Assembly (NCBI GenBank): GCA_964345045.1
Contig: CAYFPM010000003.1
Coordinates: forward strand, 70,038 to 134,037
DNA length: 64,000 bases
From: an uncultured Gammaproteobacteria bacterium
Lineage (GTDB): Bacteria > Patescibacteriota > Patescibacteriia > Magasanikbacterales > UBA922
Reading direction: 5' to 3'
In this document: positions 1-64,000 of the stretch, piece by piece
How positions within the stretch are numbered: the stretch's first letter is position 1
Layout of the letters: each line of letters starts with the position of its first letter
Translations under genes and position numbers: made by a program
Notes under the pieces: model-generated
Told to the model about the DNA's origin: nothing
Databases searched by the model: none
Seen by the model: the letters and a program-made list of their open reading frames with translations, nothing else

Positions 1-431
1 AACGCCGAACCCAATATGATAAGTGGAGCACTAACCAAACCAATATATTTTTTGTTGGTTAATGAAAAAGAAAACAAGTAAATAAAAAATGCTAACAAAG
101 TTATAATAATGAATCTAGCTACCATAACAGCTTCTATGGCAGAGATACCAAACAATTTACCAAAATTAGCAATAATATTTGGAGAAAGCGGTGGAAACAA
201 ATACGGTTCTTCTTTTAGGTCGGCAAAAAAAGGATTGCCCAAATCACTATACCCATCGTAAACCTCTTGCACCTGAGCTACATAGTGCGCTTCTGTATTG
301 TGTTTTAGCATGTCTACCCCCTTGTAATTATCACTAAAACGAAAAATTACAGGTGGCAAAGCTATCAACAATCCAATAAACACAGATAAAACAATTGCCA
401 AAAAATGCTCTCTAAAAAAATTTCTAATCAT
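1..431 (-). CDS. Membrane protein, partial (the 3' end lies beyond the window start). The N-terminus reads MIRNFFREHFLAIVLSVFIGLL...
   Basis: Manual reverse-complement translation of 3..431 is open with an ATG at 429-431. It is hydrophobic with multiple predicted TM segments. It sits 1 nt downstream of the stop of the preceding gene, giving an operon-like arrangement. It is not in the ORF track because it is truncated. Confidence 0.45.
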   Translation of the reverse strand, partial: MIRNFFREHFLAIVLSVFIGLLIALPPVIFRFSDNYKGVDMLKHNTEAHYVAQVQEVYDGYSDLGNPFFADLKEEPYLFPPLSPNIIANFGKLFGISAIEAVMVARFIIITLLAFFIYLFSFSLTNKKYIGLVSAPLIILGSA

Positions 432-432
432 A

Positions 433-2568
433 TTATTTTTTTTCAAAAATCACATAGGATCCTTTTTGATCCGACCTATTATAGTACATTTCTAATTTTG
501 TTGCATTGTTATTTAGATATTGATTGGCAGTAGGTTCTCCAGAGATTATGTAGTCTGGCAAATTGCCCGTAGCAAATATATCTTCGCCAAAAGCAATATA
601 AGGATTCATTTGCATACGTTGTGATATATCTTGGCCTTTTAGCAAAAACCATAATTCTGGTTTGTCCACTACAAAAATACTTTTGTCAAAATGTGAACTT
701 GAAATTTCTTGAGCCAATTCTCTTGGAATTGGATTGTAATAAAGTTTATTGTCTCTTTGGGCTATCAAATGTATGGATTGTACCAAAACCAAAGCTAACA
801 CTATATAAGTACCAAACTTGAGCAAATTTCTTTTGTGATAGGCTGATAAGACAGTAAAAATCGAAATTGGGAAAAACAAAAGTAAAACCAAATGAGCTGG
901 AAATAAATATCGAAACCAACCCGAAGTACCTAAGAAAAATTTTATATTAAATAAAACAAAAATAAACAGAAGCACTTCTACCTGTTTTATTTTTTTATTT
1001 TTTGTTTGCAAAATAATAAAAATCGAGAAAAAGAAAGTTAGAATTGTAAAATGTAATAAAGTTGAATCCAAAATAAAATTGGACAAAGCAATTTTTTCTT
1101 CTGTTCCTACATTGTAGGGATTTGAATAATATTGCCAAATCTGTTGCAAATCTTGAGAAACAAATCCCTCTGGAAGAAGTGTTCTAAGCCACACCAAAAG
1201 TGGCAAGGCTGCCCCAAAAGCTAGATACAACCATCTTTTTATAAAAAGTTTTTTATAATAAATAGCTCTAATTATTTCCGAAAAACCAAGTGCTCCCAAG
1301 ATAACAAGATAAAAAACTTTGGTGCTGGCCGCCAAACCAAAAAATAGACCCGCCAAAAATATCTGCCAGTTCTTTTCTTTTTTAAAAAAAATCAAAGCAA
1401 GCAATAAATAAAATAGTCCCGGCACTTCTCCCAAGCCCCCACTAAGACCATTGCCATAAAAAGGCAAAAAGGTTACTACCAGAGCTAGCATTGGCAAAAC
1501 AAATTTTGTTCCATATGTTTCTTTTATCAGCTTGGCAGAGGCCCACAAAAAACCGAGCAAAAACAAAATCATGATTATCTGTGCTTGCCACAATCCCACC
1601 CCAAACAATTTAAAAGACAAAATTACAAAACCAATCAGCGGATAATTGGTACTAATAAAAAGCGGCCTACTTTCTATATATTGATCTTGTGAAAGTCGTA
1701 AGCTATAAACTCCATCTTCTACATAAGTTTTGGCCAAGCCCAGATTTACTCCATTATCAAACCAAGGGGATGGGCTGTCTGGGAACCCCCAAAAAACTGC
1801 TATCAAAAAAGTACTGATAACGGCTAACCAAGCTAATAATTTGATTTTACCTAGCTTGGCCAATCTCAATGAAAAAAATAAAACCACCAAATCTTTAATA
1901 GTACGAGGAATTCTTTTGGAAATATTGTAAGTGGTTTTTCTTCTCTCTTCACACACTACCGGAACTTCTTGGGTTTTTAACCCGGCGTGTTGGGCTCTCA
2001 ATACAAATTCTGTATCAAAAATTTCTTTCTCAGTCTTGCATTCTTTTATTATGGGTTTTATTTTTTCAGTTACTATTAATTTCATACCATGAGTATCGGT
2101 GCCAGAAAAATCAAAAGCTTTTTGCAAAAGCCAATTAAAAGTTTTGGTAATTGATCTACGCAAAAAAGGTCTGGTATCTTCTGCCCCCGGAGCTGTTTTT
2201 GACCCCACAATCATATCCAAATTTTCTTTGTATAGTAAATCCAAAGCTTTTTTTACAAATGGTACGTCCCAAAAATCTATATTAAATAAGACTGTATATT
2301 TGGAATTATTTTGTAACAAACCTTCTTTCAAAGCTTTGCCATAACCAGCTTCTGGCAAATGAATTGTTCTAACTTTGGGGAATTTATCAACCATTTTTTC
2401 CGCTATACTCTTGGTACGATCAAAACTACCATTTTCTACCAAAAAAATTTCATAATCCAAATCTGAAAAGTTTTTCTCCATTTCCAAAAACATTCTCTCT
2501 ACTTCTTTTTCGAGAATAGCTTCTTCATTATAGATTGGGACTACTAATGATAGTTCTTTCATATCCAT
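433..2568 (-). CDS. Bifunctional glycosyltransferase. The N-terminal GT2 domain resembles polyprenyl-phosphate sugar synthases of the Dpm1/Ppm1 type. It is fused to a C-terminal multi-TM GT-C-like (GT39/83-type) domain.
   Basis: The N-terminus (LSLVVPIYNEEAILEKEV...FLVENGSFDRTKSIAEKM...) is a GT-A/GT2 signature. The C-terminal roughly 450 aa form many hydrophobic helices typical of GT-C. Confidence 0.8.
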   Translation of the reverse strand: MDMKELSLVVPIYNEEAILEKEVERMFLEMEKNFSDLDYEIFLVENGSFDRTKSIAEKMVDKFPKVRTIHLPEAGYGKALKEGLLQNNSKYTVLFNIDFWDVPFVKKALDLLYKENLDMIVGSKTAPGAEDTRPFLRRSITKTFNWLLQKAFDFSGTDTHGMKLIVTEKIKPIIKECKTEKEIFDTEFVLRAQHAGLKTQEVPVVCEERRKTTYNISKRIPRTIKDLVVLFFSLRLAKLGKIKLLAWLAVISTFLIAVFWGFPDSPSPWFDNGVNLGLAKTYVEDGVYSLRLSQDQYIESRPLFISTNYPLIGFVILSFKLFGVGLWQAQIIMILFLLGFLWASAKLIKETYGTKFVLPMLALVVTFLPFYGNGLSGGLGEVPGLFYLLLALIFFKKEKNWQIFLAGLFFGLAASTKVFYLVILGALGFSEIIRAIYYKKLFIKRWLYLAFGAALPLLVWLRTLLPEGFVSQDLQQIWQYYSNPYNVGTEEKIALSNFILDSTLLHFTILTFFFSIFIILQTKNKKIKQVEVLLFIFVLFNIKFFLGTSGWFRYLFPAHLVLLLFFPISIFTVLSAYHKRNLLKFGTYIVLALVLVQSIHLIAQRDNKLYYNPIPRELAQEISSSHFDKSIFVVDKPELWFLLKGQDISQRMQMNPYIAFGEDIFATGNLPDYIISGEPTANQYLNNNATKLEMYYNRSDQKGSYVIFEKK

Positions 2569-4406
2569 TTGTTATACCACATTTGAAAAACTAATAAATT
2601 CCAAATTTTTCTACCATTATCTTTTTGCAAACTCATGTGCTCGTCAATAATATTCTTTACTTCTTTTTCATCAAAAAAACCAGTGTTTTTTATGTTTTCA
2701 TTAGACAAAGTCTCTAGTGTAAAATCTTTTAATTCCTTGGTAAACCACTTGGAAAGTGGTACCCCAAAACCTTGTTTTTTTCTATATATAATTTCCTTGG
2801 GCAATTTGTCCTTCATTAACTCTTTCAAAAGATGCTTAGTTTCAAAACCCTTTAGATGATAATTATATGGGAGAGACGTTACCAAGTCAACGAATTGATA
2901 ATCTAAAAAAGGAGCTCGTACTTCTAGTGAATTAGCCATACTAGCTCGGTCAACCTTTACCAAAACTTGATCCATAAGATATGTTCGCATATAAACTTTT
3001 GCCAACTGCTGCAATCGAGGAGCATCTTTTACCGAAAAAAAATAATTTTCAATCTCTTTGTAAATATTATTTTCTTCTTTATTTTTTATTAATTTATTTC
3101 TTGAATTTTTTGAGAAAGATCCCATCCAATCGTGATGAATATGTTCGTCTTCACTAGACAAGCCTGCCAAAAGTCTATCTAGTTTAAAACCAAAATTAAA
3201 ACGATCATGCGATGTGCCAATCATTTTTCTAACTTGTTTTAAAAAAACTTCTCCTAACTTATGGTTAAAAAATGGCAACATTTGTTCGGCAAAAAAAGTT
3301 GGATAACCAAAAAACAATTCGTCTCCCCCATCTCCTCCCAAGGCCACGGTTACTTTTCCCCTAGTAAATTTGGAGAGCAAATATGTAGGGATTACCGAAT
3401 AATCGGCTACTGGTTCATCAAATATATCTGGAACTTTTTCTACTACATCCAAAGCTTCTTTGGCCGACAAAATATGTTCATAATGATCTGTTTTCAAAAA
3501 ATCTGCTACTTGCCTAGCATAATTACTTTCATCATAACTTTTTTCTTCAAAACCAATACTAAAAGTTTTTATTTTTTGATTGGAATTTTTTTGGGCGTAG
3601 TAAGCAATAGTTGAACTGTCTAGCCCTCCGGAAAGAAAAATTCCAAGTGGCACATCTGCTACCAATCTTTTTTTGGTAGCCTCCGACAAGCAGTTTTCGA
3701 GAAGTTCCAAAGCTTCCTCTTTGTTACATTCTTTTTTTTGTTCAAAACTTATATCCCAAAACTTTTTCTTGTTTATCTTACTATTTTTTAATTGTAGGTA
3801 ATGTCCTGGTTCCAATTTGTAAACATTTTCAAAAATAGTATTTGGAGTTGGGATATAATCAAAAGCCAGGTATTGTTCCAATGATCTAAGATTGATTTGT
3901 TTTTTGAAACTTGGGTGTGCTACCAAAGATTTTAATTCTGAACCGAACATAAAAGTTTGTCCAAACATAGCCCAGTACAATGGCTTTTTGCCCATTTTGT
4001 CTCTAGCCAAAATTAGATTTTTGTTTGCTTTATTATAAATTGCCAAAGCAAACATTCCGTTAAATTTGGCAAAACAGTCTACACCAAAGATTTTGTAAGC
4101 TGCCAAGACCACTTCTGTATCACTTTGACTTTTAAATTTGTAACCAAATTTTATTAATTCTTTTTTTAATTCTTGAAAATTATATATTTCACCGTTGAAA
4201 ACTATTACCAAATTTTGATCCAAAGATACCATAGGTTGATGCCCAAGTGTGCTGGTGTCTATAATAGAAAGCCTTCTGTGTCCCAAGCCAAGATTATTTT
4301 CTACAAAAAAACCAACATCGTCTGGCCCACGATGTTTTATAGAATTAGTCATGCTCTCCAAAATTTCTCTTGTACCTTGACCAAAATAGCCGGCAATTCC
4401 ACACAT
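2559..4406 (-). CDS. asnB: Glutamine-hydrolysing AsnB-family amidotransferase (asparagine synthetase family). In this context it is probably a sugar amidotransferase.
   Basis: MCGIAGYF is the N-terminal nucleophile (Cys2) motif. The SGGLDSS PP-loop is present. I chose the start at the Met of MCGIAG (4406) rather than the longer ORF-track start. Confidence 0.85.
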   Translation of the reverse strand: MCGIAGYFGQGTREILESMTNSIKHRGPDDVGFFVENNLGLGHRRLSIIDTSTLGHQPMVSLDQNLVIVFNGEIYNFQELKKELIKFGYKFKSQSDTEVVLAAYKIFGVDCFAKFNGMFALAIYNKANKNLILARDKMGKKPLYWAMFGQTFMFGSELKSLVAHPSFKKQINLRSLEQYLAFDYIPTPNTIFENVYKLEPGHYLQLKNSKINKKKFWDISFEQKKECNKEEALELLENCLSEATKKRLVADVPLGIFLSGGLDSSTIAYYAQKNSNQKIKTFSIGFEEKSYDESNYARQVADFLKTDHYEHILSAKEALDVVEKVPDIFDEPVADYSVIPTYLLSKFTRGKVTVALGGDGGDELFFGYPTFFAEQMLPFFNHKLGEVFLKQVRKMIGTSHDRFNFGFKLDRLLAGLSSEDEHIHHDWMGSFSKNSRNKLIKNKEENNIYKEIENYFFSVKDAPRLQQLAKVYMRTYLMDQVLVKVDRASMANSLEVRAPFLDYQFVDLVTSLPYNYHLKGFETKHLLKELMKDKLPKEIIYRKKQGFGVPLSKWFTKELKDFTLETLSNENIKNTGFFDEKEVKNIIDEHMSLQKDNGRKIWNLLVFQMWYNKWI

Positions 4407-4408
4407 AA

Positions 4409-5545
4409 TTAATCTAAAAATTTCAAAATGTTTTCCACCCTTTTGTCCCAAGTGTAAGCTTTCACTTTTTTAGAGGCTTCTTCTACAATATCTTCTATTG
4501 ATTTTCCTCCAACCAAAGCTATTTTTATCCCTATCGCCAAAGCTTCGGGATTGTCTGGTTCTACCAAAACAGAATTTTTTTCATCTAGTATTTCTCTTAT
4601 AGATGGCAAATCAGAAGCTACAATTGGTCTATTGGCAGCCATATATTCAAACAATTTCATTGGCGATGTATATTGTTTGGATATTTTGCTTTCTCCACTA
4701 TTTGGCAAAACCAAAACATCGGCAGCACACATATATTCTGGGATAGTCTCATATTTTTTATGTCCAAGAACTAATACATTTTCAAATCTTCTTGTTTTTA
4801 TTTTTTGTGTGAAGCTAGCAATATCTTTGTCTGTTCCACCGACAAACACGAGAATTTCGTCTTTAAAAAAATTAGAAGCTTCTAACAAAGTATGTGCTCC
4901 TTTCCATTTGTATAAGTGGCCTGTGTAAAGAATTAATTTTTTTTCTAGTGGGAGATTAAGTTCTTTTCTACATCCTTCTTTTGTTTTTTTTATAGAAAAT
5001 TTATTGATATCTACAGCATCAGGAGCTACAAAAATTTCTGCATTTTTATTTTTATCCAAAAACTTTTGCTTTAATGGCTCTGTTATCACTATTATCTTGT
5101 ACACTTTTAGCAAAAGTTTTGTGTAAATCTTGCTTTTTATTTTTGGAAAATTATGAGCTTCAAAAACCATTCTTCGTTTTTTGGATAAAAAAAATATTGG
5201 TAGTAAATCTCTGGTATAAACAAAATCATATTCATGATTGTGTTTTTTTGTATAAATAAAAACTGACAAAGCAAAACTTAAACTCTGCAAATAAAAAGCA
5301 AATCTACCAAATACTTTATCTAACTTAATTACATCCCAACAAAATATTTTTTTGACTCCAAAAGTTTTGGGGATATTATAATAATCAAAAATATCAGTGT
5401 GTATATTGTTTTTTCTTTTTGGCAAAAGTAAAGTAACTTCTCTACCAGAGTTGGCAAAAGCTTCACACATTTTGGCAATCTGAATACCATGCGCTTTTTC
5501 GGTAGGCATCCTAGCATTTGCTATGTACAATATTTTTTTATTCAT
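4409..5545 (-). CDS. Glycosyltransferase family 4 (GT-B fold).
   Basis: A C-terminal GT4 signature is present (...LVEPDNPEALAIGIKIAL...). It is tightly packed in the operon. Confidence 0.8.
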   Translation of the reverse strand: MNKKILYIANARMPTEKAHGIQIAKMCEAFANSGREVTLLLPKRKNNIHTDIFDYYNIPKTFGVKKIFCWDVIKLDKVFGRFAFYLQSLSFALSVFIYTKKHNHEYDFVYTRDLLPIFFLSKKRRMVFEAHNFPKIKSKIYTKLLLKVYKIIVITEPLKQKFLDKNKNAEIFVAPDAVDINKFSIKKTKEGCRKELNLPLEKKLILYTGHLYKWKGAHTLLEASNFFKDEILVFVGGTDKDIASFTQKIKTRRFENVLVLGHKKYETIPEYMCAADVLVLPNSGESKISKQYTSPMKLFEYMAANRPIVASDLPSIREILDEKNSVLVEPDNPEALAIGIKIALVGGKSIEDIVEEASKKVKAYTWDKRVENILKFLD

Positions 5546-7232
5546 TTGTGTTTAGCTTAATAATATAAACATCTGGCCCCAAATATTTATCTTTTGATTG
5601 CCATATTTTGGCAAAAGAAAGCCCTGATCCATCGGTTGGAATATCATTTACAGGATCATCATTTACAAATCCATTATACACCTTAATTACCTCTCCCAAA
5701 GAATCAATGTCCACATTTACACCCTTGGTCTTGGCAAAATCTGGATCAAGAACCAAATATTCAAAATTATTATTTTTTAAATAATCAGCAAAATTGCTAT
5801 AAAAATCTTTGGCAACTACTTCATTTAGATTAAGAGCAAAAAAAATCTTATTATTTCTATATTCTTTAGCCAGTCTTTTTTCAGCCAAATCTATTTTACG
5901 AATTGAAGCTGGTTCTATTTTTTCTTTTTCTAAGACAGCTTCTCTGTTGGCAGGCAATCTGGTAAGTGGAGCAAGCACTACTACTTTGGTGTCCTCCTCT
6001 ATGTTTTGCAAAAAATAATTTCTAGCTGCTGTTCTAGAATCTTCTAACTGACTAAAAAACATACTGGTTGGCAAAATCAAAGCTAGCCAAACAATTACAG
6101 TAATCGCAGCTTGAAGTTTCTGAGATTTATTTGGCAAAACTTGTAAAAAATTATTCAAACTATATCCGGCGACTAGTGCAAAAAGTGGATAAAGAATCAA
6201 AATAAAACGACTGACATCTAAAAAAAGATAATAAAAAATAGCGATATAAAAAATTACAAAAGAAAATATGGCTAAAAAATAGCCTCGTTTTTTCAAAAAC
6301 AACATCAAAAAACCAGCTATTATAAAAAATAAAAATACAGGTTCTCTATTTAATATGTCTATCAAATAAAAATTGTAACTACCAAAAAGACCTACCAAAG
6401 TTTTGCCTTTTGTTATAGCTTCGCTTGCTCCTTCTGCTACATAGAATCCTCGTGGCCAAACCAAGTAAGCTAGCCCAGAAAGAGAAAAAAATCCTAACAA
6501 AGCTTGCCAAGACCAAGGCTTCTTTAATTCTTTTGTTATAGCAAGTTTATCTACAAACAAAAACCAAAACAAAATAAAAATTGTCAAAAGACCAACTTGG
6601 AGACTAATACCAATTCCTAGGCCGGCAAGAAGACAAGCCAATAAATATTTTTTTTCTTTGCCCCAAGTTTTGTGAGACAAAAAATAAATAATTAAAGAAA
6701 ATACAAAAGTTGCCGGCACCCAATGTCTCGCCCAATGTGAGAACAAAACATGCAAAATACTAAAAGACAAAAAGGCGGCTGACAAATAAGCTATTCTTTC
6801 ATTTTGAAAAATATTCTTGGCAGTTTTGTAAACTACCAAAATGGTAAGTACCCCCAAAATTACACTAATTAGGCGGGCAGATATAAATAAAGTAGATAAA
6901 TCTAAAATTGAATAATCCACAAATTGCTGCAAGCTGCCCGAAAAAAATAAAAATTTTGCTCCAAGAATAATTACAAAAGGAAGTAGATAAATATAAGAAA
7001 TATAAGGTGTGTAATAAAAAATTCCTTTAAAAACTTCGTCGTGTAACGACGGAAGCAATGTTTTTAGCTCAATCATTTTTAATGAACCAAATATAAAAGA
7101 AGGTTCATCGGCAATTAACCAGAGAGGCAAACCATAAGAAATTCCAAGCAATCTATAGATAATCCCCAAAAACAAAATTATTCCAATTGGAGTTGAGATA
7201 AATTTAAATATATCTTTTATTTTTGTTTTCAT
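5538..7232 (-). CDS. GT-C family membrane glycosyltransferase (ArnT/PMT-like, GT39/GT83-type).
   Basis: It is a 564-aa polytopic membrane protein with an N-terminal cluster of TM helices and a soluble C-terminal domain. It overlaps the neighbouring genes by a few nt. Confidence 0.7.
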   Translation of the reverse strand: MKTKIKDIFKFISTPIGIILFLGIIYRLLGISYGLPLWLIADEPSFIFGSLKMIELKTLLPSLHDEVFKGIFYYTPYISYIYLLPFVIILGAKFLFFSGSLQQFVDYSILDLSTLFISARLISVILGVLTILVVYKTAKNIFQNERIAYLSAAFLSFSILHVLFSHWARHWVPATFVFSLIIYFLSHKTWGKEKKYLLACLLAGLGIGISLQVGLLTIFILFWFLFVDKLAITKELKKPWSWQALLGFFSLSGLAYLVWPRGFYVAEGASEAITKGKTLVGLFGSYNFYLIDILNREPVFLFFIIAGFLMLFLKKRGYFLAIFSFVIFYIAIFYYLFLDVSRFILILYPLFALVAGYSLNNFLQVLPNKSQKLQAAITVIVWLALILPTSMFFSQLEDSRTAARNYFLQNIEEDTKVVVLAPLTRLPANREAVLEKEKIEPASIRKIDLAEKRLAKEYRNNKIFFALNLNEVVAKDFYSNFADYLKNNNFEYLVLDPDFAKTKGVNVDIDSLGEVIKVYNGFVNDDPVNDIPTDGSGLSFAKIWQSKDKYLGPDVYIIKLNTNE

Positions 7233-7789
7233 ACTTTGAAAATATCGGCTTCTTCTCTAGACAACCATGCTTTTAATGACTCGGCATTTTGATCGCGAAG
7301 AGATAAAGTTGGATTTTCTATTGGCCAATTTATATCTAAGTCAGGATCATTCCAAGCTATATTTGATTCACCATTTTGGTTATATAGCGCAGTATACTGA
7401 TACTCTACTTCGGCCAAGTCCCCCAAAACACAAAAACCAGAAGCAAAGCCTGGTGGAACATAAAGTAATTTTTTGTTGTGACTGCTCAATTCAAATCCCA
7501 ACCATTCTCCAAGTGTAGCGGAATTCTTGCGAATGTCTGCCGCTACTACAAAAGCATCTCCGTTTATAATTCTAATCAATTTGCCCAAAGGCTGATCGTA
7601 TTGAAAATGTAAACCACGTAATATTTTGCCAACAGAACGACTGTGATTGGTTTGGACAAAATTAAGACGAAGACCTGCTTCGGCAAAATAATCTTGCCGA
7701 AAAACTTCCATAAAAAAACCTCTTTCATCTCCCTTTACTTCCGGCTCTATCAAAAACAAACCCTTCAATTTTGTTTCTTTTACATTCAT
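7229..7789 (-). CDS. rfbC: dTDP-4-dehydrorhamnose 3,5-epimerase.
   Basis: The RmlC cupin motifs are classical (FIEPEV.GDERGFF, RGLHFQ, YVPPGFAHGF-like). The start is set at MNVKET (7789). Confidence 0.9.
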   Translation of the reverse strand: MNVKETKLKGLFLIEPEVKGDERGFFMEVFRQDYFAEAGLRLNFVQTNHSRSVGKILRGLHFQYDQPLGKLIRIINGDAFVVAADIRKNSATLGEWLGFELSSHNKKLLYVPPGFASGFCVLGDLAEVEYQYTALYNQNGESNIAWNDPDLDINWPIENPTLSLRDQNAESLKAWLSREEADIFKV

Positions 7790-7844
7790 ATATAAAAACT
7801 TAGGCAAAAAACCAACTACTAATCCCCTAAAAACTAGCACCTAG

Positions 7845-8909
7845 TTAATACCATTGTCCTTTTGATTGCTTTTCGTAATGATCTAAAAATTCTTTTTTAG
7901 TTTTTATTTTTTGCCACCACTCTCTGTTGTCTAGATACCAATCTACTACAGCTCCCAAACTTTTTTCCAAACTATGCGCTGGTTGCCAACCAAGTTCTGT
8001 TCTTAATTTGGTAGAATCCGGGGCATATCTGGTATCTGCTCCAGGCCTATCGTTTATATGTTCTTTGTGTAAATCCAAATCAATATTAAGTTTGTTTGCA
8101 ATCAGGCTCAAAACTTCCAAATTGGTTTTTTGTTCTCCGGAAATATTGTAAGTTTCAAATAATGGAGCCCGGTGCATTACAGTATCAACCGCATTACAAA
8201 AATCTTGCACATGAATCCAAGTACGCACATGATCTCCCTTGCCATGTACTGGCACTTTTTTACCTTCTATAAAATTGGAGATAGCCAATGGAATTAATTT
8301 TTCCGGATATTGGTAAGGACCATAATTGTTTGATCCACGCACAATTATAGCCGGTACTTCGTGAGTTCTAATAAAAGATTGCACTACCAAGTCAGCAGCC
8401 GCTTTGGAAGAAGAATACGGATTAGATGGTTTTAGCGGAGAATCTTCGGTGGAGACACCATCTTCTACACAACCATAAATTTCGTCGGTAGAAATGTGCA
8501 CCAATCTCTCACTACCATATTTGCGAACGGCTTCTATAATAGATCTGGTACCCCCAATATTAGTACGAATAAAATCGTTCATACTAATAATAGAACGATC
8601 GACATGAGTTTCGGCTGCAAAGTTTACTACGATATTGAATTTATGTTTTTGAAAAAGAATATCGAGCAATCTATCATCACAAATATCTCCATAGATAAAA
8701 TGATATCTTTTGTCTTTGGCATGCACCCCAGATTCTAGTGTTTCTATATCTGTTAGGTTGTCTTGGTTGCCGGCATAAGTAAGCAAATCCAAATTATAAA
8801 TTTCGTACTCCGGATAACTGTGGTAAATATGGCGTACAAAATTAGAGCCCATAAAACCATACCCTCCGGTAATTAATATTTTTTTTCTGGTTTCAGTATT
8901 AACGTTCAT
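7845..8909 (-). CDS. rfbB: dTDP-glucose 4,6-dehydratase.
   Basis: KILITGGYGFMGSNFVRHI is a Rossmann motif. An extended-SDR YxxxK is present and the similarity to RmlB runs along the whole length. Confidence 0.9.
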   Translation of the reverse strand: MNVNTETRKKILITGGYGFMGSNFVRHIYHSYPEYEIYNLDLLTYAGNQDNLTDIETLESGVHAKDKRYHFIYGDICDDRLLDILFQKHKFNIVVNFAAETHVDRSIISMNDFIRTNIGGTRSIIEAVRKYGSERLVHISTDEIYGCVEDGVSTEDSPLKPSNPYSSSKAAADLVVQSFIRTHEVPAIIVRGSNNYGPYQYPEKLIPLAISNFIEGKKVPVHGKGDHVRTWIHVQDFCNAVDTVMHRAPLFETYNISGEQKTNLEVLSLIANKLNIDLDLHKEHINDRPGADTRYAPDSTKLRTELGWQPAHSLEKSLGAVVDWYLDNREWWQKIKTKKEFLDHYEKQSKGQWY

Positions 8910-10128
8910 ATTTTTCCAAAAATTCTACAAACACGCTTTTAACATATTCCAAATGTTTGCTATTTAGTCCGTGGTGACAACCAATTACAAAACCATTTCT
9001 CATAATATGGTTGGTAACTGGGTAATCTGATTTCATTTTATTATTTTCCGAAAGTTTGGCAAAAGCCGGTTGTTTCAAAATATTGCCGGTAAAAATTGGT
9101 CTGGTTTGAATATTTTTCTCTTCCAAATATTTTTGCAATTCGTTTCTACCAAACGGACAATCTGGTTGCAAAGTAAGTGGAAAAGCCAACCAGTTTGTTC
9201 TTACTCTTTCGTCTTGTTTTGGCAAGATAAAATACTTTTCAAAATTAGAAAAGAAATCTAATAAATCTGCAAAATTACTACGTCGTCTTAGGGTAAACTG
9301 CTGCAAACGACTTAACTGAACCAAACCAAAAGCTCCTTGCATTTCGGTTGGTTGAAAATTATAACCAACTTCTGTAAAAATAAATTTGGCATCATAAGTC
9401 TCTCCATCAATTTCACCGGCAAATCTTTTTTGGATATCTTCTGATTTTTCGTAAGAACCAAACAAGGTGGATTGTCTGCCCCAGTTACTCATAACCAAAC
9501 CTCTTTCTTGTTGTGCTGGCAAGTTCATACATACCATCCCCCCACCTCCGGCAGCAGTAACAATATGAGAAGCATAAAAACTGGTAGTTGAAAAATGAGA
9601 ATAACTACCGGTTGGGATACCGGCAAAAGTAGCCCCGAGGGTGTCACAAGAATCTTCTATAAAAATTAAGTTGTATCTATAAGCCAAGTCGCGCAATTTT
9701 TCCATATCCGGAATATTGCCCAAAAGAGATGGTATCATCAAAGCCTTGGTCTTTTCTGTAATTTTTTCTTCTATTTTTTCTACATCTATTTGGTAAGTAC
9801 CCGGGGCAACATCTACAAAAATAGGCACCAAACCTTTTTGCAAGATTGGAGCTACAGTGGTAGAAAAAGTCAAAATTGGAGTGATCACTTCTGAACCTTT
9901 TGGTAAATTTGCCAATTCAAAAGCAATTAAATTTGCAGAAGAACCGGAATTAACCATGACTCCATACTTTTTTCCAAAAAGTTCGGCAATCTTTTTTTCA
10001 AATTCACGTACAGCAGGACCGGCAACAATCTTTTTGGGATTTTTCAAAACATTGAGTACAGCTTCTATTTCTTTTTGATCATATATAGCCGAAGCGTATG
10101 GTACACTAATTTTTTCTCTTTCGTTCAT
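8899..10128 (-). CDS. DegT/DnrJ/EryC1/StrS-family PLP-dependent sugar aminotransferase/dehydratase. It may be RfbH/E1-like.
   Basis: The aspartate-aminotransferase fold V signature fits (...SGSSANLIAFELANL..., FIEDSCDTLGA). It overlaps rfbB by 11 nt. Confidence 0.85.
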   Translation of the reverse strand: MNEREKISVPYASAIYDQKEIEAVLNVLKNPKKIVAGPAVREFEKKIAELFGKKYGVMVNSGSSANLIAFELANLPKGSEVITPILTFSTTVAPILQKGLVPIFVDVAPGTYQIDVEKIEEKITEKTKALMIPSLLGNIPDMEKLRDLAYRYNLIFIEDSCDTLGATFAGIPTGSYSHFSTTSFYASHIVTAAGGGGMVCMNLPAQQERGLVMSNWGRQSTLFGSYEKSEDIQKRFAGEIDGETYDAKFIFTEVGYNFQPTEMQGAFGLVQLSRLQQFTLRRRSNFADLLDFFSNFEKYFILPKQDERVRTNWLAFPLTLQPDCPFGRNELQKYLEEKNIQTRPIFTGNILKQPAFAKLSENNKMKSDYPVTNHIMRNGFVIGCHHGLNSKHLEYVKSVFVEFLEKYER

Positions 10129-10133
10129 AACTT

Positions 10134-11180
10134 TTACATTCTACTTTGGTAATAATCTATAGTTTTCTTTAAACCTGTCTCTAGGCTATGTTTGGGAGTC
10201 CAGCCCAATTTTTTGGCCAAACTGGTGTCGGCCTGCCACAATTTACTATCATAGGCCAAAATTGGCTTATCTCCCCATTTTACATTACTTTTACTACTTA
10301 TTAGCTCCAAGGTCAAATTTACCAGGGTTTCTATACTTACAGGCTCTCCGCTGCCAGCATTTACCACTACCCCCGGGTTCTCCCTTACTTTACCTGCCAC
10401 AGCAAGATAAAGATCCATCAAATCTTCTACATATATAAAATCTCTAGAAACTTCTTTGTTGGTTACCTCTATATCATCTCCTCGCAAAGCTCTGTTTATT
10501 ACTTCGTAAACCAACCTCCCGGGCTGAACCATGGGCCCATAGGGGGTAAAAATCCTAAGCGTGGCAATTGGCTTGTTTTCTTTTTTTGCAACTGCTTGCC
10601 CGTATAGAGTAGCCCCCAATTTGCTAATGCTATAAAGCTCGGTTGGCTCGCATATTTCACTTTCTTTTACAGCATGGTTCTTTGGGCCATACTCCATAAA
10701 ACTACCGGTGTTTACAAAAAATTTATAATCAATTTCTTTTAGACTATCTATTAGATTTTTGGTACCAAGCAAATTTGTAAGCAAAACTTCTTGATCTGGA
10801 GCAGTAACTCCACTCGCAATATTTGATGCTGCCAAATGAAACACTCCATCTGGTTGCAATTCTTTCATTACTTTTTTTAGCTCTTCTATATTTTTCAAAT
10901 CTGCTTTTACCAAATTAATTTTATTTTTTATATCTGAGCAACACTTAGAATAATGTTCACTGTTTTTCTGTTTAGAAATCAAACTCGCTTCGCTCTCGCA
11001 AGTTTTCTTACTGCAAATACAGTGGGCATTATAATCTAGACATTCCAAATTTTCCAAACGCCACAAATCAGTAGAGTCTTTTACCAAAATACTCACAGAA
11101 TAATTTTCTGTGAGTAATCTACGTACCAAATGTGATCCAATGAAGCCAGCTCCACCTGTAACCAAAACCCTCTCCGACAT
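10134..11180 (-). CDS. NAD(P)-dependent sugar epimerase/dehydratase (extended SDR). It carries an unusual roughly 45-aa Cys-rich insertion.
   Basis: VLVTGGAGFIGSHLVRRLL is a Rossmann motif. The insertion (CLDYNAHCICSKKTCESE...SKCCSD) lies between the first beta-alpha units. Confidence 0.8.
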   Translation of the reverse strand: MSERVLVTGGAGFIGSHLVRRLLTENYSVSILVKDSTDLWRLENLECLDYNAHCICSKKTCESEASLISKQKNSEHYSKCCSDIKNKINLVKADLKNIEELKKVMKELQPDGVFHLAASNIASGVTAPDQEVLLTNLLGTKNLIDSLKEIDYKFFVNTGSFMEYGPKNHAVKESEICEPTELYSISKLGATLYGQAVAKKENKPIATLRIFTPYGPMVQPGRLVYEVINRALRGDDIEVTNKEVSRDFIYVEDLMDLYLAVAGKVRENPGVVVNAGSGEPVSIETLVNLTLELISSKSNVKWGDKPILAYDSKLWQADTSLAKKLGWTPKHSLETGLKKTIDYYQSRM

Positions 11181-11182
11181 AA

Positions 11183-11965
11183 TTATTTTTTTATTTCAAA
11201 TTTTTCGTATTTTTTAATTCCCATACGATGCAAGATACACTTGGACATTACATCCAAAGTCATAAAACCATAAACCACGCTTTGACGAAAATTTGGTGAT
11301 TTTGATTCTTCGGTATAACGAGTTGGGATCCCGATTTCTGTTACTTTAAAATCCCCCAAGGAAAGCTCGGCCAACATCTCGGTGTCAAACACATAATTGT
11401 TGGAATTTTTTTCGAATGGAACTTTTTGCAAAAACTCTTTGGTATAAGCACGGTAGCCAGTATGATACTCACTCAATCCCAGATGAAGAACTGCTTCTTC
11501 TATTTTGGTAAGCGCAATATTGGCAACAAATCTCCACCACGGCATACCACCTTTTCTAGCTTCGCCCTTTACGTGCATGCGAGAACCAAAACAGGCTGCT
11601 GTTTCTGTACTTGCCAATTTTTCCACCATTTTTGGAAGTAAAGTAGGATCATATTGAAAATCAGAATGTACCATTACCACAATATCTGCCCCTAGTTTGA
11701 TAGCTTCTGTATAACCGGTTTTTTGGGCAGCTCCATAGCCTTTGTTTACTTCGTGATTAACCAAATGCACATCTAGATTTTTGGCAATTTCCTCTGTCTT
11801 GTCACGACTACCATCGTTGACTACCAAAATAGTATCTATTATATCCTTTGGCAAAGCCTTTACTGTTTTTTCCAAAGTTAATTCTGTATTGTAGGCTGGT
11901 ATAAAAACCACCACTTTTTTATTTTGAAACATACTACTTTTAAGGAGTAATTTAATTTTATACAA
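11183..11965 (-). CDS. Glycosyltransferase family 2 (Dpm1-like polyprenyl-phosphate sugar synthase type).
   Basis: VVVFIPAYNTELTLEKTV...VVNDGSRDKTEEIAK is a GT-A signature. An alternative ATG start at 11932 (MFQNKK) is possible. Confidence 0.8.
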   Translation of the reverse strand: MYKIKLLLKSSMFQNKKVVVFIPAYNTELTLEKTVKALPKDIIDTILVVNDGSRDKTEEIAKNLDVHLVNHEVNKGYGAAQKTGYTEAIKLGADIVVMVHSDFQYDPTLLPKMVEKLASTETAACFGSRMHVKGEARKGGMPWWRFVANIALTKIEEAVLHLGLSEYHTGYRAYTKEFLQKVPFEKNSNNYVFDTEMLAELSLGDFKVTEIGIPTRYTEESKSPNFRQSVVYGFMTLDVMSKCILHRMGIKKYEKFEIKK

Positions 11966-12063
11966 AATCTATTCTTTTTTATAAATAAATAATCTGCGTA
12001 GTCCTTTCAACAAAATCAGTGAAATCAGTGCTCATTAAAACAAAAATATTCTTTGGTGTCAAC

Positions 12064-13458
12064 TTACAAAACTCTGGTTAGCCTATCCAAAACTGTTCCA
12101 AAATTTATAAAAAAATCCAACAAAGAAACTAGAATTAAAAATGAAAAAGTGTACAGAAGACTTTTTTCTTTGTACCATTTTTTATTCTGCATACTTTTGT
12201 AAATCATGTAACCAGCAAAAAGTACTAAAAAAGGATAAATCTGAAACCTGTACCTAGATTGAACCACCGTTGGCAAAAGTACTAGTGGTGAGGTAGCGGC
12301 CATAACTGCTAGGTAATAAAAAATGGTTTTTTTCTTTTTGAGAAGCTCTACCAAACCAGAAAACCCAGCTAGAAAAACTCCGGCAATCCACACTAAGGAA
12401 CTAAAGACTACCGCACCTTCTCCCAAACCACTTTGGTAAAACCAAAAACCCATTGGCCTAATTAAACTAAAAAAGCGGATAAACCTAAGAAAGGTTAATT
12501 TGATAAAAACAAATGGATGGTTTAATAAAAACATTTTGAATTCCATACCTGCTTTTTCTTTTAGACCAAAAAAACCATTTTCATTTACATATTCTCGCAA
12601 AGGATTGTAGCCGTCTGCCAATTGGCCGCCATCGGCTTGTAGAGTATTCCCCACCCAAATATTAAACTCTCCGATCATGGTGGTAATGATAAGCTGATTG
12701 TAAATTAAGTAATTGCGAATTACCCATGGTGAAAGAGCGGCAAGAGCGGCAAACAAAAATACTGCCCCAGCTTTGTAAGATTTTTTTTGTATGTATAAAA
12801 ATAAAAAAATTGGAATAAAAAGTAAGATTGGAGGTCTCGTTAGCACCGCCAAACCGGTTATTAACCCAGATACCAGTGCAAGACAAATGTTTTTGTGGTC
12901 TTCATAGACTTTTACAAAAAGAAAAAGCGTCAACACTGTAAAAAATAAATACAAAGTTTCTGTCATGAGCATGGCCGAAATTTCGATTAAGTCTGGCCAA
13001 AAAGCAAATAAAGCTGCTGAGATTAGGGCAATATTTTTCGCCCCCTCCCCTGTCATCCCGAGCATAGCGAGAAATCTTTTTCTAATGTCTTTTTTCTCAT
13101 CAAGCTCTATATTTGAAAAAACCCTCAATGCAATCAAATATATTAACCAAACTGAAACGGTGTGAAGCAAAGCTTGGATAATCCAAACTACTTCGTAATG
13201 GTGACCAAAAATTTTGTAAACTCCCGCCAAAAAATACTCATAGCCTGGGCCAGCCCTCACTATAGCATTGTCCCACTCGTAGCTTAGGCTGCTATCTTCG
13301 CGAAAGCCAAAACCATCGACAATATTTACAGCAATTACGTCGTAAGCCTGTGCGTCCACCACCGGATGGATACGGAAGTAAAACGAATATATTAATGGCA
13401 GCAAAAAAGACAGGACCAAAATCCAAGCTAAAGTTTTGTTTTGTTTTAGTATTTGCAT
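12064..13458 (-). CDS. GT-C-like polytopic membrane glycosyltransferase (ArnT/PMT-like).
   Basis: It is a 464-aa protein with many TM helices. It is a paralogue in architecture to 5538..7232 and 17410..19053, and it follows a GT2 synthase gene. Confidence 0.65.
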   Translation of the reverse strand: MQILKQNKTLAWILVLSFLLPLIYSFYFRIHPVVDAQAYDVIAVNIVDGFGFREDSSLSYEWDNAIVRAGPGYEYFLAGVYKIFGHHYEVVWIIQALLHTVSVWLIYLIALRVFSNIELDEKKDIRKRFLAMLGMTGEGAKNIALISAALFAFWPDLIEISAMLMTETLYLFFTVLTLFLFVKVYEDHKNICLALVSGLITGLAVLTRPPILLFIPIFLFLYIQKKSYKAGAVFLFAALAALSPWVIRNYLIYNQLIITTMIGEFNIWVGNTLQADGGQLADGYNPLREYVNENGFFGLKEKAGMEFKMFLLNHPFVFIKLTFLRFIRFFSLIRPMGFWFYQSGLGEGAVVFSSLVWIAGVFLAGFSGLVELLKKKKTIFYYLAVMAATSPLVLLPTVVQSRYRFQIYPFLVLFAGYMIYKSMQNKKWYKEKSLLYTFSFLILVSLLDFFINFGTVLDRLTRVL

Positions 13459-13511
13459 AATTTTATAACAAAATTTTATCTTAAATTAGCAGAAAAATCA
13501 ACTTAAGCAAA

Positions 13512-13540
13512 TTGACATCCCTCCCTTTTTTTGCTAGGTT
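13512..13540 (+). promoter_or_regulatory. Sigma70-like promoter: TTGACA, a 17-nt spacer, then TAGGTT. It lies upstream of the high-GC cassette.
   Basis: Reading gives TTGACAtccctccctttttttgcTAGGTT. The -35 region TTGACATCCC is shared with the promoter at 54067. Confidence 0.4.
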
Positions 13541-13628
13541 AAAACTGCGCTCCAAAGAACCAAAATGGCTGTCTCTTCCTTAGAGACAACCATAAAATTC
13601 TTTGGAAAGGATAGGAAAGAAAGTGTCG

Positions 13629-14426
13629 AGTAATTTTGTAATCGCCACCACTACTTACTGCAGAGACCCTGCAGATGTCCAGGCTAGACTAACTGTGAGA
13701 ACAGTAAAAGAAGCCCGAAGCAGATTCACCCAAATTGTGGTGGCCGATCGTGGCAGCTCTCCTCAATTTGTAGCTATGCTCAAATCTGCCGGAGCAACTG
13801 TCTGTACTGCAGAAGGATCGCCTGGTCAGGCAACTCGTCTGGCTCTAAAAGAAGCTATGGACAGGGCCACCGGTGGCCACTGTGTAGTCTGGATGCCTTC
13901 GTGGATGTATAAGGCAGTAAGCGCAGCGCGCCAATTGGCCGAGAGAATCCACCACAACAAATTCGACCTTTGCCTGGCTTTTCGGACAGCAAACTCTATG
14001 AAAAGCCACCCCGCAGCTCAAATAGCAGCCGAGACTAGAGTCAATCAGTTTTTCAGAGGGTTGTTACCAGCTCCCAAGGAAGGTAGAAGGGTCAAAAGCT
14101 TCACTCCCCTATTCAAACTAGATCAGTGTGACCCAACCCTTGGCGTGTTTGCTATCGGAGCCAGAACTCTTCCGTTTTTTCTAGAGTATGCGGGCAACTA
14201 TGGCGACAATGTTTGGGATGCGATTCTTGTTCCTATCATGCAAATCATTGCTGACTCAAGCATGAAAAAACGGACTCTTTCAGCTAATCGATACAAGTTC
14301 CCCGAAGAGCTGCTTGGCTTGGTGGAGAAAAGAAAACTTTGGCTGGAACTGGCGGATGTAGAAGAAGCCCTAGTAGAGGAGGCAATCCGACTAGGTTGGA
14401 GGGATTCTCATGACAGACTGTGGTAA
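13629..14426 (+). CDS. Hypothetical GT-A-like nucleotide-diphospho-sugar transferase fold protein. It lies in a compositionally foreign high-GC cassette.
   Basis: The ORF is 13602..14426. I chose the GTG at 13629 because an AGGAAAG Shine-Dalgarno lies 5 nt upstream. The N-terminal VIATTTYCRD...IVVADRGSS resembles the GT-A beta1 strand and a DxD-like region. G+C is about 50% by eye against about 30% in the flanks. Confidence 0.55.
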   Translation, partial: SNFVIATTTYCRDPADVQARLTVRTVKEARSRFTQIVVADRGSSPQFVAMLKSAGATVCTAEGSPGQATRLALKEAMDRATGGHCVVWMPSWMYKAVSAARQLAERIHHNKFDLCLAFRTANSMKSHPAAQIAAETRVNQFFRGLLPAPKEGRRVKSFTPLFKLDQCDPTLGVFAIGARTLPFFLEYAGNYGDNVWDAILVPIMQIIADSSMKKRTLSANRYKFPEELLGLVEKRKLWLELADVEEALVEEAIRLGWRDSHDRLW

Positions 14427-14452
14427 GTACCACCAACCGCTCTTTTCCAAAA

Positions 14453-14479
14453 GAGGATTCACAATCCTCAACCCCTTCC
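14453..14479. repeat. Copy 1 of a short repeat element: a GAGGAT(T)/ATCCTC hairpin followed by AACCCCTTCC, then an AAATTTTAAA tract.
   Basis: gaggattcacaatcctcaaccccttcc lies directly 3' of the first high-GC gene. A second copy is at 15377..15402. Confidence 0.5.
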
Positions 14480-14547
14480 TTGTGTTTTTAAATTTTAAAG
14501 ACAAAAGGAAGTGGTAAAAAACACTTCAGAAAGACAAGAGACATTTC

Positions 14548-15183
14548 GTGAATAATTTCTCTTTTCCTGCCAGAATTTCTTGCCACGGAAGATTCAACTC
14601 CATTCGACTAATCCGAGCTACGGTCCCGATCATACCCGACGAGACAAATGCACTGATCGAATTGCGATGGCAAGAAGAGCTAGCAAGGAATCCTAAACTC
14701 CACAACGGCTCACTTGCAGCCCTGCATGCGCTGAATGCAAAGTGTGATCAACTAGAAGTTCGGTGGTGCGAAAGCAACTACCGAGAGTACCTGGGTGCCA
14801 GTCACCCTAACATCCCAAACGAACACCGACGACTACCTATGAGTGTAGGACTCCTCGTCCGAGTCAACTACTCTAGCTACCTAGTCGCAACTCGCAGTCC
14901 AGGGGTAGACTGGCCACTCATGCGTCACCTCAGCGCAGCTGGCGGAGTCAAAGCCGGTGAAAACCCCTTCGACGTAGTCCTGAGAGAGGCCAAAGAAGAA
15001 CTGGGGCTAGACCCTCATGAACTAGAGCCCCTTTCTTGCCTGGGTGTAGTCGAAGATCTGGTGAGGCCGCAGTACATGTTCGTCTTCGTGGCCGATGTAC
15101 AAATCTCCGAAGCAGAACTGATCAAGAGAGCCGCCGCGGCCCCCTCTGCAGAAGAAAACTGCCAACTTACTTTCCTGGATTAG
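14548..15183 (+). CDS. NUDIX hydrolase (high-GC cassette gene).
   Basis: The Nudix box is canonical: GGVKAGENPFDVVLREAKEELGL matches Gx5Ex7REUxEExGU. The ORF has a GTG start. The true start may be the internal Met at MSVGLL. Confidence 0.75.
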   Translation: MNNFSFPARISCHGRFNSIRLIRATVPIIPDETNALIELRWQEELARNPKLHNGSLAALHALNAKCDQLEVRWCESNYREYLGASHPNIPNEHRRLPMSVGLLVRVNYSSYLVATRSPGVDWPLMRHLSAAGGVKAGENPFDVVLREAKEELGLDPHELEPLSCLGVVEDLVRPQYMFVFVADVQISEAELIKRAAAAPSAEENCQLTFLD

Positions 15184-15376
15184 TTTTCTCTGAAGGCAAA
15201 CATGTCAGCCGATCCACGCTCTTTTGTGCCCGCCGCTTGGGCTGGCGCACAAATGGTCTTGGCAGCACATGACAACAAGCCCCTAGTAGAATGGGATACA
15301 GGAGATAAAGTCAACTATCCTACCTATATGGGTCGCCGCTTGGCCATGGTCAAGCCTTAAATTTATCGTTCATTTC

Positions 15377-15402
15377 GAGGATCTCCATCCTCAACCCCTT
15401 CC
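15377..15402. repeat. Copy 2 of the same repeat element.
   Basis: gaggatctccatcctcaaccccttcc lies 3' of the NUDIX gene region and is followed by caaaattttaaa. Confidence 0.5.
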
Positions 15403-15473
15403 CAAAATTTTAAACATTGATTACGCTGATTATTATAGATTACACCGAAATATGATTTAAAACTTTGGCAAAC

Positions 15474-15503
15474 AAAAAACATCCCACAAAGGGATGTTTT
15501 TTG
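15474..15503. terminator. Bidirectional intrinsic terminator.
   Basis: aaaaaaCATCCCacaaaGGGATGtttttt is a GC stem flanked by an A-run and a T-run. It sits between the + cassette and the 3' end of the minus-strand GT2 gene. Confidence 0.6.
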
Positions 15504-15539
15504 TCATTGTCAGCTTGATTGGAAATTCAGTAAAACAAT

Positions 15540-16250
15540 CTAAGAAACAAAAGCGTACTTTACAATCGCATAAATGGCTCGGAAACCATCTTTCCAATTA
15601 ATCTTTTTGCCCTCGGCATAACTACGACCTCGGTAAGAGATACCTACTTCGTAAATTCTAATACCTTTGATTTTAGAAATTTTGGCAGTTGCCTCGGGAT
15701 CAAATCCAAATCTTTTTTCTTTTAACTCTATTTTTCTCAAAAATTCTGTTTTGAAAACTTTGTAGCAAGTTTCCATGTCTGTAAGATTCAAATTAGTAAA
15801 CATGTTGGACAAAGTGGTAAGAAATTTGTTGCCCAAATAATGCCAATAGTACAATACTCTATGTGGACGATTGCCCATAAAACGAGAACCATAAACCACA
15901 TCGGCATCGCCCTCTAGTATAGGCGCTAACAAAATTTTGTATTCGTCTGGTGAGTACTCTAGATCTGCATCTTGCACAATCACAATGTCTCCAGTGGCTT
16001 CTTTGAAACCTCTGTGAAGTGCTGCTCCTTTGCCCATGTTTTCTGGCTGGTCAAAAACTTTTATGCTGTATTCTTCTTTTAGTCTTTCCAAAATATCTCT
16101 ACTCTTGTCTTTGGATTTGTCGTTGACTGTAATAATTTCTTTTTCCAAACCCAAAGTATCAGAATGATGTACTTTTTTAATTATTTTTTCCAAAGTATTT
16201 TCTTCGTTGTAAACCGGGATAACAATCGAAACTTTTTTTAGATCGTGCAT
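15540..16250 (-). CDS. Glycosyltransferase family 2 (Dpm1-like polyprenyl-phosphate mannose/glucose synthase type).
   Basis: [21 protein letters not shown]...[16 protein letters not shown]...[13 protein letters not shown] carries a DxD motif and has GT-A signatures. Confidence 0.85.
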
Positions 16251-16391
16251 ATCTACTTAATTATAATTTTAAACTTATTAGTTTTAATATTAGCTCTAAC
16301 AAATTTCACTTTGTTTAATTTGTCACTCCCAAAACAAAATCCAAATTCAAACCTCAATCTTATTCTCAATCTTAATCCTAAATACTATTCA

Positions 16392-17420
16392 CTATCCACT
16401 ACAACCTACTATCTTATCTATCACATTTTTTAAATTATGCTTGGCTACTACACTAGCTCTGCCATCTATATTTAAGCCAGAATTTTTTTGCAAAACTTCT
16501 TCTATTTTTCGAGCTAGCTCGTCTACTTGATTTGGTTCAAACTTGTCTACAGAATTTGCAAAATATCCATAAGCTTCACTAGAACTAATTACCCAAAGTC
16601 CTGTGGCCAAGGCTTCCAAAACCACTTTGTCCAAACTCCCAGTTCTACTGGTGTGGACTAATATACTATGCTTTTTATAAATTTCTGGCAAATCTTGGTA
16701 TTTTTTGGCTCCTACAAAACTAACTCTATATTCTAGGCCAAGTTTTTTTACCAAATCTTTTATTACACTCAAATATTCTTTATCTTTTTTCTGGATTGGT
16801 TCTCCTACAATGTCGAGGGTAAAATCTTTCTCTATTTTTTTAAGTGATAGAACCACAGTTTCCAAATCTTTTACTGGACTTATCCTCCCTACCCAAAGTA
16901 ATTTTTTATTACTTGCAGCACTCGCATCTTTTAGATCAAACAAATCAGTATCTATACCATGACCAACTACTTGTAATTTTTTTGTTTTTAATCGAAAGCT
17001 TGTTTCCGAAGCTGTAAAAATTTTGTTTACTACCATAGTGGCTAGACGCAAACGCAAATTTACCGCTTTATGGGTATACCACAACAAAGTTTTTTTACCG
17101 AGTAGCCACCACAGTTTCCAACCCAAGATTATGTATTCTGGATTCATGTGTACAAAAACCGCCTCGTAATTTTTTCTTTCGGTCCAAATGTATTTGTAAA
17201 AATTTAGACCTCTTTTAACTTTTCCAGCTCCAGATTCTTTGCCCAAAGAAAGTACTTTTACATTGCTCGGCAAATTGTACTCCCTTTTTTGTAAACAAAT
17301 CACAGTAAGAGAATCCACCTTTTTTGCCAATTCTGTTAGCCAAGTATGAAAAAATCCCAAATTACTATCTGTTTTGTCTACTATTTGAGTTGTAACTAAC
17401 AATTTCATACTACTTTGCAA
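16392..17420 (-). CDS. Glycosyltransferase family 4.
   Basis: It has a GT-B C-terminal domain (VGRISPVKDLETVVLS...), with LVHTSRTGSLDKVVLEALATG resembling the EX7E region. Confidence 0.8.
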   Translation of the reverse strand: MQSSMKLLVTTQIVDKTDSNLGFFHTWLTELAKKVDSLTVICLQKREYNLPSNVKVLSLGKESGAGKVKRGLNFYKYIWTERKNYEAVFVHMNPEYIILGWKLWWLLGKKTLLWYTHKAVNLRLRLATMVVNKIFTASETSFRLKTKKLQVVGHGIDTDLFDLKDASAASNKKLLWVGRISPVKDLETVVLSLKKIEKDFTLDIVGEPIQKKDKEYLSVIKDLVKKLGLEYRVSFVGAKKYQDLPEIYKKHSILVHTSRTGSLDKVVLEALATGLWVISSSEAYGYFANSVDKFEPNQVDELARKIEEVLQKNSGLNIDGRASVVAKHNLKNVIDKIVGCSG

Positions 17421-19053
17421 ATATTATTATGTTTGGCCCCATAGCTCTATACCGCCACAAGTTTATAAACATTGGTAACCAAGTATTGTCTGGGATAGAT
17501 CCCCAGGCGGTGTAACCTAGCTTGAAACTAGACAAAATTTCTTTTTCTTTTTTGTAGCCCAACCTTTTTAGTGCCGCCTCATTTTTATCAAAACTATCTG
17601 TTTTCTCCAAAATTAAAAACTTTGGTGTTTGGTCTATTTCTTCTACCTCTTCAAACTCAATTATATACCTAGATTTATTATTTTCTAAATTGTTTTGCAA
17701 AATTCTTTCTTCGGATTTGCCAATATTGTGCACTCTTGTCTCTTGCAAAGATTCTTTGTTTGCAACTAAGCCTAGCAAATGAAAGTCTATGCTGGTCGCA
17801 ATAGAGTCCCCTTTTTCTGTATTTTCTAATACATACTGGGCAGCCAATTGCCTAGTGTCTGGTCTATAGGCTTGTTTAGTTATAGCCAATATCCCTACCG
17901 CTTGCAAAGCAATTAGCAAATACAAAGCATACTTAAGATAAACGCTTTTGTCAATTTGCAAAAACAGTCTAGAGGTTACAAAAAAAGCCGCTGGCAAAAC
18001 TACCAAAGCAAAACGGCCGGTAATGACATCGCTAAAACCAAATACCAAAATAAATAATATAACCTGTGCTAGAGCAATCTTGTCATAAATTTCTAGTCTA
18101 ACTTTTTTATTGTAAAAAAGATAAGAAAAAATTACTAGAGAAAAACCCAAAACAATTTCTGTTCTCCATAAAAAGACTTTGGCAAATTGAAACAAATTGA
18201 CTAGTGCAAAAGTTGGTCTTTGGTGCGAGCTGCTAAGTAGCTGAGTCCCCCCTCCACCGAGGTTAAGTAAAGAAAAAACAAACTGCGGATAGCCTACCAA
18301 AATTGCAAGTAATCCAGATACGAGTAGGCTAAACCAAAACTTTTTATTACTTATTCTTGCCTTGAATTGAAGTTTTTCTTGCTCATAAAAATGAGCTAAA
18401 ACTGGCAAAATGAAATTTACTATTCCACTTTGCGATAATGCTAACGTAAAACCTGCGGCTCCAAAAGCCAGAGCATAATTTTGCCAAGATTTTTTCTCTA
18501 CCAAATGAAATGAAAAATAAAGTGTAAGCGCTGTTCCAAAAAATGCCAAGCTATGAATGCGCGGCATGACCGAAAAAAAAGTTGTATAGTAGCTAGTCCC
18601 TGCCAATAGCAACAGTATTAAGCCAGCTTTTTTTGAATTTTTTGTAAATTTTATTGTTAATTTGTACAACAAAAAAACAGAAACTAAATTTGCAAACAAA
18701 ACAAAAAGTCTTATCCAAAAAAACAAATTAGTTTCTCCCAAAGCATAACTATTGGCAAAATGATCTGGTGAAACAAAATTCCCAAACAGATAATAAAATC
18801 CAATCACCGGCACATACAGATAAGAACCCAAAAGCGGATACTTGTGATCACTAGCCAAAAAACTTAATAGCTCTCCACCTTGCAAGGATTGTAAAAATGA
18901 AAAAGCCGCAGGAACATTGGTATCCCAAATTCTTTGTGCATCTAGTCCATTTGTAAGAAGAGCTATTCTTGGGAGCAAAAATAGGATTATGATAAGCAAT
19001 AGACTAATTTTTTCTTTTATTTTCATATCTTTAAATTGTACCGAAAAAATCAC
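17410..19053 (-). CDS. GT-C-like polytopic membrane glycosyltransferase (ArnT/PMT-like).
   Basis: It is a 547-aa protein with 12 or more hydrophobic helices and a C-terminal soluble domain. It overlaps GT4 by 11 nt. Confidence 0.65.
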   Translation of the reverse strand: MIFSVQFKDMKIKEKISLLLIIILFLLPRIALLTNGLDAQRIWDTNVPAAFSFLQSLQGGELLSFLASDHKYPLLGSYLYVPVIGFYYLFGNFVSPDHFANSYALGETNLFFWIRLFVLFANLVSVFLLYKLTIKFTKNSKKAGLILLLLAGTSYYTTFFSVMPRIHSLAFFGTALTLYFSFHLVEKKSWQNYALAFGAAGFTLALSQSGIVNFILPVLAHFYEQEKLQFKARISNKKFWFSLLVSGLLAILVGYPQFVFSLLNLGGGGTQLLSSSHQRPTFALVNLFQFAKVFLWRTEIVLGFSLVIFSYLFYNKKVRLEIYDKIALAQVILFILVFGFSDVITGRFALVVLPAAFFVTSRLFLQIDKSVYLKYALYLLIALQAVGILAITKQAYRPDTRQLAAQYVLENTEKGDSIATSIDFHLLGLVANKESLQETRVHNIGKSEERILQNNLENNKSRYIIEFEEVEEIDQTPKFLILEKTDSFDKNEAALKRLGYKKEKEILSSFKLGYTAWGSIPDNTWLPMFINLWRYRAMGPNIIIFAK

Positions 19054-19061
19054 CTAAAAAC

Positions 19062-19097
19062 AAAAAACCCGGGCTGACCCGGGTTTTACTTTTTGTT
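19062..19097 (-). terminator. Intrinsic terminator.
   Basis: aaaaaACCCGGGctgaCCCGGGTtttacttttt is an 8-bp GC stem. On the minus strand it is followed by a T-run, directly after the stop of 19096..19965. Confidence 0.7.
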
Positions 19098-19965
19098 AAG
19101 CGGCTTTTCTCATGCCATTGTCTTCTTCTCTTCCATCGGCCTTCATAGCAGCATATAATTCTTCTAGTGCTTGTAATCTTTTTGCTACCGACTGATCACC
19201 TGATGTTTGGGATTCTTTTTGTAGTAATCCTATAACTTGTTCTAATTTTGTTTCAAAAAGTTCTACCGCTTCTGCAATAGAGGTCGCCTCTGGAGGTAAT
19301 TTTAACAATTCAACAGAGATACCTTCTATTATTTTTCTTACATCCCCTTCTCTAGAAGCTACTGCCAATTTAGTTTCGTTAGATAGTCCTCCCAAATGTT
19401 TAACAACTTCTGCCGTCAAAGTTTCTCTATAATCTCCTAGATCTGGAACCTCTTCTATATCCAAAATAGGCTCTCCTTTTTTTGCAAAAGCACCTATCTT
19501 TTCTGGAGGGGCATCTGGTACTCCCGAAGCATATTCTCTCTCTGGGGCTGTCTCTGGTACACCCCACACAGAACCAACGGGATCTTTTGGATCAAAAGCT
19601 TCTAGTGTTGTTTCACCTGCTACTTGTCGAGCAGGTTGCCCAGACTGAGCTTCTCCATGTACACCAACATCTAAACTTTCTGGAGATTCACCTAGATCAA
19701 AAGTTTTACGTCCCAATCTTTCATCAACTTTTTCAGCATCACCACGAGATCTAACATCATCTGGCACCCCATAACGAGGGCCAGGTGTTCTTGGTTCACT
19801 TAACTTAACGTCTTGACCTTGACCAAATTGATCTTCAAAAACTTCATGCCCCATTCTTTCAGTTGTTTCCATAGCTTCTTCACGACTCATTTTATCATCT
19901 GGAACTCCATAATCTGGCTTACGGCCAAAAGTCTCGGCCATTCTTCTTCTAAAATGTCCTAACAT
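19096..19965 (-). CDS. Hypothetical acidic soluble protein with internal YGVPDD-containing repeats.
   Basis: The protein is 289 aa with no TM. The repeats read KPDYGVPDDKMSREE...RYGVPDDVRSRGDAE...SGVPDAPPE. G+C is moderately elevated. A terminator lies downstream. Confidence 0.6.
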   Translation of the reverse strand: MLGHFRRRMAETFGRKPDYGVPDDKMSREEAMETTERMGHEVFEDQFGQGQDVKLSEPRTPGPRYGVPDDVRSRGDAEKVDERLGRKTFDLGESPESLDVGVHGEAQSGQPARQVAGETTLEAFDPKDPVGSVWGVPETAPEREYASGVPDAPPEKIGAFAKKGEPILDIEEVPDLGDYRETLTAEVVKHLGGLSNETKLAVASREGDVRKIIEGISVELLKLPPEATSIAEAVELFETKLEQVIGLLQKESQTSGDQSVAKRLQALEELYAAMKADGREEDNGMRKAA

Positions 19966-20106
19966 ATTTTTTCACTTAAAAATACTTATTAAAATAATAA
20001 CATGAAACAGATAAATATACACTATTTTTGCCATTTTGTCAAGCCCTTGAATGTCACCCCCTTTACAAAAACCATAAAGTATTGTAAAAAAAATATGGGG
20101 GTATAA

Positions 20107-20292
20107 ATGGATTTAAGAGGCGTAATCCTCTTCTTGGCTACTGCGATCGTCGTCGTTATCTTTGTGGTGATGCTACAATCTGGCGTCGATATAACCAACC
20201 TACAGCAAGTACTAGAGGAAATAAGAAAGTGGCCTGCCCAAATAATCGGCCTAACTATTCTGTTCAGCGCTATTCTTGCCTGTTTCAAATAA
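20107..20292 (+). CDS. Small single-TM membrane protein (61 aa).
   Basis: A GGGGG Shine-Dalgarno lies 6 nt upstream of the ATG. The hydrophobic helix is VILFLATAIVVVIFVVML. It is preferred over the overlapping antisense 96-aa ORF. Confidence 0.4.
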   Translation: MDLRGVILFLATAIVVVIFVVMLQSGVDITNLQQVLEEIRKWPAQIIGLTILFSAILACFK

Positions 20293-20340
20293 CGGTCAGA
20301 CAGACAACCCAAGGGGAACTGACCAAAAAATCAAATTTAA

Positions 20341-20372
20341 AAAAAGAGCTTTTTGGCTCTTTTTAATTTAAA
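20341..20372. terminator. Bidirectional intrinsic terminator.
   Basis: aaaaAGAGCtttttGGCTCTttttaattt. It serves the + small ORF and the convergent minus-strand asnB-like gene. Confidence 0.55.
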
Positions 20373-22207
20373 CTAACTTTAAACTTTTTAAACCATATTT
20401 GAAAAACAATCAAAGCCCAAAGCAAGTTCATGTGGTAAGCCCGCATCTCTATATGATCGTCCAACATTTTTTTAATCTCTACAAAATCAAAAATCTCTTT
20501 AGTTTCAATATTATAATCCGGCGACAAAACCTCGTAAGCCAAATTCTTTAGTTCTCTTCTAAGCCAAGCAGAAGTTGGAGAAAACCAACCTCGCTTGGGC
20601 TGATTGAACAAATACTCTGGGATATAATCTTGCAAGGCTTCTTTAAAAATAGCTTTGGTATTTTTACCGTCTATTTTCCAATCGGTTGGTATTTGCAAAG
20701 ACAATTCAACCAATCTATGATCCAATATGGGCACTCTTTGCTCCAAACCATGTGCCATAGTCATCTTGTCACTACGCAACAAAGACTCATCGGGCAACCA
20801 AGACCTTACATCGGCCCACATAAAATTTTTCTCAAAATCTTTGTCCAATTTTGCAAAATACTGATTATTATAAAAATCACTAGTAATGTTTAAATTATTT
20901 TTATTTTTTTTCAAAAATCTTGCTACATTTTTTTCTTTCTGTGCCATAAATGTCAAATATCTTTCTACCCCCGGTTCCAGCTCAAATTTATGCAAAGAAG
21001 TTTTGTATTTGGCAAAAAAAGACAAAAGAGGCTTAGCTGTACTTTTTATAACTTTTGGCAATTTTTGGTAGTCACTGATTAATTTACTAAGTCTATAACG
21101 TTCGTATCCACCAAAAAGCTCGTCACCACCATCTCCTCCCAAAACCACAGTTACATCTTTTACAGTTTCTTTGGCTAGTAAATAAGTAGAAATCTGAGTA
21201 GCATTGGCCACGGGTTCATCCATGTGGTATACCACTGACTCCAGATTATCTAGAGCGTCTTTGCCTGTTATATATATTTCTTTGTGATCAGTGTCAAAAT
21301 ATTTGGCAGTTTTTTGTGCCAATTTGGCATCAGCATTAAACTTATCCGGATTAACATCATAAGCTGCCGAAAAAGTCTTTACTTTGTTTTTTGTATTTTC
21401 TGTTACCAAACCGGTAATAATAGAAGAGTCAATTCCTCCACTAAGAAAAACTCCTACTGGCCTATCGGAAATAAGCTGCATATTTACCGACTCTTTCATT
21501 AGGCTTCTTATATTTTGTTTTGCGTCTTCTTGGCTAGAAAGATTGGTAAACTTACTTGGCTGCCAATATTTTTTAATTGTTAATTTTTTATCTTTGAAAA
21601 TTAAACAAGAACCAGGTTCTAGTTTTTTTATCCCTTCAAACATAGTGAGAGGGGCTGGCACATACAACATTCGCAAATAAATATTCAAAGCTTCCAAATT
21701 TAATTTCTTGGGGATGTCGTGTTCCAAAATAGATTTTATCTCCGAAGAAAACAAGAGCTTACCCTTGTCATAAAAATAATAGAGTGGTTTTACTCCTATT
21801 CTATCTCTCCCTATAAACAAAGTTCCCTTATTTTTATCCCAAATTGCAAAAGCAAAAATTCCATTTAAATACTCTACACATTTTTCACCATACTCTTGAT
21901 AAAGTGCCAAAATAACTTCTGAATCAGTTTGTGATTGAAATTTGTAACCTTTGTTTTGCAAATCCTTTTTTAACTCCTCAAAGTTATATATTTCTCCATT
22001 GTACACCAATACCAAATTTTTGTTGTCAAAAAACATTGGTTGGTGACCTTTGTCACTAAGATCAATAATAGAAAGTCTAGTATGGCCAAGTGAAATTTTT
22101 TCATCAACAAAAAAACCATCGTCATCTGGTCCACGATGTTTTAATTTTTCATTCATGGTTTTTATCAAATTTTCATCTTGAAAATTAAAACCATTTATTC
22201 CACACAT
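20363..22207 (-). CDS. asnB: AsnB-family glutamine amidotransferase, second paralogue.
   Basis: The protein starts MCGINGF. SGGIDSS is present along with a C-terminal synthetase domain. Confidence 0.85.
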   Translation of the reverse strand: MCGINGFNFQDENLIKTMNEKLKHRGPDDDGFFVDEKISLGHTRLSIIDLSDKGHQPMFFDNKNLVLVYNGEIYNFEELKKDLQNKGYKFQSQTDSEVILALYQEYGEKCVEYLNGIFAFAIWDKNKGTLFIGRDRIGVKPLYYFYDKGKLLFSSEIKSILEHDIPKKLNLEALNIYLRMLYVPAPLTMFEGIKKLEPGSCLIFKDKKLTIKKYWQPSKFTNLSSQEDAKQNIRSLMKESVNMQLISDRPVGVFLSGGIDSSIITGLVTENTKNKVKTFSAAYDVNPDKFNADAKLAQKTAKYFDTDHKEIYITGKDALDNLESVVYHMDEPVANATQISTYLLAKETVKDVTVVLGGDGGDELFGGYERYRLSKLISDYQKLPKVIKSTAKPLLSFFAKYKTSLHKFELEPGVERYLTFMAQKEKNVARFLKKNKNNLNITSDFYNNQYFAKLDKDFEKNFMWADVRSWLPDESLLRSDKMTMAHGLEQRVPILDHRLVELSLQIPTDWKIDGKNTKAIFKEALQDYIPEYLFNQPKRGWFSPTSAWLRRELKNLAYEVLSPDYNIETKEIFDFVEIKKMLDDHIEMRAYHMNLLWALIVFQIWFKKFKVSLN

Positions 22208-22233
22208 ATAATTACAAAAGCAAACAATCGAGA

Positions 22234-23442
22234 TTAATTTATTTCTTCTATAGCTTTTTTAACAGTATTATCCAAAACTTCGATAGAAAATTGTTTTTTA
22301 CTCTTTGCTTTAGCATTTTCCGAAAGCTTTTTTCTTTTTTCAGTTGAAATCAATTCTTCCAAAGCATCTACAAAATCGTTTGGAGTAACTCCAACCAAAA
22401 CGTCTTCTCCCGGTGTATAATCATAATCTGCTACTCCACGCTCGTGCGTAATAGTTGGGAATCCTCTGGCCAAGGGTTCGAATATTTTTTGTTGCATCCC
22501 AGCCCCCCGCAGCGAAGGAACAATTGCAATGTCCATCTGTGCCAAAAAATTTTCGATATCATCTACAAATCCTTCGTACACCACATTGTCTACTAAATAA
22601 TTTTTCAAATCTTCTGGGAATTTATTGCCAGTAATATGAAACTGAAATTGATTCCCAAATTTTTTGTAAACCATGGGGGCTACTTCTTTTATAATAAATT
22701 CCAAAGCATGACGATTGTGACTAACATTATAAGTAGAACCTGAAAAAAATATATGCAATTTTTCTTTTTCTTTTGGGGTGTGAGTATCCAATTTTTTGTA
22801 CATGGCTCGAATTGGCAAATTGTATATTTTTTCTCTGCGTAATTTTTTATAAGTTTTTAATTCTTTTGGAGTGATAGAAAACAAAACATCGGCAACTTTG
22901 GCAGTAATCACTTCGGTAAAATATTTTGGAATGAATTTGAGATAATTTATCAAAGATCTACCATCTTCATCCAAAAAATGAAAAGCTTCAAAATTAATCG
23001 ATCGAACTAAAATTGGGGTACTCCTTTTTTTGGCAAATTTGTATAGTGGCCAAAGATAAGTATAATCCAACCAAACATAATCTGGTTTAAAATTATCTAA
23101 TTCTTTTTCAAAAATCTTTTGGACATTTGGTTCGGTATATTCCAAAACCGAACCATCTACATACCAAGGATGAGTTAGTACGTATAAATACTTTTTAAAT
23201 TTATTGGGAGCAAATTTTGTTCCATATATGTATGGAACCGGAATTATTTCTACATTTTCTTTTTTCCAAAATTCAACTACTTCTTCTTGATTTTGCCAAT
23301 CAAAAAATTTACCAATTACTTTTACTTCGTAGCCAAGTCTTTTTAATTGTCGAATACCATCGGCTCTATCTTGTTCACAAGCTCCAGCTTCTGGATAAGG
23401 AAACCTAGGAGTAACCAATAATATTTTCTTTTTTTCTTGCAT
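22234..23442 (-). CDS. Glycosyltransferase family 4-like (GT-B).
   Basis: C-terminal region ...IAIVPSLRGAGMQQKIFEPLARGFPTITHERG.... Confidence 0.7.
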   Translation of the reverse strand: MQEKKKILLVTPRFPYPEAGACEQDRADGIRQLKRLGYEVKVIGKFFDWQNQEEVVEFWKKENVEIIPVPYIYGTKFAPNKFKKYLYVLTHPWYVDGSVLEYTEPNVQKIFEKELDNFKPDYVWLDYTYLWPLYKFAKKRSTPILVRSINFEAFHFLDEDGRSLINYLKFIPKYFTEVITAKVADVLFSITPKELKTYKKLRREKIYNLPIRAMYKKLDTHTPKEKEKLHIFFSGSTYNVSHNRHALEFIIKEVAPMVYKKFGNQFQFHITGNKFPEDLKNYLVDNVVYEGFVDDIENFLAQMDIAIVPSLRGAGMQQKIFEPLARGFPTITHERGVADYDYTPGEDVLVGVTPNDFVDALEELISTEKRKKLSENAKAKSKKQFSIEVLDNTVKKAIEEIN

Positions 23443-23445
23443 ATT

Positions 23446-24363
23446 TTAAATCCTTTTTAACCAATATTTATACATATCTGCAAAAGTTTGTTCGTGTGAA
23501 ATTTTTGGTTGCCAATCAATTAGTGATTGCAAGTAAGATGTGTCTCCATACAAATCCATTACATCATTTTTGCGCACAAATCTAGGATTTACTCTCACTT
23601 CTACGTCTTTCAAATTAGCCAATTTTTTACCAAACTCAATTACTTCTTTTAGAGAAATAGATTTTCCACTACACACATTTACCTTTATACCAAATTTGTC
23701 TTGTTCCAACAGAAGTCTATATGCCAAAACAAAATCTCTTACATCGGACAAATCTCTTTTTACTTCTGTATTACCAAGTTCAAGATAATCTCTTTTTCCT
23801 TGCCCAATTTCTGCAATTTGTTTAATAATTTTTGACATTACAAAAGTTTCGGGTCTACCAGGTCCGGTATGATTAAAACTTCTGGTAACAATTATGGGGA
23901 CTTTTTCTTTGTATTTGTCGCAAAGTTCTTCTTGATTTATTCTAGTTTCCGAATAAACCCCCACTCCATACAAAGGATGTTTTTCGTCTATAGGTAAATA
24001 TTCTGGTCTACCATAAACATGTACCGAACCTGCTACCAAAATCTTGGGAACTGATTCCAAATTGGAGGCTGCTCGCAAAATATTTTCTGTACCTCCCACA
24101 TTTATATCTCTTGCCACCTGTGGGTTCTGTTCACATTCTCCAAGCGAACTAATTCCTGCCAAATGAAATATGTGAGTTGGTTTTAATTTATCAAAGATAC
24201 TTTGCAAATTATCTATTTGCCTAATATCACATTGATAATAATTTTTTTCATTACTATCACCTCTACCAATACCAAAAACTTCATAGCCATCCCCCTCTAA
24301 TTCTTTTTTTAAATACGGAGCCACAAAACCTTGTGCCCCAGTAATAATGGCTTTTTTTGACAT
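23446..24363 (-). CDS. GDP-4-keto-6-deoxy-D-mannose reductase-like SDR (Rmd/GDP-6-deoxy-D-talose synthase-like).
   Basis: AIITGAQGFVAPYLKKELE is a Rossmann motif. It is about 305 aa long and lies adjacent to gmd. Confidence 0.7.
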   Translation of the reverse strand: MSKKAIITGAQGFVAPYLKKELEGDGYEVFGIGRGDSNEKNYYQCDIRQIDNLQSIFDKLKPTHIFHLAGISSLGECEQNPQVARDINVGGTENILRAASNLESVPKILVAGSVHVYGRPEYLPIDEKHPLYGVGVYSETRINQEELCDKYKEKVPIIVTRSFNHTGPGRPETFVMSKIIKQIAEIGQGKRDYLELGNTEVKRDLSDVRDFVLAYRLLLEQDKFGIKVNVCSGKSISLKEVIEFGKKLANLKDVEVRVNPRFVRKNDVMDLYGDTSYLQSLIDWQPKISHEQTFADMYKYWLKRI

Positions 24364-24380
24364 AAGACTTTTTAGAAATT

Positions 24381-25358
24381 CTAAGCCTCTAATTCTTTCA
24401 AATCATGTTCAACCATGATTTTTACAAGATCCTTAAATTTAACTTTTGGTTCCCAATTTAATTTTTCTTTTGCTTTGGCCGCGTCCCCAATAAGCAAGTC
24501 TACTTCGGCCGGACGAAGATAACGTTCATCAAAACCAACATAATCTTGCCAGTTTTCGATTCCAACTACAGCAAAAGCTTCTTTTACAAAATCTCTTACA
24601 GTGTGGGTTTCTCCTGTAGCAATTACATAGTCATCTGGCTTGTCTTGCTGCAACATTAGCCACATAGCTTCTACATATTCTTTGGCATATCCCCAATCAC
24701 GCTTGGCATCCAAATTACCCAAAATCAATTTATCTCTTTTGCCTTTTTTGATCTCGGCTACAGCTTTGCTTATTTTTTTGGTTACAAAATTTTCACCACG
24801 TCTTGGTGATTCGTGATTAAACAAAATTCCAGAACAAGCAAACATTCCATAACTCTCACGATAGTTGACTGTTTGATGATGGGCAAAAACTTTGGCACAA
24901 CCATATGGACTACGTGGATGAAACGGAGTTTCCTCATTTTGAGGAACCGCTTTTACTTTACCAAACATCTCACTACTAGAAGCTTGATAAAACTTGGTTT
25001 TTATATTGCTTTCTCTAATAGCTTCCAAAATTCTAACTACACCAAGGGCGTCTATATCTGTGGTGTAAGCCGGGATATCAAAACTAATACGCACATGGCT
25101 TTGGGCAGCCAAATTATAAACTTCGTCCGGTTGAATTTTGTAAAGCAACCTAGACAAGTTGGTGCCATCGTTTAGATCTCCATAATGAAGATGTAATTTG
25201 TGTTTTTCTCCGGGTTTGGACAAATGATCCAACCTAGAACGAATCAAGGTACTATTTCTACGTACAATTCCGTGGACTTCGTAACCTTTTTCTAATAACA
25301 ATTCTGCCAAGTATGATCCATCTTGACCAGTAATACCTGTTATAAATGCTTTTTTCAT
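24381..25358 (-). CDS. gmd: GDP-mannose 4,6-dehydratase.
   Basis: [35 protein letters not shown] is a near-invariant Gmd N-terminus. The start is taken at MKKAF. Confidence 0.9.
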
Positions 25359-25462
25359 ACAAATCAATTAAAGAAAAAATTCCAAAAGAAAAATATTTCA
25401 CTCCCCTCCAAAACTAATTTTGGAGGATTAGATTCACTTTTCTTAAGAATTTAATTGCTAGA

Positions 25463-26398
25463 TCATGAATAATTATATTTTTTACTTAACTGGCTAAACC
25501 AACTTTTGTAAATCTCTTTTATCATGTCGTTATAAGAAATTTCTGCTTGCCAATTTACAGTTTCTTTTAGCCTACTATTATCTCCATACAGATCCAATAC
25601 ATCATTAGGGCGAACAAAATCAGGATTTACTCTTACCTCTACAGCTTCTAATTGGGCTAGTACTCTACCACTTTCAATTATATCTTTCAAGGAAATAGAA
25701 ACCCCTCTACAGACATTAATAATTTGCCCAAATTTAGCTTCTTCCAAGAGCATTCTGTAAGCTTTGACTACGTCACGCACATCTAATATATCCCTTTTTA
25801 TTTCTGTATTTCCCATTTCCAAAAAATCTCTCTTGCCAAGCTTGATTTCACAAATTTGTTTAATTATTTTGGAAACTACAAATGAATCAGTCTGTCCAAC
25901 CCCGGTATGATTGAAACTTCTGACAATTATTATATCTAATTTTTCAAAGTATTCTTTGGCCATTTCCTCCATTTCTATTCTCACTTTAGCATAAACATTT
26001 TTGCCATTAAGCGGATGATCTTCGTCTATCGGCAAATATTCTGGAGCACCATAAACCGTGCTAGAGCTAGCGAGCAAAACTTTTGGTTTTACTTGCGAAT
26101 CAAGAGCTGTTAACAAAATATTTTTTGCTCCAGTTACAGTAACTGCTCTGGCATTTTCTTCATCCTTTTGGGCAGCTCCGGGGATTCCTACAGCCGCCAA
26201 ATGAAAAACAAAGTCCGGTTTTATTTTCTCAAAAACTTCTCTAACCTGATTACTATCTGTTACATCCATCACAAAATAATTTTTTCTTGTGTCTTTTTTT
26301 CTTCCTGTTACAAAAACTTCATAACCTTTTTCTTCTAATTCATGCACCATGTGTGGAGCCACAAAACCATGAATACCCGTAACAAGCGCTTTTTTCAT
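25463..26398 (-). CDS. Second Rmd-like GDP-4-keto-6-deoxymannose reductase paralogue.
   Basis: ALVTGIHGFVAPHMVHELEEKGYEVFVTG. It is collinear with 23446..24363 along its whole length. Confidence 0.7.
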   Translation of the reverse strand: MKKALVTGIHGFVAPHMVHELEEKGYEVFVTGRKKDTRKNYFVMDVTDSNQVREVFEKIKPDFVFHLAAVGIPGAAQKDEENARAVTVTGAKNILLTALDSQVKPKVLLASSSTVYGAPEYLPIDEDHPLNGKNVYAKVRIEMEEMAKEYFEKLDIIIVRSFNHTGVGQTDSFVVSKIIKQICEIKLGKRDFLEMGNTEIKRDILDVRDVVKAYRMLLEEAKFGQIINVCRGVSISLKDIIESGRVLAQLEAVEVRVNPDFVRPNDVLDLYGDNSRLKETVNWQAEISYNDMIKEIYKSWFSQLSKKYNYS

Positions 26399-26399
26399 A

Positions 26400-27380
26400 C
26401 TAAACTTTTTTAATTTTCTCTACCCAAGCTTCTCTATTTTCTATTGGGACTATTTCTACACGCTCACTTTGCTTTAACTCAAAATTAGCCACCCCCACGT
26501 CATTCATTATTATTTTTGTCCCAGCAGCATTTGCTTCCATAGCTACCAAACCATACCCTTCGCTAGAGCTTGGAAACAAAACACAATCTGCTGTTTTGAT
26601 ATAACTAATATGCTCGTCAGTCCAATTTTCGAATTTAATATTTTTGCTAAAATTTACTTGTCTTAACAATTTATTTTTTTGGCTCCCCTCTCCTACTACA
26701 AGCAATAATGAATTCCCCAAACCAGACTGTTTTTGAAAAATATCCAATAAAAATTGAATATTTTTTATTCTTTCTATTCTCCCCAAAAACAAAAATATTT
26801 TTTCAAAAGTAGGATATTTTTTATGCAAATCTATTTTTGGATTATAATTTTTAATTTTCTCTATGTCCAAAGATATTGGTTTAATCGTTATGTTTTTTTC
26901 TTCTACACCTAAATTAACTAAACTTTTTTTTATTCTTTGCCCTACTACTCTCAATTGATCTGCCTTGAAAACAATTCTTTTACCAATTTGGTATTGCAAC
27001 CAATTTTTAAAACCACTTTTTTTATAATAACCTGAACTAAAAAAATCTCCATGAAGTTGCACCTCCAAACTTTTTCCTGTTTTTTTCTTTAGACAAAAAC
27101 CAATTAAACCCAGAAAAAAAGGATCTTGAGTGGTGATACTTTTTATATTATTTTCTTTTATAACTTTTAACCCTATTTTTTTGAGACGAAAAAACTGTTG
27201 CAACTTGTTACCACCAGTGGAAACAATATGAACTTGAGGGCTAAGCTTAAAATTCTTTTTTTCTTTGCTTGGTACCAAAACAAAAAGTTCTTGTTCTTCT
27301 CCATAAGAAATCATCCGCTTGGCCACAGAAGAGTCTTTGTCCAAAATCTTTTTGTCTAGACTAATCATCAACTGCGACAT
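26400..27380 (-). CDS. Glycosyltransferase family 4.
   Basis: The C-terminal sequence EGYGLVAMEANAAGTKIIMNDVGVANFEL is an EX7E-type motif. Confidence 0.7.
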   Translation of the reverse strand: MSQLMISLDKKILDKDSSVAKRMISYGEEQELFVLVPSKEKKNFKLSPQVHIVSTGGNKLQQFFRLKKIGLKVIKENNIKSITTQDPFFLGLIGFCLKKKTGKSLEVQLHGDFFSSGYYKKSGFKNWLQYQIGKRIVFKADQLRVVGQRIKKSLVNLGVEEKNITIKPISLDIEKIKNYNPKIDLHKKYPTFEKIFLFLGRIERIKNIQFLLDIFQKQSGLGNSLLLVVGEGSQKNKLLRQVNFSKNIKFENWTDEHISYIKTADCVLFPSSSEGYGLVAMEANAAGTKIIMNDVGVANFELKQSERVEIVPIENREAWVEKIKKV

Positions 27381-28519
27381 AAATTTGTTATTACCTTCTT
27401 GGTATCTTCTACCATTTTTGTAAGTGCAAATTTTTCAAAAAAATCATCCTTTTCTTTTTCTGACCAATCGAGATTATTTTTCGAAATCATTTTGATAATT
27501 TTTTCTTCCATTTCTTTTTCATTATTGTAAGCAAAAAGTTCGCCATTCCCCCCTTTAATAATTAATTCACTATTGCCACCAACATCACTGGCAAGTACAG
27601 GAAGATCGGCAAAAATTGCTTCGAGTAGCACATGAGACAATCCTTCGTAACTACTATTTAATACAAAAACAGAACTTTTTTTCATTTCTTTCAAAACTTC
27701 TTCGTGTCCCACATTACCAAAAAATTTAACTTTTTTTTCTATTTGTAAATTGGCAGTTAACTTTTTTAAGTTTTTCATTTCTGGTCCGTCCCCCACTATT
27801 TTTAATGTAGTCTCCGGCATTTCTTTGTTTACCCCTCGAAAAACTTTTATAAGAGTATCTACTCCTTTCCAAGGCACCAAACGTCCAACAAAAATAATTG
27901 AATTATCTCTTTCTACTTTTTTTGGCAAATTTTTTTTAAATTCTGCAGTATTATAAACCACTTCTATACAATGTCTATTTGCCCCCCAATTTTTTACAAT
28001 CTTTTTCAAATATTCACTTGGAACAATTACAGTGTTAGCTTGTTTACAAACAAAATGTTCGACCCATTTTAAAAATTTTATTTTAAAAGGCAAAGCAATA
28101 TTTTTTTTCTGAAAATCATCAATAGAAACAAATTTAGAATCATTAACTTTTGATTCCAAATTCATATACTGTTCCCAAGCATAATCCCCCACCACTTTTA
28201 CTACAAAAGTTTTTCGAAATAATTTGGCGAGTAACATAGAAGGGAAACCAGCGTTTACCGGCCCCATGGCATAGACCACATCTGTAGCAATAATATTTTT
28301 TAGAAGTAGCCAAAAATAATGTAAATACTTCAAAAATTTATTATTGAATCTAACCGCTGACAATGAACAATTTATCATTGATTTGTCCGAATTGGAATTA
28401 AGTGACACTACTCTTACATCATCACCTAATTTTGTAAATTCATTGGCCAAAGTAACCACATAAGTAGCCGGACCTCCAACTTGTGGTGGAAAAATATCTG
28501 CTGCCAACAAAATTTTCAT
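27368..28519 (-). CDS. Glycosyltransferase family 4.
   Basis: The protein starts MKILLAADIFPPQVGGPATYV, and EGLSHVLLEAIFADLPVLASDVGGNSELI is present. Confidence 0.8.
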   Translation of the reverse strand: MKILLAADIFPPQVGGPATYVVTLANEFTKLGDDVRVVSLNSNSDKSMINCSLSAVRFNNKFLKYLHYFWLLLKNIIATDVVYAMGPVNAGFPSMLLAKLFRKTFVVKVVGDYAWEQYMNLESKVNDSKFVSIDDFQKKNIALPFKIKFLKWVEHFVCKQANTVIVPSEYLKKIVKNWGANRHCIEVVYNTAEFKKNLPKKVERDNSIIFVGRLVPWKGVDTLIKVFRGVNKEMPETTLKIVGDGPEMKNLKKLTANLQIEKKVKFFGNVGHEEVLKEMKKSSVFVLNSSYEGLSHVLLEAIFADLPVLASDVGGNSELIIKGGNGELFAYNNEKEMEEKIIKMISKNNLDWSEKEKDDFFEKFALTKMVEDTKKVITNLCRS

Positions 28520-28521
28520 AT

Positions 28522-29688
28522 TTAACGAGTCATTCTATTAAAAACATCCAACATCTTGCTTGAGACATCTTGCCAAGTATATTCTTTTTCTACCATTTGT
28601 TTGGATTTTTGTATTACACTTTCTACTTCTTTTTCATTTTTTTCATCTATAATATACATGATTTTTTCTGCTATCGACCTGGCATCATTTACATTACAAA
28701 ACCAACCTGTTTTTCCTTCTTTCAAAAAATCCACTATACCCCCAACTGGTGTAGCAACTACCGGGATACCAGCGGCCATAGCTTCTAAAAAAGAATTTCC
28801 CAAACCTTCGGTCAAACTAGGCCTACAAAAAACATCGGCGATATGTAAATAATTGGGAATTTCATGATGAGGAACAGAACCAACAAAATGTACTCTATCG
28901 AGGGAACTTAATCTTTTGGCCAATGTTTGTAATTCTTGACACAAAGGACCAGAACCAACTACCAAAAGATGAACATGTCCAGGCAAAAGAGCTATGGCAG
29001 ACACAAGATGACCAATGCCATTTTTCTTGACTAATCTAGAAGTAGTTACTACTACTTTGGCATCTCTAGGTAGATTAAACTTATCTTTTATTTCTTTTTG
29101 TAATCTAAAATCTAAATTCTGAAATTTCTTTATATCCACGGCATTGGGAACAACTTCTATATTTGCCTGACTCCCCAACCTTTTGGCCCAATCTGCCAAA
29201 TAATTACTAATAGCTTGAATAGAATCAGCCTTTTTGAAAATATCTTTAAATTTATTTTTTATAAAAGGAATATCTACTTTTCCTTCTACTTCGGACAAAT
29301 TATCACCTTCTTGTAATGTTAAAAGAAATGGAATTTTTGGATATAAATTTTTGAAGTGCAATGCCCCAAAACCAGAAAAACTGGCCATAATAGACCAGAT
29401 CAAACTATAATTATTTTTTTTGTGAAGTTGTCTTGCCAATTTGACCGAACGAAATGGAAAAAGTAGTTTGTCTATTTTGCCGGCACAACAACCCAATCTA
29501 TATACATATACATTGCCTATTTTTTCTACTTTTGGATCTTTTTTACTCAATCGTACAGTCAACAAATCAAAATCATACTCATCGGACAAACGTTCTGTAA
29601 TTTTGGCTACAGCCACTTCTGCTCCGCCAACATGTGGCAAATAAGCTGTAGAGAAAATTAAGATCTTTTTTTTCTTATCCTTTTTCAT
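28522..29688 (-). CDS. Glycosyltransferase family 4.
   Basis: GGAEVAVAKITERL and EGLGNSFLEAMAAGIPVVATPVGGIVDFL are present. I chose the ATG at 29688 (MKKDKKKK) over the TTG at 29712. Confidence 0.8.
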   Translation of the reverse strand: MKKDKKKKILIFSTAYLPHVGGAEVAVAKITERLSDEYDFDLLTVRLSKKDPKVEKIGNVYVYRLGCCAGKIDKLLFPFRSVKLARQLHKKNNYSLIWSIMASFSGFGALHFKNLYPKIPFLLTLQEGDNLSEVEGKVDIPFIKNKFKDIFKKADSIQAISNYLADWAKRLGSQANIEVVPNAVDIKKFQNLDFRLQKEIKDKFNLPRDAKVVVTTSRLVKKNGIGHLVSAIALLPGHVHLLVVGSGPLCQELQTLAKRLSSLDRVHFVGSVPHHEIPNYLHIADVFCRPSLTEGLGNSFLEAMAAGIPVVATPVGGIVDFLKEGKTGWFCNVNDARSIAEKIMYIIDEKNEKEVESVIQKSKQMVEKEYTWQDVSSKMLDVFNRMTR

Positions 29689-29695
29689 ATAGGAT

Positions 29696-30634
29696 TTACA
29701 ATCTACTAGCAAAATTTTCTATTGTTTTTTGTAATCCATTTTCCAAATCAATATTAGGTTCCCAATCCAATATGTTTTTTGCTTTGGTTATGTCGGGTCT
29801 TCTTTGCATCGGGTCGTCTTCTCGAAACTCACCAGTATATTCTATTTTGCTACTACTTTTTGTTTGTTCTATAATTTTTTCTGCCAAGTCTTTGATAGTA
29901 AATTCAATTGGATTACCTAGATTTATAGGACCACTTACTTTTTTTTCAGAATCCATCATTTTTAGTAGTCCTTCTACCAAATCGTCTACATAACAAAAAC
30001 TTCTGGTTTGGCTACCGTCACCATCTACTCGCAGAGGTTCATTTTTCAAAGCTTGTAAAATAAAATTAGAAACTACTCTACCATCATTAAAAGCCATCCT
30101 TGGACCGTAAGTATTAAAAATTCTAATTACTTTGATATCCATCCCATGCATTCTATGATAATCAAAGCAAAGCGTTTCTGAACATCTTTTACCTTCGTCA
30201 TAACAAGCTCTTGGCCCAATAGTATTTACATTTCCTCTGTATTCTTCGGATTGTGGATCTACATTTGGGTCACCATAAACTTCCGAAGTTGAGGCTTGCA
30301 AAATAGTGGCACCATGTTTTCTAGCCAATCCCAACATGTTTATCATTCCAATTGTATTGGCTTTGATAGTTCTAACTGGATTTTTTTGATAATGTTCTGG
30401 AGCAGCCGGACAAGCCAAATTGTAAACTTGATCTATTTTTTCATCTATAAAAAAGGGTTCAATTATATCGTGTTCTATAAACGTAAAATTGTCTTTGGAA
30501 AGAAGATGTTCGATGTTATCTTTTGAACCTGTAAAAAGATTATCCAAACAAAAAACATGATGCCCCTCGGCCACCAATTTTTCTACCAAATGTGAACCAA
30601 TAAAGCCGGCTCCGCCGGTTACTAATATATTCAT
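29696..30634 (-). CDS. UDP-glucuronate decarboxylase (UDP-xylose synthase).
   Basis: The N-terminus reads MNILVTGGAGFIGSHLVEKLVAEGHHVFCLDNLFTGSKDNIEHL. The YNLACPAAPEHYQ and STSEVYGDP motifs are typical of UXS/ArnA decarboxylases. Confidence 0.85.
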   Translation of the reverse strand: MNILVTGGAGFIGSHLVEKLVAEGHHVFCLDNLFTGSKDNIEHLLSKDNFTFIEHDIIEPFFIDEKIDQVYNLACPAAPEHYQKNPVRTIKANTIGMINMLGLARKHGATILQASTSEVYGDPNVDPQSEEYRGNVNTIGPRACYDEGKRCSETLCFDYHRMHGMDIKVIRIFNTYGPRMAFNDGRVVSNFILQALKNEPLRVDGDGSQTRSFCYVDDLVEGLLKMMDSEKKVSGPINLGNPIEFTIKDLAEKIIEQTKSSSKIEYTGEFREDDPMQRRPDITKAKNILDWEPNIDLENGLQKTIENFASRL

Positions 30635-30703
30635 AATTATGAATTTTATAGAAAAAGCTCCCTACTGTCAAACGAACTAGAGAGTATTTTAGCCTTAATT
30701 TAG

Positions 30704-32464
30704 CTAAAATTCATAGATTAAAAAGGCTTTTTCTCCATTTTTTTTATTAATCTTTTTAGGAATAATCTCTCTCTCTTTCAAATAATTCTCTAGAAGTAAT
30801 CCAGAATCTCTTCTATTTGGAACCTTTCGAAGAAGCTCTTCATTATCTGCCGCAATGTAAATAAATTTTTCTACTCCCTGTTCTTTGTAAAATTTATCAA
30901 AAGTTTCGTTTGTAATATCTGCAAATTCTATATCCGAAAGAACTGGCCAACCATCATAAATAAGATGTCTTTGGAAATACCACAAACTAGGCAAAAATTT
31001 TAAATCCTTTTCAAAAATAATTACGATTGGCAAAGGTTTATCTCCTTTTTTTATTTTTTCTTTAATTCTTTTAGTTTGTAAATCTGCCAAAAACTGGTAC
31101 TCTGCTTGTCCGGCAAAATAAGTTACTCTGTTTTCCAAAATATCTTCCAAATATTCTCCTACTTCATTAAAACCAAAATTTTGTGTTTCTTCGTTTATTT
31201 GGGCATACGTTATATTTACTACTCCCCAACTATCTAATCGCAAAAATGAATTATACGAAAATAAAAATTCTACCAGAAAAATTATACTCAACACAGCAAA
31301 ACTTACAACTTTACCAAATTTAAAATTTCTAAAAAACTCAGAAACTCTCATTAAAGTAAAAGAGATCAACAAAATAAAAAATGGCACAATCATAGAAACA
31401 AATCTATAATTGGATCCAATTACAAAAAACCACAAGTAAAAAATAAAAGTACTCCCAAATAAAAATAACAAATTTTTATTAATATCTAACTTTTTTATCT
31501 TAGCTAGCTTGGTAATAATTTTGGAAGAAAAAAGAAGCCTAGCAGAAACAACCCAAATAGAGACTACGGTAAGGAGACCAAACAACAAATTAGTAGCATA
31601 ATGCATGGCTGCAAAAAAATAAGTAAACCTGGTTTCGAGTCCACCAACCAAATTTCTTCCCAACCTTACCTGCCACTCCGGTACATTTTGCCCAAAAGCC
31701 GCCGAAAGCTGAAAATCAAAATGTCCTCTAGAATTGTAAAGAGCCAAGTTATATATAGAAGAAGGAGCCGTCACCAAAAAGAAGACAATCAAACCTTGCC
31801 AAAAATTTTTATCTTTATAAAATTTTATTTTGAAAAGTAAAATATACCAAAGAAGAATCGGCATAATCACCAAAATTGTATACTTGGTTATAATCCCTAC
31901 CCCAAAACACAACCAAAACCAAAGCCAATTTTTGGAGTTATCTTTTGTCTGCAAAAGAAAATAAAAACTGGCCAAGATTAATAAAATGACTACGCTTTCT
32001 TGAAGCCCCAGTCTTGACACAAAAAGATTGTAAGAATTAACAGCTAATAAAGCCGCCGACAAAAGTCCTACTTTTTTACCAAATAATTTTTTCCCTACCA
32101 AAAATATCATGACGATACTGGCCAAACCAGCCAATATAGATGGAAATCTTACTGCAAACAAAGTCACCCCAAATATTTTTATTGATAAATTTTGCAACAA
32201 AAAAAAGAATACAGGATGATCATGAAAAGAAAGATGTGCCCACCAAGGAACTTCTTCAAACCATTGCCAAGGAGTTGGTTGTTGTGGAGCAGCATCATAA
32301 TCTATCATTTCTATAGCTCGAAAAGCCAAAACTGTTTCGTCCAAATAACTATCGTGCCAACTAATATGATAAAATCTTAAGCCTGCTCCCAAAAACAAAA
32401 TTAAAGATAAACTGATAAAAATCTTCTTTTCAGACTTAATTTTTTGCCAAAATTTATTGATCAT
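30704..32464 (-). CDS. GT-C family membrane glycosyltransferase (ArnT/PMT-like).
   Basis: It is a 586-aa protein with an N-terminal polytopic domain and a C-terminal soluble domain. It is the fifth GT-C paralogue in the window. Confidence 0.7.
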   Translation of the reverse strand: MINKFWQKIKSEKKIFISLSLILFLGAGLRFYHISWHDSYLDETVLAFRAIEMIDYDAAPQQPTPWQWFEEVPWWAHLSFHDHPVFFFLLQNLSIKIFGVTLFAVRFPSILAGLASIVMIFLVGKKLFGKKVGLLSAALLAVNSYNLFVSRLGLQESVVILLILASFYFLLQTKDNSKNWLWFWLCFGVGIITKYTILVIMPILLWYILLFKIKFYKDKNFWQGLIVFFLVTAPSSIYNLALYNSRGHFDFQLSAAFGQNVPEWQVRLGRNLVGGLETRFTYFFAAMHYATNLLFGLLTVVSIWVVSARLLFSSKIITKLAKIKKLDINKNLLFLFGSTFIFYLWFFVIGSNYRFVSMIVPFFILLISFTLMRVSEFFRNFKFGKVVSFAVLSIIFLVEFLFSYNSFLRLDSWGVVNITYAQINEETQNFGFNEVGEYLEDILENRVTYFAGQAEYQFLADLQTKRIKEKIKKGDKPLPIVIIFEKDLKFLPSLWYFQRHLIYDGWPVLSDIEFADITNETFDKFYKEQGVEKFIYIAADNEELLRKVPNRRDSGLLLENYLKEREIIPKKINKKNGEKAFLIYEF

Positions 32465-32569
32465 AGACTGTTATTTTACCCCAATCTTAACTTAAAATAA
32501 ATAGAAAGCTATATGGACAAATCGGGTAAAAATATCTATACTAAGCTAAATTATATTTACAAAACGATG

Positions 32570-33712
32570 TCTATTAAAATACTATACGTAATTACCCAAA
32601 ACCATTGGGGTGGGGCCCAAAAATACATCTACGATCTGGCTACAAATTTGCCAGACTCTTTTGAAATTCATGTGGCAATTGGAGCAAAATCCAAGAACGA
32701 ATCTGCTGGACTAATAGAAAAAATAAAAAATAGTAATTATAAAATAACCCTCCACCAAATAGATAATCTAATTAGATCTATCTGCCCCAAAAAAGACATT
32801 GCCGCTATAAAAGATCTAAGAGATTTATACAAAAAACTAAAACCAGACATAGTCCACTTAAATAGTTCCAAAGCTAGTGTAATTGGGAGTTTGGCAAAAT
32901 TAGAAAATACAAAAATTGTTTATACTGCTCATGGTTGGGTTTTTAATGAACCTATGCCAAAAATAAAAAAGTCTATTTACAAAATGGCAGAAAAACACAG
33001 TGCCTCTAAAAAAGATCTTATAATTACTCTTTCGGATAAAGAATACAACCAAGCAATAAAAATACTAAAAATAAAAAAAGAAAAATTGCAAAAAATACAC
33101 ATTGGTGTGCCAGAAAAAAAATTATTATCAAAAACAGAAGCTAAGCAAAAATTAAAGTTAGACAAAAATAAAAAATTAATCTTTGGAACTATTGCTAATT
33201 TTTATCACACCAAAGGATACGATCTTCTATTAAAAGCACTAAAAAAAGAAAAAAATAATTTGAAAGATGCCCAGTTTTTATTTATCGGTGACGGACCAAA
33301 AAAAAATGAGGTAGAAAAATATATAGAAAAAAATAATTTAAAAAATCTGGTTACTATCACCGGATTTGTAAACGATGCTTCTAGCTTTATTAAGGCTTTT
33401 GATTTTTTTGTATTACCTTCTCGCAAAGAAGGGCTCCCCTACACGATCTTGGAATCTATGGTGGCCAAAGTACCCATTATTGCTACCAATGTAGGTGGGA
33501 ACAGTGAAATAATTGAAAATAAAAAGACGGGATTACTAATCCCGCCGGAAAGTATAAATGATTTATCTCAGGCTATTTTGTTTGCTTACAAAAACAAAGA
33601 ACAAATGGAGAAAATGGCAACTACTCTGTACAATGCAAAAAAAGAAAATTATTCTCTTGTAAAAATGTTGGATACTACTGTTCAATCGTACTATTCAATA
33701 CTGAAGCCCTAA
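32570..33712 (+). CDS. Glycosyltransferase family 4.
   Basis: MSIKILYVITQNHWGGAQKY and EGLPYTILESMVAKVPIIATNVGGNSEII are present. The start is set at MSIKIL rather than the ORF-track Met 19 codons upstream. Confidence 0.8.
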   Translation, partial: SIKILYVITQNHWGGAQKYIYDLATNLPDSFEIHVAIGAKSKNESAGLIEKIKNSNYKITLHQIDNLIRSICPKKDIAAIKDLRDLYKKLKPDIVHLNSSKASVIGSLAKLENTKIVYTAHGWVFNEPMPKIKKSIYKMAEKHSASKKDLIITLSDKEYNQAIKILKIKKEKLQKIHIGVPEKKLLSKTEAKQKLKLDKNKKLIFGTIANFYHTKGYDLLLKALKKEKNNLKDAQFLFIGDGPKKNEVEKYIEKNNLKNLVTITGFVNDASSFIKAFDFFVLPSRKEGLPYTILESMVAKVPIIATNVGGNSEIIENKKTGLLIPPESINDLSQAILFAYKNKEQMEKMATTLYNAKKENYSLVKMLDTTVQSYYSILKP

Positions 33713-35705
33713 TTTGATTCTCAACATTTAAACCTTCTTCTGTAAAAGATACCTTTTTCTCTTTGGCTTCGTCCAAAATTTCTATAGATTTTTCTTTGTT
33801 TCCAATTGCATTTTCAAGGAGTGCCAATCTCCACCAACCCTCACCGATTCTTGGATCATCGTCTATAGATTGTTGATATAGGGCTCTGGCTTCATCTACT
33901 TTTTGTAGTTGGACTTTAATTCCAGCCAAAGTAAATATTAACTGTTGTCTTTTTGGAGAAATTTGCAAAGCTTCTTCTGCAACAGACTCTGCTTCTAAGA
34001 GATGAACTTTGTTGCCAGACAAATTAGCTACTGTTTGCAACATTATAGATTGCTGAGCATGAATTCTTACATCTCCTGGATGTAATTCTTTATTTTTATT
34101 GTAGCCTTCATTCGCTACTTCAAACAAATTCTGTGCCAATGGAGATTTATTGGCCTGTACATATTTGTGCAAATTGGCGCTTACAGCTCTACCATAATCA
34201 TTTCTTATATCATCTATATGAGGGGTTGGAATGCTGGTGGCGTAGTCATAAGCCCCTCTAGAATCAAACAGAGAATGTGTTTCTCGTATCGCTACAATAG
34301 TGGCCATATTAGCTCTGGCTGGATTAATATTGGTGCTATAGATAAGCAGCAAAATCACCAAAGTAGTTGTAGCAGTAACTCCAACCGATAAATCTACTTT
34401 GGCACTGCCCACCGAATTAGTTATTTTTTCTTTGCTAATCTGTGAGTTTAAAAACGCCAAAGTAAAAAAGAAATAAAGATAAGAAGTAGGGTTTTCGAAT
34501 ACCGATACAGTTTGCACAAGATGAGCCAAGAAAAAAGCGGTGCCAACTGCAACTATATGAATATCTATTTTTTCTTTTTTGTAAGCTTGCCACAAATAAT
34601 AAATCGTTACACCATATATCCCAAAAAATATTACAACCCCGAGCAAACCTCTTTCGGCCAAAGTATTCAAAGCAATATTGTGAGCATTATCAAACCAGGT
34701 TTCACCATAACCAAATCGTAAAAATTCCGGTCTATAATGCGTATTGAACGCGTAATAAAAATTAGAAGGCCCCCAACCCAAAATAGGTTTTTCTGTCCAA
34801 CTTTTTATAGCTATCCCCCACGCCATGGGTCTGGTACTAGTAGCTTTTAGAGGATCTCTTACCAATCTGGCTACAGCCGATGGCATTTTGTCTACAAAAG
34901 TAGAATCTCTAAACATCCAAAGAGCCCCAAAAGCAACTGCCCCCAAAATTACAAAAGCAAAAAAACCTTTTTTAAGTTTTTCGTTCTTTTTGTTTGCAAG
35001 TACATAAGAAAGCAAAAGAAAGAAAATACCAGCAGCAAAACCCAAAAAGGCACCTCTAGATCCACTAAAAAATATTCCCAAAACACCCAATAGCCCGGCA
35101 AAAGCGGCAAACCATTTCCAATAATCATGGTTCTCTTTTACATAAAGGAGCCAACCAATAGCAGACATAAACAGCCCATAACCACCAACATAAATTGGGT
35201 TACCCAAACTAGACGAGGTTCTCGAGCCACTTTTGTTCAAGAAAAAATCCGGATCTATCCTCTGCATAGCCGCAATCAACATCACCAAACTTCCGCCTAT
35301 CATAAAAAATCTCATCAACCATTTCCAATCTTTCCATTCTGTAACCACAGAAGACAATATGTAGTAATAGATTACATAATGCAAAACCGAAAACAACCCC
35401 AACATACGTTCGTGGTTGTCCCAAAAACTTCTATAAGAATCTACTCCAAAAAAAGTAGAAATAGAAAAACTTAATATAAAAAGACCAACTATAATATTTA
35501 TAGGTGTGAGTTTTGGTTTGAAACGACTCCAATGTAAAGAAAGCAAGATTGTGTATGCTCCAAGCAAAACCAAGACCAATATTCTAAAAGCAATTACTTT
35601 TGGAACAACAAAAGGAAAGATAAAATATCTAGGTAAAAAAAGTAAAGGTATAAAAAAAGTAAATACTGTAAAAAATTTTATTAAAAACTCTAATCTCTTT
35701 TTCAT
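33675..35705 (-). CDS. O-antigen ligase (Wzy_C) family polytopic membrane protein fused to C-terminal TPR repeats.
   Basis: The N-terminal roughly 430 aa are multi-TM with a Wzy_C-like loop. The C-terminal roughly 200 aa are TPR-like helical repeats. Confidence 0.8.
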   Translation of the reverse strand: MKKRLEFLIKFFTVFTFFIPLLFLPRYFIFPFVVPKVIAFRILVLVLLGAYTILLSLHWSRFKPKLTPINIIVGLFILSFSISTFFGVDSYRSFWDNHERMLGLFSVLHYVIYYYILSSVVTEWKDWKWLMRFFMIGGSLVMLIAAMQRIDPDFFLNKSGSRTSSSLGNPIYVGGYGLFMSAIGWLLYVKENHDYWKWFAAFAGLLGVLGIFFSGSRGAFLGFAAGIFFLLLSYVLANKKNEKLKKGFFAFVILGAVAFGALWMFRDSTFVDKMPSAVARLVRDPLKATSTRPMAWGIAIKSWTEKPILGWGPSNFYYAFNTHYRPEFLRFGYGETWFDNAHNIALNTLAERGLLGVVIFFGIYGVTIYYLWQAYKKEKIDIHIVAVGTAFFLAHLVQTVSVFENPTSYLYFFFTLAFLNSQISKEKITNSVGSAKVDLSVGVTATTTLVILLLIYSTNINPARANMATIVAIRETHSLFDSRGAYDYATSIPTPHIDDIRNDYGRAVSANLHKYVQANKSPLAQNLFEVANEGYNKNKELHPGDVRIHAQQSIMLQTVANLSGNKVHLLEAESVAEEALQISPKRQQLIFTLAGIKVQLQKVDEARALYQQSIDDDPRIGEGWWRLALLENAIGNKEKSIEILDEAKEKKVSFTEEGLNVENQIRASVLNSTIEQ

Positions 35706-35731
35706 AAACCTTTCTTTATTTACTTTTTAAA

Positions 35732-36406
35732 TTATTTTTTATAGTGGCCCCATTTTTGTTGATAAACTGAGTTATCTGGATATTTATCTAATAGTTCCTC
35801 TGCCACTAGTTTAGCCTTATCTTTCATATCAAATTTTTCATAAAATCTGATAGCGTGCACCAACAAATCTTGATTATTATCAGTTGCGTTAATCCCTTTT
35901 ACAATAGTTTCTTCTGCTTCGTCTACTTTGTCCATTAGTCCATACTGCATTCTGGATAAAACTATATAGATATCAGCATTTACCGAATTAACTTCGGAAG
36001 CAAGTCTATAGTATTCTTCTGCTTTAGTATAATCTTTTAAATTACTTCTATATACTTCGGCGATATTTCGGTAGCCCAAAATATTGTTACTCTGTAATAC
36101 CAAAGAATTTTGGAAAGCTTCTATAGCTCCTTCGTAATCCTCAAGCAAAATTCTAAAATTACCTATTTCTATCCAAGCTTCCCAAGCATTGGGATTTTCG
36201 TTATAAAATTTCTTAACTTTTTCTAATTTTTCCAAAGTAACTCTTTTTTCATCCTCACCAAAACTGGTGGGGACCTCAAAACCGATAAAAGGATCTTTAC
36301 CCAGACTATTTCCTCCATTATTTAGGCTTTGTCTATATTGATAAAAAATAAACAAACCTGCCATCAAAATAACCAGTAATATACCAATATATAATTTTTT
36401 ATTCAT
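35732..36406 (-). CDS. TPR-repeat protein with an N-terminal membrane anchor.
   Basis: The N-terminus MNKKLYIGILLVILMAGLFIFY is a TM segment. Several TPR-like repeats follow (AWEAWIEIGNFRILLEDYEGAIEAFQNSL...). Confidence 0.7.
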   Translation of the reverse strand: MNKKLYIGILLVILMAGLFIFYQYRQSLNNGGNSLGKDPFIGFEVPTSFGEDEKRVTLEKLEKVKKFYNENPNAWEAWIEIGNFRILLEDYEGAIEAFQNSLVLQSNNILGYRNIAEVYRSNLKDYTKAEEYYRLASEVNSVNADIYIVLSRMQYGLMDKVDEAEETIVKGINATDNNQDLLVHAIRFYEKFDMKDKAKLVAEELLDKYPDNSVYQQKWGHYKK

Positions 36407-36454
36407 AAATATAAATTTTTAAGCCCCTCGATTATATCACGTAGACCTAGGCAA

Positions 36455-36500
36455 AACAACCCCAAAAACAAAACCACCCCGATTTATAACCGGGGTGGTT
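36455..36500 (-). terminator. Intrinsic terminator downstream of the large surface-protein gene.
   Basis: AACCACCCCGatttataacCGGGGTGGTT is a 10-bp stem. On the minus strand it is followed by ttgtttttgggg. Confidence 0.7.
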
Positions 36501-36540
36501 TGTTTTCACTAAACTACCGTTTCTAAGTAAGAAAATTTAC

Positions 36541-39500
36541 TTAGAGAGATAGAACTGCAGGTGTACTTGAGTTGGAGTTCAATCCAGAAACAAGGTAACC
36601 GTTGGTCCAGTCGTTAGTTGTAGTTGCGTGAGTTCCTAGGTGACGGTCAGACCAGATGAAGTCATCGTGTAGACCACTATCGATGTTAGTTACTGTAGAC
36701 ATCAATGTAGCACCTAGAGAGGTTGAACTACCGTTGGTTGATGAAGCATCTGCAAAAGCAGCGTCACCACCAAGACGAGTAGAAATAGAGTCACCAGAGC
36801 TAGCTCCGGAAACAGTACCACGAAGAACGAAGGTACGAGGAGCAGTCTTAGATACACGTACTTCTCTAGCACCTTGGCTTAGACCACCTTCTTCGCTGGT
36901 GTTCAAGTTAACTTCTAGGAATCCGCCTCCACCAATTGAAGTGCTGTCTGCAGATTGTGAGAACAACAAGTCGTCTGGTGAATTTGTAATGTCGTAAACT
37001 TCGAAGTTAGTTACTGTTACAGATGAAGTTGTAACATCGAATGTGAATTTAGCCACACCGATATCACCTGTGTTAGCAGTTACTTTAAACTTGAACAAGT
37101 CGTTTACACCGTTTGTAAGTGTAGAACCAATTGGAAGCTGTGTAATTGTAGGTACAGCAGCGTACAAGTAGTGAGTATTTCCGTTAGGAGCATCGCTACC
37201 TAGGTATTCTACACTACCACTTCCGGTTAGATCACCCTTACCTTCGATGTCTCCGGCAGCGGCGATGTTGAAACCAACAGCATGACCACCAACTGTTACG
37301 TTTTGGTTGCTGGCAACCACGCTTAGGTCAGCTTTTAGGTATACAATCATACCGTCTGTATCATCTTTGTCTACAACGAAAGCGTCGTTGGCAAATTTGA
37401 TAACAGGGGTTGTACTTGTAGGTTGTACGCTTCCCAATCTTACACCATCTTCGTCTTCAAGATACAGCAAGCTGTAATCGTTGTAAGATGAACTGCTGGT
37501 GTCTGTTACACGTTGTGTAAACATGATTTGTTCGATTTCTACATCTTCTGTAGATGTAGCTAGGAATACGAATGATGCCAAAGTAGCACCAGTTGTACCA
37601 CCTGCGAACAATCTGGCAGTTGGGTTAGCACTGTCAGAAGAAACCTGAACAGTACCACCAGAAGTACCAACAGTCATAGCTTGACCACTAGCAGAGTCGA
37701 TAACTTCGCTCACGCTAGAATTGGTGTCTACACCATTGGCAGTTACTTGGTTGGCAGAAGCAGTAGCAAAAGTGTGAGTACCGGCAGTAGCACCACCAGC
37801 GATGTCTACACGTACTTCTACTACAAGCTTAGCACCTTTTTTAACAACGAATTGATCGTCACCACTTAGGTTGAAGGTGAAGTTTTCGTCATTACCGGCA
37901 GTAGCGTCACTACCATTTTGAACTTCGGCTAGTACTTCTACAGTACCAGAACCGTTGAAAGAGTCACCATCTTTGTCAACCCAAAGACGGATGTTTTGTA
38001 GATCTTGAGTAATGGCTGTAGCACTAGTTGTGTCGCTTACGATCAACTGAGTAACTTTCATGTCCTCAGAAGAACCGGCAGCGTCCAACTGAACTTTGGC
38101 TACCAATACTCCACTTGTACCAGGAGCATAAGTCTGTGCTGGAGGTGTAGACAAAGTTGTTACACGCAAAGCAGCAGTCTTAATGGTTTGAGCATTAGCA
38201 CTTACTGCTGACTGTGGAGTAGCATAAGTACCTAGAGTAATAGTGTCACCACTATCTACACCAGTAGCGTCAAAGTTTGTAGTATTACGCATGTCGATAG
38301 CAAATGTAACTGTGTCATCTGCTACAGGAGTAGAATCAATATTGGCCTTTAGGGTTACAATATTGTCTCCTGGTTGTAGAGTAATAGTGTCTGTTGAAGT
38401 GGCATAACCAACTCCAGCAGTAGAACCTACACCATCAACACCACCAGTAAGAGCATTTCCTTCTGCATCGTACAGAATCAAACTGTCAAATGCTTCTGGA
38501 GCAGCAGTACCAGTAGTGGTAATTCTAAAGGTCAAGGTAGAAATATCTACAGCTTCACCAGTTACGTGGAAGTTCCAAGAAGCCAAAGCAACATTGCTTA
38601 CATCTTCTGGAACGTCTTGAGTTTGTACGTCATTTACCTTGGTAACGTTAATTTTACCTTGGGAAATAGTAATAGTGTTAGTCAAAGCACTAGCACTGTT
38701 GGTTGGAGATCTGTAGTAGTTACTATTTAGATCTTTGGCCAATACGTGTGAAACTCTCTTAACGTCCAAGTTAACAGTTCTAGAAGAACCGGCAACTAGG
38801 TCACCGTATACGTCAAAGGTTCTGTTTTTACCTTTTTCTAGCATACAGTCGCTACCACAGGCAGACAAATCAAAGTTGATGTATTTGTCTTTCAATTCTC
38901 CGGTGGCAATAACATTGTTATTGTAGCGAAGTTCGATGTTTTGTACATCGTCATCACTAGAAGTACCAGAGTTGTTCAACATGATACGTTCAATTTGGAA
39001 GTCTTCTGTAGCAACAGTTACTTTCAAACTAGCCAAGTGTACGTCTGTGGTACCTACTTGTTTTGTAGAATTACCAACAGAAGTACCTTCTGCTACAATA
39101 ACAGTACCCAAAGTTACACCAGAGTTCATAGTTACAGCATTACCATCTAGTGGCAAGTTGCCTACAACTGTAGAGTCGGTGTCAATGCTGTAAAGTTCTA
39201 GACTTGGGATGTTTCCACCACCAACAGAACTAGCCATGTCACCTACCAAGGTGTAAGTTTCGGTTTGTCCACTCTTGATAGTAATGTCTTCTGTGAAGGT
39301 TACAAGACTATCAGAGTTAAGAGTTTTACCAGATTCATTCAATAGGTCACCGTTTTCGTCAACTACGTTGATTTTACTAAAATCAGAGTCAACAGCGATG
39401 TTTCCACCACGTTTAACCATGAATGATTTGATAACTACATCACCACCGCTAGCAGTAAATCTAACTTTGGTGAAAGGAACACGAACAGCACTTTTTACTG

Positions 39501-40329
39501 CAAATGTTCCACTTGGTGTGTCGGCAGCCAAAGCAACAGTCAAAGTACCGCTAGAAACAGTACCTTCACCTTCTTCTTCGCCAGGACCTACTACTCCGTC
39601 ACCAGCACCCTGTGTAGGATCACTGTAAACGCTAGCAGCAGTTTTTGAACCAGAAGCTTCTGGAACGCTGTCTAGAACAGATTGAGAGACAGTTTGAACT
39701 TCTGAACTTTTTACAGTTCCGTCAACCATCATTCTTTCACCATTCTCTACATAGTATACGTCACTGCTACCACTGGTTTTTACAAACATACCATCGTGTG
39801 GAGTTGATTCTGTCAACTCATCACCACGAGATACGTAGTTTGGCCAGAATGGATCAGCGATGTCATATACTTTTTTAGCCCAATCGCTTCCGTATAGTTC
39901 GCGAGCTACTTGCTCACTACCAATTTTTGAGATTTTGTTGCCTGGTTCTACAACGTATACGCTTGGTGAAATTTGTACTTTTACCAAAGCTGAACCAGCT
40001 CTGAAGTTGACACCGAAAGGAGCACTTGAAGGTGCTGGGTAAGCGTCAACACAGGTTGTTGGGATTTCTTGTACACCAGAGAAATCTTCGTACCATGTAC
40101 GATATACTTCTGATTTAGGGAAGTACATGCGTTCCATGTCAGAGTTTAGAAGGTATACAGCACTGTTACCAGGAACTTTGAACAAGTCACCGGCTTCTAG
40201 TGTAGGACATTCTTCTGCAGCATGAGCTACCATTGGCACAAGGGCAGCAATACCCATGCTCCAAAGGATAGTTGTTACTACAACTGACCATGTGAAAGCT
40301 TTCTTTCCCATTTGAATTGCATTCGCCAT
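36541..40329 (-). CDS. Large secreted surface protein (1262 aa), S-layer/adhesin-like. It is Thr/Ser/Gly/Val-rich with repeated beta-sandwich (Ig/BIG-like) regions.
   Basis: A signal peptide is present (MANAIQMGKKAFTWSVVVTTILWSMGIAALVPMVAHA|AEE). Complexity is low and there are many short repeats such as TVTxxDV. It has its own terminator and a 230-nt leader. Confidence 0.85.
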   Translation of the reverse strand: MANAIQMGKKAFTWSVVVTTILWSMGIAALVPMVAHAAEECPTLEAGDLFKVPGNSAVYLLNSDMERMYFPKSEVYRTWYEDFSGVQEIPTTCVDAYPAPSSAPFGVNFRAGSALVKVQISPSVYVVEPGNKISKIGSEQVARELYGSDWAKKVYDIADPFWPNYVSRGDELTESTPHDGMFVKTSGSSDVYYVENGERMMVDGTVKSSEVQTVSQSVLDSVPEASGSKTAASVYSDPTQGAGDGVVGPGEEEGEGTVSSGTLTVALAADTPSGTFAVKSAVRVPFTKVRFTASGGDVVIKSFMVKRGGNIAVDSDFSKINVVDENGDLLNESGKTLNSDSLVTFTEDITIKSGQTETYTLVGDMASSVGGGNIPSLELYSIDTDSTVVGNLPLDGNAVTMNSGVTLGTVIVAEGTSVGNSTKQVGTTDVHLASLKVTVATEDFQIERIMLNNSGTSSDDDVQNIELRYNNNVIATGELKDKYINFDLSACGSDCMLEKGKNRTFDVYGDLVAGSSRTVNLDVKRVSHVLAKDLNSNYYRSPTNSASALTNTITISQGKINVTKVNDVQTQDVPEDVSNVALASWNFHVTGEAVDISTLTFRITTTGTAAPEAFDSLILYDAEGNALTGGVDGVGSTAGVGYATSTDTITLQPGDNIVTLKANIDSTPVADDTVTFAIDMRNTTNFDATGVDSGDTITLGTYATPQSAVSANAQTIKTAALRVTTLSTPPAQTYAPGTSGVLVAKVQLDAAGSSEDMKVTQLIVSDTTSATAITQDLQNIRLWVDKDGDSFNGSGTVEVLAEVQNGSDATAGNDENFTFNLSGDDQFVVKKGAKLVVEVRVDIAGGATAGTHTFATASANQVTANGVDTNSSVSEVIDSASGQAMTVGTSGGTVQVSSDSANPTARLFAGGTTGATLASFVFLATSTEDVEIEQIMFTQRVTDTSSSSYNDYSLLYLEDEDGVRLGSVQPTSTTPVIKFANDAFVVDKDDTDGMIVYLKADLSVVASNQNVTVGGHAVGFNIAAAGDIEGKGDLTGSGSVEYLGSDAPNGNTHYLYAAVPTITQLPIGSTLTNGVNDLFKFKVTANTGDIGVAKFTFDVTTSSVTVTNFEVYDITNSPDDLLFSQSADSTSIGGGGFLEVNLNTSEEGGLSQGAREVRVSKTAPRTFVLRGTVSGASSGDSISTRLGGDAAFADASSTNGSSTSLGATLMSTVTNIDSGLHDDFIWSDRHLGTHATTTNDWTNGYLVSGLNSNSSTPAVLSL

Positions 40330-40560
40330 AATTAATTTAATTTCTTTACGTCCCCACGCAATCTGAGTATTCAGACGTCAGGGAGATAAAGTTAGTTTTA
40401 CAACGCACATAACGGCTCGGACCGAACCTCGACCTTTGCTACGCGCTTATGCCCGATTTTATCCTCGTTTAGAGGAACCACCATTACTGTATGGCATTAG
40501 AGAGTCCAATTTGAACTAACTAATGCCACACAGTAAAGTGTTCGGACAAATTAATAAAAA
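40330..40560 (-). promoter_or_regulatory. Long, relatively GC-rich structured leader/promoter region upstream of the surface-protein gene.
   Basis: The 230 nt are non-coding. On the minus strand they contain a 9-bp inverted repeat (TGGCATTAG...CTAATGCCA) and other hairpins. The exact TSS is unknown. Confidence 0.4.
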
Positions 40561-41991
40561 TTAATTTTCTAAATTATTTTCTTCTACAACAGTATCTTCC
40601 ATTTCTTCTTTTACCTCGTCAAAGCTCGCCTCAGGACGAGCGTCGACGGGTTCCTCTTTATTTTCTAGATTTTCAATTTCTTCTACTACTTTGGCAGCAT
40701 CGTTTACTACTTGTTTTACTTCTACTACCAATTCTTTAACTGTCTTTTTTACCTCTGCTAATTCTTGTACCTTTTGCAAAGCACCTTCTAGATCATCATT
40801 TTCTATTAAGCTATCCACTTCTACCAAAGTTTCACCAGCCTTTTTAGTAGCTTCTACTGTTGTTTCTCCTACTTCGTCTACAGTTTCTTTTACAGTCTTT
40901 TCTTTATCATTATTCTTAATTTCCTCTTCATTTATATTTTCTTCTACATTATTTTCTTCTGGTTCTTCGGAAGAATTCTCTTCTACAACTTCTTCGGTTA
41001 CTTCTTCTGTTTCAGCTTCTTTTACTACTTTGGCTACCGGAATTGTACTAAGAGTAGAACTGGAAGAAACCAAAATTCCTGTTTCTTCTAGTTCTGTATC
41101 CAAGGCTTCTATTTCGGATACGATTCTATCTATTCTTTTTTCTATTTTTTCTTTTACTTCTTCTTTGTTTACACCAGCTTCAGCATCTTCTTTCTTTTTT
41201 ACCAATACTTCTACGGCTTTTACACCGGTGTCTTGGATCAAGTTTTCTACTTCTCCCACTTCTTTGGTCAAATCTTTTGATTCTTGTTCTTCTTCTGCTA
41301 TTTCTTCTAGGTTTTCTGTTTCTTCATCACCAGCTTCTGTTTCCTTTTCCAATTCTGTAGGTTCGATAATATCTTTTTTCTCTCCCAAAGCTAGTAATAT
41401 CTCTTCTGTTTTTTCTTCTACTACTTTGGCTATGGCTACAGCTTGTTTTGGAGATTTTGATTCTGTTTTTTCCAAACTTTTGTTAGCAGATTCTATTTTC
41501 TTTTTCAAAGACTTTATAGAAGCAGCGGCTTGTTTGGTATTTGTAGCTTTTTTAAATTCTTCTACTTTTACAGCTGCATGTTTTAGATTGGTGGCAGCCT
41601 TTCCTTCTTCCGAACCAATTACAGTAGCTACCAAAAGTTCTGTGGTTTCGGCTGCTAATTTTACACCATATAGAGCTTCTCCAGGCAAACTATCTTGTGA
41701 AGCGCTAACACTAGCAATCCAACCTCCTACAGCCACAATTCCTACCAAAAATACTGTTAGACTAAATCTAGTTGCCAAAAGTAATTTGTTTGGAACAAAA
41801 ATGTGTAAAATTCCTGAAAGACTTTCCAATAAACCATTTGCACTAAAAGAGGTTTTTTCTTTTGTTTCTTGTGAAGTTGTGATTGTGCTTAACAATTGTT
41901 TTTTGTTTTCCAAAACCCAAGAAGGATCAGGGTTTACCTGACTTTTTGATTCTCTAATTGCTTTTAGTTGTGCAGCGAGTTCTTTACTCAT
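40561..41991 (-). CDS. Putative anti-sigma factor. It has a single TM and a DUF5667-like extracytoplasmic domain with an acidic, Glu-rich C-terminus.
   Basis: It lies immediately downstream of the ECF sigma gene with an 8-nt overlap. The TM is RFSLTVFLVGIVAVGGWIASV. The C-terminus is E/K-rich, repetitive and predicted coiled-coil. Confidence 0.6.
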   Translation of the reverse strand: MSKELAAQLKAIRESKSQVNPDPSWVLENKKQLLSTITTSQETKEKTSFSANGLLESLSGILHIFVPNKLLLATRFSLTVFLVGIVAVGGWIASVSASQDSLPGEALYGVKLAAETTELLVATVIGSEEGKAATNLKHAAVKVEEFKKATNTKQAAASIKSLKKKIESANKSLEKTESKSPKQAVAIAKVVEEKTEEILLALGEKKDIIEPTELEKETEAGDEETENLEEIAEEEQESKDLTKEVGEVENLIQDTGVKAVEVLVKKKEDAEAGVNKEEVKEKIEKRIDRIVSEIEALDTELEETGILVSSSSTLSTIPVAKVVKEAETEEVTEEVVEENSSEEPEENNVEENINEEEIKNNDKEKTVKETVDEVGETTVEATKKAGETLVEVDSLIENDDLEGALQKVQELAEVKKTVKELVVEVKQVVNDAAKVVEEIENLENKEEPVDARPEASFDEVKEEMEDTVVEENNLEN

Positions 41992-42541
41992 ATTTATCTT
42001 CCAAAAGTTCTTTTAACTTATTTATAGCTCTATGTAGTGTTACACGCACACTACTGGCTTTTTTATCCAGAACTTCGGCGATTTCTTTGGTACTAAGACC
42101 TTCTACATGTCTTAGATGAATAACATCTTGGTATTCTTGTTTTAAAGATTTTATAGTTTCTAATAACTGCTCGGCATCCTGACTAACTGCAGTCTCGTGA
42201 TGTAAATCGGTTTTTGAATTTATTCCAACCGCTTCTTCTATTGGCAGCTCTTTTCTTTTGGCTCTGTCTCTGTAAACATCTACAATCTTGTTGCGAGCGA
42301 TAGCGTAAACCAAGGCTCTAAAGCTTTTTATCTCTATATCCTTATTCTTGGTTAAATAATCCCAAGCTTTTAGAAAAACCTCACTAGTGACATCCTCGGC
42401 CTCTTCTTTGTTGGATATTTTGAAATAAACGAACCTATATATTGGTTCTACGTATTTGTCGTACAAAACAGCATAAGATTCGGCATCTTTGTTGTTGCGA
42501 ACCTTGTACAAGAACAATTTTTCTTTAATATTGCTGTTCAT
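41984..42541 (-). CDS. RNA polymerase sigma-70 factor, ECF subfamily.
   Basis: Region 2 reads YVEPIYRFVYFKISNKEEAEDVTSEVFLKAW and region 4 reads LSTKEIAEVLDKKASSVRVTLHRAINKL. I chose the start at the ATG (MNSNIKE) rather than the upstream TTG. Confidence 0.85.
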   Translation of the reverse strand: MNSNIKEKLFLYKVRNNKDAESYAVLYDKYVEPIYRFVYFKISNKEEAEDVTSEVFLKAWDYLTKNKDIEIKSFRALVYAIARNKIVDVYRDRAKRKELPIEEAVGINSKTDLHHETAVSQDAEQLLETIKSLKQEYQDVIHLRHVEGLSTKEIAEVLDKKASSVRVTLHRAINKLKELLEDKYE

Positions 42542-42908
42542 AAGAGTAGACGAGAAAATAGGAAAAGTGTTACACCTAAATATCAAAATGCCTATAACGG
42601 CGCTTATTATACATTATTATTATATGTTTGAAAACGTACCTTATCAGGACAAATTCAGTCTTTGTTCCAACTTTTTTACTTCTTTTTATCAAATTTTAGA
42701 ACGGCATATTTATACCAAATTATCTACAAAAAGTCAACCCCAACGACCACCTTTTGTATAGACTATTGTATACAAATACAGGAATTTTTAGTCTTTTTTA
42801 GTAGAAATTTAGAGCCAAAAACAATTCTAAAAACTTAATTTTTTAAATTTTTGAATACCAAAATTATTCTCTATAAATGTTTTTTGCCAAAATATTAGAC
42901 AAAAAATC

Positions 42909-42937
42909 TTGACAAAATCGCTTAAAAATGATAAATT
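42909..42937 (+). promoter_or_regulatory. Sigma70-like promoter: TTGACA, a 17-nt spacer, then TAAATT. It lies upstream of the HTH gene.
   Basis: cTTGACAaaatcgcttaaaaatgaTAAATT. TATAAT also appears a few nt downstream. Confidence 0.45.
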
Positions 42938-42971
42938 GTATACACTATAATATACAAAAACAGTCAAAAAT

Positions 42972-43283
42972 ATGACTGAGGAACACAAAGAAATAGTCCG
43001 AATCTCCATTTCAGAAGCAGCTCGATTGTTTGGGGTAAATGCCCAAACTATTCGTAGAGCTATCAAAAATGGTGAAGTGACCTACGTAGTAGTGGCTGGC
43101 CGATACAAGCTTAATTTTGAAAGCGTTTTGAAATGGTCTCAGAAAAAAACCACTGTCAAAAACAAAACAAATAGATATGGAATTGGCCAATATGTAGACA
43201 AATGGAAAATATCCAATACTCTCTACTCGCCAAACAAAAAAAGCGTCCGGCCTGTGGACGAAAACGAAACAGACAAACAATAA
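42972..43283 (+). CDS. Excisionase-family (HTH_17-like) helix-turn-helix DNA-binding protein.
   Basis: ISISEAARLFGVNAQTIRRAIKNGEV is a typical excisionase/MerR-type HTH. The protein is 103 aa. Confidence 0.7.
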   Translation: MTEEHKEIVRISISEAARLFGVNAQTIRRAIKNGEVTYVVVAGRYKLNFESVLKWSQKKTTVKNKTNRYGIGQYVDKWKISNTLYSPNKKSVRPVDENETDKQ

Positions 43284-43320
43284 ACCCCGATATAAATCGG
43301 GGTTTTGTTTTTGTTATTTT
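43283..43320 (+). terminator. Intrinsic terminator.
   Basis: AACCCCGATataaATCGGGGTTttgtttttgttatttt. Confidence 0.7.
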
Positions 43321-43328
43321 GGAATGAA

Positions 43329-43377
43329 GGTTGGCCCGCGTCCTGCTACAGCCGAAGCTGGAGGACGCGAGCCAACC
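43329..43377 (-). terminator. GC-rich 15-bp inverted repeat. It is a probable terminator or boundary hairpin for the foreign small gene.
   Basis: GGTTGGCCCGCGTCC, then 19 nt, then GGACGCGAGCCAACC. It lies directly 3' (minus strand) of 43395..43703. No clean U-run is present. Confidence 0.4.
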
Positions 43378-43394
43378 TATGGCCGCGAGGAGTA

Positions 43395-43703
43395 CTAGCT
43401 ACCCTCGATCTCGAGGTGGCCGGCACGAGTGTTGGCGTTGTAGAAGCACTGCATCGACATCTCGTTCTGGCCCACCCGCAGGTAGCCCTTGATACAGAAC
43501 ATGCCCGGCGAGCCCGACTCGTACTCGAGTCCGGTAACCCTCACCTGCAGCTCCCGCACGCTGGCTCCGGACGCCATTGGTATGGCGTGGAACGTGAGCA
43601 GCCAGGGCCGCTCCGTGTCGTCGAAAGCCCGAGTGAACGCGTTGATCACGTCCGGGGCACTGGGGTTCTTGCAAGTCTCCTGGATATCGTAGCGAGTGGT
43701 CAT
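43395..43703 (-). CDS. Hypothetical 102-aa protein encoded by a compositionally foreign gene (about 60% G+C by eye).
   Basis: A strong GAGGAGGG Shine-Dalgarno lies 5 nt upstream of the ATG at 43703. The sequence is not low-complexity. The two overlapping longer ORFs are treated as GC shadow frames. Confidence 0.6.
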   Translation of the reverse strand: MTTRYDIQETCKNPSAPDVINAFTRAFDDTERPWLLTFHAIPMASGASVRELQVRVTGLEYESGSPGMFCIKGYLRVGQNEMSMQCFYNANTRAGHLEIEGS

Positions 43704-43756
43704 AAGACCCTCCTCTGTGGCTGTTTTCAAATAGCTGGTGCCACATAACCAGACCA

Positions 43757-43790
43757 AAAAAAATATCACAAAAAAACTCCCCTGTCAAGA
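43757..43790 (-). promoter_or_regulatory. Putative sigma70-like promoter for the 43395..43703 gene.
   Basis: The minus strand reads cTTGACAggggagtttttttgtgaTATTTT, about 55 nt upstream of the SD and ATG. Confidence 0.3.
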
Positions 43791-43881
43791 GGTTTATCCC
43801 AAATTTTGTTATATTAATTCATCCTCCCTCTCAGCACTTGTTTCTACAGGCAAAAAAAAGTATAATTGCCACACATAAACT

Positions 43882-45717
43882 ATGAAATTTTTTGAAAAAC
43901 ACGCCAACAAACACCATCTAATCCATGCCCCACACAAGTGGTTTCTGGCATTTTTAGTCTCCCCTATTCACTACGCAGAGATGCGTTACAAAAAACACTA
44001 TCATCTCAACTTTGCTCACGCCAAAAAATTATTTATTTTCGATAGCTTACTTTTGTTATCTACCTTAATTCTAATATTTGCCACTGTTTTTTGGTTTACT
44101 TTTGATCCGACTGTTACCGACTATATAGAATTAAAAATAAGCGCCAATGGAGAAAGAATCGAAAGTGGAGACAAAATAGATTTCAAAATTAATTTTGAAA
44201 ATAATAGTGACATCGCTATCGAAAATGTAGATTTGCTATTAGAACTACCAGCAAATTTTGTAGCCGAAGAATCATCAAAAGAACCCAGCCAAGACGGAGG
44301 CTTTACCAAGTACGATTTACCAAATATCCTACCCGGACAAAAAGGAAATATAGAGTTAACCGGCCGATATTATCACACCCCAAACAATGAAACAGAATTT
44401 CTAGCGAGACTCTTTTACAAACAAGCAGATAGACAAAGTATCGAACAAAAACTAGAAAAAATAATCTTAGTCTCGAGAGATTCCAAACTAAAAATTGATT
44501 CAAATTTACCGGACAAATTATTGGGTACTGGACAAAAAAATGTCACTCTAATTCTTGAAAACCAAGGTGATCTAGAATTAAACAATATAATAATTCCTTT
44601 GAATCTAACTGCCGGTGTAGAACTAAAGCAACAGACAGAAGAAAATACAAAGGAAATTAAATTGGAAAAACTTTCTCCAGGAGAAATAGTAGAATTGGAT
44701 CTGAATCTAGAAACTAATCTACCAAAAAGCAAAGATCAACTGGAAATCACTGTAAATCCTAGTATAGAAGTATTGGGAGAGAACATCGCCCAAAAATCAC
44801 TAACCAAAAATATAGAATTGGTTCATCCCGAAGCGAGTATTACGGCCTCTTGGAAAAAAGAAAATCAAAATATAAGTCCAGGAGAACAAATTCTATTAAA
44901 TATAAATGTAGAAAACAGAAGTAATGTAAACCTCCAAAATATAGAAATTTTGCTTCCAGTCCCAACTAGTCTGGTAGACGCATTTGGCTTGCAACGAAAC
45001 AATCCTGGTAAGTTACAAAACAATACCTTTGTCTTAAACAAAAATTATTACAAATCGCTAGAGAGTTTAACCGCTGGAAGCTCTACTAATATTGAATTAA
45101 ATATTCCTATAAGAAAAAAAATTACTGCCGGAACCAATGTACAACTTAGCTTATCACCACAGTTAATTGCCGAGATAGAAGGTATACCAGAAGCTAAATA
45201 TAAAAATAATTTTACTTCTAGCAACTTATCTATTGGGACTAATCTATCTATCGATTCTGAATTACGCTACTACACCGATGACTCTGATCAACTTGGTAGA
45301 GGCCCACTACCACCACAAGTTGGAAAAGAAACCAAATACTGGGTGATTTCTAATTTGCAAAATTCCACCAGCCATATTAGTAATCTGAAATTAGAAGCCA
45401 AACTGTCGCCAAAAGCCAAATGGACCGGTAAAAACAGCGTTAGTCATGGCAATGCAGCAGTATACAATGCAAATACTAGAACAGTCACTTGGTCTGTAGA
45501 ACAACTTTTTGCTCACGAAGCTGCCGGTGTTTATTTTGAAATTGGTTTTACCCCCGAGGCTAGCGATATTGGCCAAACCCCAAAACTGATAGAATCTATA
45601 AAAATATCTGCCTACGATGATTTTATAAAAGAAAATTTACAAAAATCTACTGCTAGTTTGGATACTTCTTTACCAAAAGATTCTATTGCCCAAAACAAAG
45701 GAGTGATTGTAAGATGA
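43882..45717 (+). CDS. Membrane-anchored extracellular protein with repeated beta-sandwich (DUF11/CARDB-like) modules.
   Basis: The N-terminus is His-rich and followed by a TM (LLLLSTLILIFATVFWFTF). Modules recur with the patterns IENVDLLLELPANF, NIIIPLNLTAGVEL and NIEILLPVPTSLV. Confidence 0.75.
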   Translation: MKFFEKHANKHHLIHAPHKWFLAFLVSPIHYAEMRYKKHYHLNFAHAKKLFIFDSLLLLSTLILIFATVFWFTFDPTVTDYIELKISANGERIESGDKIDFKINFENNSDIAIENVDLLLELPANFVAEESSKEPSQDGGFTKYDLPNILPGQKGNIELTGRYYHTPNNETEFLARLFYKQADRQSIEQKLEKIILVSRDSKLKIDSNLPDKLLGTGQKNVTLILENQGDLELNNIIIPLNLTAGVELKQQTEENTKEIKLEKLSPGEIVELDLNLETNLPKSKDQLEITVNPSIEVLGENIAQKSLTKNIELVHPEASITASWKKENQNISPGEQILLNINVENRSNVNLQNIEILLPVPTSLVDAFGLQRNNPGKLQNNTFVLNKNYYKSLESLTAGSSTNIELNIPIRKKITAGTNVQLSLSPQLIAEIEGIPEAKYKNNFTSSNLSIGTNLSIDSELRYYTDDSDQLGRGPLPPQVGKETKYWVISNLQNSTSHISNLKLEAKLSPKAKWTGKNSVSHGNAAVYNANTRTVTWSVEQLFAHEAAGVYFEIGFTPEASDIGQTPKLIESIKISAYDDFIKENLQKSTASLDTSLPKDSIAQNKGVIVR

Positions 45718-45720
45718 TAT

Positions 45721-45805
45721 AAGCAGATTAAGCAGAGTATGAATTAAGCAAACACTACCTTGCTTACTCTGCCTAATCTGCTTATTGCTTATTCTGCTTA
45801 TTTTT
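45721..45805 (+). terminator. Long hairpin terminator.
   Basis: AAGCAGATTAAGCAGAGTA...TACTCTGCCTAATCTGCTT is a 19-bp stem with 1 mismatch. It is followed by attgcttattctgcttattttt. Confidence 0.6.
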
Positions 45806-45826
45806 AGTCTTAATTCTACAAAATAC

Positions 45827-47320
45827 ATGCTTAACAAATACAAATTAGAACTAATTGTTTTTACTACCGGAGCCTGCGTTATGATTATGGAGTTAGTAGG
45901 TTCTAGAGTTTTGGCTCCTTATTTGGGGACATCTATTGTAGTGTGGACCAGTATTATTGGTATAATTTTGGCTTGTCTTAGTTTGGGATATTGGTATGGA
46001 GGCAAACTAGCCGACCAAAAACCAAATTGGCAAAGTTTTGCTACAGTTATTTTTCTTTCCGCTATATATATTGGACTAGTCGGATTTCTAAAAGAATGGG
46101 TTTTGGGACTTATCCAAGTTTTTACTTCAGATCTTAGAATTGGTTCTTTTTTGGCTACTATTATCTTGTTTGCTCCTCCCAGTGTTTTGCTAGGGATGGT
46201 ATCTCCTTATGCTGTAAAATTAAAATTAAAAGATTTACAAAGCTCTGGTTCCACCGTGGGAGAACTTTATGCTATGTCTACTTTGGGTAGTATTGTTGGT
46301 ACATTTGTCACCGGTTTTGTACTAGTAGGTCATATTGGCAATACCAAAATACTTTTTCTTTTATCTATAATTTTAATTTTGATTTCTATTTATTCTGCCC
46401 CCAAGGATGTTATTAATTTTAAAAAAATTACTACATTTTTGTTTTCTATTTCTTTTGCTTTTTCTGGGAGTATAGATGCCTTTGCTATTGGCAAAGATAT
46501 AATTGCTATAGATACTCAATATTCTCATATTCGAGTAGAAGAGACTACTTATCACAAAAACGAAAGACCGATCAAATCCATGCGAACGGATCCATTTGTA
46601 GTTCAATCTGCCATTTATACAGATGGAGACGATGATTTGGTTTTTGATTACACCAAATTTTATCGCCTAGCAGATCATTTTGTACCGAACCCAAATAGAG
46701 TTTTACTTATCGGCGGAGCGGCTTACACTTTTCCAAGAGACTTTGTAAAACGTCATCCAAACTCGGTGATCAATGTAGTAGAAATTGATCCGGGTATGAC
46801 AGCGGTAGCCAAAGAACATTTTGGACTAGAAGAAGATAATAGAATTAATTCTATCCACGAAGACGCCAGAACTCTTTTAAACAGAACCGCCGGTGGTTAT
46901 GACACTATCTATGTAGATGCCTATCACAATATTTTTTCTGTTCCTTATCAATTAACTACCCAAGAAGCTGTAGCAAGTATGGAAAGAGCTTTGAACCAAA
47001 ATGGTATAGTAATGGCCAATTTGATCTCGGCTCTAAAAGGACCTAAATCAAAATTTTTGGCTAGCGAAATGGCTACTTACAAATCTGTATTTAAAAATGT
47101 CCATCTCTTTCGAGCCAGTCCAGAAAGAGAGTTAGATGAACCCCAAAATGTAATTTTGCTAGCTTCTAATGGAGACAATGTAAACAATTTTGAATCAGAA
47201 GATGAAACTTTTAACCGATATTTGTCTTCTATTTGGAAAGAGAGCCTAGACGAAGAAGCTATTATCCTAACAGATGATTTTGCCCCGGTAGATCAATTTG
47301 TCCTAAATTTTATGGATTAG
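45827..47320 (+). CDS. Fusion protein: an N-terminal polytopic membrane domain and a C-terminal spermidine/spermine synthase-like aminopropyltransferase domain.
   Basis: VLLIGGAAYTFPRDFVKRHPNSVINVVEIDPGMTAVAKEHFGL...IYVDAYHN matches the spermidine synthase fold. The first roughly 200 aa contain 6 or more TM helices. The start is taken at MLNKYK, since the upstream ORF-track start overlaps the terminator. Confidence 0.8.
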   Translation: MLNKYKLELIVFTTGACVMIMELVGSRVLAPYLGTSIVVWTSIIGIILACLSLGYWYGGKLADQKPNWQSFATVIFLSAIYIGLVGFLKEWVLGLIQVFTSDLRIGSFLATIILFAPPSVLLGMVSPYAVKLKLKDLQSSGSTVGELYAMSTLGSIVGTFVTGFVLVGHIGNTKILFLLSIILILISIYSAPKDVINFKKITTFLFSISFAFSGSIDAFAIGKDIIAIDTQYSHIRVEETTYHKNERPIKSMRTDPFVVQSAIYTDGDDDLVFDYTKFYRLADHFVPNPNRVLLIGGAAYTFPRDFVKRHPNSVINVVEIDPGMTAVAKEHFGLEEDNRINSIHEDARTLLNRTAGGYDTIYVDAYHNIFSVPYQLTTQEAVASMERALNQNGIVMANLISALKGPKSKFLASEMATYKSVFKNVHLFRASPERELDEPQNVILLASNGDNVNNFESEDETFNRYLSSIWKESLDEEAIILTDDFAPVDQFVLNFMD

Positions 47321-47337
47321 ACCAACCAAAAACACCT

Positions 47338-47368
47338 CAAAAAACCGCTAAAATAAGCGGTTTTTTCT
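47338..47368 (+). terminator. Intrinsic terminator.
   Basis: aaaACCGCTaaaataAGCGGTtttttc. Confidence 0.65.
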
Positions 47369-47405
47369 TATATTAGTTTTTAATCAAAAGTAGCCCTTTT
47401 AGACC

Positions 47406-47434
47406 TTGACAAATCCTCTAAAATATGGTATATT
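47406..47434 (+). promoter_or_regulatory. Near-consensus sigma70-like promoter: TTGACA, a 17-nt spacer, then TATATT.
   Basis: cTTGACAaatcctctaaaatatggTATATT lies about 85 nt upstream of the GT4 gene start. Confidence 0.5.
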
Positions 47435-47520
47435 TTTATGTTATTTTAGTGCCATATTCTTGGCTAAAAATAGACTAATTTTGCTATAAATTTAGATAAA
47501 ATACAAACCTTAATTAATAT

Positions 47521-48684
47521 ATGAAAATCGCCATGATCGGACAAAAAGGTCTGCCTGCCAAATTTGGTGGAGTAGAAAGACATGTGCACGATCTATCGAC
47601 AATCTTGGTAGAGCGCGGTTTTCAGGTATCTGCATATTCTAGACCTTGGTATGCAAAAAAAAGCAAACCAAGCCAAATAGATGGAGTTGATCTGGTATAC
47701 CTACCAAGTCTTCATTCCAAACACTTGGATACTATCTCTCACACTTTTTTGGCCACTCTTCATGCTATAAAAAGTAATGTAGATGTAATCCACTATCACG
47801 GAGTAGGCCCTTCTTTGTGGTCTTTTATCCCAAAGATATTTTCTCCTAGAACCAAAGTCATTGCCACTTTTCACTCTATTGATCGTAAACACGAAAAGTG
47901 GGGTCTTTTTGCCAAGCTAGTTTTGCTATTGGGCGAATGGGCTACTTGTAAAATTCCAGATCAAACCATCTCTGTATCGAATACTATCAAACAGTATGTT
48001 AGAGATGTTTATGATTGTGAAGCAATCTATATCCCAAATGCAGTTCCAAATTACAAGAGAACCAAAGATACTTCTTACATTAAAAAATGGGATCTAACTA
48101 CTAATTCTTATGTAGTTATGATCAGCAGGCTAATCCCTCACAAAGGGGCGCACTACTTGGTAGAGGCCTACAATTCTCTAACCAAAACCAATCCCAAACT
48201 AGCAGAAAAAAACAAACTAGTAATTGTTGGTGGAGGTCACTACACAGATAATTATGTAGAAAAACTAAGAAAAATGGCAAAGAAAAATCCAAATATTATT
48301 TTTACTGGTTTTCAAACAGACTCCGAGCTAAGACAGCTATATTCTCATGCCAAACTATTTGTACATCCATCCGACAAAGAAGGGATGCCTATTTCTGTGC
48401 TAGAAGCTATGAGTTATGGATTGCCTACTCTACTTTCGGATATTCCAGAGCACATAGAGTTTGTAAAAAATTCTGAGTATCTATTTTCTCATGGTCAAAG
48501 CAAATCTTTGAAAGATCAACTTGTGAAACTATTGCAAAAGAAAAATATAGAACTTAAAGAGCACGGAAAAACTAACAAACAACTAATTGAATCCGAGTAC
48601 CAGTGGGACAATATAATCGATAAAACTATTGATGTTTACCATATCCCCAAAGGAAAAGTAGAAGTAAAAATAGTAAACGCCTAA
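47521..48684 (+). CDS. Glycosyltransferase family 4.
   Basis: MKIAMIGQKGLPAKFGGVERHVHDL and EGMPISVLEAMSYGLPTLLSDIPEH are present. Confidence 0.85.
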   Translation: MKIAMIGQKGLPAKFGGVERHVHDLSTILVERGFQVSAYSRPWYAKKSKPSQIDGVDLVYLPSLHSKHLDTISHTFLATLHAIKSNVDVIHYHGVGPSLWSFIPKIFSPRTKVIATFHSIDRKHEKWGLFAKLVLLLGEWATCKIPDQTISVSNTIKQYVRDVYDCEAIYIPNAVPNYKRTKDTSYIKKWDLTTNSYVVMISRLIPHKGAHYLVEAYNSLTKTNPKLAEKNKLVIVGGGHYTDNYVEKLRKMAKKNPNIIFTGFQTDSELRQLYSHAKLFVHPSDKEGMPISVLEAMSYGLPTLLSDIPEHIEFVKNSEYLFSHGQSKSLKDQLVKLLQKKNIELKEHGKTNKQLIESEYQWDNIIDKTIDVYHIPKGKVEVKIVNA

Positions 48685-48713
48685 AAAACCTCCGCATTAA
48701 CGGAGGTTTTTTG
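48683..48713. terminator. Bidirectional intrinsic terminator.
   Basis: aaaaaaCCTCCGcattaaCGGAGGtttttt. Confidence 0.7.
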
Positions 48714-48775
48714 ATACAAATTATTTGATCAAACTACCCACTACTCCCTACTCACTATACCCTAGTCCCTACTAT

Positions 48776-50809
48776 TTAAATTCCAGAAGATAGTCCGATA
48801 ATATCATCTGTCCCATCAAAATCCACATCTGCACTACGCACATCTATACCGGTTTTAAGAAGAGTTTTGTAAGCTGTTATATCTTTGTATAATTTTTTAC
48901 CACTAGCCTCAAATACTTTTATAATAGGGCCTTTGCCACTGCCCGCTCCCACTATCACCTCATCTTTGCCAACCCCGTCTACGTTACCAGCAGCTACATT
49001 TACCCCACCACGAAAACTTCGTTCAAAACCAAACCAACGATAAAGTCTACTTAGTGAATATCCCCCACCAACTTTAAAAATATTAATAGACGATTCACTA
49101 TTTTTGCCAGTACCAATTAGGATTTCATCATTACCATTGCCAGCTACATCGCCGAGCGCAATGCTATAACCATTTTTGTAATTGGTGCCAAATGGATACC
49201 ACTCTTCTACCAGTTTAAAACCATCTCTAGAATAAATTTTGATAGGAGCATTATAGCCATTACCAGGAGCAGTTACTATTTCTTTTTTACCATCGGCATT
49301 GATATCTCCTACAGCAATTTTTATTTCTCCCTTAAAATTGACCCCATACGGAAAAATTTTCATATAAAGTTCTCCATCGTCTCGCCAAGCGTAGAGCCTA
49401 TTTCTTTTCAAAGCTATCAAATCTCTTTTGCCATTACCATCTAGGTCAACATGAGCAATTTTGTCTCCCCCTTTATAATCATCTTCGAAAACAAAAAATC
49501 CATTTCTAACTTTGGTACTATCTGGACTTAAAAATCTCACAAAATCTCCATTGGTAAAGACCACATCTTCTAAAGTAGCAAAGGTTTTTAACATTACTCT
49601 ACCATCATAAGGCGCCAAAGTTTCTTCGGAAACAATGGCCCCATCGTTTATACGTGTATCTTGGGTGCCTCTTATTTTTTCGTACTCTCCTCCCAAACTT
49701 ACAGTTTGAGTACGATTGGAACTATTTACCACAGCCAAACCATGCTCATAGTTTCTCTGCCACACCCCAGCTTCAAAATCTTTTGCCCCATCCCCAGCTA
49801 CAGCCTGACCAAGACTACCCCCAAGGTCTGCATCGTATTCATCGTAATACCAAGTTTGTCCATGATCTGTATCACCAAAATCAAAAGAATAATAACCACC
49901 CACCAACAAAGCACTAGTAAGACCAAAACGCATTTTTTGATAGTCTACTTGTGAACCTTGATTAAAAGTATTGGCATTGAGAATATTTACTCTTGGGTGG
50001 GGACCTGCTTCGTGAAAATATTTATAAGTTCTCATGGTAGGACTCCAAGCTGCCGGCAAAAAATTTTCAATCATCTGGCCATTGAGTTTGTCTCTATAAA
50101 ATCTGGTAGTTCCATTTCCTACCAACCAATATTTGTCTCCAACCAATCTTCTGGTTTCGTCATAAAGAAAATTCATACCATCTCGCCAAGATTGATCTGG
50201 ATTGTTGTCTTTTTTTCTATTTAGATCCAAATCAATATCTGCCCCGGTAAACCAAGTAATCGAATCAAAAGTGTTGTCGTAAAAAACACCATCCCACAAA
50301 CCTGTAGAAAGTAATTCATAAGCTACAAACTCGGCCAAGGCTTTGTTCATTTTTTTGCCTTCTAGAGTAGGTGCCGAGGTACTCATGTTTAGCAAGTGTG
50401 CTCCTGGCCAAAAACTTAATTTTTGCCCTCTGGTATTTACAGCATACCAACGAGGATCTATTCTGGCAGCCAATTTTTGTCTCATTCTGCTTTTGCTAAT
50501 TGGTGCATTTTTTTCTATTTCTTGTGAAGTAATATACACCAACATTTTTATGTCGGGATTCAAACTTTTGATTAAATCTAATTGTCTACGACTGGTTACT
50601 TGGGTTTCCATGTCCAAAATAAGCAAATCCCATTTAGCCAATTGTCTGGCCGTGCTATCGTTTATTTGCCAATGTAAAAAATAATTAGCCTTTTGTAGAG
50701 AAGAATTATTGGCAGAAACAAAACTTGGTTGAAACAAAAAAGAGATAATTAAAGCCATTACTATAATTATCCTCTTTTTAATTTTGTTTTGATGAAAAAA
50801 TAGTTTCAT
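48776..50809 (-). CDS. Secreted protein. It has an N-terminal putative glycoside-hydrolase-like (GHL-type TIM barrel) domain and C-terminal FG-GAP/VCBS beta-propeller repeats.
   Basis: A signal peptide is present (MKLFFHQNKIKKRIIIVMALIISFLFQPSFVSA). The FG-GAP-like repeats include VGDINADGKKEIV, LGDVAGNGNDEILIG, AGNVDGVGKDEVIVG and ADVDFDGTDDIIG. Confidence 0.7.
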   Translation of the reverse strand: MKLFFHQNKIKKRIIIVMALIISFLFQPSFVSANNSSLQKANYFLHWQINDSTARQLAKWDLLILDMETQVTSRRQLDLIKSLNPDIKMLVYITSQEIEKNAPISKSRMRQKLAARIDPRWYAVNTRGQKLSFWPGAHLLNMSTSAPTLEGKKMNKALAEFVAYELLSTGLWDGVFYDNTFDSITWFTGADIDLDLNRKKDNNPDQSWRDGMNFLYDETRRLVGDKYWLVGNGTTRFYRDKLNGQMIENFLPAAWSPTMRTYKYFHEAGPHPRVNILNANTFNQGSQVDYQKMRFGLTSALLVGGYYSFDFGDTDHGQTWYYDEYDADLGGSLGQAVAGDGAKDFEAGVWQRNYEHGLAVVNSSNRTQTVSLGGEYEKIRGTQDTRINDGAIVSEETLAPYDGRVMLKTFATLEDVVFTNGDFVRFLSPDSTKVRNGFFVFEDDYKGGDKIAHVDLDGNGKRDLIALKRNRLYAWRDDGELYMKIFPYGVNFKGEIKIAVGDINADGKKEIVTAPGNGYNAPIKIYSRDGFKLVEEWYPFGTNYKNGYSIALGDVAGNGNDEILIGTGKNSESSINIFKVGGGYSLSRLYRWFGFERSFRGGVNVAAGNVDGVGKDEVIVGAGSGKGPIIKVFEASGKKLYKDITAYKTLLKTGIDVRSADVDFDGTDDIIGLSSGI

Positions 50810-50810
50810 T

Positions 50811-51875
50811 CTATTTGCTATCTTGCTTATATATTTTTAATAATTCTTCTATGTTTTTGTCCAAAGAAAAATTATCTTGGGCATATTTTTTGGCATTTTT
50901 GGCTATTTGTTTGGCCACATCGCGGTTGTGATGGATCAAACGAATCGCACTGGCCAAAGATTCGGCTTGTTCGGTAGGCACTACAACTCCGGTTTTCATA
51001 TTTTGGATCAAATCTTCTCCAGCTGCCACAGTACCAATTACTACTTTCCCAGCTGCCATAGATTCCATTATTGCCAAACTCATACCTTCCCAGAGAGAAG
51101 GTTGCACAATTATATCTATATCTAGCATAAATTTGGGCAAATTGTCAACTGTTCCGTGCCACTTTATTTTTTTGTCTATTCCTATGGATTTGGCTCTTTT
51201 TTGTAGTTTATCTTTTAAACTACCATCACCAAAAATATGTAATTCCAGAGGAATCTCTGGCAACTGAGCCAAAGCCAATAGGAGCACTTCGTGGCCTTTT
51301 TGTTTTTCCAATCTACCAATAGTTGCCAATTTTAATTTTTTATTTTGAAAGAGTTTTCCATTTAATTTGGACCAAATATTCAAAGCAATGGCATTTTTTA
51401 ATAAAATAATATTTGAATCTTCTATAAAAAAATCTTCTTCTAACTCTTTTTTTATACCTTCGGAGACTGTTATAACTTTGTCGGCTTTTTTTAGAATTAT
51501 TTTTAAATATTGTTGGCGAAAAAAATTCACTTCCTCGGATATTAGATTGTGCTGGGTGCTAAGCCAATTGATATTTTTTAATTTTTTCTTTAGTTTGTAG
51601 GCAGCCACATCTGCCGAAAACACATGAGAATGTATTATATCTGGTTGCCACTTTTTTATAAATTCTTCCAAATCTTTTAAATTTTTTTGAAAGTTGTTTG
51701 TACCTACTTTTGTTTCAATTTCTGCGTCTTGAAAAAGTTTGGCCATCTCTCCCCCACCTCGCACACTAGCAACCACCACTTCGTGCATTTGCATCTGCAA
51801 AATCTTGGCTTGCTCCAAAATAAGGTGCTCGGCTCCACCATGGGTAAATCTTGGTATTATATGAAGAATTTTCAT
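50811..51875 (-). CDS. Glycosyltransferase family 4.
   Basis: MKILHIIPRFTHGGAEHLILEQAKIL and EGMSLAIMESMAAGKVVIGTVAAG are present. Confidence 0.85.
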   Translation of the reverse strand: MKILHIIPRFTHGGAEHLILEQAKILQMQMHEVVVASVRGGGEMAKLFQDAEIETKVGTNNFQKNLKDLEEFIKKWQPDIIHSHVFSADVAAYKLKKKLKNINWLSTQHNLISEEVNFFRQQYLKIILKKADKVITVSEGIKKELEEDFFIEDSNIILLKNAIALNIWSKLNGKLFQNKKLKLATIGRLEKQKGHEVLLLALAQLPEIPLELHIFGDGSLKDKLQKRAKSIGIDKKIKWHGTVDNLPKFMLDIDIIVQPSLWEGMSLAIMESMAAGKVVIGTVAAGEDLIQNMKTGVVVPTEQAESLASAIRLIHHNRDVAKQIAKNAKKYAQDNFSLDKNIEELLKIYKQDSK

Positions 51876-51886
51876 AAAAATAAATT

Positions 51887-52003
51887 CCTCCCCTAGCAGG
51901 GGAGGCTAGGTGGGGTCAAATTATAATTCAACGCTTCCAATTCATATTGCCCCCCTCCCCGATACTTCGATCGAGGCAGGCTAGCTCCCCCTCTCAGGGG
52001 GAG
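51887..52003. repeat. Pair of related GC-rich hairpins in a divergent intergenic region. Each has a C-rich arm, a short loop and a G-rich arm.
   Basis: CCTCCCCTagcAGGGGAGG is at 51887-51905 and CTCCCCCTctcAGGGGGAG is at 51985-52003. Both are followed by a GGCTAG motif. This is unusual in an AT-rich genome. Confidence 0.45.
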
Positions 52004-52074
52004 AAAATTTATACAAAACAATTATTCTGCTATAATTAGCTAACAATATTATCTCATAAATTAGCCAAAAATCA

Positions 52075-53481
52075 ATGTTCGCAAGTGTAAACAAACAAAC
52101 AAAAAACTTAGTTATGATTATTAGTCTGATTTTGGGACTAGGAATTTTGGTAAATCCAAATGCTGGTGTAGATATTGGACTTACCGGTATTTTGGTTTTG
52201 CTCATTGCTCATATTTTTCTAAAAGAAAAAGTTATTCTTTTGTTTTTGCTAATCCGACCAACTTTGGACTGGTGGCGTGATTTGATTTTGTTTATCTATA
52301 GAGACAATGTTATCAATCTAAACGCTGCTTTTGCTATTCTTTTTTTGTTCTGGGCTAGTTTTACACTTTTTTCTTATAGACAATATTTCAAAAAACTACC
52401 TTTGAAAATTCCTATTTTGCTATTTTTTTTAGTAGTTGTAATTAGTGGTTCCCTCGGGATAAACCCTATAAACTCGGCTATAGAGGCTATCAAACTAGCC
52501 GATCTTATCCTTTTCTTTTGGCTTAGTTACATTTTGGTTTATGCAAGAAAAATTAGTAAAGCTCTATTTGTAAAAACTATTTTTGTGGCAGCAGTTTTGC
52601 CAATGTTGGCCGCTCTTTACCAACTCTTGCTAGGTTCTGGCCTGGCTACTTTTGATATTCGTGGTCGTATTTTTGGCACTCTCGGCCACCCAAATGTTTT
52701 TGCTTTTCTGGTGCTTAGCATAATTATTTTGTTTACCGATAAAAGTGTAATTAACGCCAATGACTTTTGGGAAAATAATAAATTAACTAGATTTATCATT
52801 TACTGTTTATTATTTACTTTACTCTTATTCACCTACACCAGAGTAACTCTTATTGGCCTAGCTATTTTCTTGGTTATCATTGGTGTTTACAAGTACAAAA
52901 AAATGCTTACTTGGCTAGTGGTTGGTACTGGACTTTTTTATTTAACTTTTTTTCCACTTAATAATTGGCTGGTAGACAATGCCAATGTTGATTTGTCGGC
53001 TATTCCCCTAGTTGGTCGTATTACTACCAGAAACGACGAAGCTGATTCTATTTCTTGGCGATTGTCTTTGCTCCGAGAAAACATGCCTATTATTCGTTCA
53101 CGCCCGGCTCTTGGTTATGGTTTTGGTAATTTTGAAGAAGTTTGGCGAGAGAACCGTAGTATAGAGCACCAATGGGACGACAGTGACGAAGCTCACAATG
53201 ACTATCTTAGGATCGCCCTTGAATTGGGTTTAACTGGCTTTATTGTTTATATTGCTTTTTTACTTAATCTACTTTATGTAGTTTCCAAAAAAGCTTTTGT
53301 AGATAAAAAATCTTTGCAAAAAAATATTCATCTTTTGGCTTGGGTTTTTATTTTCTTGGTGGTTAGTTTGTCGGACAACATGATCCGCCACACTCCGGTA
53401 ATGTGGATTACATTTAGCTACTGGGGAGCAGCTCTCGCCAAGAAAAAAACAGTTGATCCGGGGAGTTTTTTGAATAGTTAG
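52075..53481 (+). CDS. O-antigen ligase/polymerase (Wzy_C) family polytopic membrane protein.
   Basis: The 468-aa protein has about 12 TM helices. A periplasmic loop with ...GHPNVFAFLV..YTRVTLIGLAIF... is typical of Wzy_C. Confidence 0.8.
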   Translation: MFASVNKQTKNLVMIISLILGLGILVNPNAGVDIGLTGILVLLIAHIFLKEKVILLFLLIRPTLDWWRDLILFIYRDNVINLNAAFAILFLFWASFTLFSYRQYFKKLPLKIPILLFFLVVVISGSLGINPINSAIEAIKLADLILFFWLSYILVYARKISKALFVKTIFVAAVLPMLAALYQLLLGSGLATFDIRGRIFGTLGHPNVFAFLVLSIIILFTDKSVINANDFWENNKLTRFIIYCLLFTLLLFTYTRVTLIGLAIFLVIIGVYKYKKMLTWLVVGTGLFYLTFFPLNNWLVDNANVDLSAIPLVGRITTRNDEADSISWRLSLLRENMPIIRSRPALGYGFGNFEEVWRENRSIEHQWDDSDEAHNDYLRIALELGLTGFIVYIAFLLNLLYVVSKKAFVDKKSLQKNIHLLAWVFIFLVVSLSDNMIRHTPVMWITFSYWGAALAKKKTVDPGSFLNS

Positions 53482-53494
53482 TTTTTCAAAAACA

Positions 53495-53530
53495 AAAAAT
53501 CCAGAGATAATCTCTGGGTTTTTTGTTTGG
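53495..53530 (+). terminator. Intrinsic terminator.
   Basis: aaaaaatCCAGAGAtaaTCTCTGGgttttttgtttgg. Confidence 0.7.
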
Positions 53531-53589
53531 CATTGTTTTCTTTTGCAAAAAAACAATGTGTGAAGTGAGCTGTATATATTTGGTCAAGG

Positions 53590-53991
53590 TTAGTACTCAA
53601 GACTAATCCCCCGTTGTCCTTTTTCCCCCACATACGGCATAGGGCGAAAATAAGGTTGCGAGGTTGCAGCTGGAGGTTTTTTGCAGGTATACCACGGCTT
53701 TGGGCTATTGCCACAACGATAGATACGTGCTCCTGGCCACCTGTTACAGACCCTATTTCTATAGGTAGTAAATGCCTCCCCTTTTCTTGGAGTCATACTG
53801 ATCTTGGTAGAGTATCCTCTACTATCCCCCACATACACAGCAAAAGAACAAATGTGTGGTTTGGGCAAATGGCTTAGCGCCAATTCGTCGACACAGTGTG
53901 GTAGCCAACCGTGCAACCAATACAGTACTCCCAAAACCAAGAGCACATGGATACCTCGGATCTTTAGAGCCTCTTTGGCCAATCTGTTCAT
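53590..53991 (-). CDS. Small secreted cysteine-rich hypothetical protein (133 aa). It is the first gene of the high-GC block.
   Basis: An AAGGGAG Shine-Dalgarno precedes the ATG. The N-terminus has a signal/TM segment (GIHVLLVLGVLYWLHGWLP). The mature part contains 6 Cys. Confidence 0.55.
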   Translation of the reverse strand: MNRLAKEALKIRGIHVLLVLGVLYWLHGWLPHCVDELALSHLPKPHICSFAVYVGDSRGYSTKISMTPRKGEAFTTYRNRVCNRWPGARIYRCGNSPKPWYTCKKPPAATSQPYFRPMPYVGEKGQRGISLEY

Positions 53992-54066
53992 GTTACTCCC
54001 TTTCTTCTATCGAAGACATAGTAAAATATCAATAATTTGAGCAAATGTCAAGTATTATTTTGAAAC

Positions 54067-54095
54067 TTTTTTGGCTTGACATCCCCGCAATATAG
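54067..54095 (+). promoter_or_regulatory. Sigma70-like promoter: TTGACA, a 17-nt spacer, then TAGACT.
   Basis: TTGACAtccccgcaatatagtgcTAGACT. The -35 context TTGACATCCC is identical to the promoter at 13512. Confidence 0.45.
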
Positions 54096-54158
54096 TGCTA
54101 GACTGATCAGTCTTTCATAATTTATAGTGAAAGTAAGTTCTTTTTATTTCTACTAGCC

Positions 54159-54209
54159 GGTTGAACACGAGTTTCTAGCTTGAAGGAGGTTAGAACCTCG
54201 TGTTCAACC
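54159..54209 (+). promoter_or_regulatory. Leader hairpin with a 13-bp stem. Its loop contains a GAAGGAGG Shine-Dalgarno that precedes a 15-codon GTG uORF (54200..54247). The uORF stop overlaps the main ATG as ATGA.
   Basis: GGTTGAACACGAG...CTCGTGTTCAACC followed by aaaaaattttt. This is a possible attenuator or translational-coupling element. Confidence 0.35.
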
Positions 54210-54243
54210 AAAAAATTTTTCCAAATAGAAAAGGAAAAGAAGC

Positions 54244-55737
54244 ATGAATCACAGCTACGAAATTTGGTCCAGGCAACTGATAAACGCGGCAGACAAGGCC
54301 CTCCAAGATGTCGCTGCCCAACGAAAGCCCAACATGGGCTGGTGGCAAAGCTACTTGAAGCAATACAAGTTGCTAGGTGGAAAAACAGAAAAACTAGAAC
54401 GCTCTCCGGTGCTCGAGGCGGCCAACAATGTCTTTCATGTTTGGATAGCTCTTACCAACAGTATTCCGCTGTTGGTAGGGGTAGAGACAGGTATGGCCGA
54501 TCGCCACTACCTAGAAGCCTTTGTCCCAGACGAGTTCTTGGCGGCTATGACCGCCATCTTCTACGACATCTTGCCCCCTCACCAGAGGAATATCCTCATC
54601 AACAACCTGATTACGGCTCGTTTTCAAGAGGCTGCGACACCCTGGATTGCAGACCAGCGACAGCAGGCTCCGCAAACTCTAGAAAACACAAATATAAACA
54701 AGAGAGAAAATCTCTATCGAGAAATTCAAGCTCTTGCTAGGCTTTGGTTTGCTTCCACCAAGTTCGATCCTTTACCTCAGGCCGCTATCCAGTTCGGGCC
54801 ACAGGGGATCGAGCTAGATGCCACTCGATCGGAAAAAGTTGCTCACAATCTTTTGGCCAGTGAATTTGGTTTTGGTCCGGGTGGAGACCCCGAACCAGAA
54901 CACCGTCGCTGGGCCAAAAGGGTGATTGCCCAGTGTCGACACCGGCATCCTTGGGCTAGACCAGAGCGACTCGAGCGCTACACCGATGCCTTGCAGACGG
55001 TTCGAGACTACTATATTGGCGAGGATTCTGGAGAAGCTAGCGAGAAAATCCGTGATCAGGCCGAGAGGATGATGAGTTCTTTTGGTCTAGATGACGATTT
55101 TGCCTTGATCATGATCTTGGCAGAAGCTTTGGCACTAGCCACTGACTTTTTCTTGCACCCCAATATGTCGAACGAAGACAGGCTACGGGTGGTAGAGCAC
55201 ACCACTTACCAGCAGCTAATTCACAATGAGCTGAACCAACACGAGTGGCGAGTGATCTTGCATACTTTCTTGAGCATTGCCAGCAAAGGATCTCCTCTGG
55301 GAGTTCTTCGTATCGAACAGCTAGATCCGGATCTAGAAGAGGCATTGCAAACCAGGTTCAGAGCTATGGCTCTCATGTTCATGAAGGATCATGACTACAC
55401 GGTCAAAGAACCTCTGCACGTCTTGGCCGAACAAAAAGCCAACAGCCGTATGGCCAAAGCCAAACGTTTGGCAATGAGCAGCTTCTGGTGGGTCTTGCGC
55501 TTTGTACCGGTCTTGCTTTTCTCACGCGACCGAGCCAAGTTTGCTGCCAAGTGGCAGGAACTGCGCTCTATCTGGGGTCTACCTCCCAAGCCAGTCGAGG
55601 AAGTGGTAGAGACAGAGGCTTTGCCAGAGTCGGCCGACAAGACTGATCCTACAACAGAGGATGTAGAGACCACCGGCGATGTTGCCGAGGTCATCCCCAT
55701 GCGTTCTGCGGTTGGGGATCGTCCTTCCGAAAAATAA
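54244..55737 (+). CDS. Hypothetical soluble 497-aa protein of no recognisable family (elevated G+C).
   Basis: The long ORF is in a different frame from the Arg-rich overlapping ORF 54180..54740. Tandem terminators follow it. Confidence 0.65.
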   Translation: MNHSYEIWSRQLINAADKALQDVAAQRKPNMGWWQSYLKQYKLLGGKTEKLERSPVLEAANNVFHVWIALTNSIPLLVGVETGMADRHYLEAFVPDEFLAAMTAIFYDILPPHQRNILINNLITARFQEAATPWIADQRQQAPQTLENTNINKRENLYREIQALARLWFASTKFDPLPQAAIQFGPQGIELDATRSEKVAHNLLASEFGFGPGGDPEPEHRRWAKRVIAQCRHRHPWARPERLERYTDALQTVRDYYIGEDSGEASEKIRDQAERMMSSFGLDDDFALIMILAEALALATDFFLHPNMSNEDRLRVVEHTTYQQLIHNELNQHEWRVILHTFLSIASKGSPLGVLRIEQLDPDLEEALQTRFRAMALMFMKDHDYTVKEPLHVLAEQKANSRMAKAKRLAMSSFWWVLRFVPVLLFSRDRAKFAAKWQELRSIWGLPPKPVEEVVETEALPESADKTDPTTEDVETTGDVAEVIPMRSAVGDRPSEK

Positions 55738-55751
55738 TTAGCTAGTAGTTT

Positions 55752-55848
55752 GGTACGAATAGTATTCGTACCTCCCATTCCTTTTGTTCTAAAATTTTTA
55801 GACCAAAAGCAAATAAAAAATCCTGAGTTACACTCAGGATTTTTTATT
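55752..55848. terminator. Tandem terminators between convergent genes.
   Basis: GGTACGAATagtATTCGTACC with a T-rich tail is at 55752-55790. aaaaaaTCCTGAGTtacACTCAGGAttttttatttc is at 55815-55848 and is bidirectional. Confidence 0.65.
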
Positions 55849-55980
55849 TCTCACTAAAACTTTTTTGCAAAGTTTTACTGGGAAGGTACGCCGGGCCGGA
55901 GCAGCTACTCGAGTTTCATCCGAAGATGATCCAAGAGAAGTGCTCCGGCCCTGGTTTAGGCGCGGACGATGAGAAGCTTG

Positions 55981-57957
55981 CTACGGACAGCCGTCGTCAG
56001 GCACACCGTTGCAGTCGTTGTCGTACCCCAGGTCGGCCGGGTTGGCGGGATCGCTCTCGCACCACTCGACCGCCCCAGGATGGTTCTGGAAACCCGTCGG
56101 GGTATCGTCGCAGTCACCACCGAGCAACTGAGAGACCGGAATCGAGCTGTTGCTAGACCCTCGACAAGGCGACACCTCGCAGTAGCCGTCCCCGTCGTCG
56201 TCCCAATCGTCCGCCGTGCCGTCGCTCTGCGGACCACCGTTGGCACCACTGGCACCATACGGCGTCCTACCGCGCTGATCCACGTAGGGCGCGCACAAGT
56301 TGCACGCCCAGTACGAACCGGCGGGGCAGGTCTGCTGCTGGGTGCAGCTACCACCCGTGGCCACGCACATGTCGGTGACCTCGTCGCAGACCTGACCGGC
56401 ACTGCAGGTGACCACAGTGCCCGACTGGCAGGTACCGCTCTGGCACGTCTCCGTTCCGTTGCAGTACGAACCATCGTCACAGTCCGCGTTCACCGTACAC
56501 TGCGGCGGAGCCGCGGCGCAGTCGGGATCGTCTCCGTCGACGAGCCCGTCGGCGTCATTGTCCCAGTTGTCCGTGCAGTTGCCAAAGGCCTGGGTCTCGG
56601 GCTCGAAGGCCCCATCCCCGTCGTTGTCCTCGGCGCTGGTACAGACGTGACCCGTGGGCGTGGTCGTCGCAGTGTTGGTCGACGAACAGCCCCAGAGGAA
56701 GCCGGCCGGCAAGTTCGCCGGGGTGCGGTTCTCGAGGGGAGATCCGTTCCCGGTGATACCAGTCGGCGTCTGCATGCATTCTGCGTCCGAGGTCGGACCG
56801 TTGCAACAGTCGGGAATCCAGGACTGAACGCACTGACCGTTGACCGCCCCGTGCGTGGTGCACGCGTTGTTGTCGGCACAGTCCACGCACTGGTTGCTCT
56901 GGCAGGCGAAGCCCACCGCACAATCCGCATCCGTGGCACAGCCCAAGCACGTACCGGCCGTCACCCCCGAGATGTCCGAACACACACCGCTGGCGCAGTC
57001 GTTGTGATCGTCACAGCAGAGGGGGTTGGTGCTGGCCGTGTTCACGCAAGCGTGATTCACGGCGTTGTCGGTGGTACAGGCGTCGCCGTCGTCGCAGTCG
57101 AGAACCGTACAGATGTTCGCGGTGCAAACTTCGTCGGTACGACAGTGGGCGTCCACGAGACACTGCTCGCAGGTACCCGCCGCCGAGGTCGAGGTCTCGG
57201 TACAGAACAAGCCGTCTTGGCACGGAGCCGAGGCAGGCGCGGCGTTGCAACAGTTGGGAATGGCCTGGTTCACGCACCCCATCGTCCCGACGGTGTCCGT
57301 GGTGCAGGCGTTGCCATCGTCGCAGCCGGTGCAGGTGTCGGTGGTATCATCGCAGTACTCGGTAGCGAGGCAGGCACTGGCGCCGCTCTGGCAGGTACCG
57401 GAGACCATGTCGCAGGTCTCGGCACCGTTGCAGAAGAGGCCGTCACTGCAGTCCGCGTCCGAGAGACAGCTGACGCAGCGATCGCCCGCCTCGTCGCACA
57501 TCTCGGTGGCGGCACACGGAGGCGCGGTCACTTGGCAGGTACGTCCGGTGGTGGACGTCCCCACGCAGGTGGCGCTCCCGTTGCAGAAGAGGCCATCGGC
57601 CCCGCAGTCCGCGTCGGAGAGGCACTGACAGCTGATCCCCTCGTCGACATTGCCATCGCAGTTGTCGTCGATACCGTTGCAGATCTCGGTGGCGCCGGGG
57701 TAGACGTTCGGGTTGTGATCGTCACAGTCCGGAGGCCCATCGACGATGGCTCCATCGTTGCAGTTGTTGTCGTAGTACGTCTGATTCGGAGAACCGTCGC
57801 CGTCGCTGTCGATGGAGTTCTTGTCATCGCAGATGTGGACACGGACAGTGCCCGAAACGTTGACGAAGTCGGTACCGCAAGCCGTGAGGCCCGCGGTGAG
57901 CAGGAAGGTGAAGAGAGACAGACAGAGTCGCTTGGCTTGCGCCATGGTGACCTCCAA
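55981..57957 (-). CDS. Cys-rich repeat lipoprotein (658 aa). It carries Myxococcales-type cysteine-rich repeats and MopE-like putative metal-binding motifs. G+C is very high, roughly 65-70% by eye.
   Basis: A GGAGG Shine-Dalgarno lies 6 nt upstream. The lipoprotein signal is MAQAKRLCLSLFTFLLTAGLTAC. Recurring motifs include DCDDHNPNVYPGATEICNGIDDNCDG, CxSDADCxDGLFCNGxETC and CDDGNACTTDxxxxxxC. Confidence 0.8.
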   Translation of the reverse strand: MEVTMAQAKRLCLSLFTFLLTAGLTACGTDFVNVSGTVRVHICDDKNSIDSDGDGSPNQTYYDNNCNDGAIVDGPPDCDDHNPNVYPGATEICNGIDDNCDGNVDEGISCQCLSDADCGADGLFCNGSATCVGTSTTGRTCQVTAPPCAATEMCDEAGDRCVSCLSDADCSDGLFCNGAETCDMVSGTCQSGASACLATEYCDDTTDTCTGCDDGNACTTDTVGTMGCVNQAIPNCCNAAPASAPCQDGLFCTETSTSAAGTCEQCLVDAHCRTDEVCTANICTVLDCDDGDACTTDNAVNHACVNTASTNPLCCDDHNDCASGVCSDISGVTAGTCLGCATDADCAVGFACQSNQCVDCADNNACTTHGAVNGQCVQSWIPDCCNGPTSDAECMQTPTGITGNGSPLENRTPANLPAGFLWGCSSTNTATTTPTGHVCTSAEDNDGDGAFEPETQAFGNCTDNWDNDADGLVDGDDPDCAAAPPQCTVNADCDDGSYCNGTETCQSGTCQSGTVVTCSAGQVCDEVTDMCVATGGSCTQQQTCPAGSYWACNLCAPYVDQRGRTPYGASGANGGPQSDGTADDWDDDGDGYCEVSPCRGSSNSSIPVSQLLGGDCDDTPTGFQNHPGAVEWCESDPANPADLGYDNDCNGVPDDGCP

Positions 57958-58437
57958 TCAAAGCCAGCTTCTCGAAAGATGCTGACGAGTTACAAGTTCT
58001 GGCGCCCCGGAATGGAGCTCCACAATCGTGGTGCCTTGTCCCAGGCGCCTCGGGTCGTTGGGCAGCTAGGTAGCCATCCGCAGAGTTTGGTTTTTTTGTA
58101 GTCATAGAGAGTGCTAACGAAAGATCCAAGTGGTAATAGAAAAAGATACTTCTAATCCACTGCTTTACGCTCAGTATGACTAATTAACAAAAACAAACTC
58201 TGCAGACAACTTGCCTAGCAAAATCTTCTCATCGATTGTAATGAACAATCGTGTCTACTGTTTGAGTAGTGACACATAAAATATTTAGTAAACAACTAAC
58301 TATTTTATCTATCACAACTTTTTTACAAACTCTCTTTTGCCTTCAAACTTTTTTTAAAAGCACAAGAGAATTCGAGGTGTGGGCAGGGCACCTCTTCGAA
58401 CCGAAGTCCGAAGAGGGCCTGCCCACTGAAGCAAGAA

Positions 58438-58851
58438 CTACTGATCGATCGTGACCGTGGTCTGACCACTGTCGCGATTGACGTAGGCGTCGAGGTCGAG
58501 CTCGACCTCGGTCTTGCGGTCGAACCCACCGTTGGCCGCAATGGCTCCCACGGTGATGGCACCGGCGAGCAACAACACGCCGATGCCGATCGCGATCCCG
58601 ATGGTCGTGTTGTGCTCGCGCACGTCACGAGCCACGACGTCCTCGGCCTTGCGGCTCTTCCTGACCCGCTCCACGCACTTGCCGTACTCGGCCTTCTCGG
58701 ACGGATCCGAGAGGTTGAGCGGCACGCACACCGCCTCCGGGCTGGGGAGCCCGGCGGTCGGCGAACGCGGCGTGGTGGCGCAGCCCGAAGCGAAGACCAG
58801 CATGCAGACGAAGATAGAGACGAGACTGTAGAAGAAGTTGTTGTTCTTCAT
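58438..58851 (-). CDS. Glycine-zipper (2TM-type) lipoprotein.
   Basis: An AAGGAG Shine-Dalgarno lies 7 nt upstream of the second ATG. The lipobox is LVFASGC. The C-terminal IGIAIGIGVLLLAGAITVGAIAANGG is a glycine zipper. The start overlaps the stop of the upstream gene. Confidence 0.7.
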   Translation of the reverse strand: MKNNNFFYSLVSIFVCMLVFASGCATTPRSPTAGLPSPEAVCVPLNLSDPSEKAEYGKCVERVRKSRKAEDVVARDVREHNTTIGIAIGIGVLLLAGAITVGAIAANGGFDRKTEVELDLDAYVNRDSGQTTVTIDQ

Positions 58852-58868
58852 GATCTGGTTCTCCTTAT

Positions 58869-59837
58869 TCATCGCACGCCACCACGAACCGCAGTCCGCA
58901 TGCTTCGACGCTCGGCTTCGGCCGCGGTGGCCTTCTGCTCGAGGTTGTCGATGCGGATGTTGTCCCGGTTGTGACCGCTACGCAACAGAGTGATCGCATC
59001 CATGATCGACACGGTATCGGCAGCCCTGGCGGTCGCCTCGTCGACGAACGTCTTGTCCACGGCCGCGGCTCGCGCCTTGGCCGCCTTGGCGTTGGCAGCG
59101 ATCTTGGCCGTATTGGCCTTGATCTCGGTGTCGAGCGCGGTGTGAACCGTCGCCACGTCGCCACGAACCACCGCTTCGCGGGTGTCCGTGTAGGTCTTGG
59201 CGACCCGCTCCGTCTTGTCGATCTTCTGATCGGTCTCCATGTCGTGGAGCTTGCCCGCGAAGTAGGAAACCGTGAAGCCGAACGCGACGATGCCAGCCAG
59301 AGCGCCGATGACGCCCCAGCTCTTGCCACTCGACCACGAGTTCTTCATCTCGGCGCGGGTCTGCGCATCGATGAAGTCCCCGCGCAGGTCTCGCACCTCG
59401 TCGCCGAGGCGCTCGACCTGTCCGATGCGGTGCTGCGACAAGGTGTCGAGCTCCACGCCGTCGCCACCATTGCGCCCGTAGCGCTGCTGGGGACGGCTGG
59501 CCGCATCGAGCTGGTCGCCGAGCGCCCGCTCGGCCACGCCGATGTAGCGCCCGGCCAAGTCCGCGGTCAAGCGGTCGTGGCGCGGCTCCGGCACCTGCAG
59601 ACGAACCTGCGGCAAGTCCACGTCGACCGTGGGCCGCTGGGGCTCTCGGTCGACCACCACCGGCTCACGCCGCGTCGGCCGCTCGCCGACGTAGGTCTCG
59701 TCGATCTGGTCACGGTAGACCGGACCGCCGAAGTGGTGGTGATGCTGGTGCTCGTGTAGCCCTTGGCGTCGAGCGTCGTCGAAGGGATCCTGCCGGGTCC
59801 CGGGGTTCATGTTCAGTTCGGTTGCGTCACCGGACAT
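58869..59837 (-). CDS. Hypothetical bitopic membrane protein. It has a His-rich disordered N-terminal domain, one TM, and an Ala/Lys-rich coiled-coil C-terminal domain.
   Basis: An AGGAGGAA Shine-Dalgarno lies 6 nt upstream of the ATG at 59837. The His-rich tract is HEHQHHHH. The TM is WGVIGALAGIVAFGFTVSYFAG. The gene is co-transcribed with the downstream lipoprotein, overlapping it by 4 nt. The longer ORF-track N-terminus runs into AT-rich promoter DNA. Confidence 0.65.
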   Translation of the reverse strand: MSGDATELNMNPGTRQDPFDDARRQGLHEHQHHHHFGGPVYRDQIDETYVGERPTRREPVVVDREPQRPTVDVDLPQVRLQVPEPRHDRLTADLAGRYIGVAERALGDQLDAASRPQQRYGRNGGDGVELDTLSQHRIGQVERLGDEVRDLRGDFIDAQTRAEMKNSWSSGKSWGVIGALAGIVAFGFTVSYFAGKLHDMETDQKIDKTERVAKTYTDTREAVVRGDVATVHTALDTEIKANTAKIAANAKAAKARAAAVDKTFVDEATARAADTVSIMDAITLLRSGHNRDNIRIDNLEQKATAAEAERRSMRTAVRGGVR

Positions 59838-60364
59838 GGTGTTCCTCCTAGTCCGATCAAGTGCCCGAGAAAAAATCTCAGGCCAGGTTGTAAGTACTAG
59901 CGAAAAATCCGCGCTGCAGGGCATGCCTAGCAGACATGCTTGTCTGGCTACTGCCAGGCATCCCCACAACGGGGGTCCTCTACAAACACGGTTATTAGCT
60001 ACAAAATTTGCAACCAATATTCCGTGTTTGTAAAAGTAGTTCTTGCTTCTTGTAAAGAACCGTGTCAACTATATTTGTGACACCTGAGATATACACCAAA
60101 TTGATATATATTTCAATAGGCACAAAAAACCAATAAAGCATTTTTTAACATCATATAATAGCACATTTTAACAAATTTGTCAAGACTCTTATTAACTAAT
60201 TATTATATTTGTGTGTCTTAATTTTTGTTAAAAATTTGCCTAATTTTAGCTATTTTTACAAGACCTTTTGTCCACAATAATTATTCTGAACAAAAGGAAG
60301 TGGCGGCACTCTGTAGTATCTCTACTATAGAGTGCCGCAAAAAAATGAAGCAGTGTGTGAGGCT

Positions 60365-62617
60365 CTAGCTAGAGCTACCCCCACGAGACGGCCACGGAGA
60401 CCTAGAACCCAATCCAGTCCCCCTAGAGCTATGCTCATCCAAGGCGGCCTGGGACTCCGGATCCAGATCCGTCGACAGACTCACCTCTCCGTTACTCGGA
60501 GCAGAATCGTCGGTATCCCACGAGGGCCTAGGCGTCACCACCGTCTCGGGCAGATCCCGAGGCAGAGCCTCTCGCAAGGGAGGCTCCGGGTCTTGCCCAG
60601 CGTCTCCCGACGATGAGGGCAAGTCCTCGGTGGTTACCTCCGGGTCAGTCTCCTCTGCCGGCGAGGGCAGACGGAACTCCGGAGCATCCAGCCCGAAGGT
60701 ACCTTCGAAGTTACTGATACCGGCAAGCAAGACATCGATCTCGTCGCCAGTACTGCGTTTGAGCTGCTTGGGCATCTCACCAGTCCAGCCCTGGCTCCGC
60801 AGCCAGTCCTCGTTCGGTACGCAGCCGTTCTGGGCCTCTTCGCGGCTGGGCCACGAGAGCGGCCAGCGCGGCAGCTTCTGATCCCCGGCCAAGGCCATGG
60901 CCTCCATGGCGAACACCCTGGAGAGAACATCGGCCAACGAACCTTCGTAGCACTGCTGAGCGTACCGCCGAATGAGGTCGTAGGACACCCCCGGACTCTT
61001 GGACAGAGCTCGGTAGACCGGGTTCAGAAGGCACATCTGAACCGCCTGAAGCATGGTTGGGTAGACCTTGGTACGCAGTTTATCCACAGCCTTGCGAGCG
61101 CGCTCGATGGCCTCCGTGGGATCGACCCAATCGAGAGACTCGAGAGTCTCACGATCGAGATGCCAGGGCCTCTGCCCCAACGTCTCGAGAGGATCGCTCT
61201 TGACCGGCAGGTCGCTGCGCCACGGGGGCACATGGTAGCCGTCGGCCTCCAGCTCTTGCTTGGCCAGGAGAAGCTTCCGTAGGACATCGCCCGGGCCGTC
61301 TTCTCGTTGCCAGTGCTCCGAGAAGGCCTGCTCGAGCTGTGCCGTAGTCTGGCAGTTGCCTTGCGGCGACTGCTGCCCGACCCGACCGATGCGCCACTCG
61401 TGGTAGTTCATGAGAGCCTTCGAGGCTTCTGCCTGGAGGGTCAGATACTTCTTCTCCTCCGGACTCATGAACAGGTACTTCCAAGTCATGGCCTTGTAGA
61501 CCAAGAGCAGAAGCACCACCGCCATGGCGAGGCCAAGGATGACCCAACGGGTCTCTTGGTCTACCTTGCGCAGCTCGGTGAGAGCCTCACTCGTGTCGGA
61601 GTAGCCCCCCTGGTACCAACGCTGATCCGGCTTCTCGGCCTTTACCAGTGCTGCCAAGTCCATGGCCTTGAGCTCTTCGAGCTTGGCCTGGAACTCGGCT
61701 TCCAGCTTGGCCAGAGCCTCTCGCTTGTCCTTGGTATGCTTCTCCTCGAGACCGGGCGTCTCGGCGTCGAAACCAGCCAAGATCGACTCGGTCTGGCCTT
61801 CGTAACTGTCTTGACTCCCGGCTGCGGCACCCGCTGCTCCAGAGAGAGCGGCAGCCGCCGCGGCTCTGGCCGAAGCGATCGAGGCGATAGTGCTGGTACG
61901 GGTACCAGCCCAACGCGCCGAGCGCATGGTCCGACGAGCCCGACGACCTCGAGCCTTGGCACCGGCTCGCCGACGCCGCTCGATTTGGTCCTTGGTAGCT
62001 GCTCGATCCGACTGAAAGGCGGCCTTGGCACCAGCAAGCTGGCCCTCGGCCGCCGTGATCTGGGGCTCGTACTCGGCCTTGATCTTGGCTTCGGCCGCCG
62101 TACGGAGTTCGAGCTCGATCTTGTCGTTCTGAGCGGTCATCCAGCGATCGATGTCGCTTTGGAAGATGGCCATCTCGAAGTACTTGGCAAACCCAAACTG
62201 GATGATGAACACCACAGCGATGTAGACCAGATACTTGAACTTGCTTCCCGAGCTTACTCGCCAACTGTCTGGGCTGGCGATGTAGATGGTTCGGTGCAGA
62301 GCGGCGATGGCAGCTGCCACGAGCAGGCCTGCCAGAATGGCAATGGCCAGCTGCGTGTACAGCCCGTACTGATCCAGGAAGAGGCTCACGTACTTCGCGG
62401 CTCCCACCGCATCATACGCAAACAAGACGGCGAGAATGATGGTGGCGCCCACGAGGACACCTTCCATCTTCTCGGTGATCTTGTCGAAGCCTTTCCGAAG
62501 GAGGAACGGGTCAAAGGGCTTCTTGCCCAAGTTGTCGGTGTTGTTGGTATCCACGAAAGAACCTCCCTTTCTGTGGAGATCGGTGCAGTAGAGACAAATC
62601 GCCTCAAACTGCTTCAT
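60365..62617 (-). CDS. Large hypothetical membrane protein of about 750 aa. It has N-terminal TM helices, a long Ala/Arg/Glu-rich coiled-coil, an internal TM, a C-terminal globular domain and an acidic Pro/Ser-rich tail.
   Basis: The ORF is 60365..62803, with a GTG at 62803 in AT-rich DNA. I chose the first ATG (MKQFEAI, 62617) but the start is uncertain. G+C is above 60% by eye. Confidence 0.6.
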   Translation of the reverse strand: MKQFEAICLYCTDLHRKGGSFVDTNNTDNLGKKPFDPFLLRKGFDKITEKMEGVLVGATIILAVLFAYDAVGAAKYVSLFLDQYGLYTQLAIAILAGLLVAAAIAALHRTIYIASPDSWRVSSGSKFKYLVYIAVVFIIQFGFAKYFEMAIFQSDIDRWMTAQNDKIELELRTAAEAKIKAEYEPQITAAEGQLAGAKAAFQSDRAATKDQIERRRRAGAKARGRRARRTMRSARWAGTRTSTIASIASARAAAAAALSGAAGAAAGSQDSYEGQTESILAGFDAETPGLEEKHTKDKREALAKLEAEFQAKLEELKAMDLAALVKAEKPDQRWYQGGYSDTSEALTELRKVDQETRWVILGLAMAVVLLLLVYKAMTWKYLFMSPEEKKYLTLQAEASKALMNYHEWRIGRVGQQSPQGNCQTTAQLEQAFSEHWQREDGPGDVLRKLLLAKQELEADGYHVPPWRSDLPVKSDPLETLGQRPWHLDRETLESLDWVDPTEAIERARKAVDKLRTKVYPTMLQAVQMCLLNPVYRALSKSPGVSYDLIRRYAQQCYEGSLADVLSRVFAMEAMALAGDQKLPRWPLSWPSREEAQNGCVPNEDWLRSQGWTGEMPKQLKRSTGDEIDVLLAGISNFEGTFGLDAPEFRLPSPAEETDPEVTTEDLPSSSGDAGQDPEPPLREALPRDLPETVVTPRPSWDTDDSAPSNGEVSLSTDLDPESQAALDEHSSRGTGLGSRSPWPSRGGSSS

Positions 62618-62899
62618 TGTGAAATCGGACGGAAAACCGCCCCGAATTGGGAATCCGAGGTAACGGCTTCCACAATTTTTGGCTTGTAATCCACATAAGC
62701 CAAAAATTGTAAAAGCCGATCGGTAAAAAACCGTCCAAACATTATAAAGAACTCCGCTTTGGGTACAATTGTCCCACTTTAAGCGAACGGATAAAGATAC
62801 CACAAAATCAAACTTTTGTCAAGATTTTTTGCTAAATTTAGCTAAAATAAGCAAAAAACGCCCAAAGTAGGACGTTTTTATACTTGTTTAAATTGTTTT

Positions 62900-64000
62900 C
62901 TAGGCTGCTTTTGGCAAAGCAGGCTCTTTTCTAACCAATTGCATCTTGTCGTCTACCACCTCTACTTCGGCCAAAAATGATTCTGTCCCATCTACTGATT
63001 CTACCAAAAATCCTGTTTCCCCTGCCGGAGCCGGTTTGAAATTGTAGTTTTTGTCGTAGAAAAAACTTTCTCCTACATTTTTATCCCAAAACTTAATGGC
63101 ATGAGATCCTTCTGGAACAGCAAAATAAGGATCATCTTCGGTTACGCCTCTTAAGAAAATTTTAGATTCTGCATCCAAGTTTTTGAACGTTGCCAGCAAA
63201 TTTTCTGTTGGACTTTTGCTAGTATCGATTTGCATTCCAGTAAATACTGAATCCTCACCCAAACTTAATTTTTGGAAACGTAGAGCTTGTTCAAAACTTT
63301 CGGCAATTGATTTGGCTTTGTCACTAGCATTTAATTTTATATCTCTAAAGGTAGCCATATCGTTGTCTACTTTGGATATATAAGCTTGTTCGGCTTGGCT
63401 GTAACCAGATGCCATCTCTGCCCCAGAAGCAGCTGCTGGTTCGGCCGGCTCGGCTGCTGCTTCGGCTTTTGGAGTAGCAGTTTCAACTATTTTTTCGGTG
63501 CCATATACTCCACCACTACTTTGTGCCAAATCTGTTGTATCTGCAGCAAGAAAATCTTTTTCTTTGGCTTCGTCCAAACTAACTTCTTCTTGACCTACCT
63601 TTACCTCTGCTTCTCCGAGAGGTTCTTTGACAATTAATTCCGAACCGCCGGTTAATTCTAATTTTGTTCCATCGGCACTTAATTTCAAATGACCAATTAT
63701 ACTACCGTCTTTGGCAAAGGCAGCCCAATCGGCTTGGTCTACAGCGCCAACTCTGCCACTGTATAATCTACCAACCTGATCAATCCCCGCTTCGGTAGGG
63801 ACAAATCTAGCAATTCCATCTGTTCCTACTTCTTGGTTTACAGCAATTCCGTTGGCAAATTCTTGTGGAATTTTGTCTCCTTTGTATACAAAATTAGCGC
63901 CTCTTGATTCATCTGGTAATATAATTTTTTTATCACCTTGAACAATTGTATCCCTATAAAATTGTTCGGACAGATCTCCTTTTAGATCTAGATTACCGCT
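62900..64000 (-). CDS. Hypothetical protein, partial (the 5' end lies beyond the window end). It is low-GC and host-like.
   Basis: The reverse-complement frame is open from 64000 down to the stop at 62900. The ORF-track start at 63688 is only an internal TTG. The product is hydrophilic with Ala/Glu/Pro-rich linker regions. Confidence 0.6.
   Translation of the reverse strand, partial: SGNLDLKGDLSEQFYRDTIVQGDKKIILPDESRGANFVYKGDKIPQEFANGIAVNQEVGTDGIARFVPTEAGIDQVGRLYSGRVGAVDQADWAAFAKDGSIIGHLKLSADGTKLELTGGSELIVKEPLGEAEVKVGQEEVSLDEAKEKDFLAADTTDLAQSSGGVYGTEKIVETATPKAEAAAEPAEPAAASGAEMASGYSQAEQAYISKVDNDMATFRDIKLNASDKAKSIAESFEQALRFQKLSLGEDSVFTGMQIDTSKSPTENLLATFKNLDAESKIFLRGVTEDDPYFAVPEGSHAIKFWDKNVGESFFYDKNYNFKPAPAGETGFLVESVDGTESFLAEVEVVDDKMQLVRKEPALPKAA

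What the first reader, a model, noticed from the sequence alone, without database searches (positions are those of the whole stretch)
58438..59837. Two-gene operon: a His-rich bitopic coiled-coil protein translationally coupled to a glycine-zipper lipoprotein
58869..59837 has an AGGAGGAA Shine-Dalgarno. Its cytoplasmic part of about 180 residues is low-complexity and His-rich (HEHQHHHH). One TM follows, then an Ala/Lys-rich periplasmic coiled-coil. Its stop overlaps the start of 58438..58851, a lipoprotein with a C-terminal GxxxG glycine-zipper membrane hairpin. The arrangement resembles anti-sigma or stress-sensor pairs or a membrane tether. It is not identical to any family I can name.
Basis: seen in the sequence. 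Interest (0 to 1): 0.6.

Follow-up and report, generated by a model that had tools for sequence, protein, structure and literature searches.

The report
Orphan foreign two-gene membrane-protein operon
Two tightly linked genes for a single-pass membrane protein and a small lipoprotein are real. They have no detectable relatives anywhere, and they sit in a block of GC-rich foreign genes inside an AT-rich genome, so their function remains a guess.

Summary
The gene pair is real. ORF1 (58869..59837, minus strand, 322 aa) has an AGGAGGAA ribosome-binding site, an HEHQHHHH cluster, one membrane helix and a helical Ala-rich outer domain. ORF2 (58438..58851, 137 aa) has a lipoprotein signal (LVFASG|C).

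- The ATGA stop/start overlap belongs to the alternative start at 58872. The 58851 start lies 17 nt after the stop, behind its own AAGGAG.
- ORF2's Gly/Ala-rich segment is 25 residues and is followed by a 31-residue tail. It is one helix, not a C-terminal hairpin.
- "His-rich" is one 8-residue cluster.

Neither protein matches Pfam, NCBIfam, PADLOC, PDB, phage, plasmid or metagenome collections. An exhaustive phmmer search of 1.84 billion representatives returned only ORF1 itself. The anti-sigma, DUF883/ElaB and Slp/Pcp readings all failed. The only lead is a weak ORF2 hit to a phage "Rz-like spanin" family (E 2e-4).

The main new fact is context. The pair and its neighbours have GC3 of 0.71–0.89 against 0.18–0.36 in host genes. 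They share one codon usage and carry canonical Shine-Dalgarno sites that host genes lack, and AT-rich spacers separate them.

Best guess: a horizontally acquired membrane-anchored envelope complex of unknown role.

The parts
60155..60231 (-). Two near-consensus sigma-70-like promoter candidates in the AT-rich spacer upstream of ORF1: TTGACA-17-TATTAT with TG (60183-60155) and TTAACA-18-TATAAT (60231-60202). They imply a leader of about 310 nt.
   Evidence: (consensus scan; 17 sites in the region against 5.2 expected). These are pattern matches, not evidence of transcription.
60058..60083 (-). Palindrome GTGTCAC-N8-TTGACACGGTT in the ORF1 leader. The only other copy in the 64 kb window (GTGTCAC-N11-TAGACACGATT, 58247-58275) lies upstream of the MopE-like gene. 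It is a candidate shared operator.
   Evidence: (2 matches against 0.24 expected; 2 of 100 shuffles reach 2).
59912..59971 (-). Long imperfect hairpin in the GC-rich last ~150 nt of the leader. This stretch appears to be part of the imported block.
   Evidence: (171-nt leader, -68.7 kcal/mol, z -3.4). The only Rfam matches are sub-threshold chance hits.
59842..59849 (-). Shine-Dalgarno AGGAGGAA of ORF1; the GGAGG core ends 6 nt before the ATG.
58869..59837 (-). ORF1, 322 aa. Layout: N-terminal cytoplasmic part (aa 1-172), one membrane helix (aa 174-195), helical Ala-rich extracytoplasmic domain (aa 196-322). No Cys. Stop codon TGA.
   Evidence: No relatives found.
59733..59756 (-). His cluster HEHQHHHH (aa 28-35). 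It is followed by a P/R/E/V-rich segment with no predicted structure (to about aa 86).
59343..59579 (-). Two predicted cytoplasmic helices (aa 87-114 and 129-165). The second shows heptad periodicity and ends 8 residues before the membrane helix.
   Evidence: (low-confidence model).
59253..59318 (-). ORF1 membrane helix WGVIGALAGIVAFGFTVSYFAG, which contains GALAG (a GxxxG motif).
58872..59252 (-). ORF1 extracytoplasmic helical domain, 127 aa (A 20%, T 12%, R 10%, K 8%).
58977..59012 (-). Polymorphic patch, codons 276-287. It holds the only 4 differences in 3497 nt between two assemblies: V276L, M279I, L284R, S287R. All four change the amino acid.
   Evidence: The Logan contig breaks at 58986. 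No template copy exists in the window.
58861..58866 (-). Shine-Dalgarno AAGGAG of ORF2, 9 nt before the ATG at 58851 and immediately after ORF1's TGA.
58438..58851 (-). ORF2, 137 aa (144 aa if started at ATG 58872, which overlaps ORF1's stop as ATGA). Layout: signal peptide and lipobox (aa 1-23, Cys24), 57-aa outer segment with a Pro-rich start, Cys42, Cys59 and a charged helix, then a membrane helix (aa 82-106) and an acidic 31-aa tail.
   Evidence: No relatives found. Weak phrog_456 hit.
58534..58608 (-). ORF2 Gly/Ala-rich membrane helix TTIGIAIGIGVLLLAGAITVGAIAA.
   Evidence: No Gly-zipper Pfam family matched at E <= 1.
58379..58426 (-). GC-rich 22-bp hairpin starting 12 nt after the ORF2 stop codon, with no adjacent U-run. 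It marks the end of the imported block and is a probable transcript end or stabiliser.
   Evidence: (-43.5 kcal/mol, z -5.4). The terminator scan did not call it.

Best explanation
SHOWN. This is a genuine bicistronic unit of about 1.6 kb, roughly 58375-59990, comprising leader, ORF1, ORF2 and an end hairpin. It was acquired by horizontal transfer from a GC-rich donor that uses Shine-Dalgarno sites. It came in with at least two neighbouring units of the same codon usage: a 729-aa four-helix membrane protein upstream and a Cys-rich MopE-motif lipoprotein downstream. The recipient is an AT-rich genome whose own genes lack Shine-Dalgarno sites. Both proteins are orphans.

INFERRED. ORF1 inserts N-in/C-out. 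Its N-terminal part, including the His cluster and a juxtamembrane coiled-coil-like helix, faces the cytoplasm, and its 127-aa helical domain faces outward. ORF2 is exported, lipidated at Cys24 and additionally held by one Gly/Ala-rich membrane helix, so its 57-aa segment lies on the outer face of the cytoplasmic membrane. The tight spacing (ribosome-binding site within 10 nt of ORF1's stop, or ATGA overlap) favours coupled translation in similar amounts. The two proteins most likely form one membrane-anchored envelope complex. It would be held together by their small-residue membrane helices (GALAG in ORF1; GIAIG, AGAITVG and GAIAA in ORF2) and their adjacent charged helices. It would act as a structural or tethering element of the cell surface rather than as an enzyme.

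What the complex does is not established.
For: Real genes: codon-position GC pattern, ribosome-binding sites, membrane helix and lipobox.

Operon: there are no internal signals, promoter candidates lie upstream and a hairpin lies downstream.

Independent assemblies cover the unit and both island junctions.

Foreign origin:
- GC3 is 0.85 and 0.89 against 0.18-0.36 in the AT-rich host genes.
- Codon usage (RSCU) correlates at 0.83-0.92 among ORF1, ORF2, P658 and P812, and at -0.41 to -0.66 with three typical host genes.
- All four carry canonical Shine-Dalgarno sites, against about 1 of 38 host genes.
- The amino-acid make-up is Ala/Arg/Gly/Asp-rich.

Orphan status.

Topology and helices.

Every gene of the block encodes a membrane or lipid-anchored protein, and the surrounding host region is surface-glycan biosynthesis.
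Against: - No experiment or comparative datum links the two proteins physically.
- The structure models are single-sequence and low in confidence (pLDDT 48.7 and 64.9).
- ORF2's flanking charges run against the positive-inside rule for the proposed topology: 5 Lys/Arg on the outer side against 2 on the tail side.
- The host's envelope type is unknown, because the organism could not be identified.
- Codon usage is so far from the host's that poor expression, or no function in this host, is possible.
- The only variation seen is four amino-acid-changing substitutions, including L284R. That fits relaxed constraint as well as surface diversification.
Confidence: 0.4

Rival explanations
1. The pair is spanin-like and derives from a phage lysis module. 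ORF1 would act as the inner-membrane i-spanin with a helical periplasmic domain. ORF2 would act as the lipoprotein partner, or as a unimolecular spanin with a lipid anchor plus a membrane helix. Together they would bridge or fuse the two membranes.
For: - Gene order and spacing match the 'separated/overlapped' i-spanin then o-spanin layout, and a lipoprotein signal plus a later membrane helix is the u-spanin definition (PMC6139136).
- ORF2 aa 13-78 hits PHROG phrog_456 'Rz-like spanin' at E 1.9e-4, and at 6.5e-5 for aa 1-80.
- The hit disappears when either the signal peptide or residues 25-80 are removed or shuffled, so it is not pure composition.
- The mature N-terminus of ORF2 is Pro-rich and carries two further Cys.
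Against: - No holin, endolysin or any other phage gene lies nearby, and PHROGs gave nothing for the neighbours.
- tblastn against 50,697 phage genomes found nothing for ORF2 and only E >= 0.7 noise for ORF1. IMG/VR scans were negative.
- ORF1's membrane helix lies after 172 cytoplasmic residues, not at the N-terminus. ORF1 has no Cys and no PHROG spanin hit.
- ORF2's 57-aa outer segment is too short to cross a typical periplasm, and its membrane helix is followed by a 31-aa tail.
- At 22-24 bits, and after testing six proteins, the hit is borderline.
Confidence: 0.1
2. The pair is a transmembrane signalling module for metal or envelope stress. ORF1 would be an anti-sigma-like or sensor protein, with its His cluster or outer domain sensing a signal. 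ORF2 would be an accessory lipoprotein, and the MopE-motif lipoprotein would be co-regulated with them.
For: - ORF1 is bitopic with a substantial cytoplasmic part and an HEHQHHHH cluster.
- The neighbouring gene carries the Pfam 'putative metal-binding motif' MopE at E 1.4e-12.
- The palindrome GTGTCAC-N-GACACGRTT occurs only in the two spacers upstream of ORF1 and of the MopE-like gene.
Against: - No anti-sigma, zf-HC2, RskA, RseA, CnrX/CpxP or any other Pfam or NCBIfam domain matched at E <= 1.
- ORF1 has no Cys.
- No sigma factor, response regulator or DNA-binding gene lies in the block. The nearest ECF sigma is 16 kb away, in host-type DNA, with its own downstream partner.
- One short His cluster is weak evidence for metal sensing.
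- The palindrome count is only 2.
Confidence: 0.12
3. The pair is inert or decaying cargo. The genes were imported recently and remain intact, but they do nothing useful in this host.
For: - Codon usage is extremely mismatched to the host.
- All searched proteins of the block are orphans.
- The only polymorphisms change amino acids, and one puts Arg into a hydrophobic stretch.
Against: - The reading frames are intact in all assemblies, with no frameshifts or stops.
- Each unit sits behind an AT-rich spacer carrying near-consensus promoter motifs.
- Outside the 36-nt patch, 3.5 kb shows zero differences between assemblies.
- Four foreign genes are retained in a gene-dense genome.
Confidence: 0.2
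4. The proteins are ordinary members of known small-envelope-protein families, namely a DUF883/ElaB-type stress protein plus an Slp, Pcp or SlyB glycine-zipper lipoprotein, diverged beyond easy recognition.
For: There is a loose resemblance only: ORF2 is a lipoprotein with a Gly-rich hydrophobic segment, and ORF1 is a helical membrane-anchored protein.
Against: - Pfam-A (24,736 models, which cover these families) returned none of them at E <= 1, and NCBIfam returned none either.
- ElaB-type proteins are about 100 aa and tail-anchored, whereas ORF1 has 127 residues beyond its membrane helix.
- ORF2's hydrophobic segment is 25 aa and is modelled as one helix.
Confidence: 0.03
5. The locus is an assembly chimera, with GC-rich fragments of another organism stitched into an AT-rich contig.
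For: The composition switches abruptly at gene boundaries.
Against: Megahit contigs from two runs and a Logan contig reproduce the GC-rich/AT-rich junctions at 99.9-100% identity. This includes both outer junctions with host genes: L004 (69 kb contig), L005, L003, L001 and L002.
Confidence: 0.02

Closest known systems
Two-component phage spanins (lambda Rz/Rz1 type i-spanin plus o-spanin)
   Same: An inner-membrane protein with a helical outward-facing domain is encoded immediately before a small lipoprotein, with overlapping or abutting genes. The lipoprotein starts Pro-rich and has extra Cys. There is a weak PHROG hit to phrog_456 'Rz-like spanin' (definitions from PMC6139136).
   Different: There is no lysis cassette or phage context. 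ORF1 carries 172 cytoplasmic residues before its membrane helix and has no Cys. ORF2 has its own membrane helix and tail. No sequence match exists to any of 50,697 phage genomes.
Unimolecular spanin (phage T1 gp11)
   Same: ORF2 combines an N-terminal lipoprotein signal with a later membrane helix in a protein of about 130 aa (for the definition).
   Different: In gp11 the membrane helix is at the C-terminus and the periplasmic part is long and predicted to be beta. ORF2 has only 57 outer residues, largely helical in the model, followed by a 31-aa tail, and it is paired with ORF1.
Glycine-zipper lipoproteins (Pcp/SlyB, Pfam Gly-zipper_Omp, Gly-zipper_YMGG, Rick_17kDa_Anti)
   Same: Each is a small lipoprotein with a Gly/Ala-rich hydrophobic stretch.
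   Different: No Pfam match at E <= 1. The segment is 25 aa, has one GxxxG and is modelled as a single helix. From general knowledge of the family, a two-helix zipper needs about 40 aa.
Bitopic anti-sigma factors (RseA, zf-HC2 class)
   Same: The topology is N-in/C-out, with a cytoplasmic domain of 100-170 aa and an outer domain.
   Different: There is no anti-sigma domain hit, no HxxxCxxC motif (ORF1 has no Cys) and no adjacent sigma gene.
DUF883/ElaB-type tail-anchored stress proteins
   Same: Both are helical, charged and membrane-anchored.
   Different: There is no Pfam match. ORF1 is three times longer and has a 127-aa domain beyond its membrane helix.

Membership tests
Two-component spanin (i-spanin + o-spanin) | The i-spanin has an N-terminal membrane helix followed by a helical or coiled-coil periplasmic domain (PMC6139136). 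| tested here: not met
   ORF1's only membrane helix is at aa 174-195, after 172 cytoplasmic residues. The helical outer domain is present.
Two-component spanin (i-spanin + o-spanin) | The o-spanin is a small outer-membrane lipoprotein (lipobox), encoded within, overlapping or just after the i-spanin gene. | tested here: inconclusive
   The lipobox LVFASG|C and the gene position fit. However, ORF2 also has a membrane helix and a tail, which is not an o-spanin feature.
Two-component spanin (i-spanin + o-spanin) | The pair is located in a phage or prophage lysis cassette next to a holin and an endolysin. | tested here: not met
   The neighbours have no PHROG, Pfam or NCBIfam phage or lysis hits. 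The viral scans were negative.
Two-component spanin (i-spanin + o-spanin) | Sequence similarity to a known spanin family. | tested here: inconclusive
   ORF2 against phrog_456: E 1.9e-4, 22 bits, order-dependent. ORF1 has no spanin hit. tblastn against phage genomes was negative.
Unimolecular spanin (T1 gp11 type) | An N-terminal outer-membrane lipoprotein signal plus a C-terminal membrane helix, with a periplasm-spanning domain between them. | tested here: inconclusive
   The signal and a later helix are present. The helix is not terminal (a 31-aa tail follows), and the 57-aa intervening segment is probably too short to span a periplasm.
Glycine-zipper lipoproteins (SlyB/Pcp; PF13488, PF13441, PF05433, PF13436) | A profile match to a Gly-zipper family, meaning a GxxxGxxxG-type two-helix segment. 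| tested here: not met
   No such family matched at E <= 1 in Pfam-A. The segment is 25 aa and is modelled as a single helix.
Slp family lipoproteins | A profile match to the Slp family. | tested here: not met
   Pfam and NCBIfam gave no hit.
DUF883 / ElaB | A profile match to DUF883, in a protein of about 100 aa with a C-terminal tail anchor. | tested here: not met
   No Pfam hit. ORF1 is 322 aa and has 127 aa after its membrane helix.
Bitopic anti-sigma factors | An N-terminal anti-sigma domain (for example zf-HC2, RseA_N or RskA) and an adjacent cognate sigma factor gene. | tested here: not met
   There are no domain hits and ORF1 has no Cys. No sigma gene lies in the block, and the nearest ECF sigma is at 41984-42586.
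Polysaccharide co-polymerase / chain-length determinant (EpsF, Wzz) | Two membrane helices flanking a large periplasmic helical domain, with a profile score above the cut-off. | tested here: not met
   TIGR03017 EpsF scored 14.2 bits against a cut-off of 422.75, over a coiled-coil stretch only. ORF1 has one membrane helix.
Diversity-generating retroelement target | A template repeat and a reverse transcriptase near a variable region. | tested here: not met
   There is no second copy of the 58900-59100 region in the window, and no reverse transcriptase was found among the ORFs scanned. Sequence beyond the window was not examined.

The most novel reading that the evidence does not exclude
The pair is a previously undescribed envelope module. 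It could be a cellular, spanin-like membrane tether, or a new transmembrane sensing pair that is co-regulated with the MopE-motif lipoprotein through the shared GTGTCAC...GACACGRTT palindrome. It would belong to a set of surface-protein genes that an AT-rich bacterium lacking Shine-Dalgarno sites captured from an unsampled GC-rich lineage (a partner, host or prey) and rewired behind its own AT-rich promoters. The 36-nt polymorphic patch in ORF1's outer domain would then mark a surface under diversifying selection.
Probability: 0.12. Interest if true: 0.6.

Novelty: new variant of a known kind. Interest (0 to 1): 0.35.

Why it matters
The gene pair alone adds little. Orphan membrane proteins are common, and nothing here fixes a function.

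The context is more unusual. Four intact genes have GC3 of 0.71-0.89, one shared codon usage and canonical ribosome-binding sites. They sit in a genome whose own genes have GC3 of 0.18-0.36 and no such sites. Host-like AT-rich spacers carrying promoter motifs separate them, no mobility gene is nearby, and the three proteins searched have no homologue among billions of proteins.

If the genes are expressed, the locus would be a clean natural case of how strongly mismatched foreign surface genes are installed and expressed. It could also point to a GC-rich donor that has not been sampled.

Tried and rejected
Family and homology searches
- Pfam, NCBIfam, PADLOC and PHROGs on both proteins and their neighbours gave nothing except the weak phrog_456 hit.
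- PDB sequence search gave only noise.
- The word-indexed search of 5.8 billion clusters was run for ORF1, ORF2 and the 812-aa neighbour. Each returned only its own cluster.
- Exhaustive phmmer of ORF1 against 1.84 billion representatives returned only ORF1 itself.
- tblastn against phages and plasmids found nothing useful.

Locus scans of genome, viral and metagenome collections, using ORF1, the 812-aa protein and the flanking Wzy-like gene, found no relatives. As a result the organism could not be named and no empty-site comparison was possible.

Structure
- The single-sequence AlphaFold models were too poor for fold inference.
- Foldseek against PDB and viral structures gave nothing below E 0.8.

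Ideas checked and dropped
- Paralogy between ORF1 and the upstream 812-aa protein: rejected.
- A DGR-type origin for the SNP cluster: rejected within the window.
- A riboswitch or known RNA in the leader: none.
- An alternative genetic code: rejected, since the host uses TGA as a stop.
- A literature search for the project accession and for phrog_456: nothing.
Full report
1. WHAT IS AT THE COORDINATES

On the minus strand there are two abutting reading frames. ORF1 (58869..59837, 322 aa) starts at an ATG preceded by AGGAGGAA (59842-59849) and ends in TGA. ORF2 can start at ATG 58851 (137 aa), which lies 9 nt after an AAGGAG (58861-58866). It can also start at ATG 58872 (144 aa), which overlaps ORF1's stop as ATGA. 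Public gene calls use both starts.

Either way the second ribosome-binding signal lies within 10 nt of ORF1's stop, so coupled translation is plausible.

No promoter-like or terminator-like site lies between the genes. Two near-consensus sigma-70-type promoter motifs lie 320-390 nt upstream of ORF1 (60183-60155 and 60231-60202). A 22-bp GC-rich hairpin starts 12 nt after ORF2's stop codon (58379-58426, -43.5 kcal/mol, z -5.4).

Several features mark both frames as real genes rather than the chance ORFs that GC-rich DNA throws up. One is the codon-position GC pattern (ORF1 0.70/0.46/0.85; ORF2 0.58/0.45/0.89). The others are the ribosome-binding sites, the membrane helices and the lipobox. The 262-aa frame on the opposite strand is the usual shadow ORF.

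2. PROTEIN ANATOMY

ORF1 has the HEHQHHHH cluster at aa 28-35. A P/R/E/V-rich stretch without predicted structure follows, to about aa 86. Two helices come next (87-114, 129-165), the second with heptad periodicity. Then comes one membrane helix (174-195, WGVIGALAGIVAFGFTVSYFAG, containing GALAG). The last 127 residues form a helical domain with 20% Ala, 12% Thr, 10% Arg and 8% Lys, and the protein has no Cys. The heptad signal in the outer domain is carried mostly by the Ala-rich stretch 232-260, so 'coiled coil' is plausible but not shown.

ORF2 has a signal peptide with lipobox LVFASG|C (Cys24). Its 57-residue segment starts Pro-rich and contains Cys42 and Cys59, and a charged helix runs into a 25-residue Gly/Ala-rich hydrophobic helix (82-106). 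A 31-residue acidic tail follows. The model makes residues 50-107 one continuous helix, and the hydrophobic stretch is too short for a two-helix hairpin.

Both models are single-sequence and low in confidence (pLDDT 48.7 and 64.9). Only their secondary structure is used here.

3. HOMOLOGY: NONE

- Pfam-A, NCBIfam and PADLOC gave no family for either protein. The best 'hits' are far below the cut-offs.
- PDB sequences gave only noise.
- The 5.8-billion-cluster search returned only each protein's own cluster, which are near-identical copies from the same sequencing project.
- An exhaustive phmmer search of ORF1 against 1.84 billion representatives returned ORF1 alone.
- Phage and plasmid genomes (tblastn) and the viral and metagenome locus scans added nothing.
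- Foldseek on the models gave nothing below E 0.8, as expected for such models.

ORF1 has no anti-sigma domain and no Cys, and no sigma gene lies nearby. The nearest ECF sigma is at 41984-42586, in host-type DNA.

4. THE ONE LEAD

ORF2 aa 13-78 matches PHROG phrog_456, annotated 'Rz-like spanin' (E 1.9e-4; 6.5e-5 for aa 1-80). In a control the hit vanished under each of three changes: removing the signal peptide, shuffling residues 25-80, and shuffling the signal peptide. It is therefore order-dependent rather than purely compositional.

The layout does echo spanins: a membrane protein with a helical outer domain, followed at once by a lipoprotein. A lipoprotein with a later membrane helix is also the definition of a unimolecular spanin (PMC6139136).

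Four points argue against the spanin reading:
- ORF1's membrane helix is not N-terminal.
- ORF2's outer segment is short and its helix is not terminal.
- No holin, endolysin or other phage gene is nearby.
- No phage genome has a detectable relative.

I rate this reading at about 10%.

5. CONTEXT, THE MOST INFORMATIVE RESULT

The window is an AT-rich genome (30-37% GC; GC3 0.18-0.36) devoted here to surface-glycan synthesis. It encodes glycosyltransferases, sugar-nucleotide enzymes, Wzy-like ligases and PMT_2 proteins. From about 54.2 to 62.8 kb the genes are 51-67% GC, while the spacers between them stay at 20-35% GC.

ORF1, ORF2, the MopE-motif Cys-rich lipoprotein (55981..57957) and the upstream four-helix membrane protein (60365..62803) form a coherent foreign set:
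- GC3 is 0.71-0.89.
- Their codon usage correlates at 0.83-0.92 with each other and at -0.41 to -0.66 with three typical host genes.
- Each has a canonical Shine-Dalgarno site: AGGAGGAA for ORF1, AAGGAG for ORF2, GGAGG before ATG 57945, and AAGGGAGG before GTG 62554. About 37 of 38 host genes have none.

The 812-aa neighbour (probably 729 aa from the GTG at 62554) is itself an orphan. No integrase or transposase occurs anywhere in the window. The imported ORF1-ORF2 block seems to run from about 59990, including a GC-rich leader with a long hairpin (z -3.4), to the hairpin at 58379.

Independent assemblies reproduce the inner junctions and both outer junctions, so this is not a chimera. The organism could not be named. 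Neither the island genes nor a flanking host gene have relatives in the genome or metagenome collections. The host uses TGA as a stop codon, so the genetic code is standard.

6. TWO SMALL EXTRAS

First, the only four differences in 3497 nt between two assemblies fall within 36 nt of ORF1's outer domain, and all change the amino acid (V276L, M279I, L284R, S287R). By my own estimate, 4 x (36/3497)^3, the chance of such clustering is about 4e-6. A Logan contig breaks exactly there, which suggests two coexisting haplotypes. No template repeat is present in the window.

Second, the palindrome GTGTCAC-N8/11-(T/A)GACACG(G/A)TT occurs only twice in 64 kb, once upstream of ORF1 and once upstream of the MopE-like gene. 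It may be a shared operator, but n = 2.

7. HOW IT MOST LIKELY WORKS

Shown: the pair is a real, co-oriented, tightly spaced gene pair of foreign origin with the features listed above.

Inferred: ORF1 is N-in/C-out. ORF2 is lipidated and also held by one membrane helix. The two are made together and associate through their small-residue membrane helices and adjacent charged helices. The result would be a non-enzymatic, membrane-anchored surface complex. This fits a block in which every gene encodes a membrane or lipid-anchored protein, placed inside a surface-glycan region.

Weak points: ORF2's flanking charges oppose the positive-inside rule, the host envelope type is unknown, and expression is unproven. 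Confidence is about 0.4 for the descriptive model and much less for any specific role.

Rivals and my estimates:
- Inert recent cargo: 0.2.
- Metal or envelope signalling pair: 0.12.
- Spanin-like tether: 0.1.
- Diverged ordinary family: 0.03.
- Assembly artefact: 0.02.

8. VERDICT

The mechanistic interpretation is unsupported, but the claim 'no known family' holds strongly. The pair is an orphan variant of the common theme 'bitopic membrane protein plus lipoprotein'. Its interest lies mainly in the foreign, rewired island around it. Interest is 0.35.

Noticed in passing
window 54244-62803: This is a mosaic island in an AT-rich genome. The genes are 51-67% GC (GC3 0.55-0.89) and are separated by spacers of 20-35% GC that carry sigma-70-like promoter motifs. 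Four minus-strand genes share one codon usage and canonical Shine-Dalgarno sites, which the host genes lack. No integrase or transposase occurs in the window. Independent assemblies confirm the junctions.
   Followed up: partly
window 58977-59012: The only 4 SNPs in 3.5 kb between two assemblies cluster in 36 nt of ORF1's outer domain, and all change the amino acid. A Logan contig breaks at the same spot. No template repeat occurs in the window.
   Followed up: partly
window 60058-60083 and 58247-58275: The palindrome GTGTCAC-N8/11-GACACGRTT occurs only at these two places in 64 kb: upstream of ORF1 and upstream of the MopE-like gene. It may be a shared operator.
   Followed up: partly
window 60365-62803 (-): The upstream neighbour has three membrane helices, a long Ala-rich helical stretch, a fourth membrane helix and a 350-aa C-terminal part. 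It has no family hit and no relative outside its own cluster. Its likely true start is GTG 62554, behind AAGGGAGG, giving 729 aa.
   Followed up: partly
window 55981-57957 (-): This is a Cys-rich (12% Cys) lipoprotein with a MopE 'putative metal-binding motif' (E 1.4e-12) and internal repeats. Its likely start is ATG 57945, behind GGAGG. A weak hit to the myxobacterial Cys-rich repeat TIGR04201 hints at the donor type.
   Followed up: no
window 13602-15183, 43305-43790, 53590-53991: Further small blocks of raised GC (47-53%) lie in the AT-rich background. They comprise a 274-aa protein with no family, a NUDIX protein, and 124-aa and 133-aa ORFs with no family. They may be older or separate imports.
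   Followed up: no
window 433-53481: Nearly all host genes lack a Shine-Dalgarno sequence and have A/T-rich tracts before the start codon. Host stop codons are TAA 22, TAG 11 and TGA 5. The organism could not be identified with the collections available.
   Followed up: partly
window 53490-53528 and 55811-55849: Two similar (79%) AT-rich perfect-stem palindromes with T-runs on both sides, resembling bidirectional terminators, bracket the 497-aa plus-strand orphan gene at 54244-55737.
   Followed up: no
window 40561-42586 (-): An ECF-type sigma factor (41984-42586) overlaps the start of a 476-aa protein that has no family hit. That protein is a likely cognate anti-sigma partner and is unrelated to the finding.
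   Followed up: no
window 62900-64000 and L003 1-4653: The ORF at 62900-63688 is the C-terminal end of a 1550-aa protein (about 40% GC) that continues beyond the window and has no Pfam domain.
   Followed up: no
window 59912-59971 (-): A long imperfect hairpin lies in the GC-rich part of the ORF1 leader (z -3.4). A second small stem encloses the ribosome-binding site and the start codon. No Rfam family matches.
   Followed up: partly

Follow-up and report, generated by a model that had tools for sequence, protein, structure and literature searches.

Protein A, encoded on the reverse strand of the 64,000-nt stretch of DNA analysed here (the window), is, by transitive full-length homology, a very divergent member of the DUF4407 family. 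Coordinates of the form x..y refer to features on this strand (-). The explanation that fits the observations best, and that we consider reasonably probable, is that of a 729-aa protein that starts at GTG 62554, has its own promoter and a structured leader, shares full-length homology with DUF4407 proteins and belongs to a GC3-rich envelope module; the external stalk that forms part of this explanation is inferred.

A HMMER (phmmer) search of 1.84 billion representatives returned 13 remote relatives of protein A (22-27% identity, E 1e-11 to 8e-4), 635-910 aa in length, and all ten relatives that were scanned match Pfam DUF4407 (PF14362) with E 1e-18 to 1e-28. Alignment of the query with the 15-member profile by hhalign covered residues 22-596 in 547 columns with a probability of 100% (E 1e-41). 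HMMs of the two protein halves scored 87 bits for the N-terminal half (shuffles at most 3) and 122 bits for the C-terminal half, with shuffles overall at or below 5 bits. An earlier note, made from the DNA sequence, had assigned the protein to no family; this verdict falls because the very match that the note itself had named as decisive, to a DUF4407-type protein, has been found. The PF14362 model gave no match to protein A even at E up to 1 (gathering score 31.3 bits), and scans of the protein against Pfam, NCBIfam, PADLOC and PHROGs yielded nothing. A word-indexed homologue search found protein A itself or nothing, probably with the candidate lists swamped by low-complexity words, and no relatives were detected by a pattern scan of GTDB genomes (one per species) and viral contigs or by tblastn against phages and plasmids.

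The family shares a layout of TM1, TM2, a basic loop, TM3, an antiparallel coiled-coil hairpin of 200-227 aa, TM4, a tandem repeat and a variable disordered tail. Protein A has the TM1-TM2-loop-TM3, ~200-220-aa coiled coil and TM4 in this order, and its TM3-TM4 distance is 212 aa vs 202-227 aa across the relatives. In the residue numbering of the 729-aa form, hydropathy, family comparison and the AF2 model place the three N-terminal TM helices at residues 32-50, 69-87 and 108-126 (62177..62461), and hydropathy and the AF2 model place the fourth at residues 338-356 (61487..61543). Between them, the AF2 model, built from a 14-sequence alignment, predicts a single antiparallel hairpin at residues 132-297 (61664..62161), consisting of helices H132-218 and H226-297 with the turn at 219-225. 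Ala, Glu, Leu, Arg and Lys abound in residues 137-385 (A50 E24 L24 R20 K20), which include the string AKARGRRARRTMRSARWAG; a polybasic segment, ERRRRAGAKARGRRARR, lies near the tip, and 12 Arg/Lys fall within 23 residues of the hairpin stalk. With the alignment, AF2 reached a pLDDT of 73.6 overall and of 80-90 over residues 30-597; the C-terminal region 365-597 is ordered in the model (pLDDT ~80-90). The acidic Ser/Pro/Asp-rich tail, residues 599-729 (60368..60760), is predicted to be disordered (pLDDT <50), and the tails of the relatives are variable; residues 641-729, also rich in Ser, Pro and Asp, carry a net charge of -11. Hydropathy and AF2 thus bear out the architecture that the earlier note had described, i.e., three TM helices, a ~200-residue coiled coil, a fourth TM helix, a C-terminal domain and an acidic tail.

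The C-terminal domain contains an unannotated tandem repeat that is common to the relatives, with two copies of a ~80-aa unit (PxWP..DP(R)..PW..L..GWxDP) in the form helix-helix-W/P-loop. In protein A, profile self-comparison and conserved columns locate unit 1 (PPW..DP..PW..DWVDP) at residues 399-483 (61106..61360) and unit 2 (PRWP...W..GWTG) at residues 520-598 (60761..60997), the two matching each other with a probability of 98.7% (E 4e-16). On this comparison of sequences, we define a DUF4407 subfamily with a C-terminal tandem W/P repeat, of which protein A is a member. It keeps 12 of the 13 conserved columns of the C-domain and 19 of the 46 in the N-terminal (DUF4407) half. The relatives possess a series of polar motifs, i.e., a DRSxxVxDTS loop, PxELxVFxxEIxxRI, the ExAGxGxSG tip, YGGxWxxxRGF and, after TM4, YYSxxAQAAxGN; when these were sought in protein A, all their charged and Gly positions were found to be substituted and the post-TM4 block to be deleted. 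Substitutions relative to the relatives include D87H, D94S, R111Y, R138W, E214R and K357T, YGG has become PDQ, ~45 aa are missing after TM4, and the Gly-rich tip is replaced; the motif that the relatives have at the hairpin turn (ExAGxGxSGxxGxG) is lost.

The open reading frame 60365..62803 noted earlier does exist; counted from GTG 62803 in the open reading frame listing it encodes 812 aa, which is also the form annotated by NCBI (P0015). The start of protein A is most likely neither this codon nor ATG 62617, the other codon named in the earlier note, but GTG 62554, which gives a coding sequence at 60365..62554 of 729 aa plus stop, for a divergent membrane protein of the DUF4407 family. A length of 729 aa also results from an independent gene call on the identical contig in ENA, and a Shine-Dalgarno sequence, GGGAGG (62562..62567), lies 7 nt 5' of GTG 62554, similar in type to those of genes B (AGGAGG-6-ATG) and D (GGAGG-5-ATG). 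In-frame GC3 is 0.37 over 62803-62618, where codon periodicity is lacking, 0.62 over 62617-62555 and 0.82 from GTG 62554 onward. We regard it as very unlikely that the true product is the 812-aa protein or the 750-aa form from ATG 62617. The frame is open from 62803, NCBI annotates the longer form, and the GC3 of the 21 codons following ATG 62617 is, on composition alone, compatible with a start there; however, a Shine-Dalgarno sequence was looked for upstream of both codons and is absent (the earlier note had correctly said so for ATG 62617), and GTG 62803 is part of a promoter spacer, with the -35 hexamer on one side and the -10 hexamer on the other. Moreover, the 83 extra residues of the 812-aa form are rich in Cys, Trp and Phe and have no counterpart in the relatives, and the hhalign match begins only at residue 22 of the 729-aa form. 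The earlier note's doubt about the start, and its suspicion of an internal one, were therefore well placed, although the best candidate is a third codon; the in-frame GTG 62554 with its strong Shine-Dalgarno sequence and the position of GTG 62803 inside a promoter had been overlooked. The public annotation, with its 812 aa, probably exceeds the true length by 83 residues.

The promoter of gene A is of the sigma-70 type (62794..62822; TTGACA, 17 nt, TATCTT, extended TG) and can be aligned with the promoters of gene B and of two genes of a distant locus, L088. It is preceded by an intrinsic terminator of the upstream giant gene (62854..62879; dG -14.7, z -5.6) and, ~22 nt upstream of the -35, by the 13-mer TAGCTAAATTTAG (also given as TAGCTAAANTTAG; 62832..62844), whose sole other exact copy, at 60240-60252, lies upstream of a gene B promoter. 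The structured 5' leader of ~230 nt (62555..62787; folding z -7.65) contains a 21-bp hairpin (62664-62718; dG -34.8, z -7.6) and a second hairpin that pairs the GTG start codon. This leader carries GTTCTTTATAA (62742..62752), a copy of the motif GTTCYTTACAA; the leaders of genes B and D have the motif as well, and L088 has it in two places. Not all of the small hairpins located 5' of this motif are significant (z -0.25 to -3.8). An upstream ORF of 42 codons in another frame (62614..62742; GGAG-9 nt-ATG), present in the gene call of L001, ends in a stop that overlaps ATG 62617; with a GC3 of 0.42, no periodicity and the 21-bp hairpin within it, its coding status is doubtful. The leaders of A, B and D cannot be aligned over their whole length, an Rfam scan of the leaders gave no match, and no further copy of the 21-bp hairpin was found within the window. 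A reading of the hairpins as integron cassettes was rejected by eye because they lack RYYYAAC/GTTRRRY cores.

Gene A is followed by a terminator-like hairpin 3' of its stop (60303..60338; dG -24.8, z -5.3) and a nested hairpin at 59981-60032 (dG -27.2, z -6.9), so that the two inverted repeats reported earlier (60306-60342 and 59985-60045) are both real and beyond chance. The gap to the ATG of gene B (59837) is 527 nt, in agreement with the ~500 nt of the earlier note, but it is not AT-rich throughout: this applies only to ~300 nt (60070-60364; GC 22-28%), the remainder being structured leader with 45-58% GC. Downstream are gene B (58869..59837; GC3 0.85), encoding a bitopic protein of 322 aa whose TM lies centrally and whose coiled coil is C-terminal, gene C (58438..58872; GC3 0.88), with a lipobox signal and a C-terminal Gly-zipper TM, and gene D (55981..57945), whose product of 654 aa is a Cys-rich lipoprotein that bears a Cu-binding_MopE motif. 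The downstream operon that had been proposed holds in spirit, as the stop of gene B overlaps an ATG that could start gene C (NCBI starts it later, at 58851), and gene D comes next, with its own spacer. L088 has the same order of family gene, bitopic protein, signal-plus-TM protein and Cys-rich lipoprotein, and repeats the AT-rich spacers, promoters and leader motif of the protein A locus. Gene D is similar in sequence to its counterpart there (5335-5766; E 2e-5), whereas genes B and C correspond to theirs (2752-3621 and 3705-4649, respectively) in position and architecture without sequence similarity. The giant neighbours are homologous (E 3e-32); neither gene B nor the giant protein is related to the DUF4407 profile. 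The full four-gene module was seen in just these two loci, and L003 and L004 show no conservation of the immediate neighbours.

What kind of locus this is can be read in several ways. It seems to us extremely improbable that the cluster is what remains of a lysis or exclusion cassette, with B and C as a pair like the phage spanins, in which a lipoprotein o-spanin goes with a TM-plus-coiled-coil i-spanin: gene C has a weak match to PHROG 456 'Rz-like spanin' (E 2e-4), and the protein of gene B, whose stop overlaps the ATG of C, combines a TM with a coiled coil, but the PHROG 456 match vanishes without the signal peptide, gene B has no PHROG match, no phage or viral-contig matches and no nearby phage genes were found, and the PADLOC protein models matched neither A, B, C and D nor the relatives P0003 and P0007. 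CPR cells are, moreover, thought to lack an outer membrane. A recent horizontal island of four GC-rich genes from a high-GC donor (e.g., a host or a Myxococcota-like bacterium), with no lineage-specific role, is an unlikely reading, though less remote. It would account for the GC3 of these genes, 0.74-0.88 vs ~0.25 in the rest of the window, and for the MopE motif in gene D, which is typical of high-GC deltaproteobacteria. Gene A itself has a GC3 of 0.74 vs a host background of ~0.25. However, the same direction is found at every locus compared (that of protein A and ten others with neighbours or known background): the family gene has a GC3 of 0.60-0.85 in 11 of 11 loci and its housekeeping neighbours 0.24-0.68, with relatives that are 20-35% identical to each other. 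These include the syntenic pair L004 and L091, in which prfA is 74% and GroEL 81% identical vs 27% for the family protein. The spacers at the protein A locus are AT-rich, its promoters can be aligned with those of a distant locus, and searches of GTDB contigs (one genome per species), of plasmids, of phages and of viral contigs turned up no relative. Tools that judge by composition would take the locus for a transferred island, a reading that, in the light of the comparative data, may be wrong. We tentatively propose, as a possibility to which we give limited credence, that a fast-evolving, persistently GC3-rich envelope module with its own conserved promoter and leader elements has the DUF4407-plus-repeat gene as its nucleus and extends across a whole lineage (probably CPR/Patescibacteria), and that the GC excess of this module is maintained by a gene-specific process and is not a remnant of recent transfer. 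One candidate for such a process is GC-biased gene conversion through very frequent recombination, at a locus that serves the surface or the host interface; another is selection on codon or mRNA properties.

The orientation of the protein in the membrane also admits two readings. K/R counts across the family are 0-2 in the TM1-TM2 loop, 2-4 at the N-terminus and 3-7 in the TM2-TM3 loop; under the positive-inside rule, the cytoplasm would hold the N-terminus, the C-terminal repeat domain and the TM2-TM3 loop, and the coiled-coil hairpin would then lie on the outer face of the membrane. The inverted topology, with a cytoplasmic coiled coil and, on the outside, a Trp/Pro-rich repeat domain that binds the wall together with the Pro/Ser/Thr/Asp tail, is conceivable but, to our mind, rather unlikely. 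In its favour, proteins associated with the wall often have W-rich repeats and P/T/S-rich tails, the hydrophobicity of TM1 is weak in four relatives, P0006 and P0012 have Cys clusters at the hairpin tip, and a polybasic coiled coil would be easier to keep inside. Against it stand the K/R distribution, which favours an N-in protein with four TM helices, the zinc ribbon at the C-terminus of P0009 and the single unpaired conserved Cys (GLCxP) in the C-domain. The 12 Arg/Lys in 23 residues would be hard to export, and tip Cys clusters would suit a cytoplasmic zinc site; both observations speak against an external stalk.

Gene A is transcribed from its own sigma-70-type promoter (62822-62794) through the ~230-nt leader. 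With the hairpin outside, the coiled coil (~13 nm per arm) would form a stalk at the surface, anchored by four helices. The exposed and rapidly changing part of the protein may meet the environment or a host cell, alongside the bitopic protein and the lipoproteins encoded with it. The W/P repeat domain, which is conserved, would hold a partner that is likewise conserved, in the cytoplasm or at the membrane surface. The stalk of protein A may bind something different because the conserved polar residues are mostly replaced and a polybasic patch lies near the tip. A search of the literature found only passing table mentions of DUF4407 and no experiment or solved structure for any DUF4407 protein, so that this mechanism rests on topology rules and analogy.

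DUF4407 is a catalogued but wholly uncharacterised family, to which this study adds the subfamily with the C-terminal tandem domain. Its members are accompanied by other envelope genes, their evolution is very rapid, and their composition is foreign to each of the carrier genomes. The carriers are probably small Patescibacteria/CPR-type, ultra-small bacterial genomes, in which the relatives lie among housekeeping genes; should the carriers prove to be ultra-small episymbiotic bacteria, genes of this kind would be leading candidates for the largely unknown cell-surface machinery of host contact.

Methyl-accepting chemotaxis proteins have a membrane-anchored, long antiparallel coiled-coil hairpin whose Gly-rich tip is its most conserved part, and the Gly-rich hairpin turn of the relatives recalls this arrangement by analogy; however, there is no sequence or fold match, the hairpin of protein A has a TM helix on either side, and its tip motif has been lost. 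Structural neighbours in the PDB were limited to the antiparallel coiled-coil arms of SMC, Rad50 and MukB and to spectrin repeats (E >=0.3, TM-score <=0.3), which share the long helical hairpin; protein A has no ATPase head and both hairpin ends are in the membrane, and the resemblance is an analogy of shape, not homology. Pfam DUF4407 has the three TM helices, ~200-aa coiled coil and fourth TM helix of protein A; although the PF14362 model itself does not match it, protein A has this same arrangement and adds to it, outside the 297-position model, a tandem-repeat domain of 230 aa at the C-terminal end and, beyond it, an acidic tail.

Gene A, the minus-strand gene under study (60365-62554), is a genuine gene, and the placement of its start can be improved. 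The ORF claimed in the earlier note, 60365..62803 (-), is indeed open from its GTG and encodes 812 aa, the form that NCBI annotates (P0015, on a 229,673-bp contig). However, GTG 62803 falls within the spacer of a promoter, TTGACA (62822-62817), 17 nt and TGgTATCTT (up to 62794), downstream of the terminator of the preceding gene (62879-62854), and therefore precedes the point where the transcript is expected to begin. In the frame of the ORF coding periodicity is absent from 62803-62618 (GC1/2/3 of 0.44/0.48/0.37), while GC3, the G+C content at third codon positions, is 0.62 for 62617-62555 and 0.82 from 62554 on. The GGGAGG upstream of GTG 62554 (7-nt spacing) is the kind of site that the downstream genes B and D use as well, and on an ENA contig of 100% identity the start was independently called at 62554 too (729 aa). 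It is very probable that gene A starts here. ATG 62617, which as noted before has no Shine-Dalgarno, may be an alternative start, but it lacks a site of the GGGAGG type.

The ~230-nt leader of gene A shows strong structure (z -7.65), with a 21-bp perfect hairpin and another hairpin pairing the start codon. The perfect hairpin is enclosed by a 42-codon uORF (62614-62742, -) with a GGAG Shine-Dalgarno, which is among the genes called on the ENA contig; since it shows no codon periodicity, it is probably non-coding. The inverted repeats reported near gene A are genuine hairpins, much stabler than shuffled sequences. The gap to the next gene, described as a 500-nt AT-rich region, is 527 nt long, but it is AT-rich (22-28% GC) over ~300 nt only.

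Both hydropathy and an AlphaFold2 model (input alignment of 14 sequences) agree with the architecture proposed earlier for protein A. Four TM segments occupy residues 32-50, 69-87, 108-126, and 338-356 (729-aa numbering). In the model (mean pLDDT 73.6; ~80-90 across residues 30-597) TM3 is continuous with an 87-residue helix (132-218), followed by a turn, a 72-residue return helix (226-297), TM4, and a helical C-terminal domain; the tail is disordered from residue 598 on. Among solved structures none is related to protein A by sequence or fold.

Direct family scans of protein A (Pfam, NCBIfam, PADLOC, PHROGs) gave no match. Searched exhaustively with phmmer, 1.84 billion representatives yielded 13 remote relatives (635-910 aa, 22-27% identity), and all ten relatives scanned against Pfam match DUF4407 over their N-terminal ~350 aa (E 1e-18 to 1e-28). 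The alignment of protein A with the profile of 15 relatives spans 547 columns (probability 100%, E 1e-41), and HMMs of the two protein halves score 87 and 122 bits, where shuffled sequences (n = 400) reach 5 bits or less. Judged by this homology, protein A is a DUF4407-type protein, and the statement that no family can be assigned, for which the earlier note itself had named a DUF4407-type match as refutation, fails. In their C-terminal region, which carries no Pfam annotation, the relatives share two tandem copies of an 80-aa unit whose end reads PxWP..DP(R)..PW..L..GWxDP (unit 1 vs. unit 2, E 4e-16). Of the 13 conserved columns of this repeat domain protein A keeps 12, but of the 46 in the DUF4407 half only 19. 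In the latter half, substitutions have replaced D87, D94, R111, R138, E214, K357, YGG, and the Gly-rich tip, and a block following TM4 is deleted.

Across the family, the number of Lys/Arg is 0-2 in the TM1-TM2 loop, 2-4 in the N-terminus, and 3-7 in the TM2-TM3 loop, and in one relative the C-terminus is a zinc ribbon. These observations favor a topology with both termini inside and the coiled-coil hairpin outside, although the inverted topology is a serious, if less probable, rival. The distance between TM3 and TM4, spanned by the hairpin, is length-conserved (202-227 aa). With both termini inside, the hairpin would stand out from a four-helix anchor as a surface stalk of 13 nm, the conserved W/P repeat domain would lie in the cytoplasm or at the membrane surface, and the protein could act jointly with the co-encoded envelope proteins. 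An exposed role facing host or phage would fit the fast divergence.

Gene A is the first of four consecutive minus-strand genes with a GC3 of 0.74-0.88, in a window of ~33% GC and a GC3 of ~0.25 that is rich in glycosyltransferase, PMT_2, Wzy, and asparagine-synthase genes; one asparagine synthase has its best relatives in Patescibacteria MAGs (43-53% identity), so that the host of the island is probably a CPR bacterium. Gene B (58869-59837, -) encodes a bitopic protein with a central TM, gene C (58438-58872, -) a protein with a lipobox signal and a C-terminal Gly-zipper TM, and gene D (55981-57945, -) a Cys-rich lipoprotein with a Cu-binding_MopE motif. A plus-strand ORF at 55969-58101 (710 aa, GC1 0.79) is a shadow of gene D, the real gene being on the minus strand. 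The ATG of gene C overlaps the stop of gene B (ATGA); a further start codon, at 58851, comes with a separate Shine-Dalgarno. The layout of protein C, lipobox plus C-terminal TM, resembles that of a unimolecular spanin; its weak match to the PHROG “Rz-like spanin” is lost once the signal peptide is removed. AT-rich spacers between the island genes bear sigma-70-type promoters and long structured leaders. Upstream of gene A (62900-64000 and beyond; 1-4653 of the ENA contig) lies a gene with host-like codon usage for a protein of >1550 aa with Gly-zipper TM segments, which weakly matches PADLOC LeoB/LeoBC (dynamin-like; E 2e-5) and is homologous (E 3e-32) to the 2251-aa neighbor of P0007, the relative in locus L085. 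Genes of intermediate GC (49-53%) at 13602-15183 and 54244-55737, one encoding a NUDIX protein and one a 497-aa protein without family, suggest further compositional mosaicism in the window.

The whole module recurs, in this order, at locus L088. There the family gene is followed by genes for a bitopic protein (289 aa), a protein of 314 aa that combines a signal peptide with a Gly-zipper TM at its C-terminus, and a Cys-rich lipoprotein resembling protein D (E 2e-5); AT-rich spacers and long leaders are again present. The L088 promoters (TTGACA-17-TAnnnT) can be aligned with those of genes A and B. The window holds five copies of GTTCYTTACAA (≤1 mismatch), which equals chance expectation overall. 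Three of them belong to the leaders of the island genes, ~1.3 kb of sequence, and each of these is on the coding strand (58236-58246, 60050-60060, and 62742-62752, -). Counting the L088 copies (2557-2569 and 4941-4953), every one of the five leaders in the two modules contains GTTCYTTACAA(TT), usually directly 3' of a hairpin; in L088 both leaders have the exact 13-mer GTTCCTTACAATT. Another 13-mer, TAGCTAAANTTAG, containing the palindrome TTTAGCTAAA, has exact copies only at 62832-62844 and 60240-60252 (-), each ~21-22 nt upstream of a -35 hexamer of gene A or B, and may be an operator or UP element.

In the ten loci besides the window the family gene sits amid housekeeping genes: after the ATP synthase operon (L087), adjoining dnaA/dnaN (L003) or pyk, htrA, nrdR, and ftsZ (L093), or between prfA and groEL (L004 and L091); in L092 it lies on a 683-kb NCBI contig. 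Just upstream of it in L004, a 193-aa ORF (7229-7810) resembles its TM1-TM2 N-terminal region (30% over 77 aa, E 2e-4) and may be a partial duplicate. In all 11 loci the family gene has a GC3 of 0.60-0.85, compared with 0.24-0.68 for housekeeping neighbors, and the gap is widest in the AT-richest genomes; values are 0.73 vs. 0.24-0.33 in L004, 0.76 vs. 0.28-0.35 in L091, and 0.72 vs. 0.32 in L085. Unknown envelope genes next to it are often GC3-rich too. Plain recent transfer from a high-GC donor would account for the window taken alone, but an excess recurring in eleven copies that are only distantly related, with one syntenic pair among them, fits it poorly. The family protein also diverges fast: between the syntenic loci L004 and L091, prfA is 74% and GroEL 81% identical, the family protein only 27%. 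Patescibacteria exchange many genes, mainly with one another (PMC12455944). Alternatives to recent transfer are a mobile GC-rich cassette circulating among the carrier genomes and a gene-specific process, e.g., GC-biased gene conversion at a recombination hot spot.

In the literature mentions of DUF4407 are confined to tables. Protein A is a divergent member of this known, uncharacterized family, and its subfamily, with the C-terminal W/P repeat, and its module are newly delineated here, with an unusual composition and evolutionary rate.
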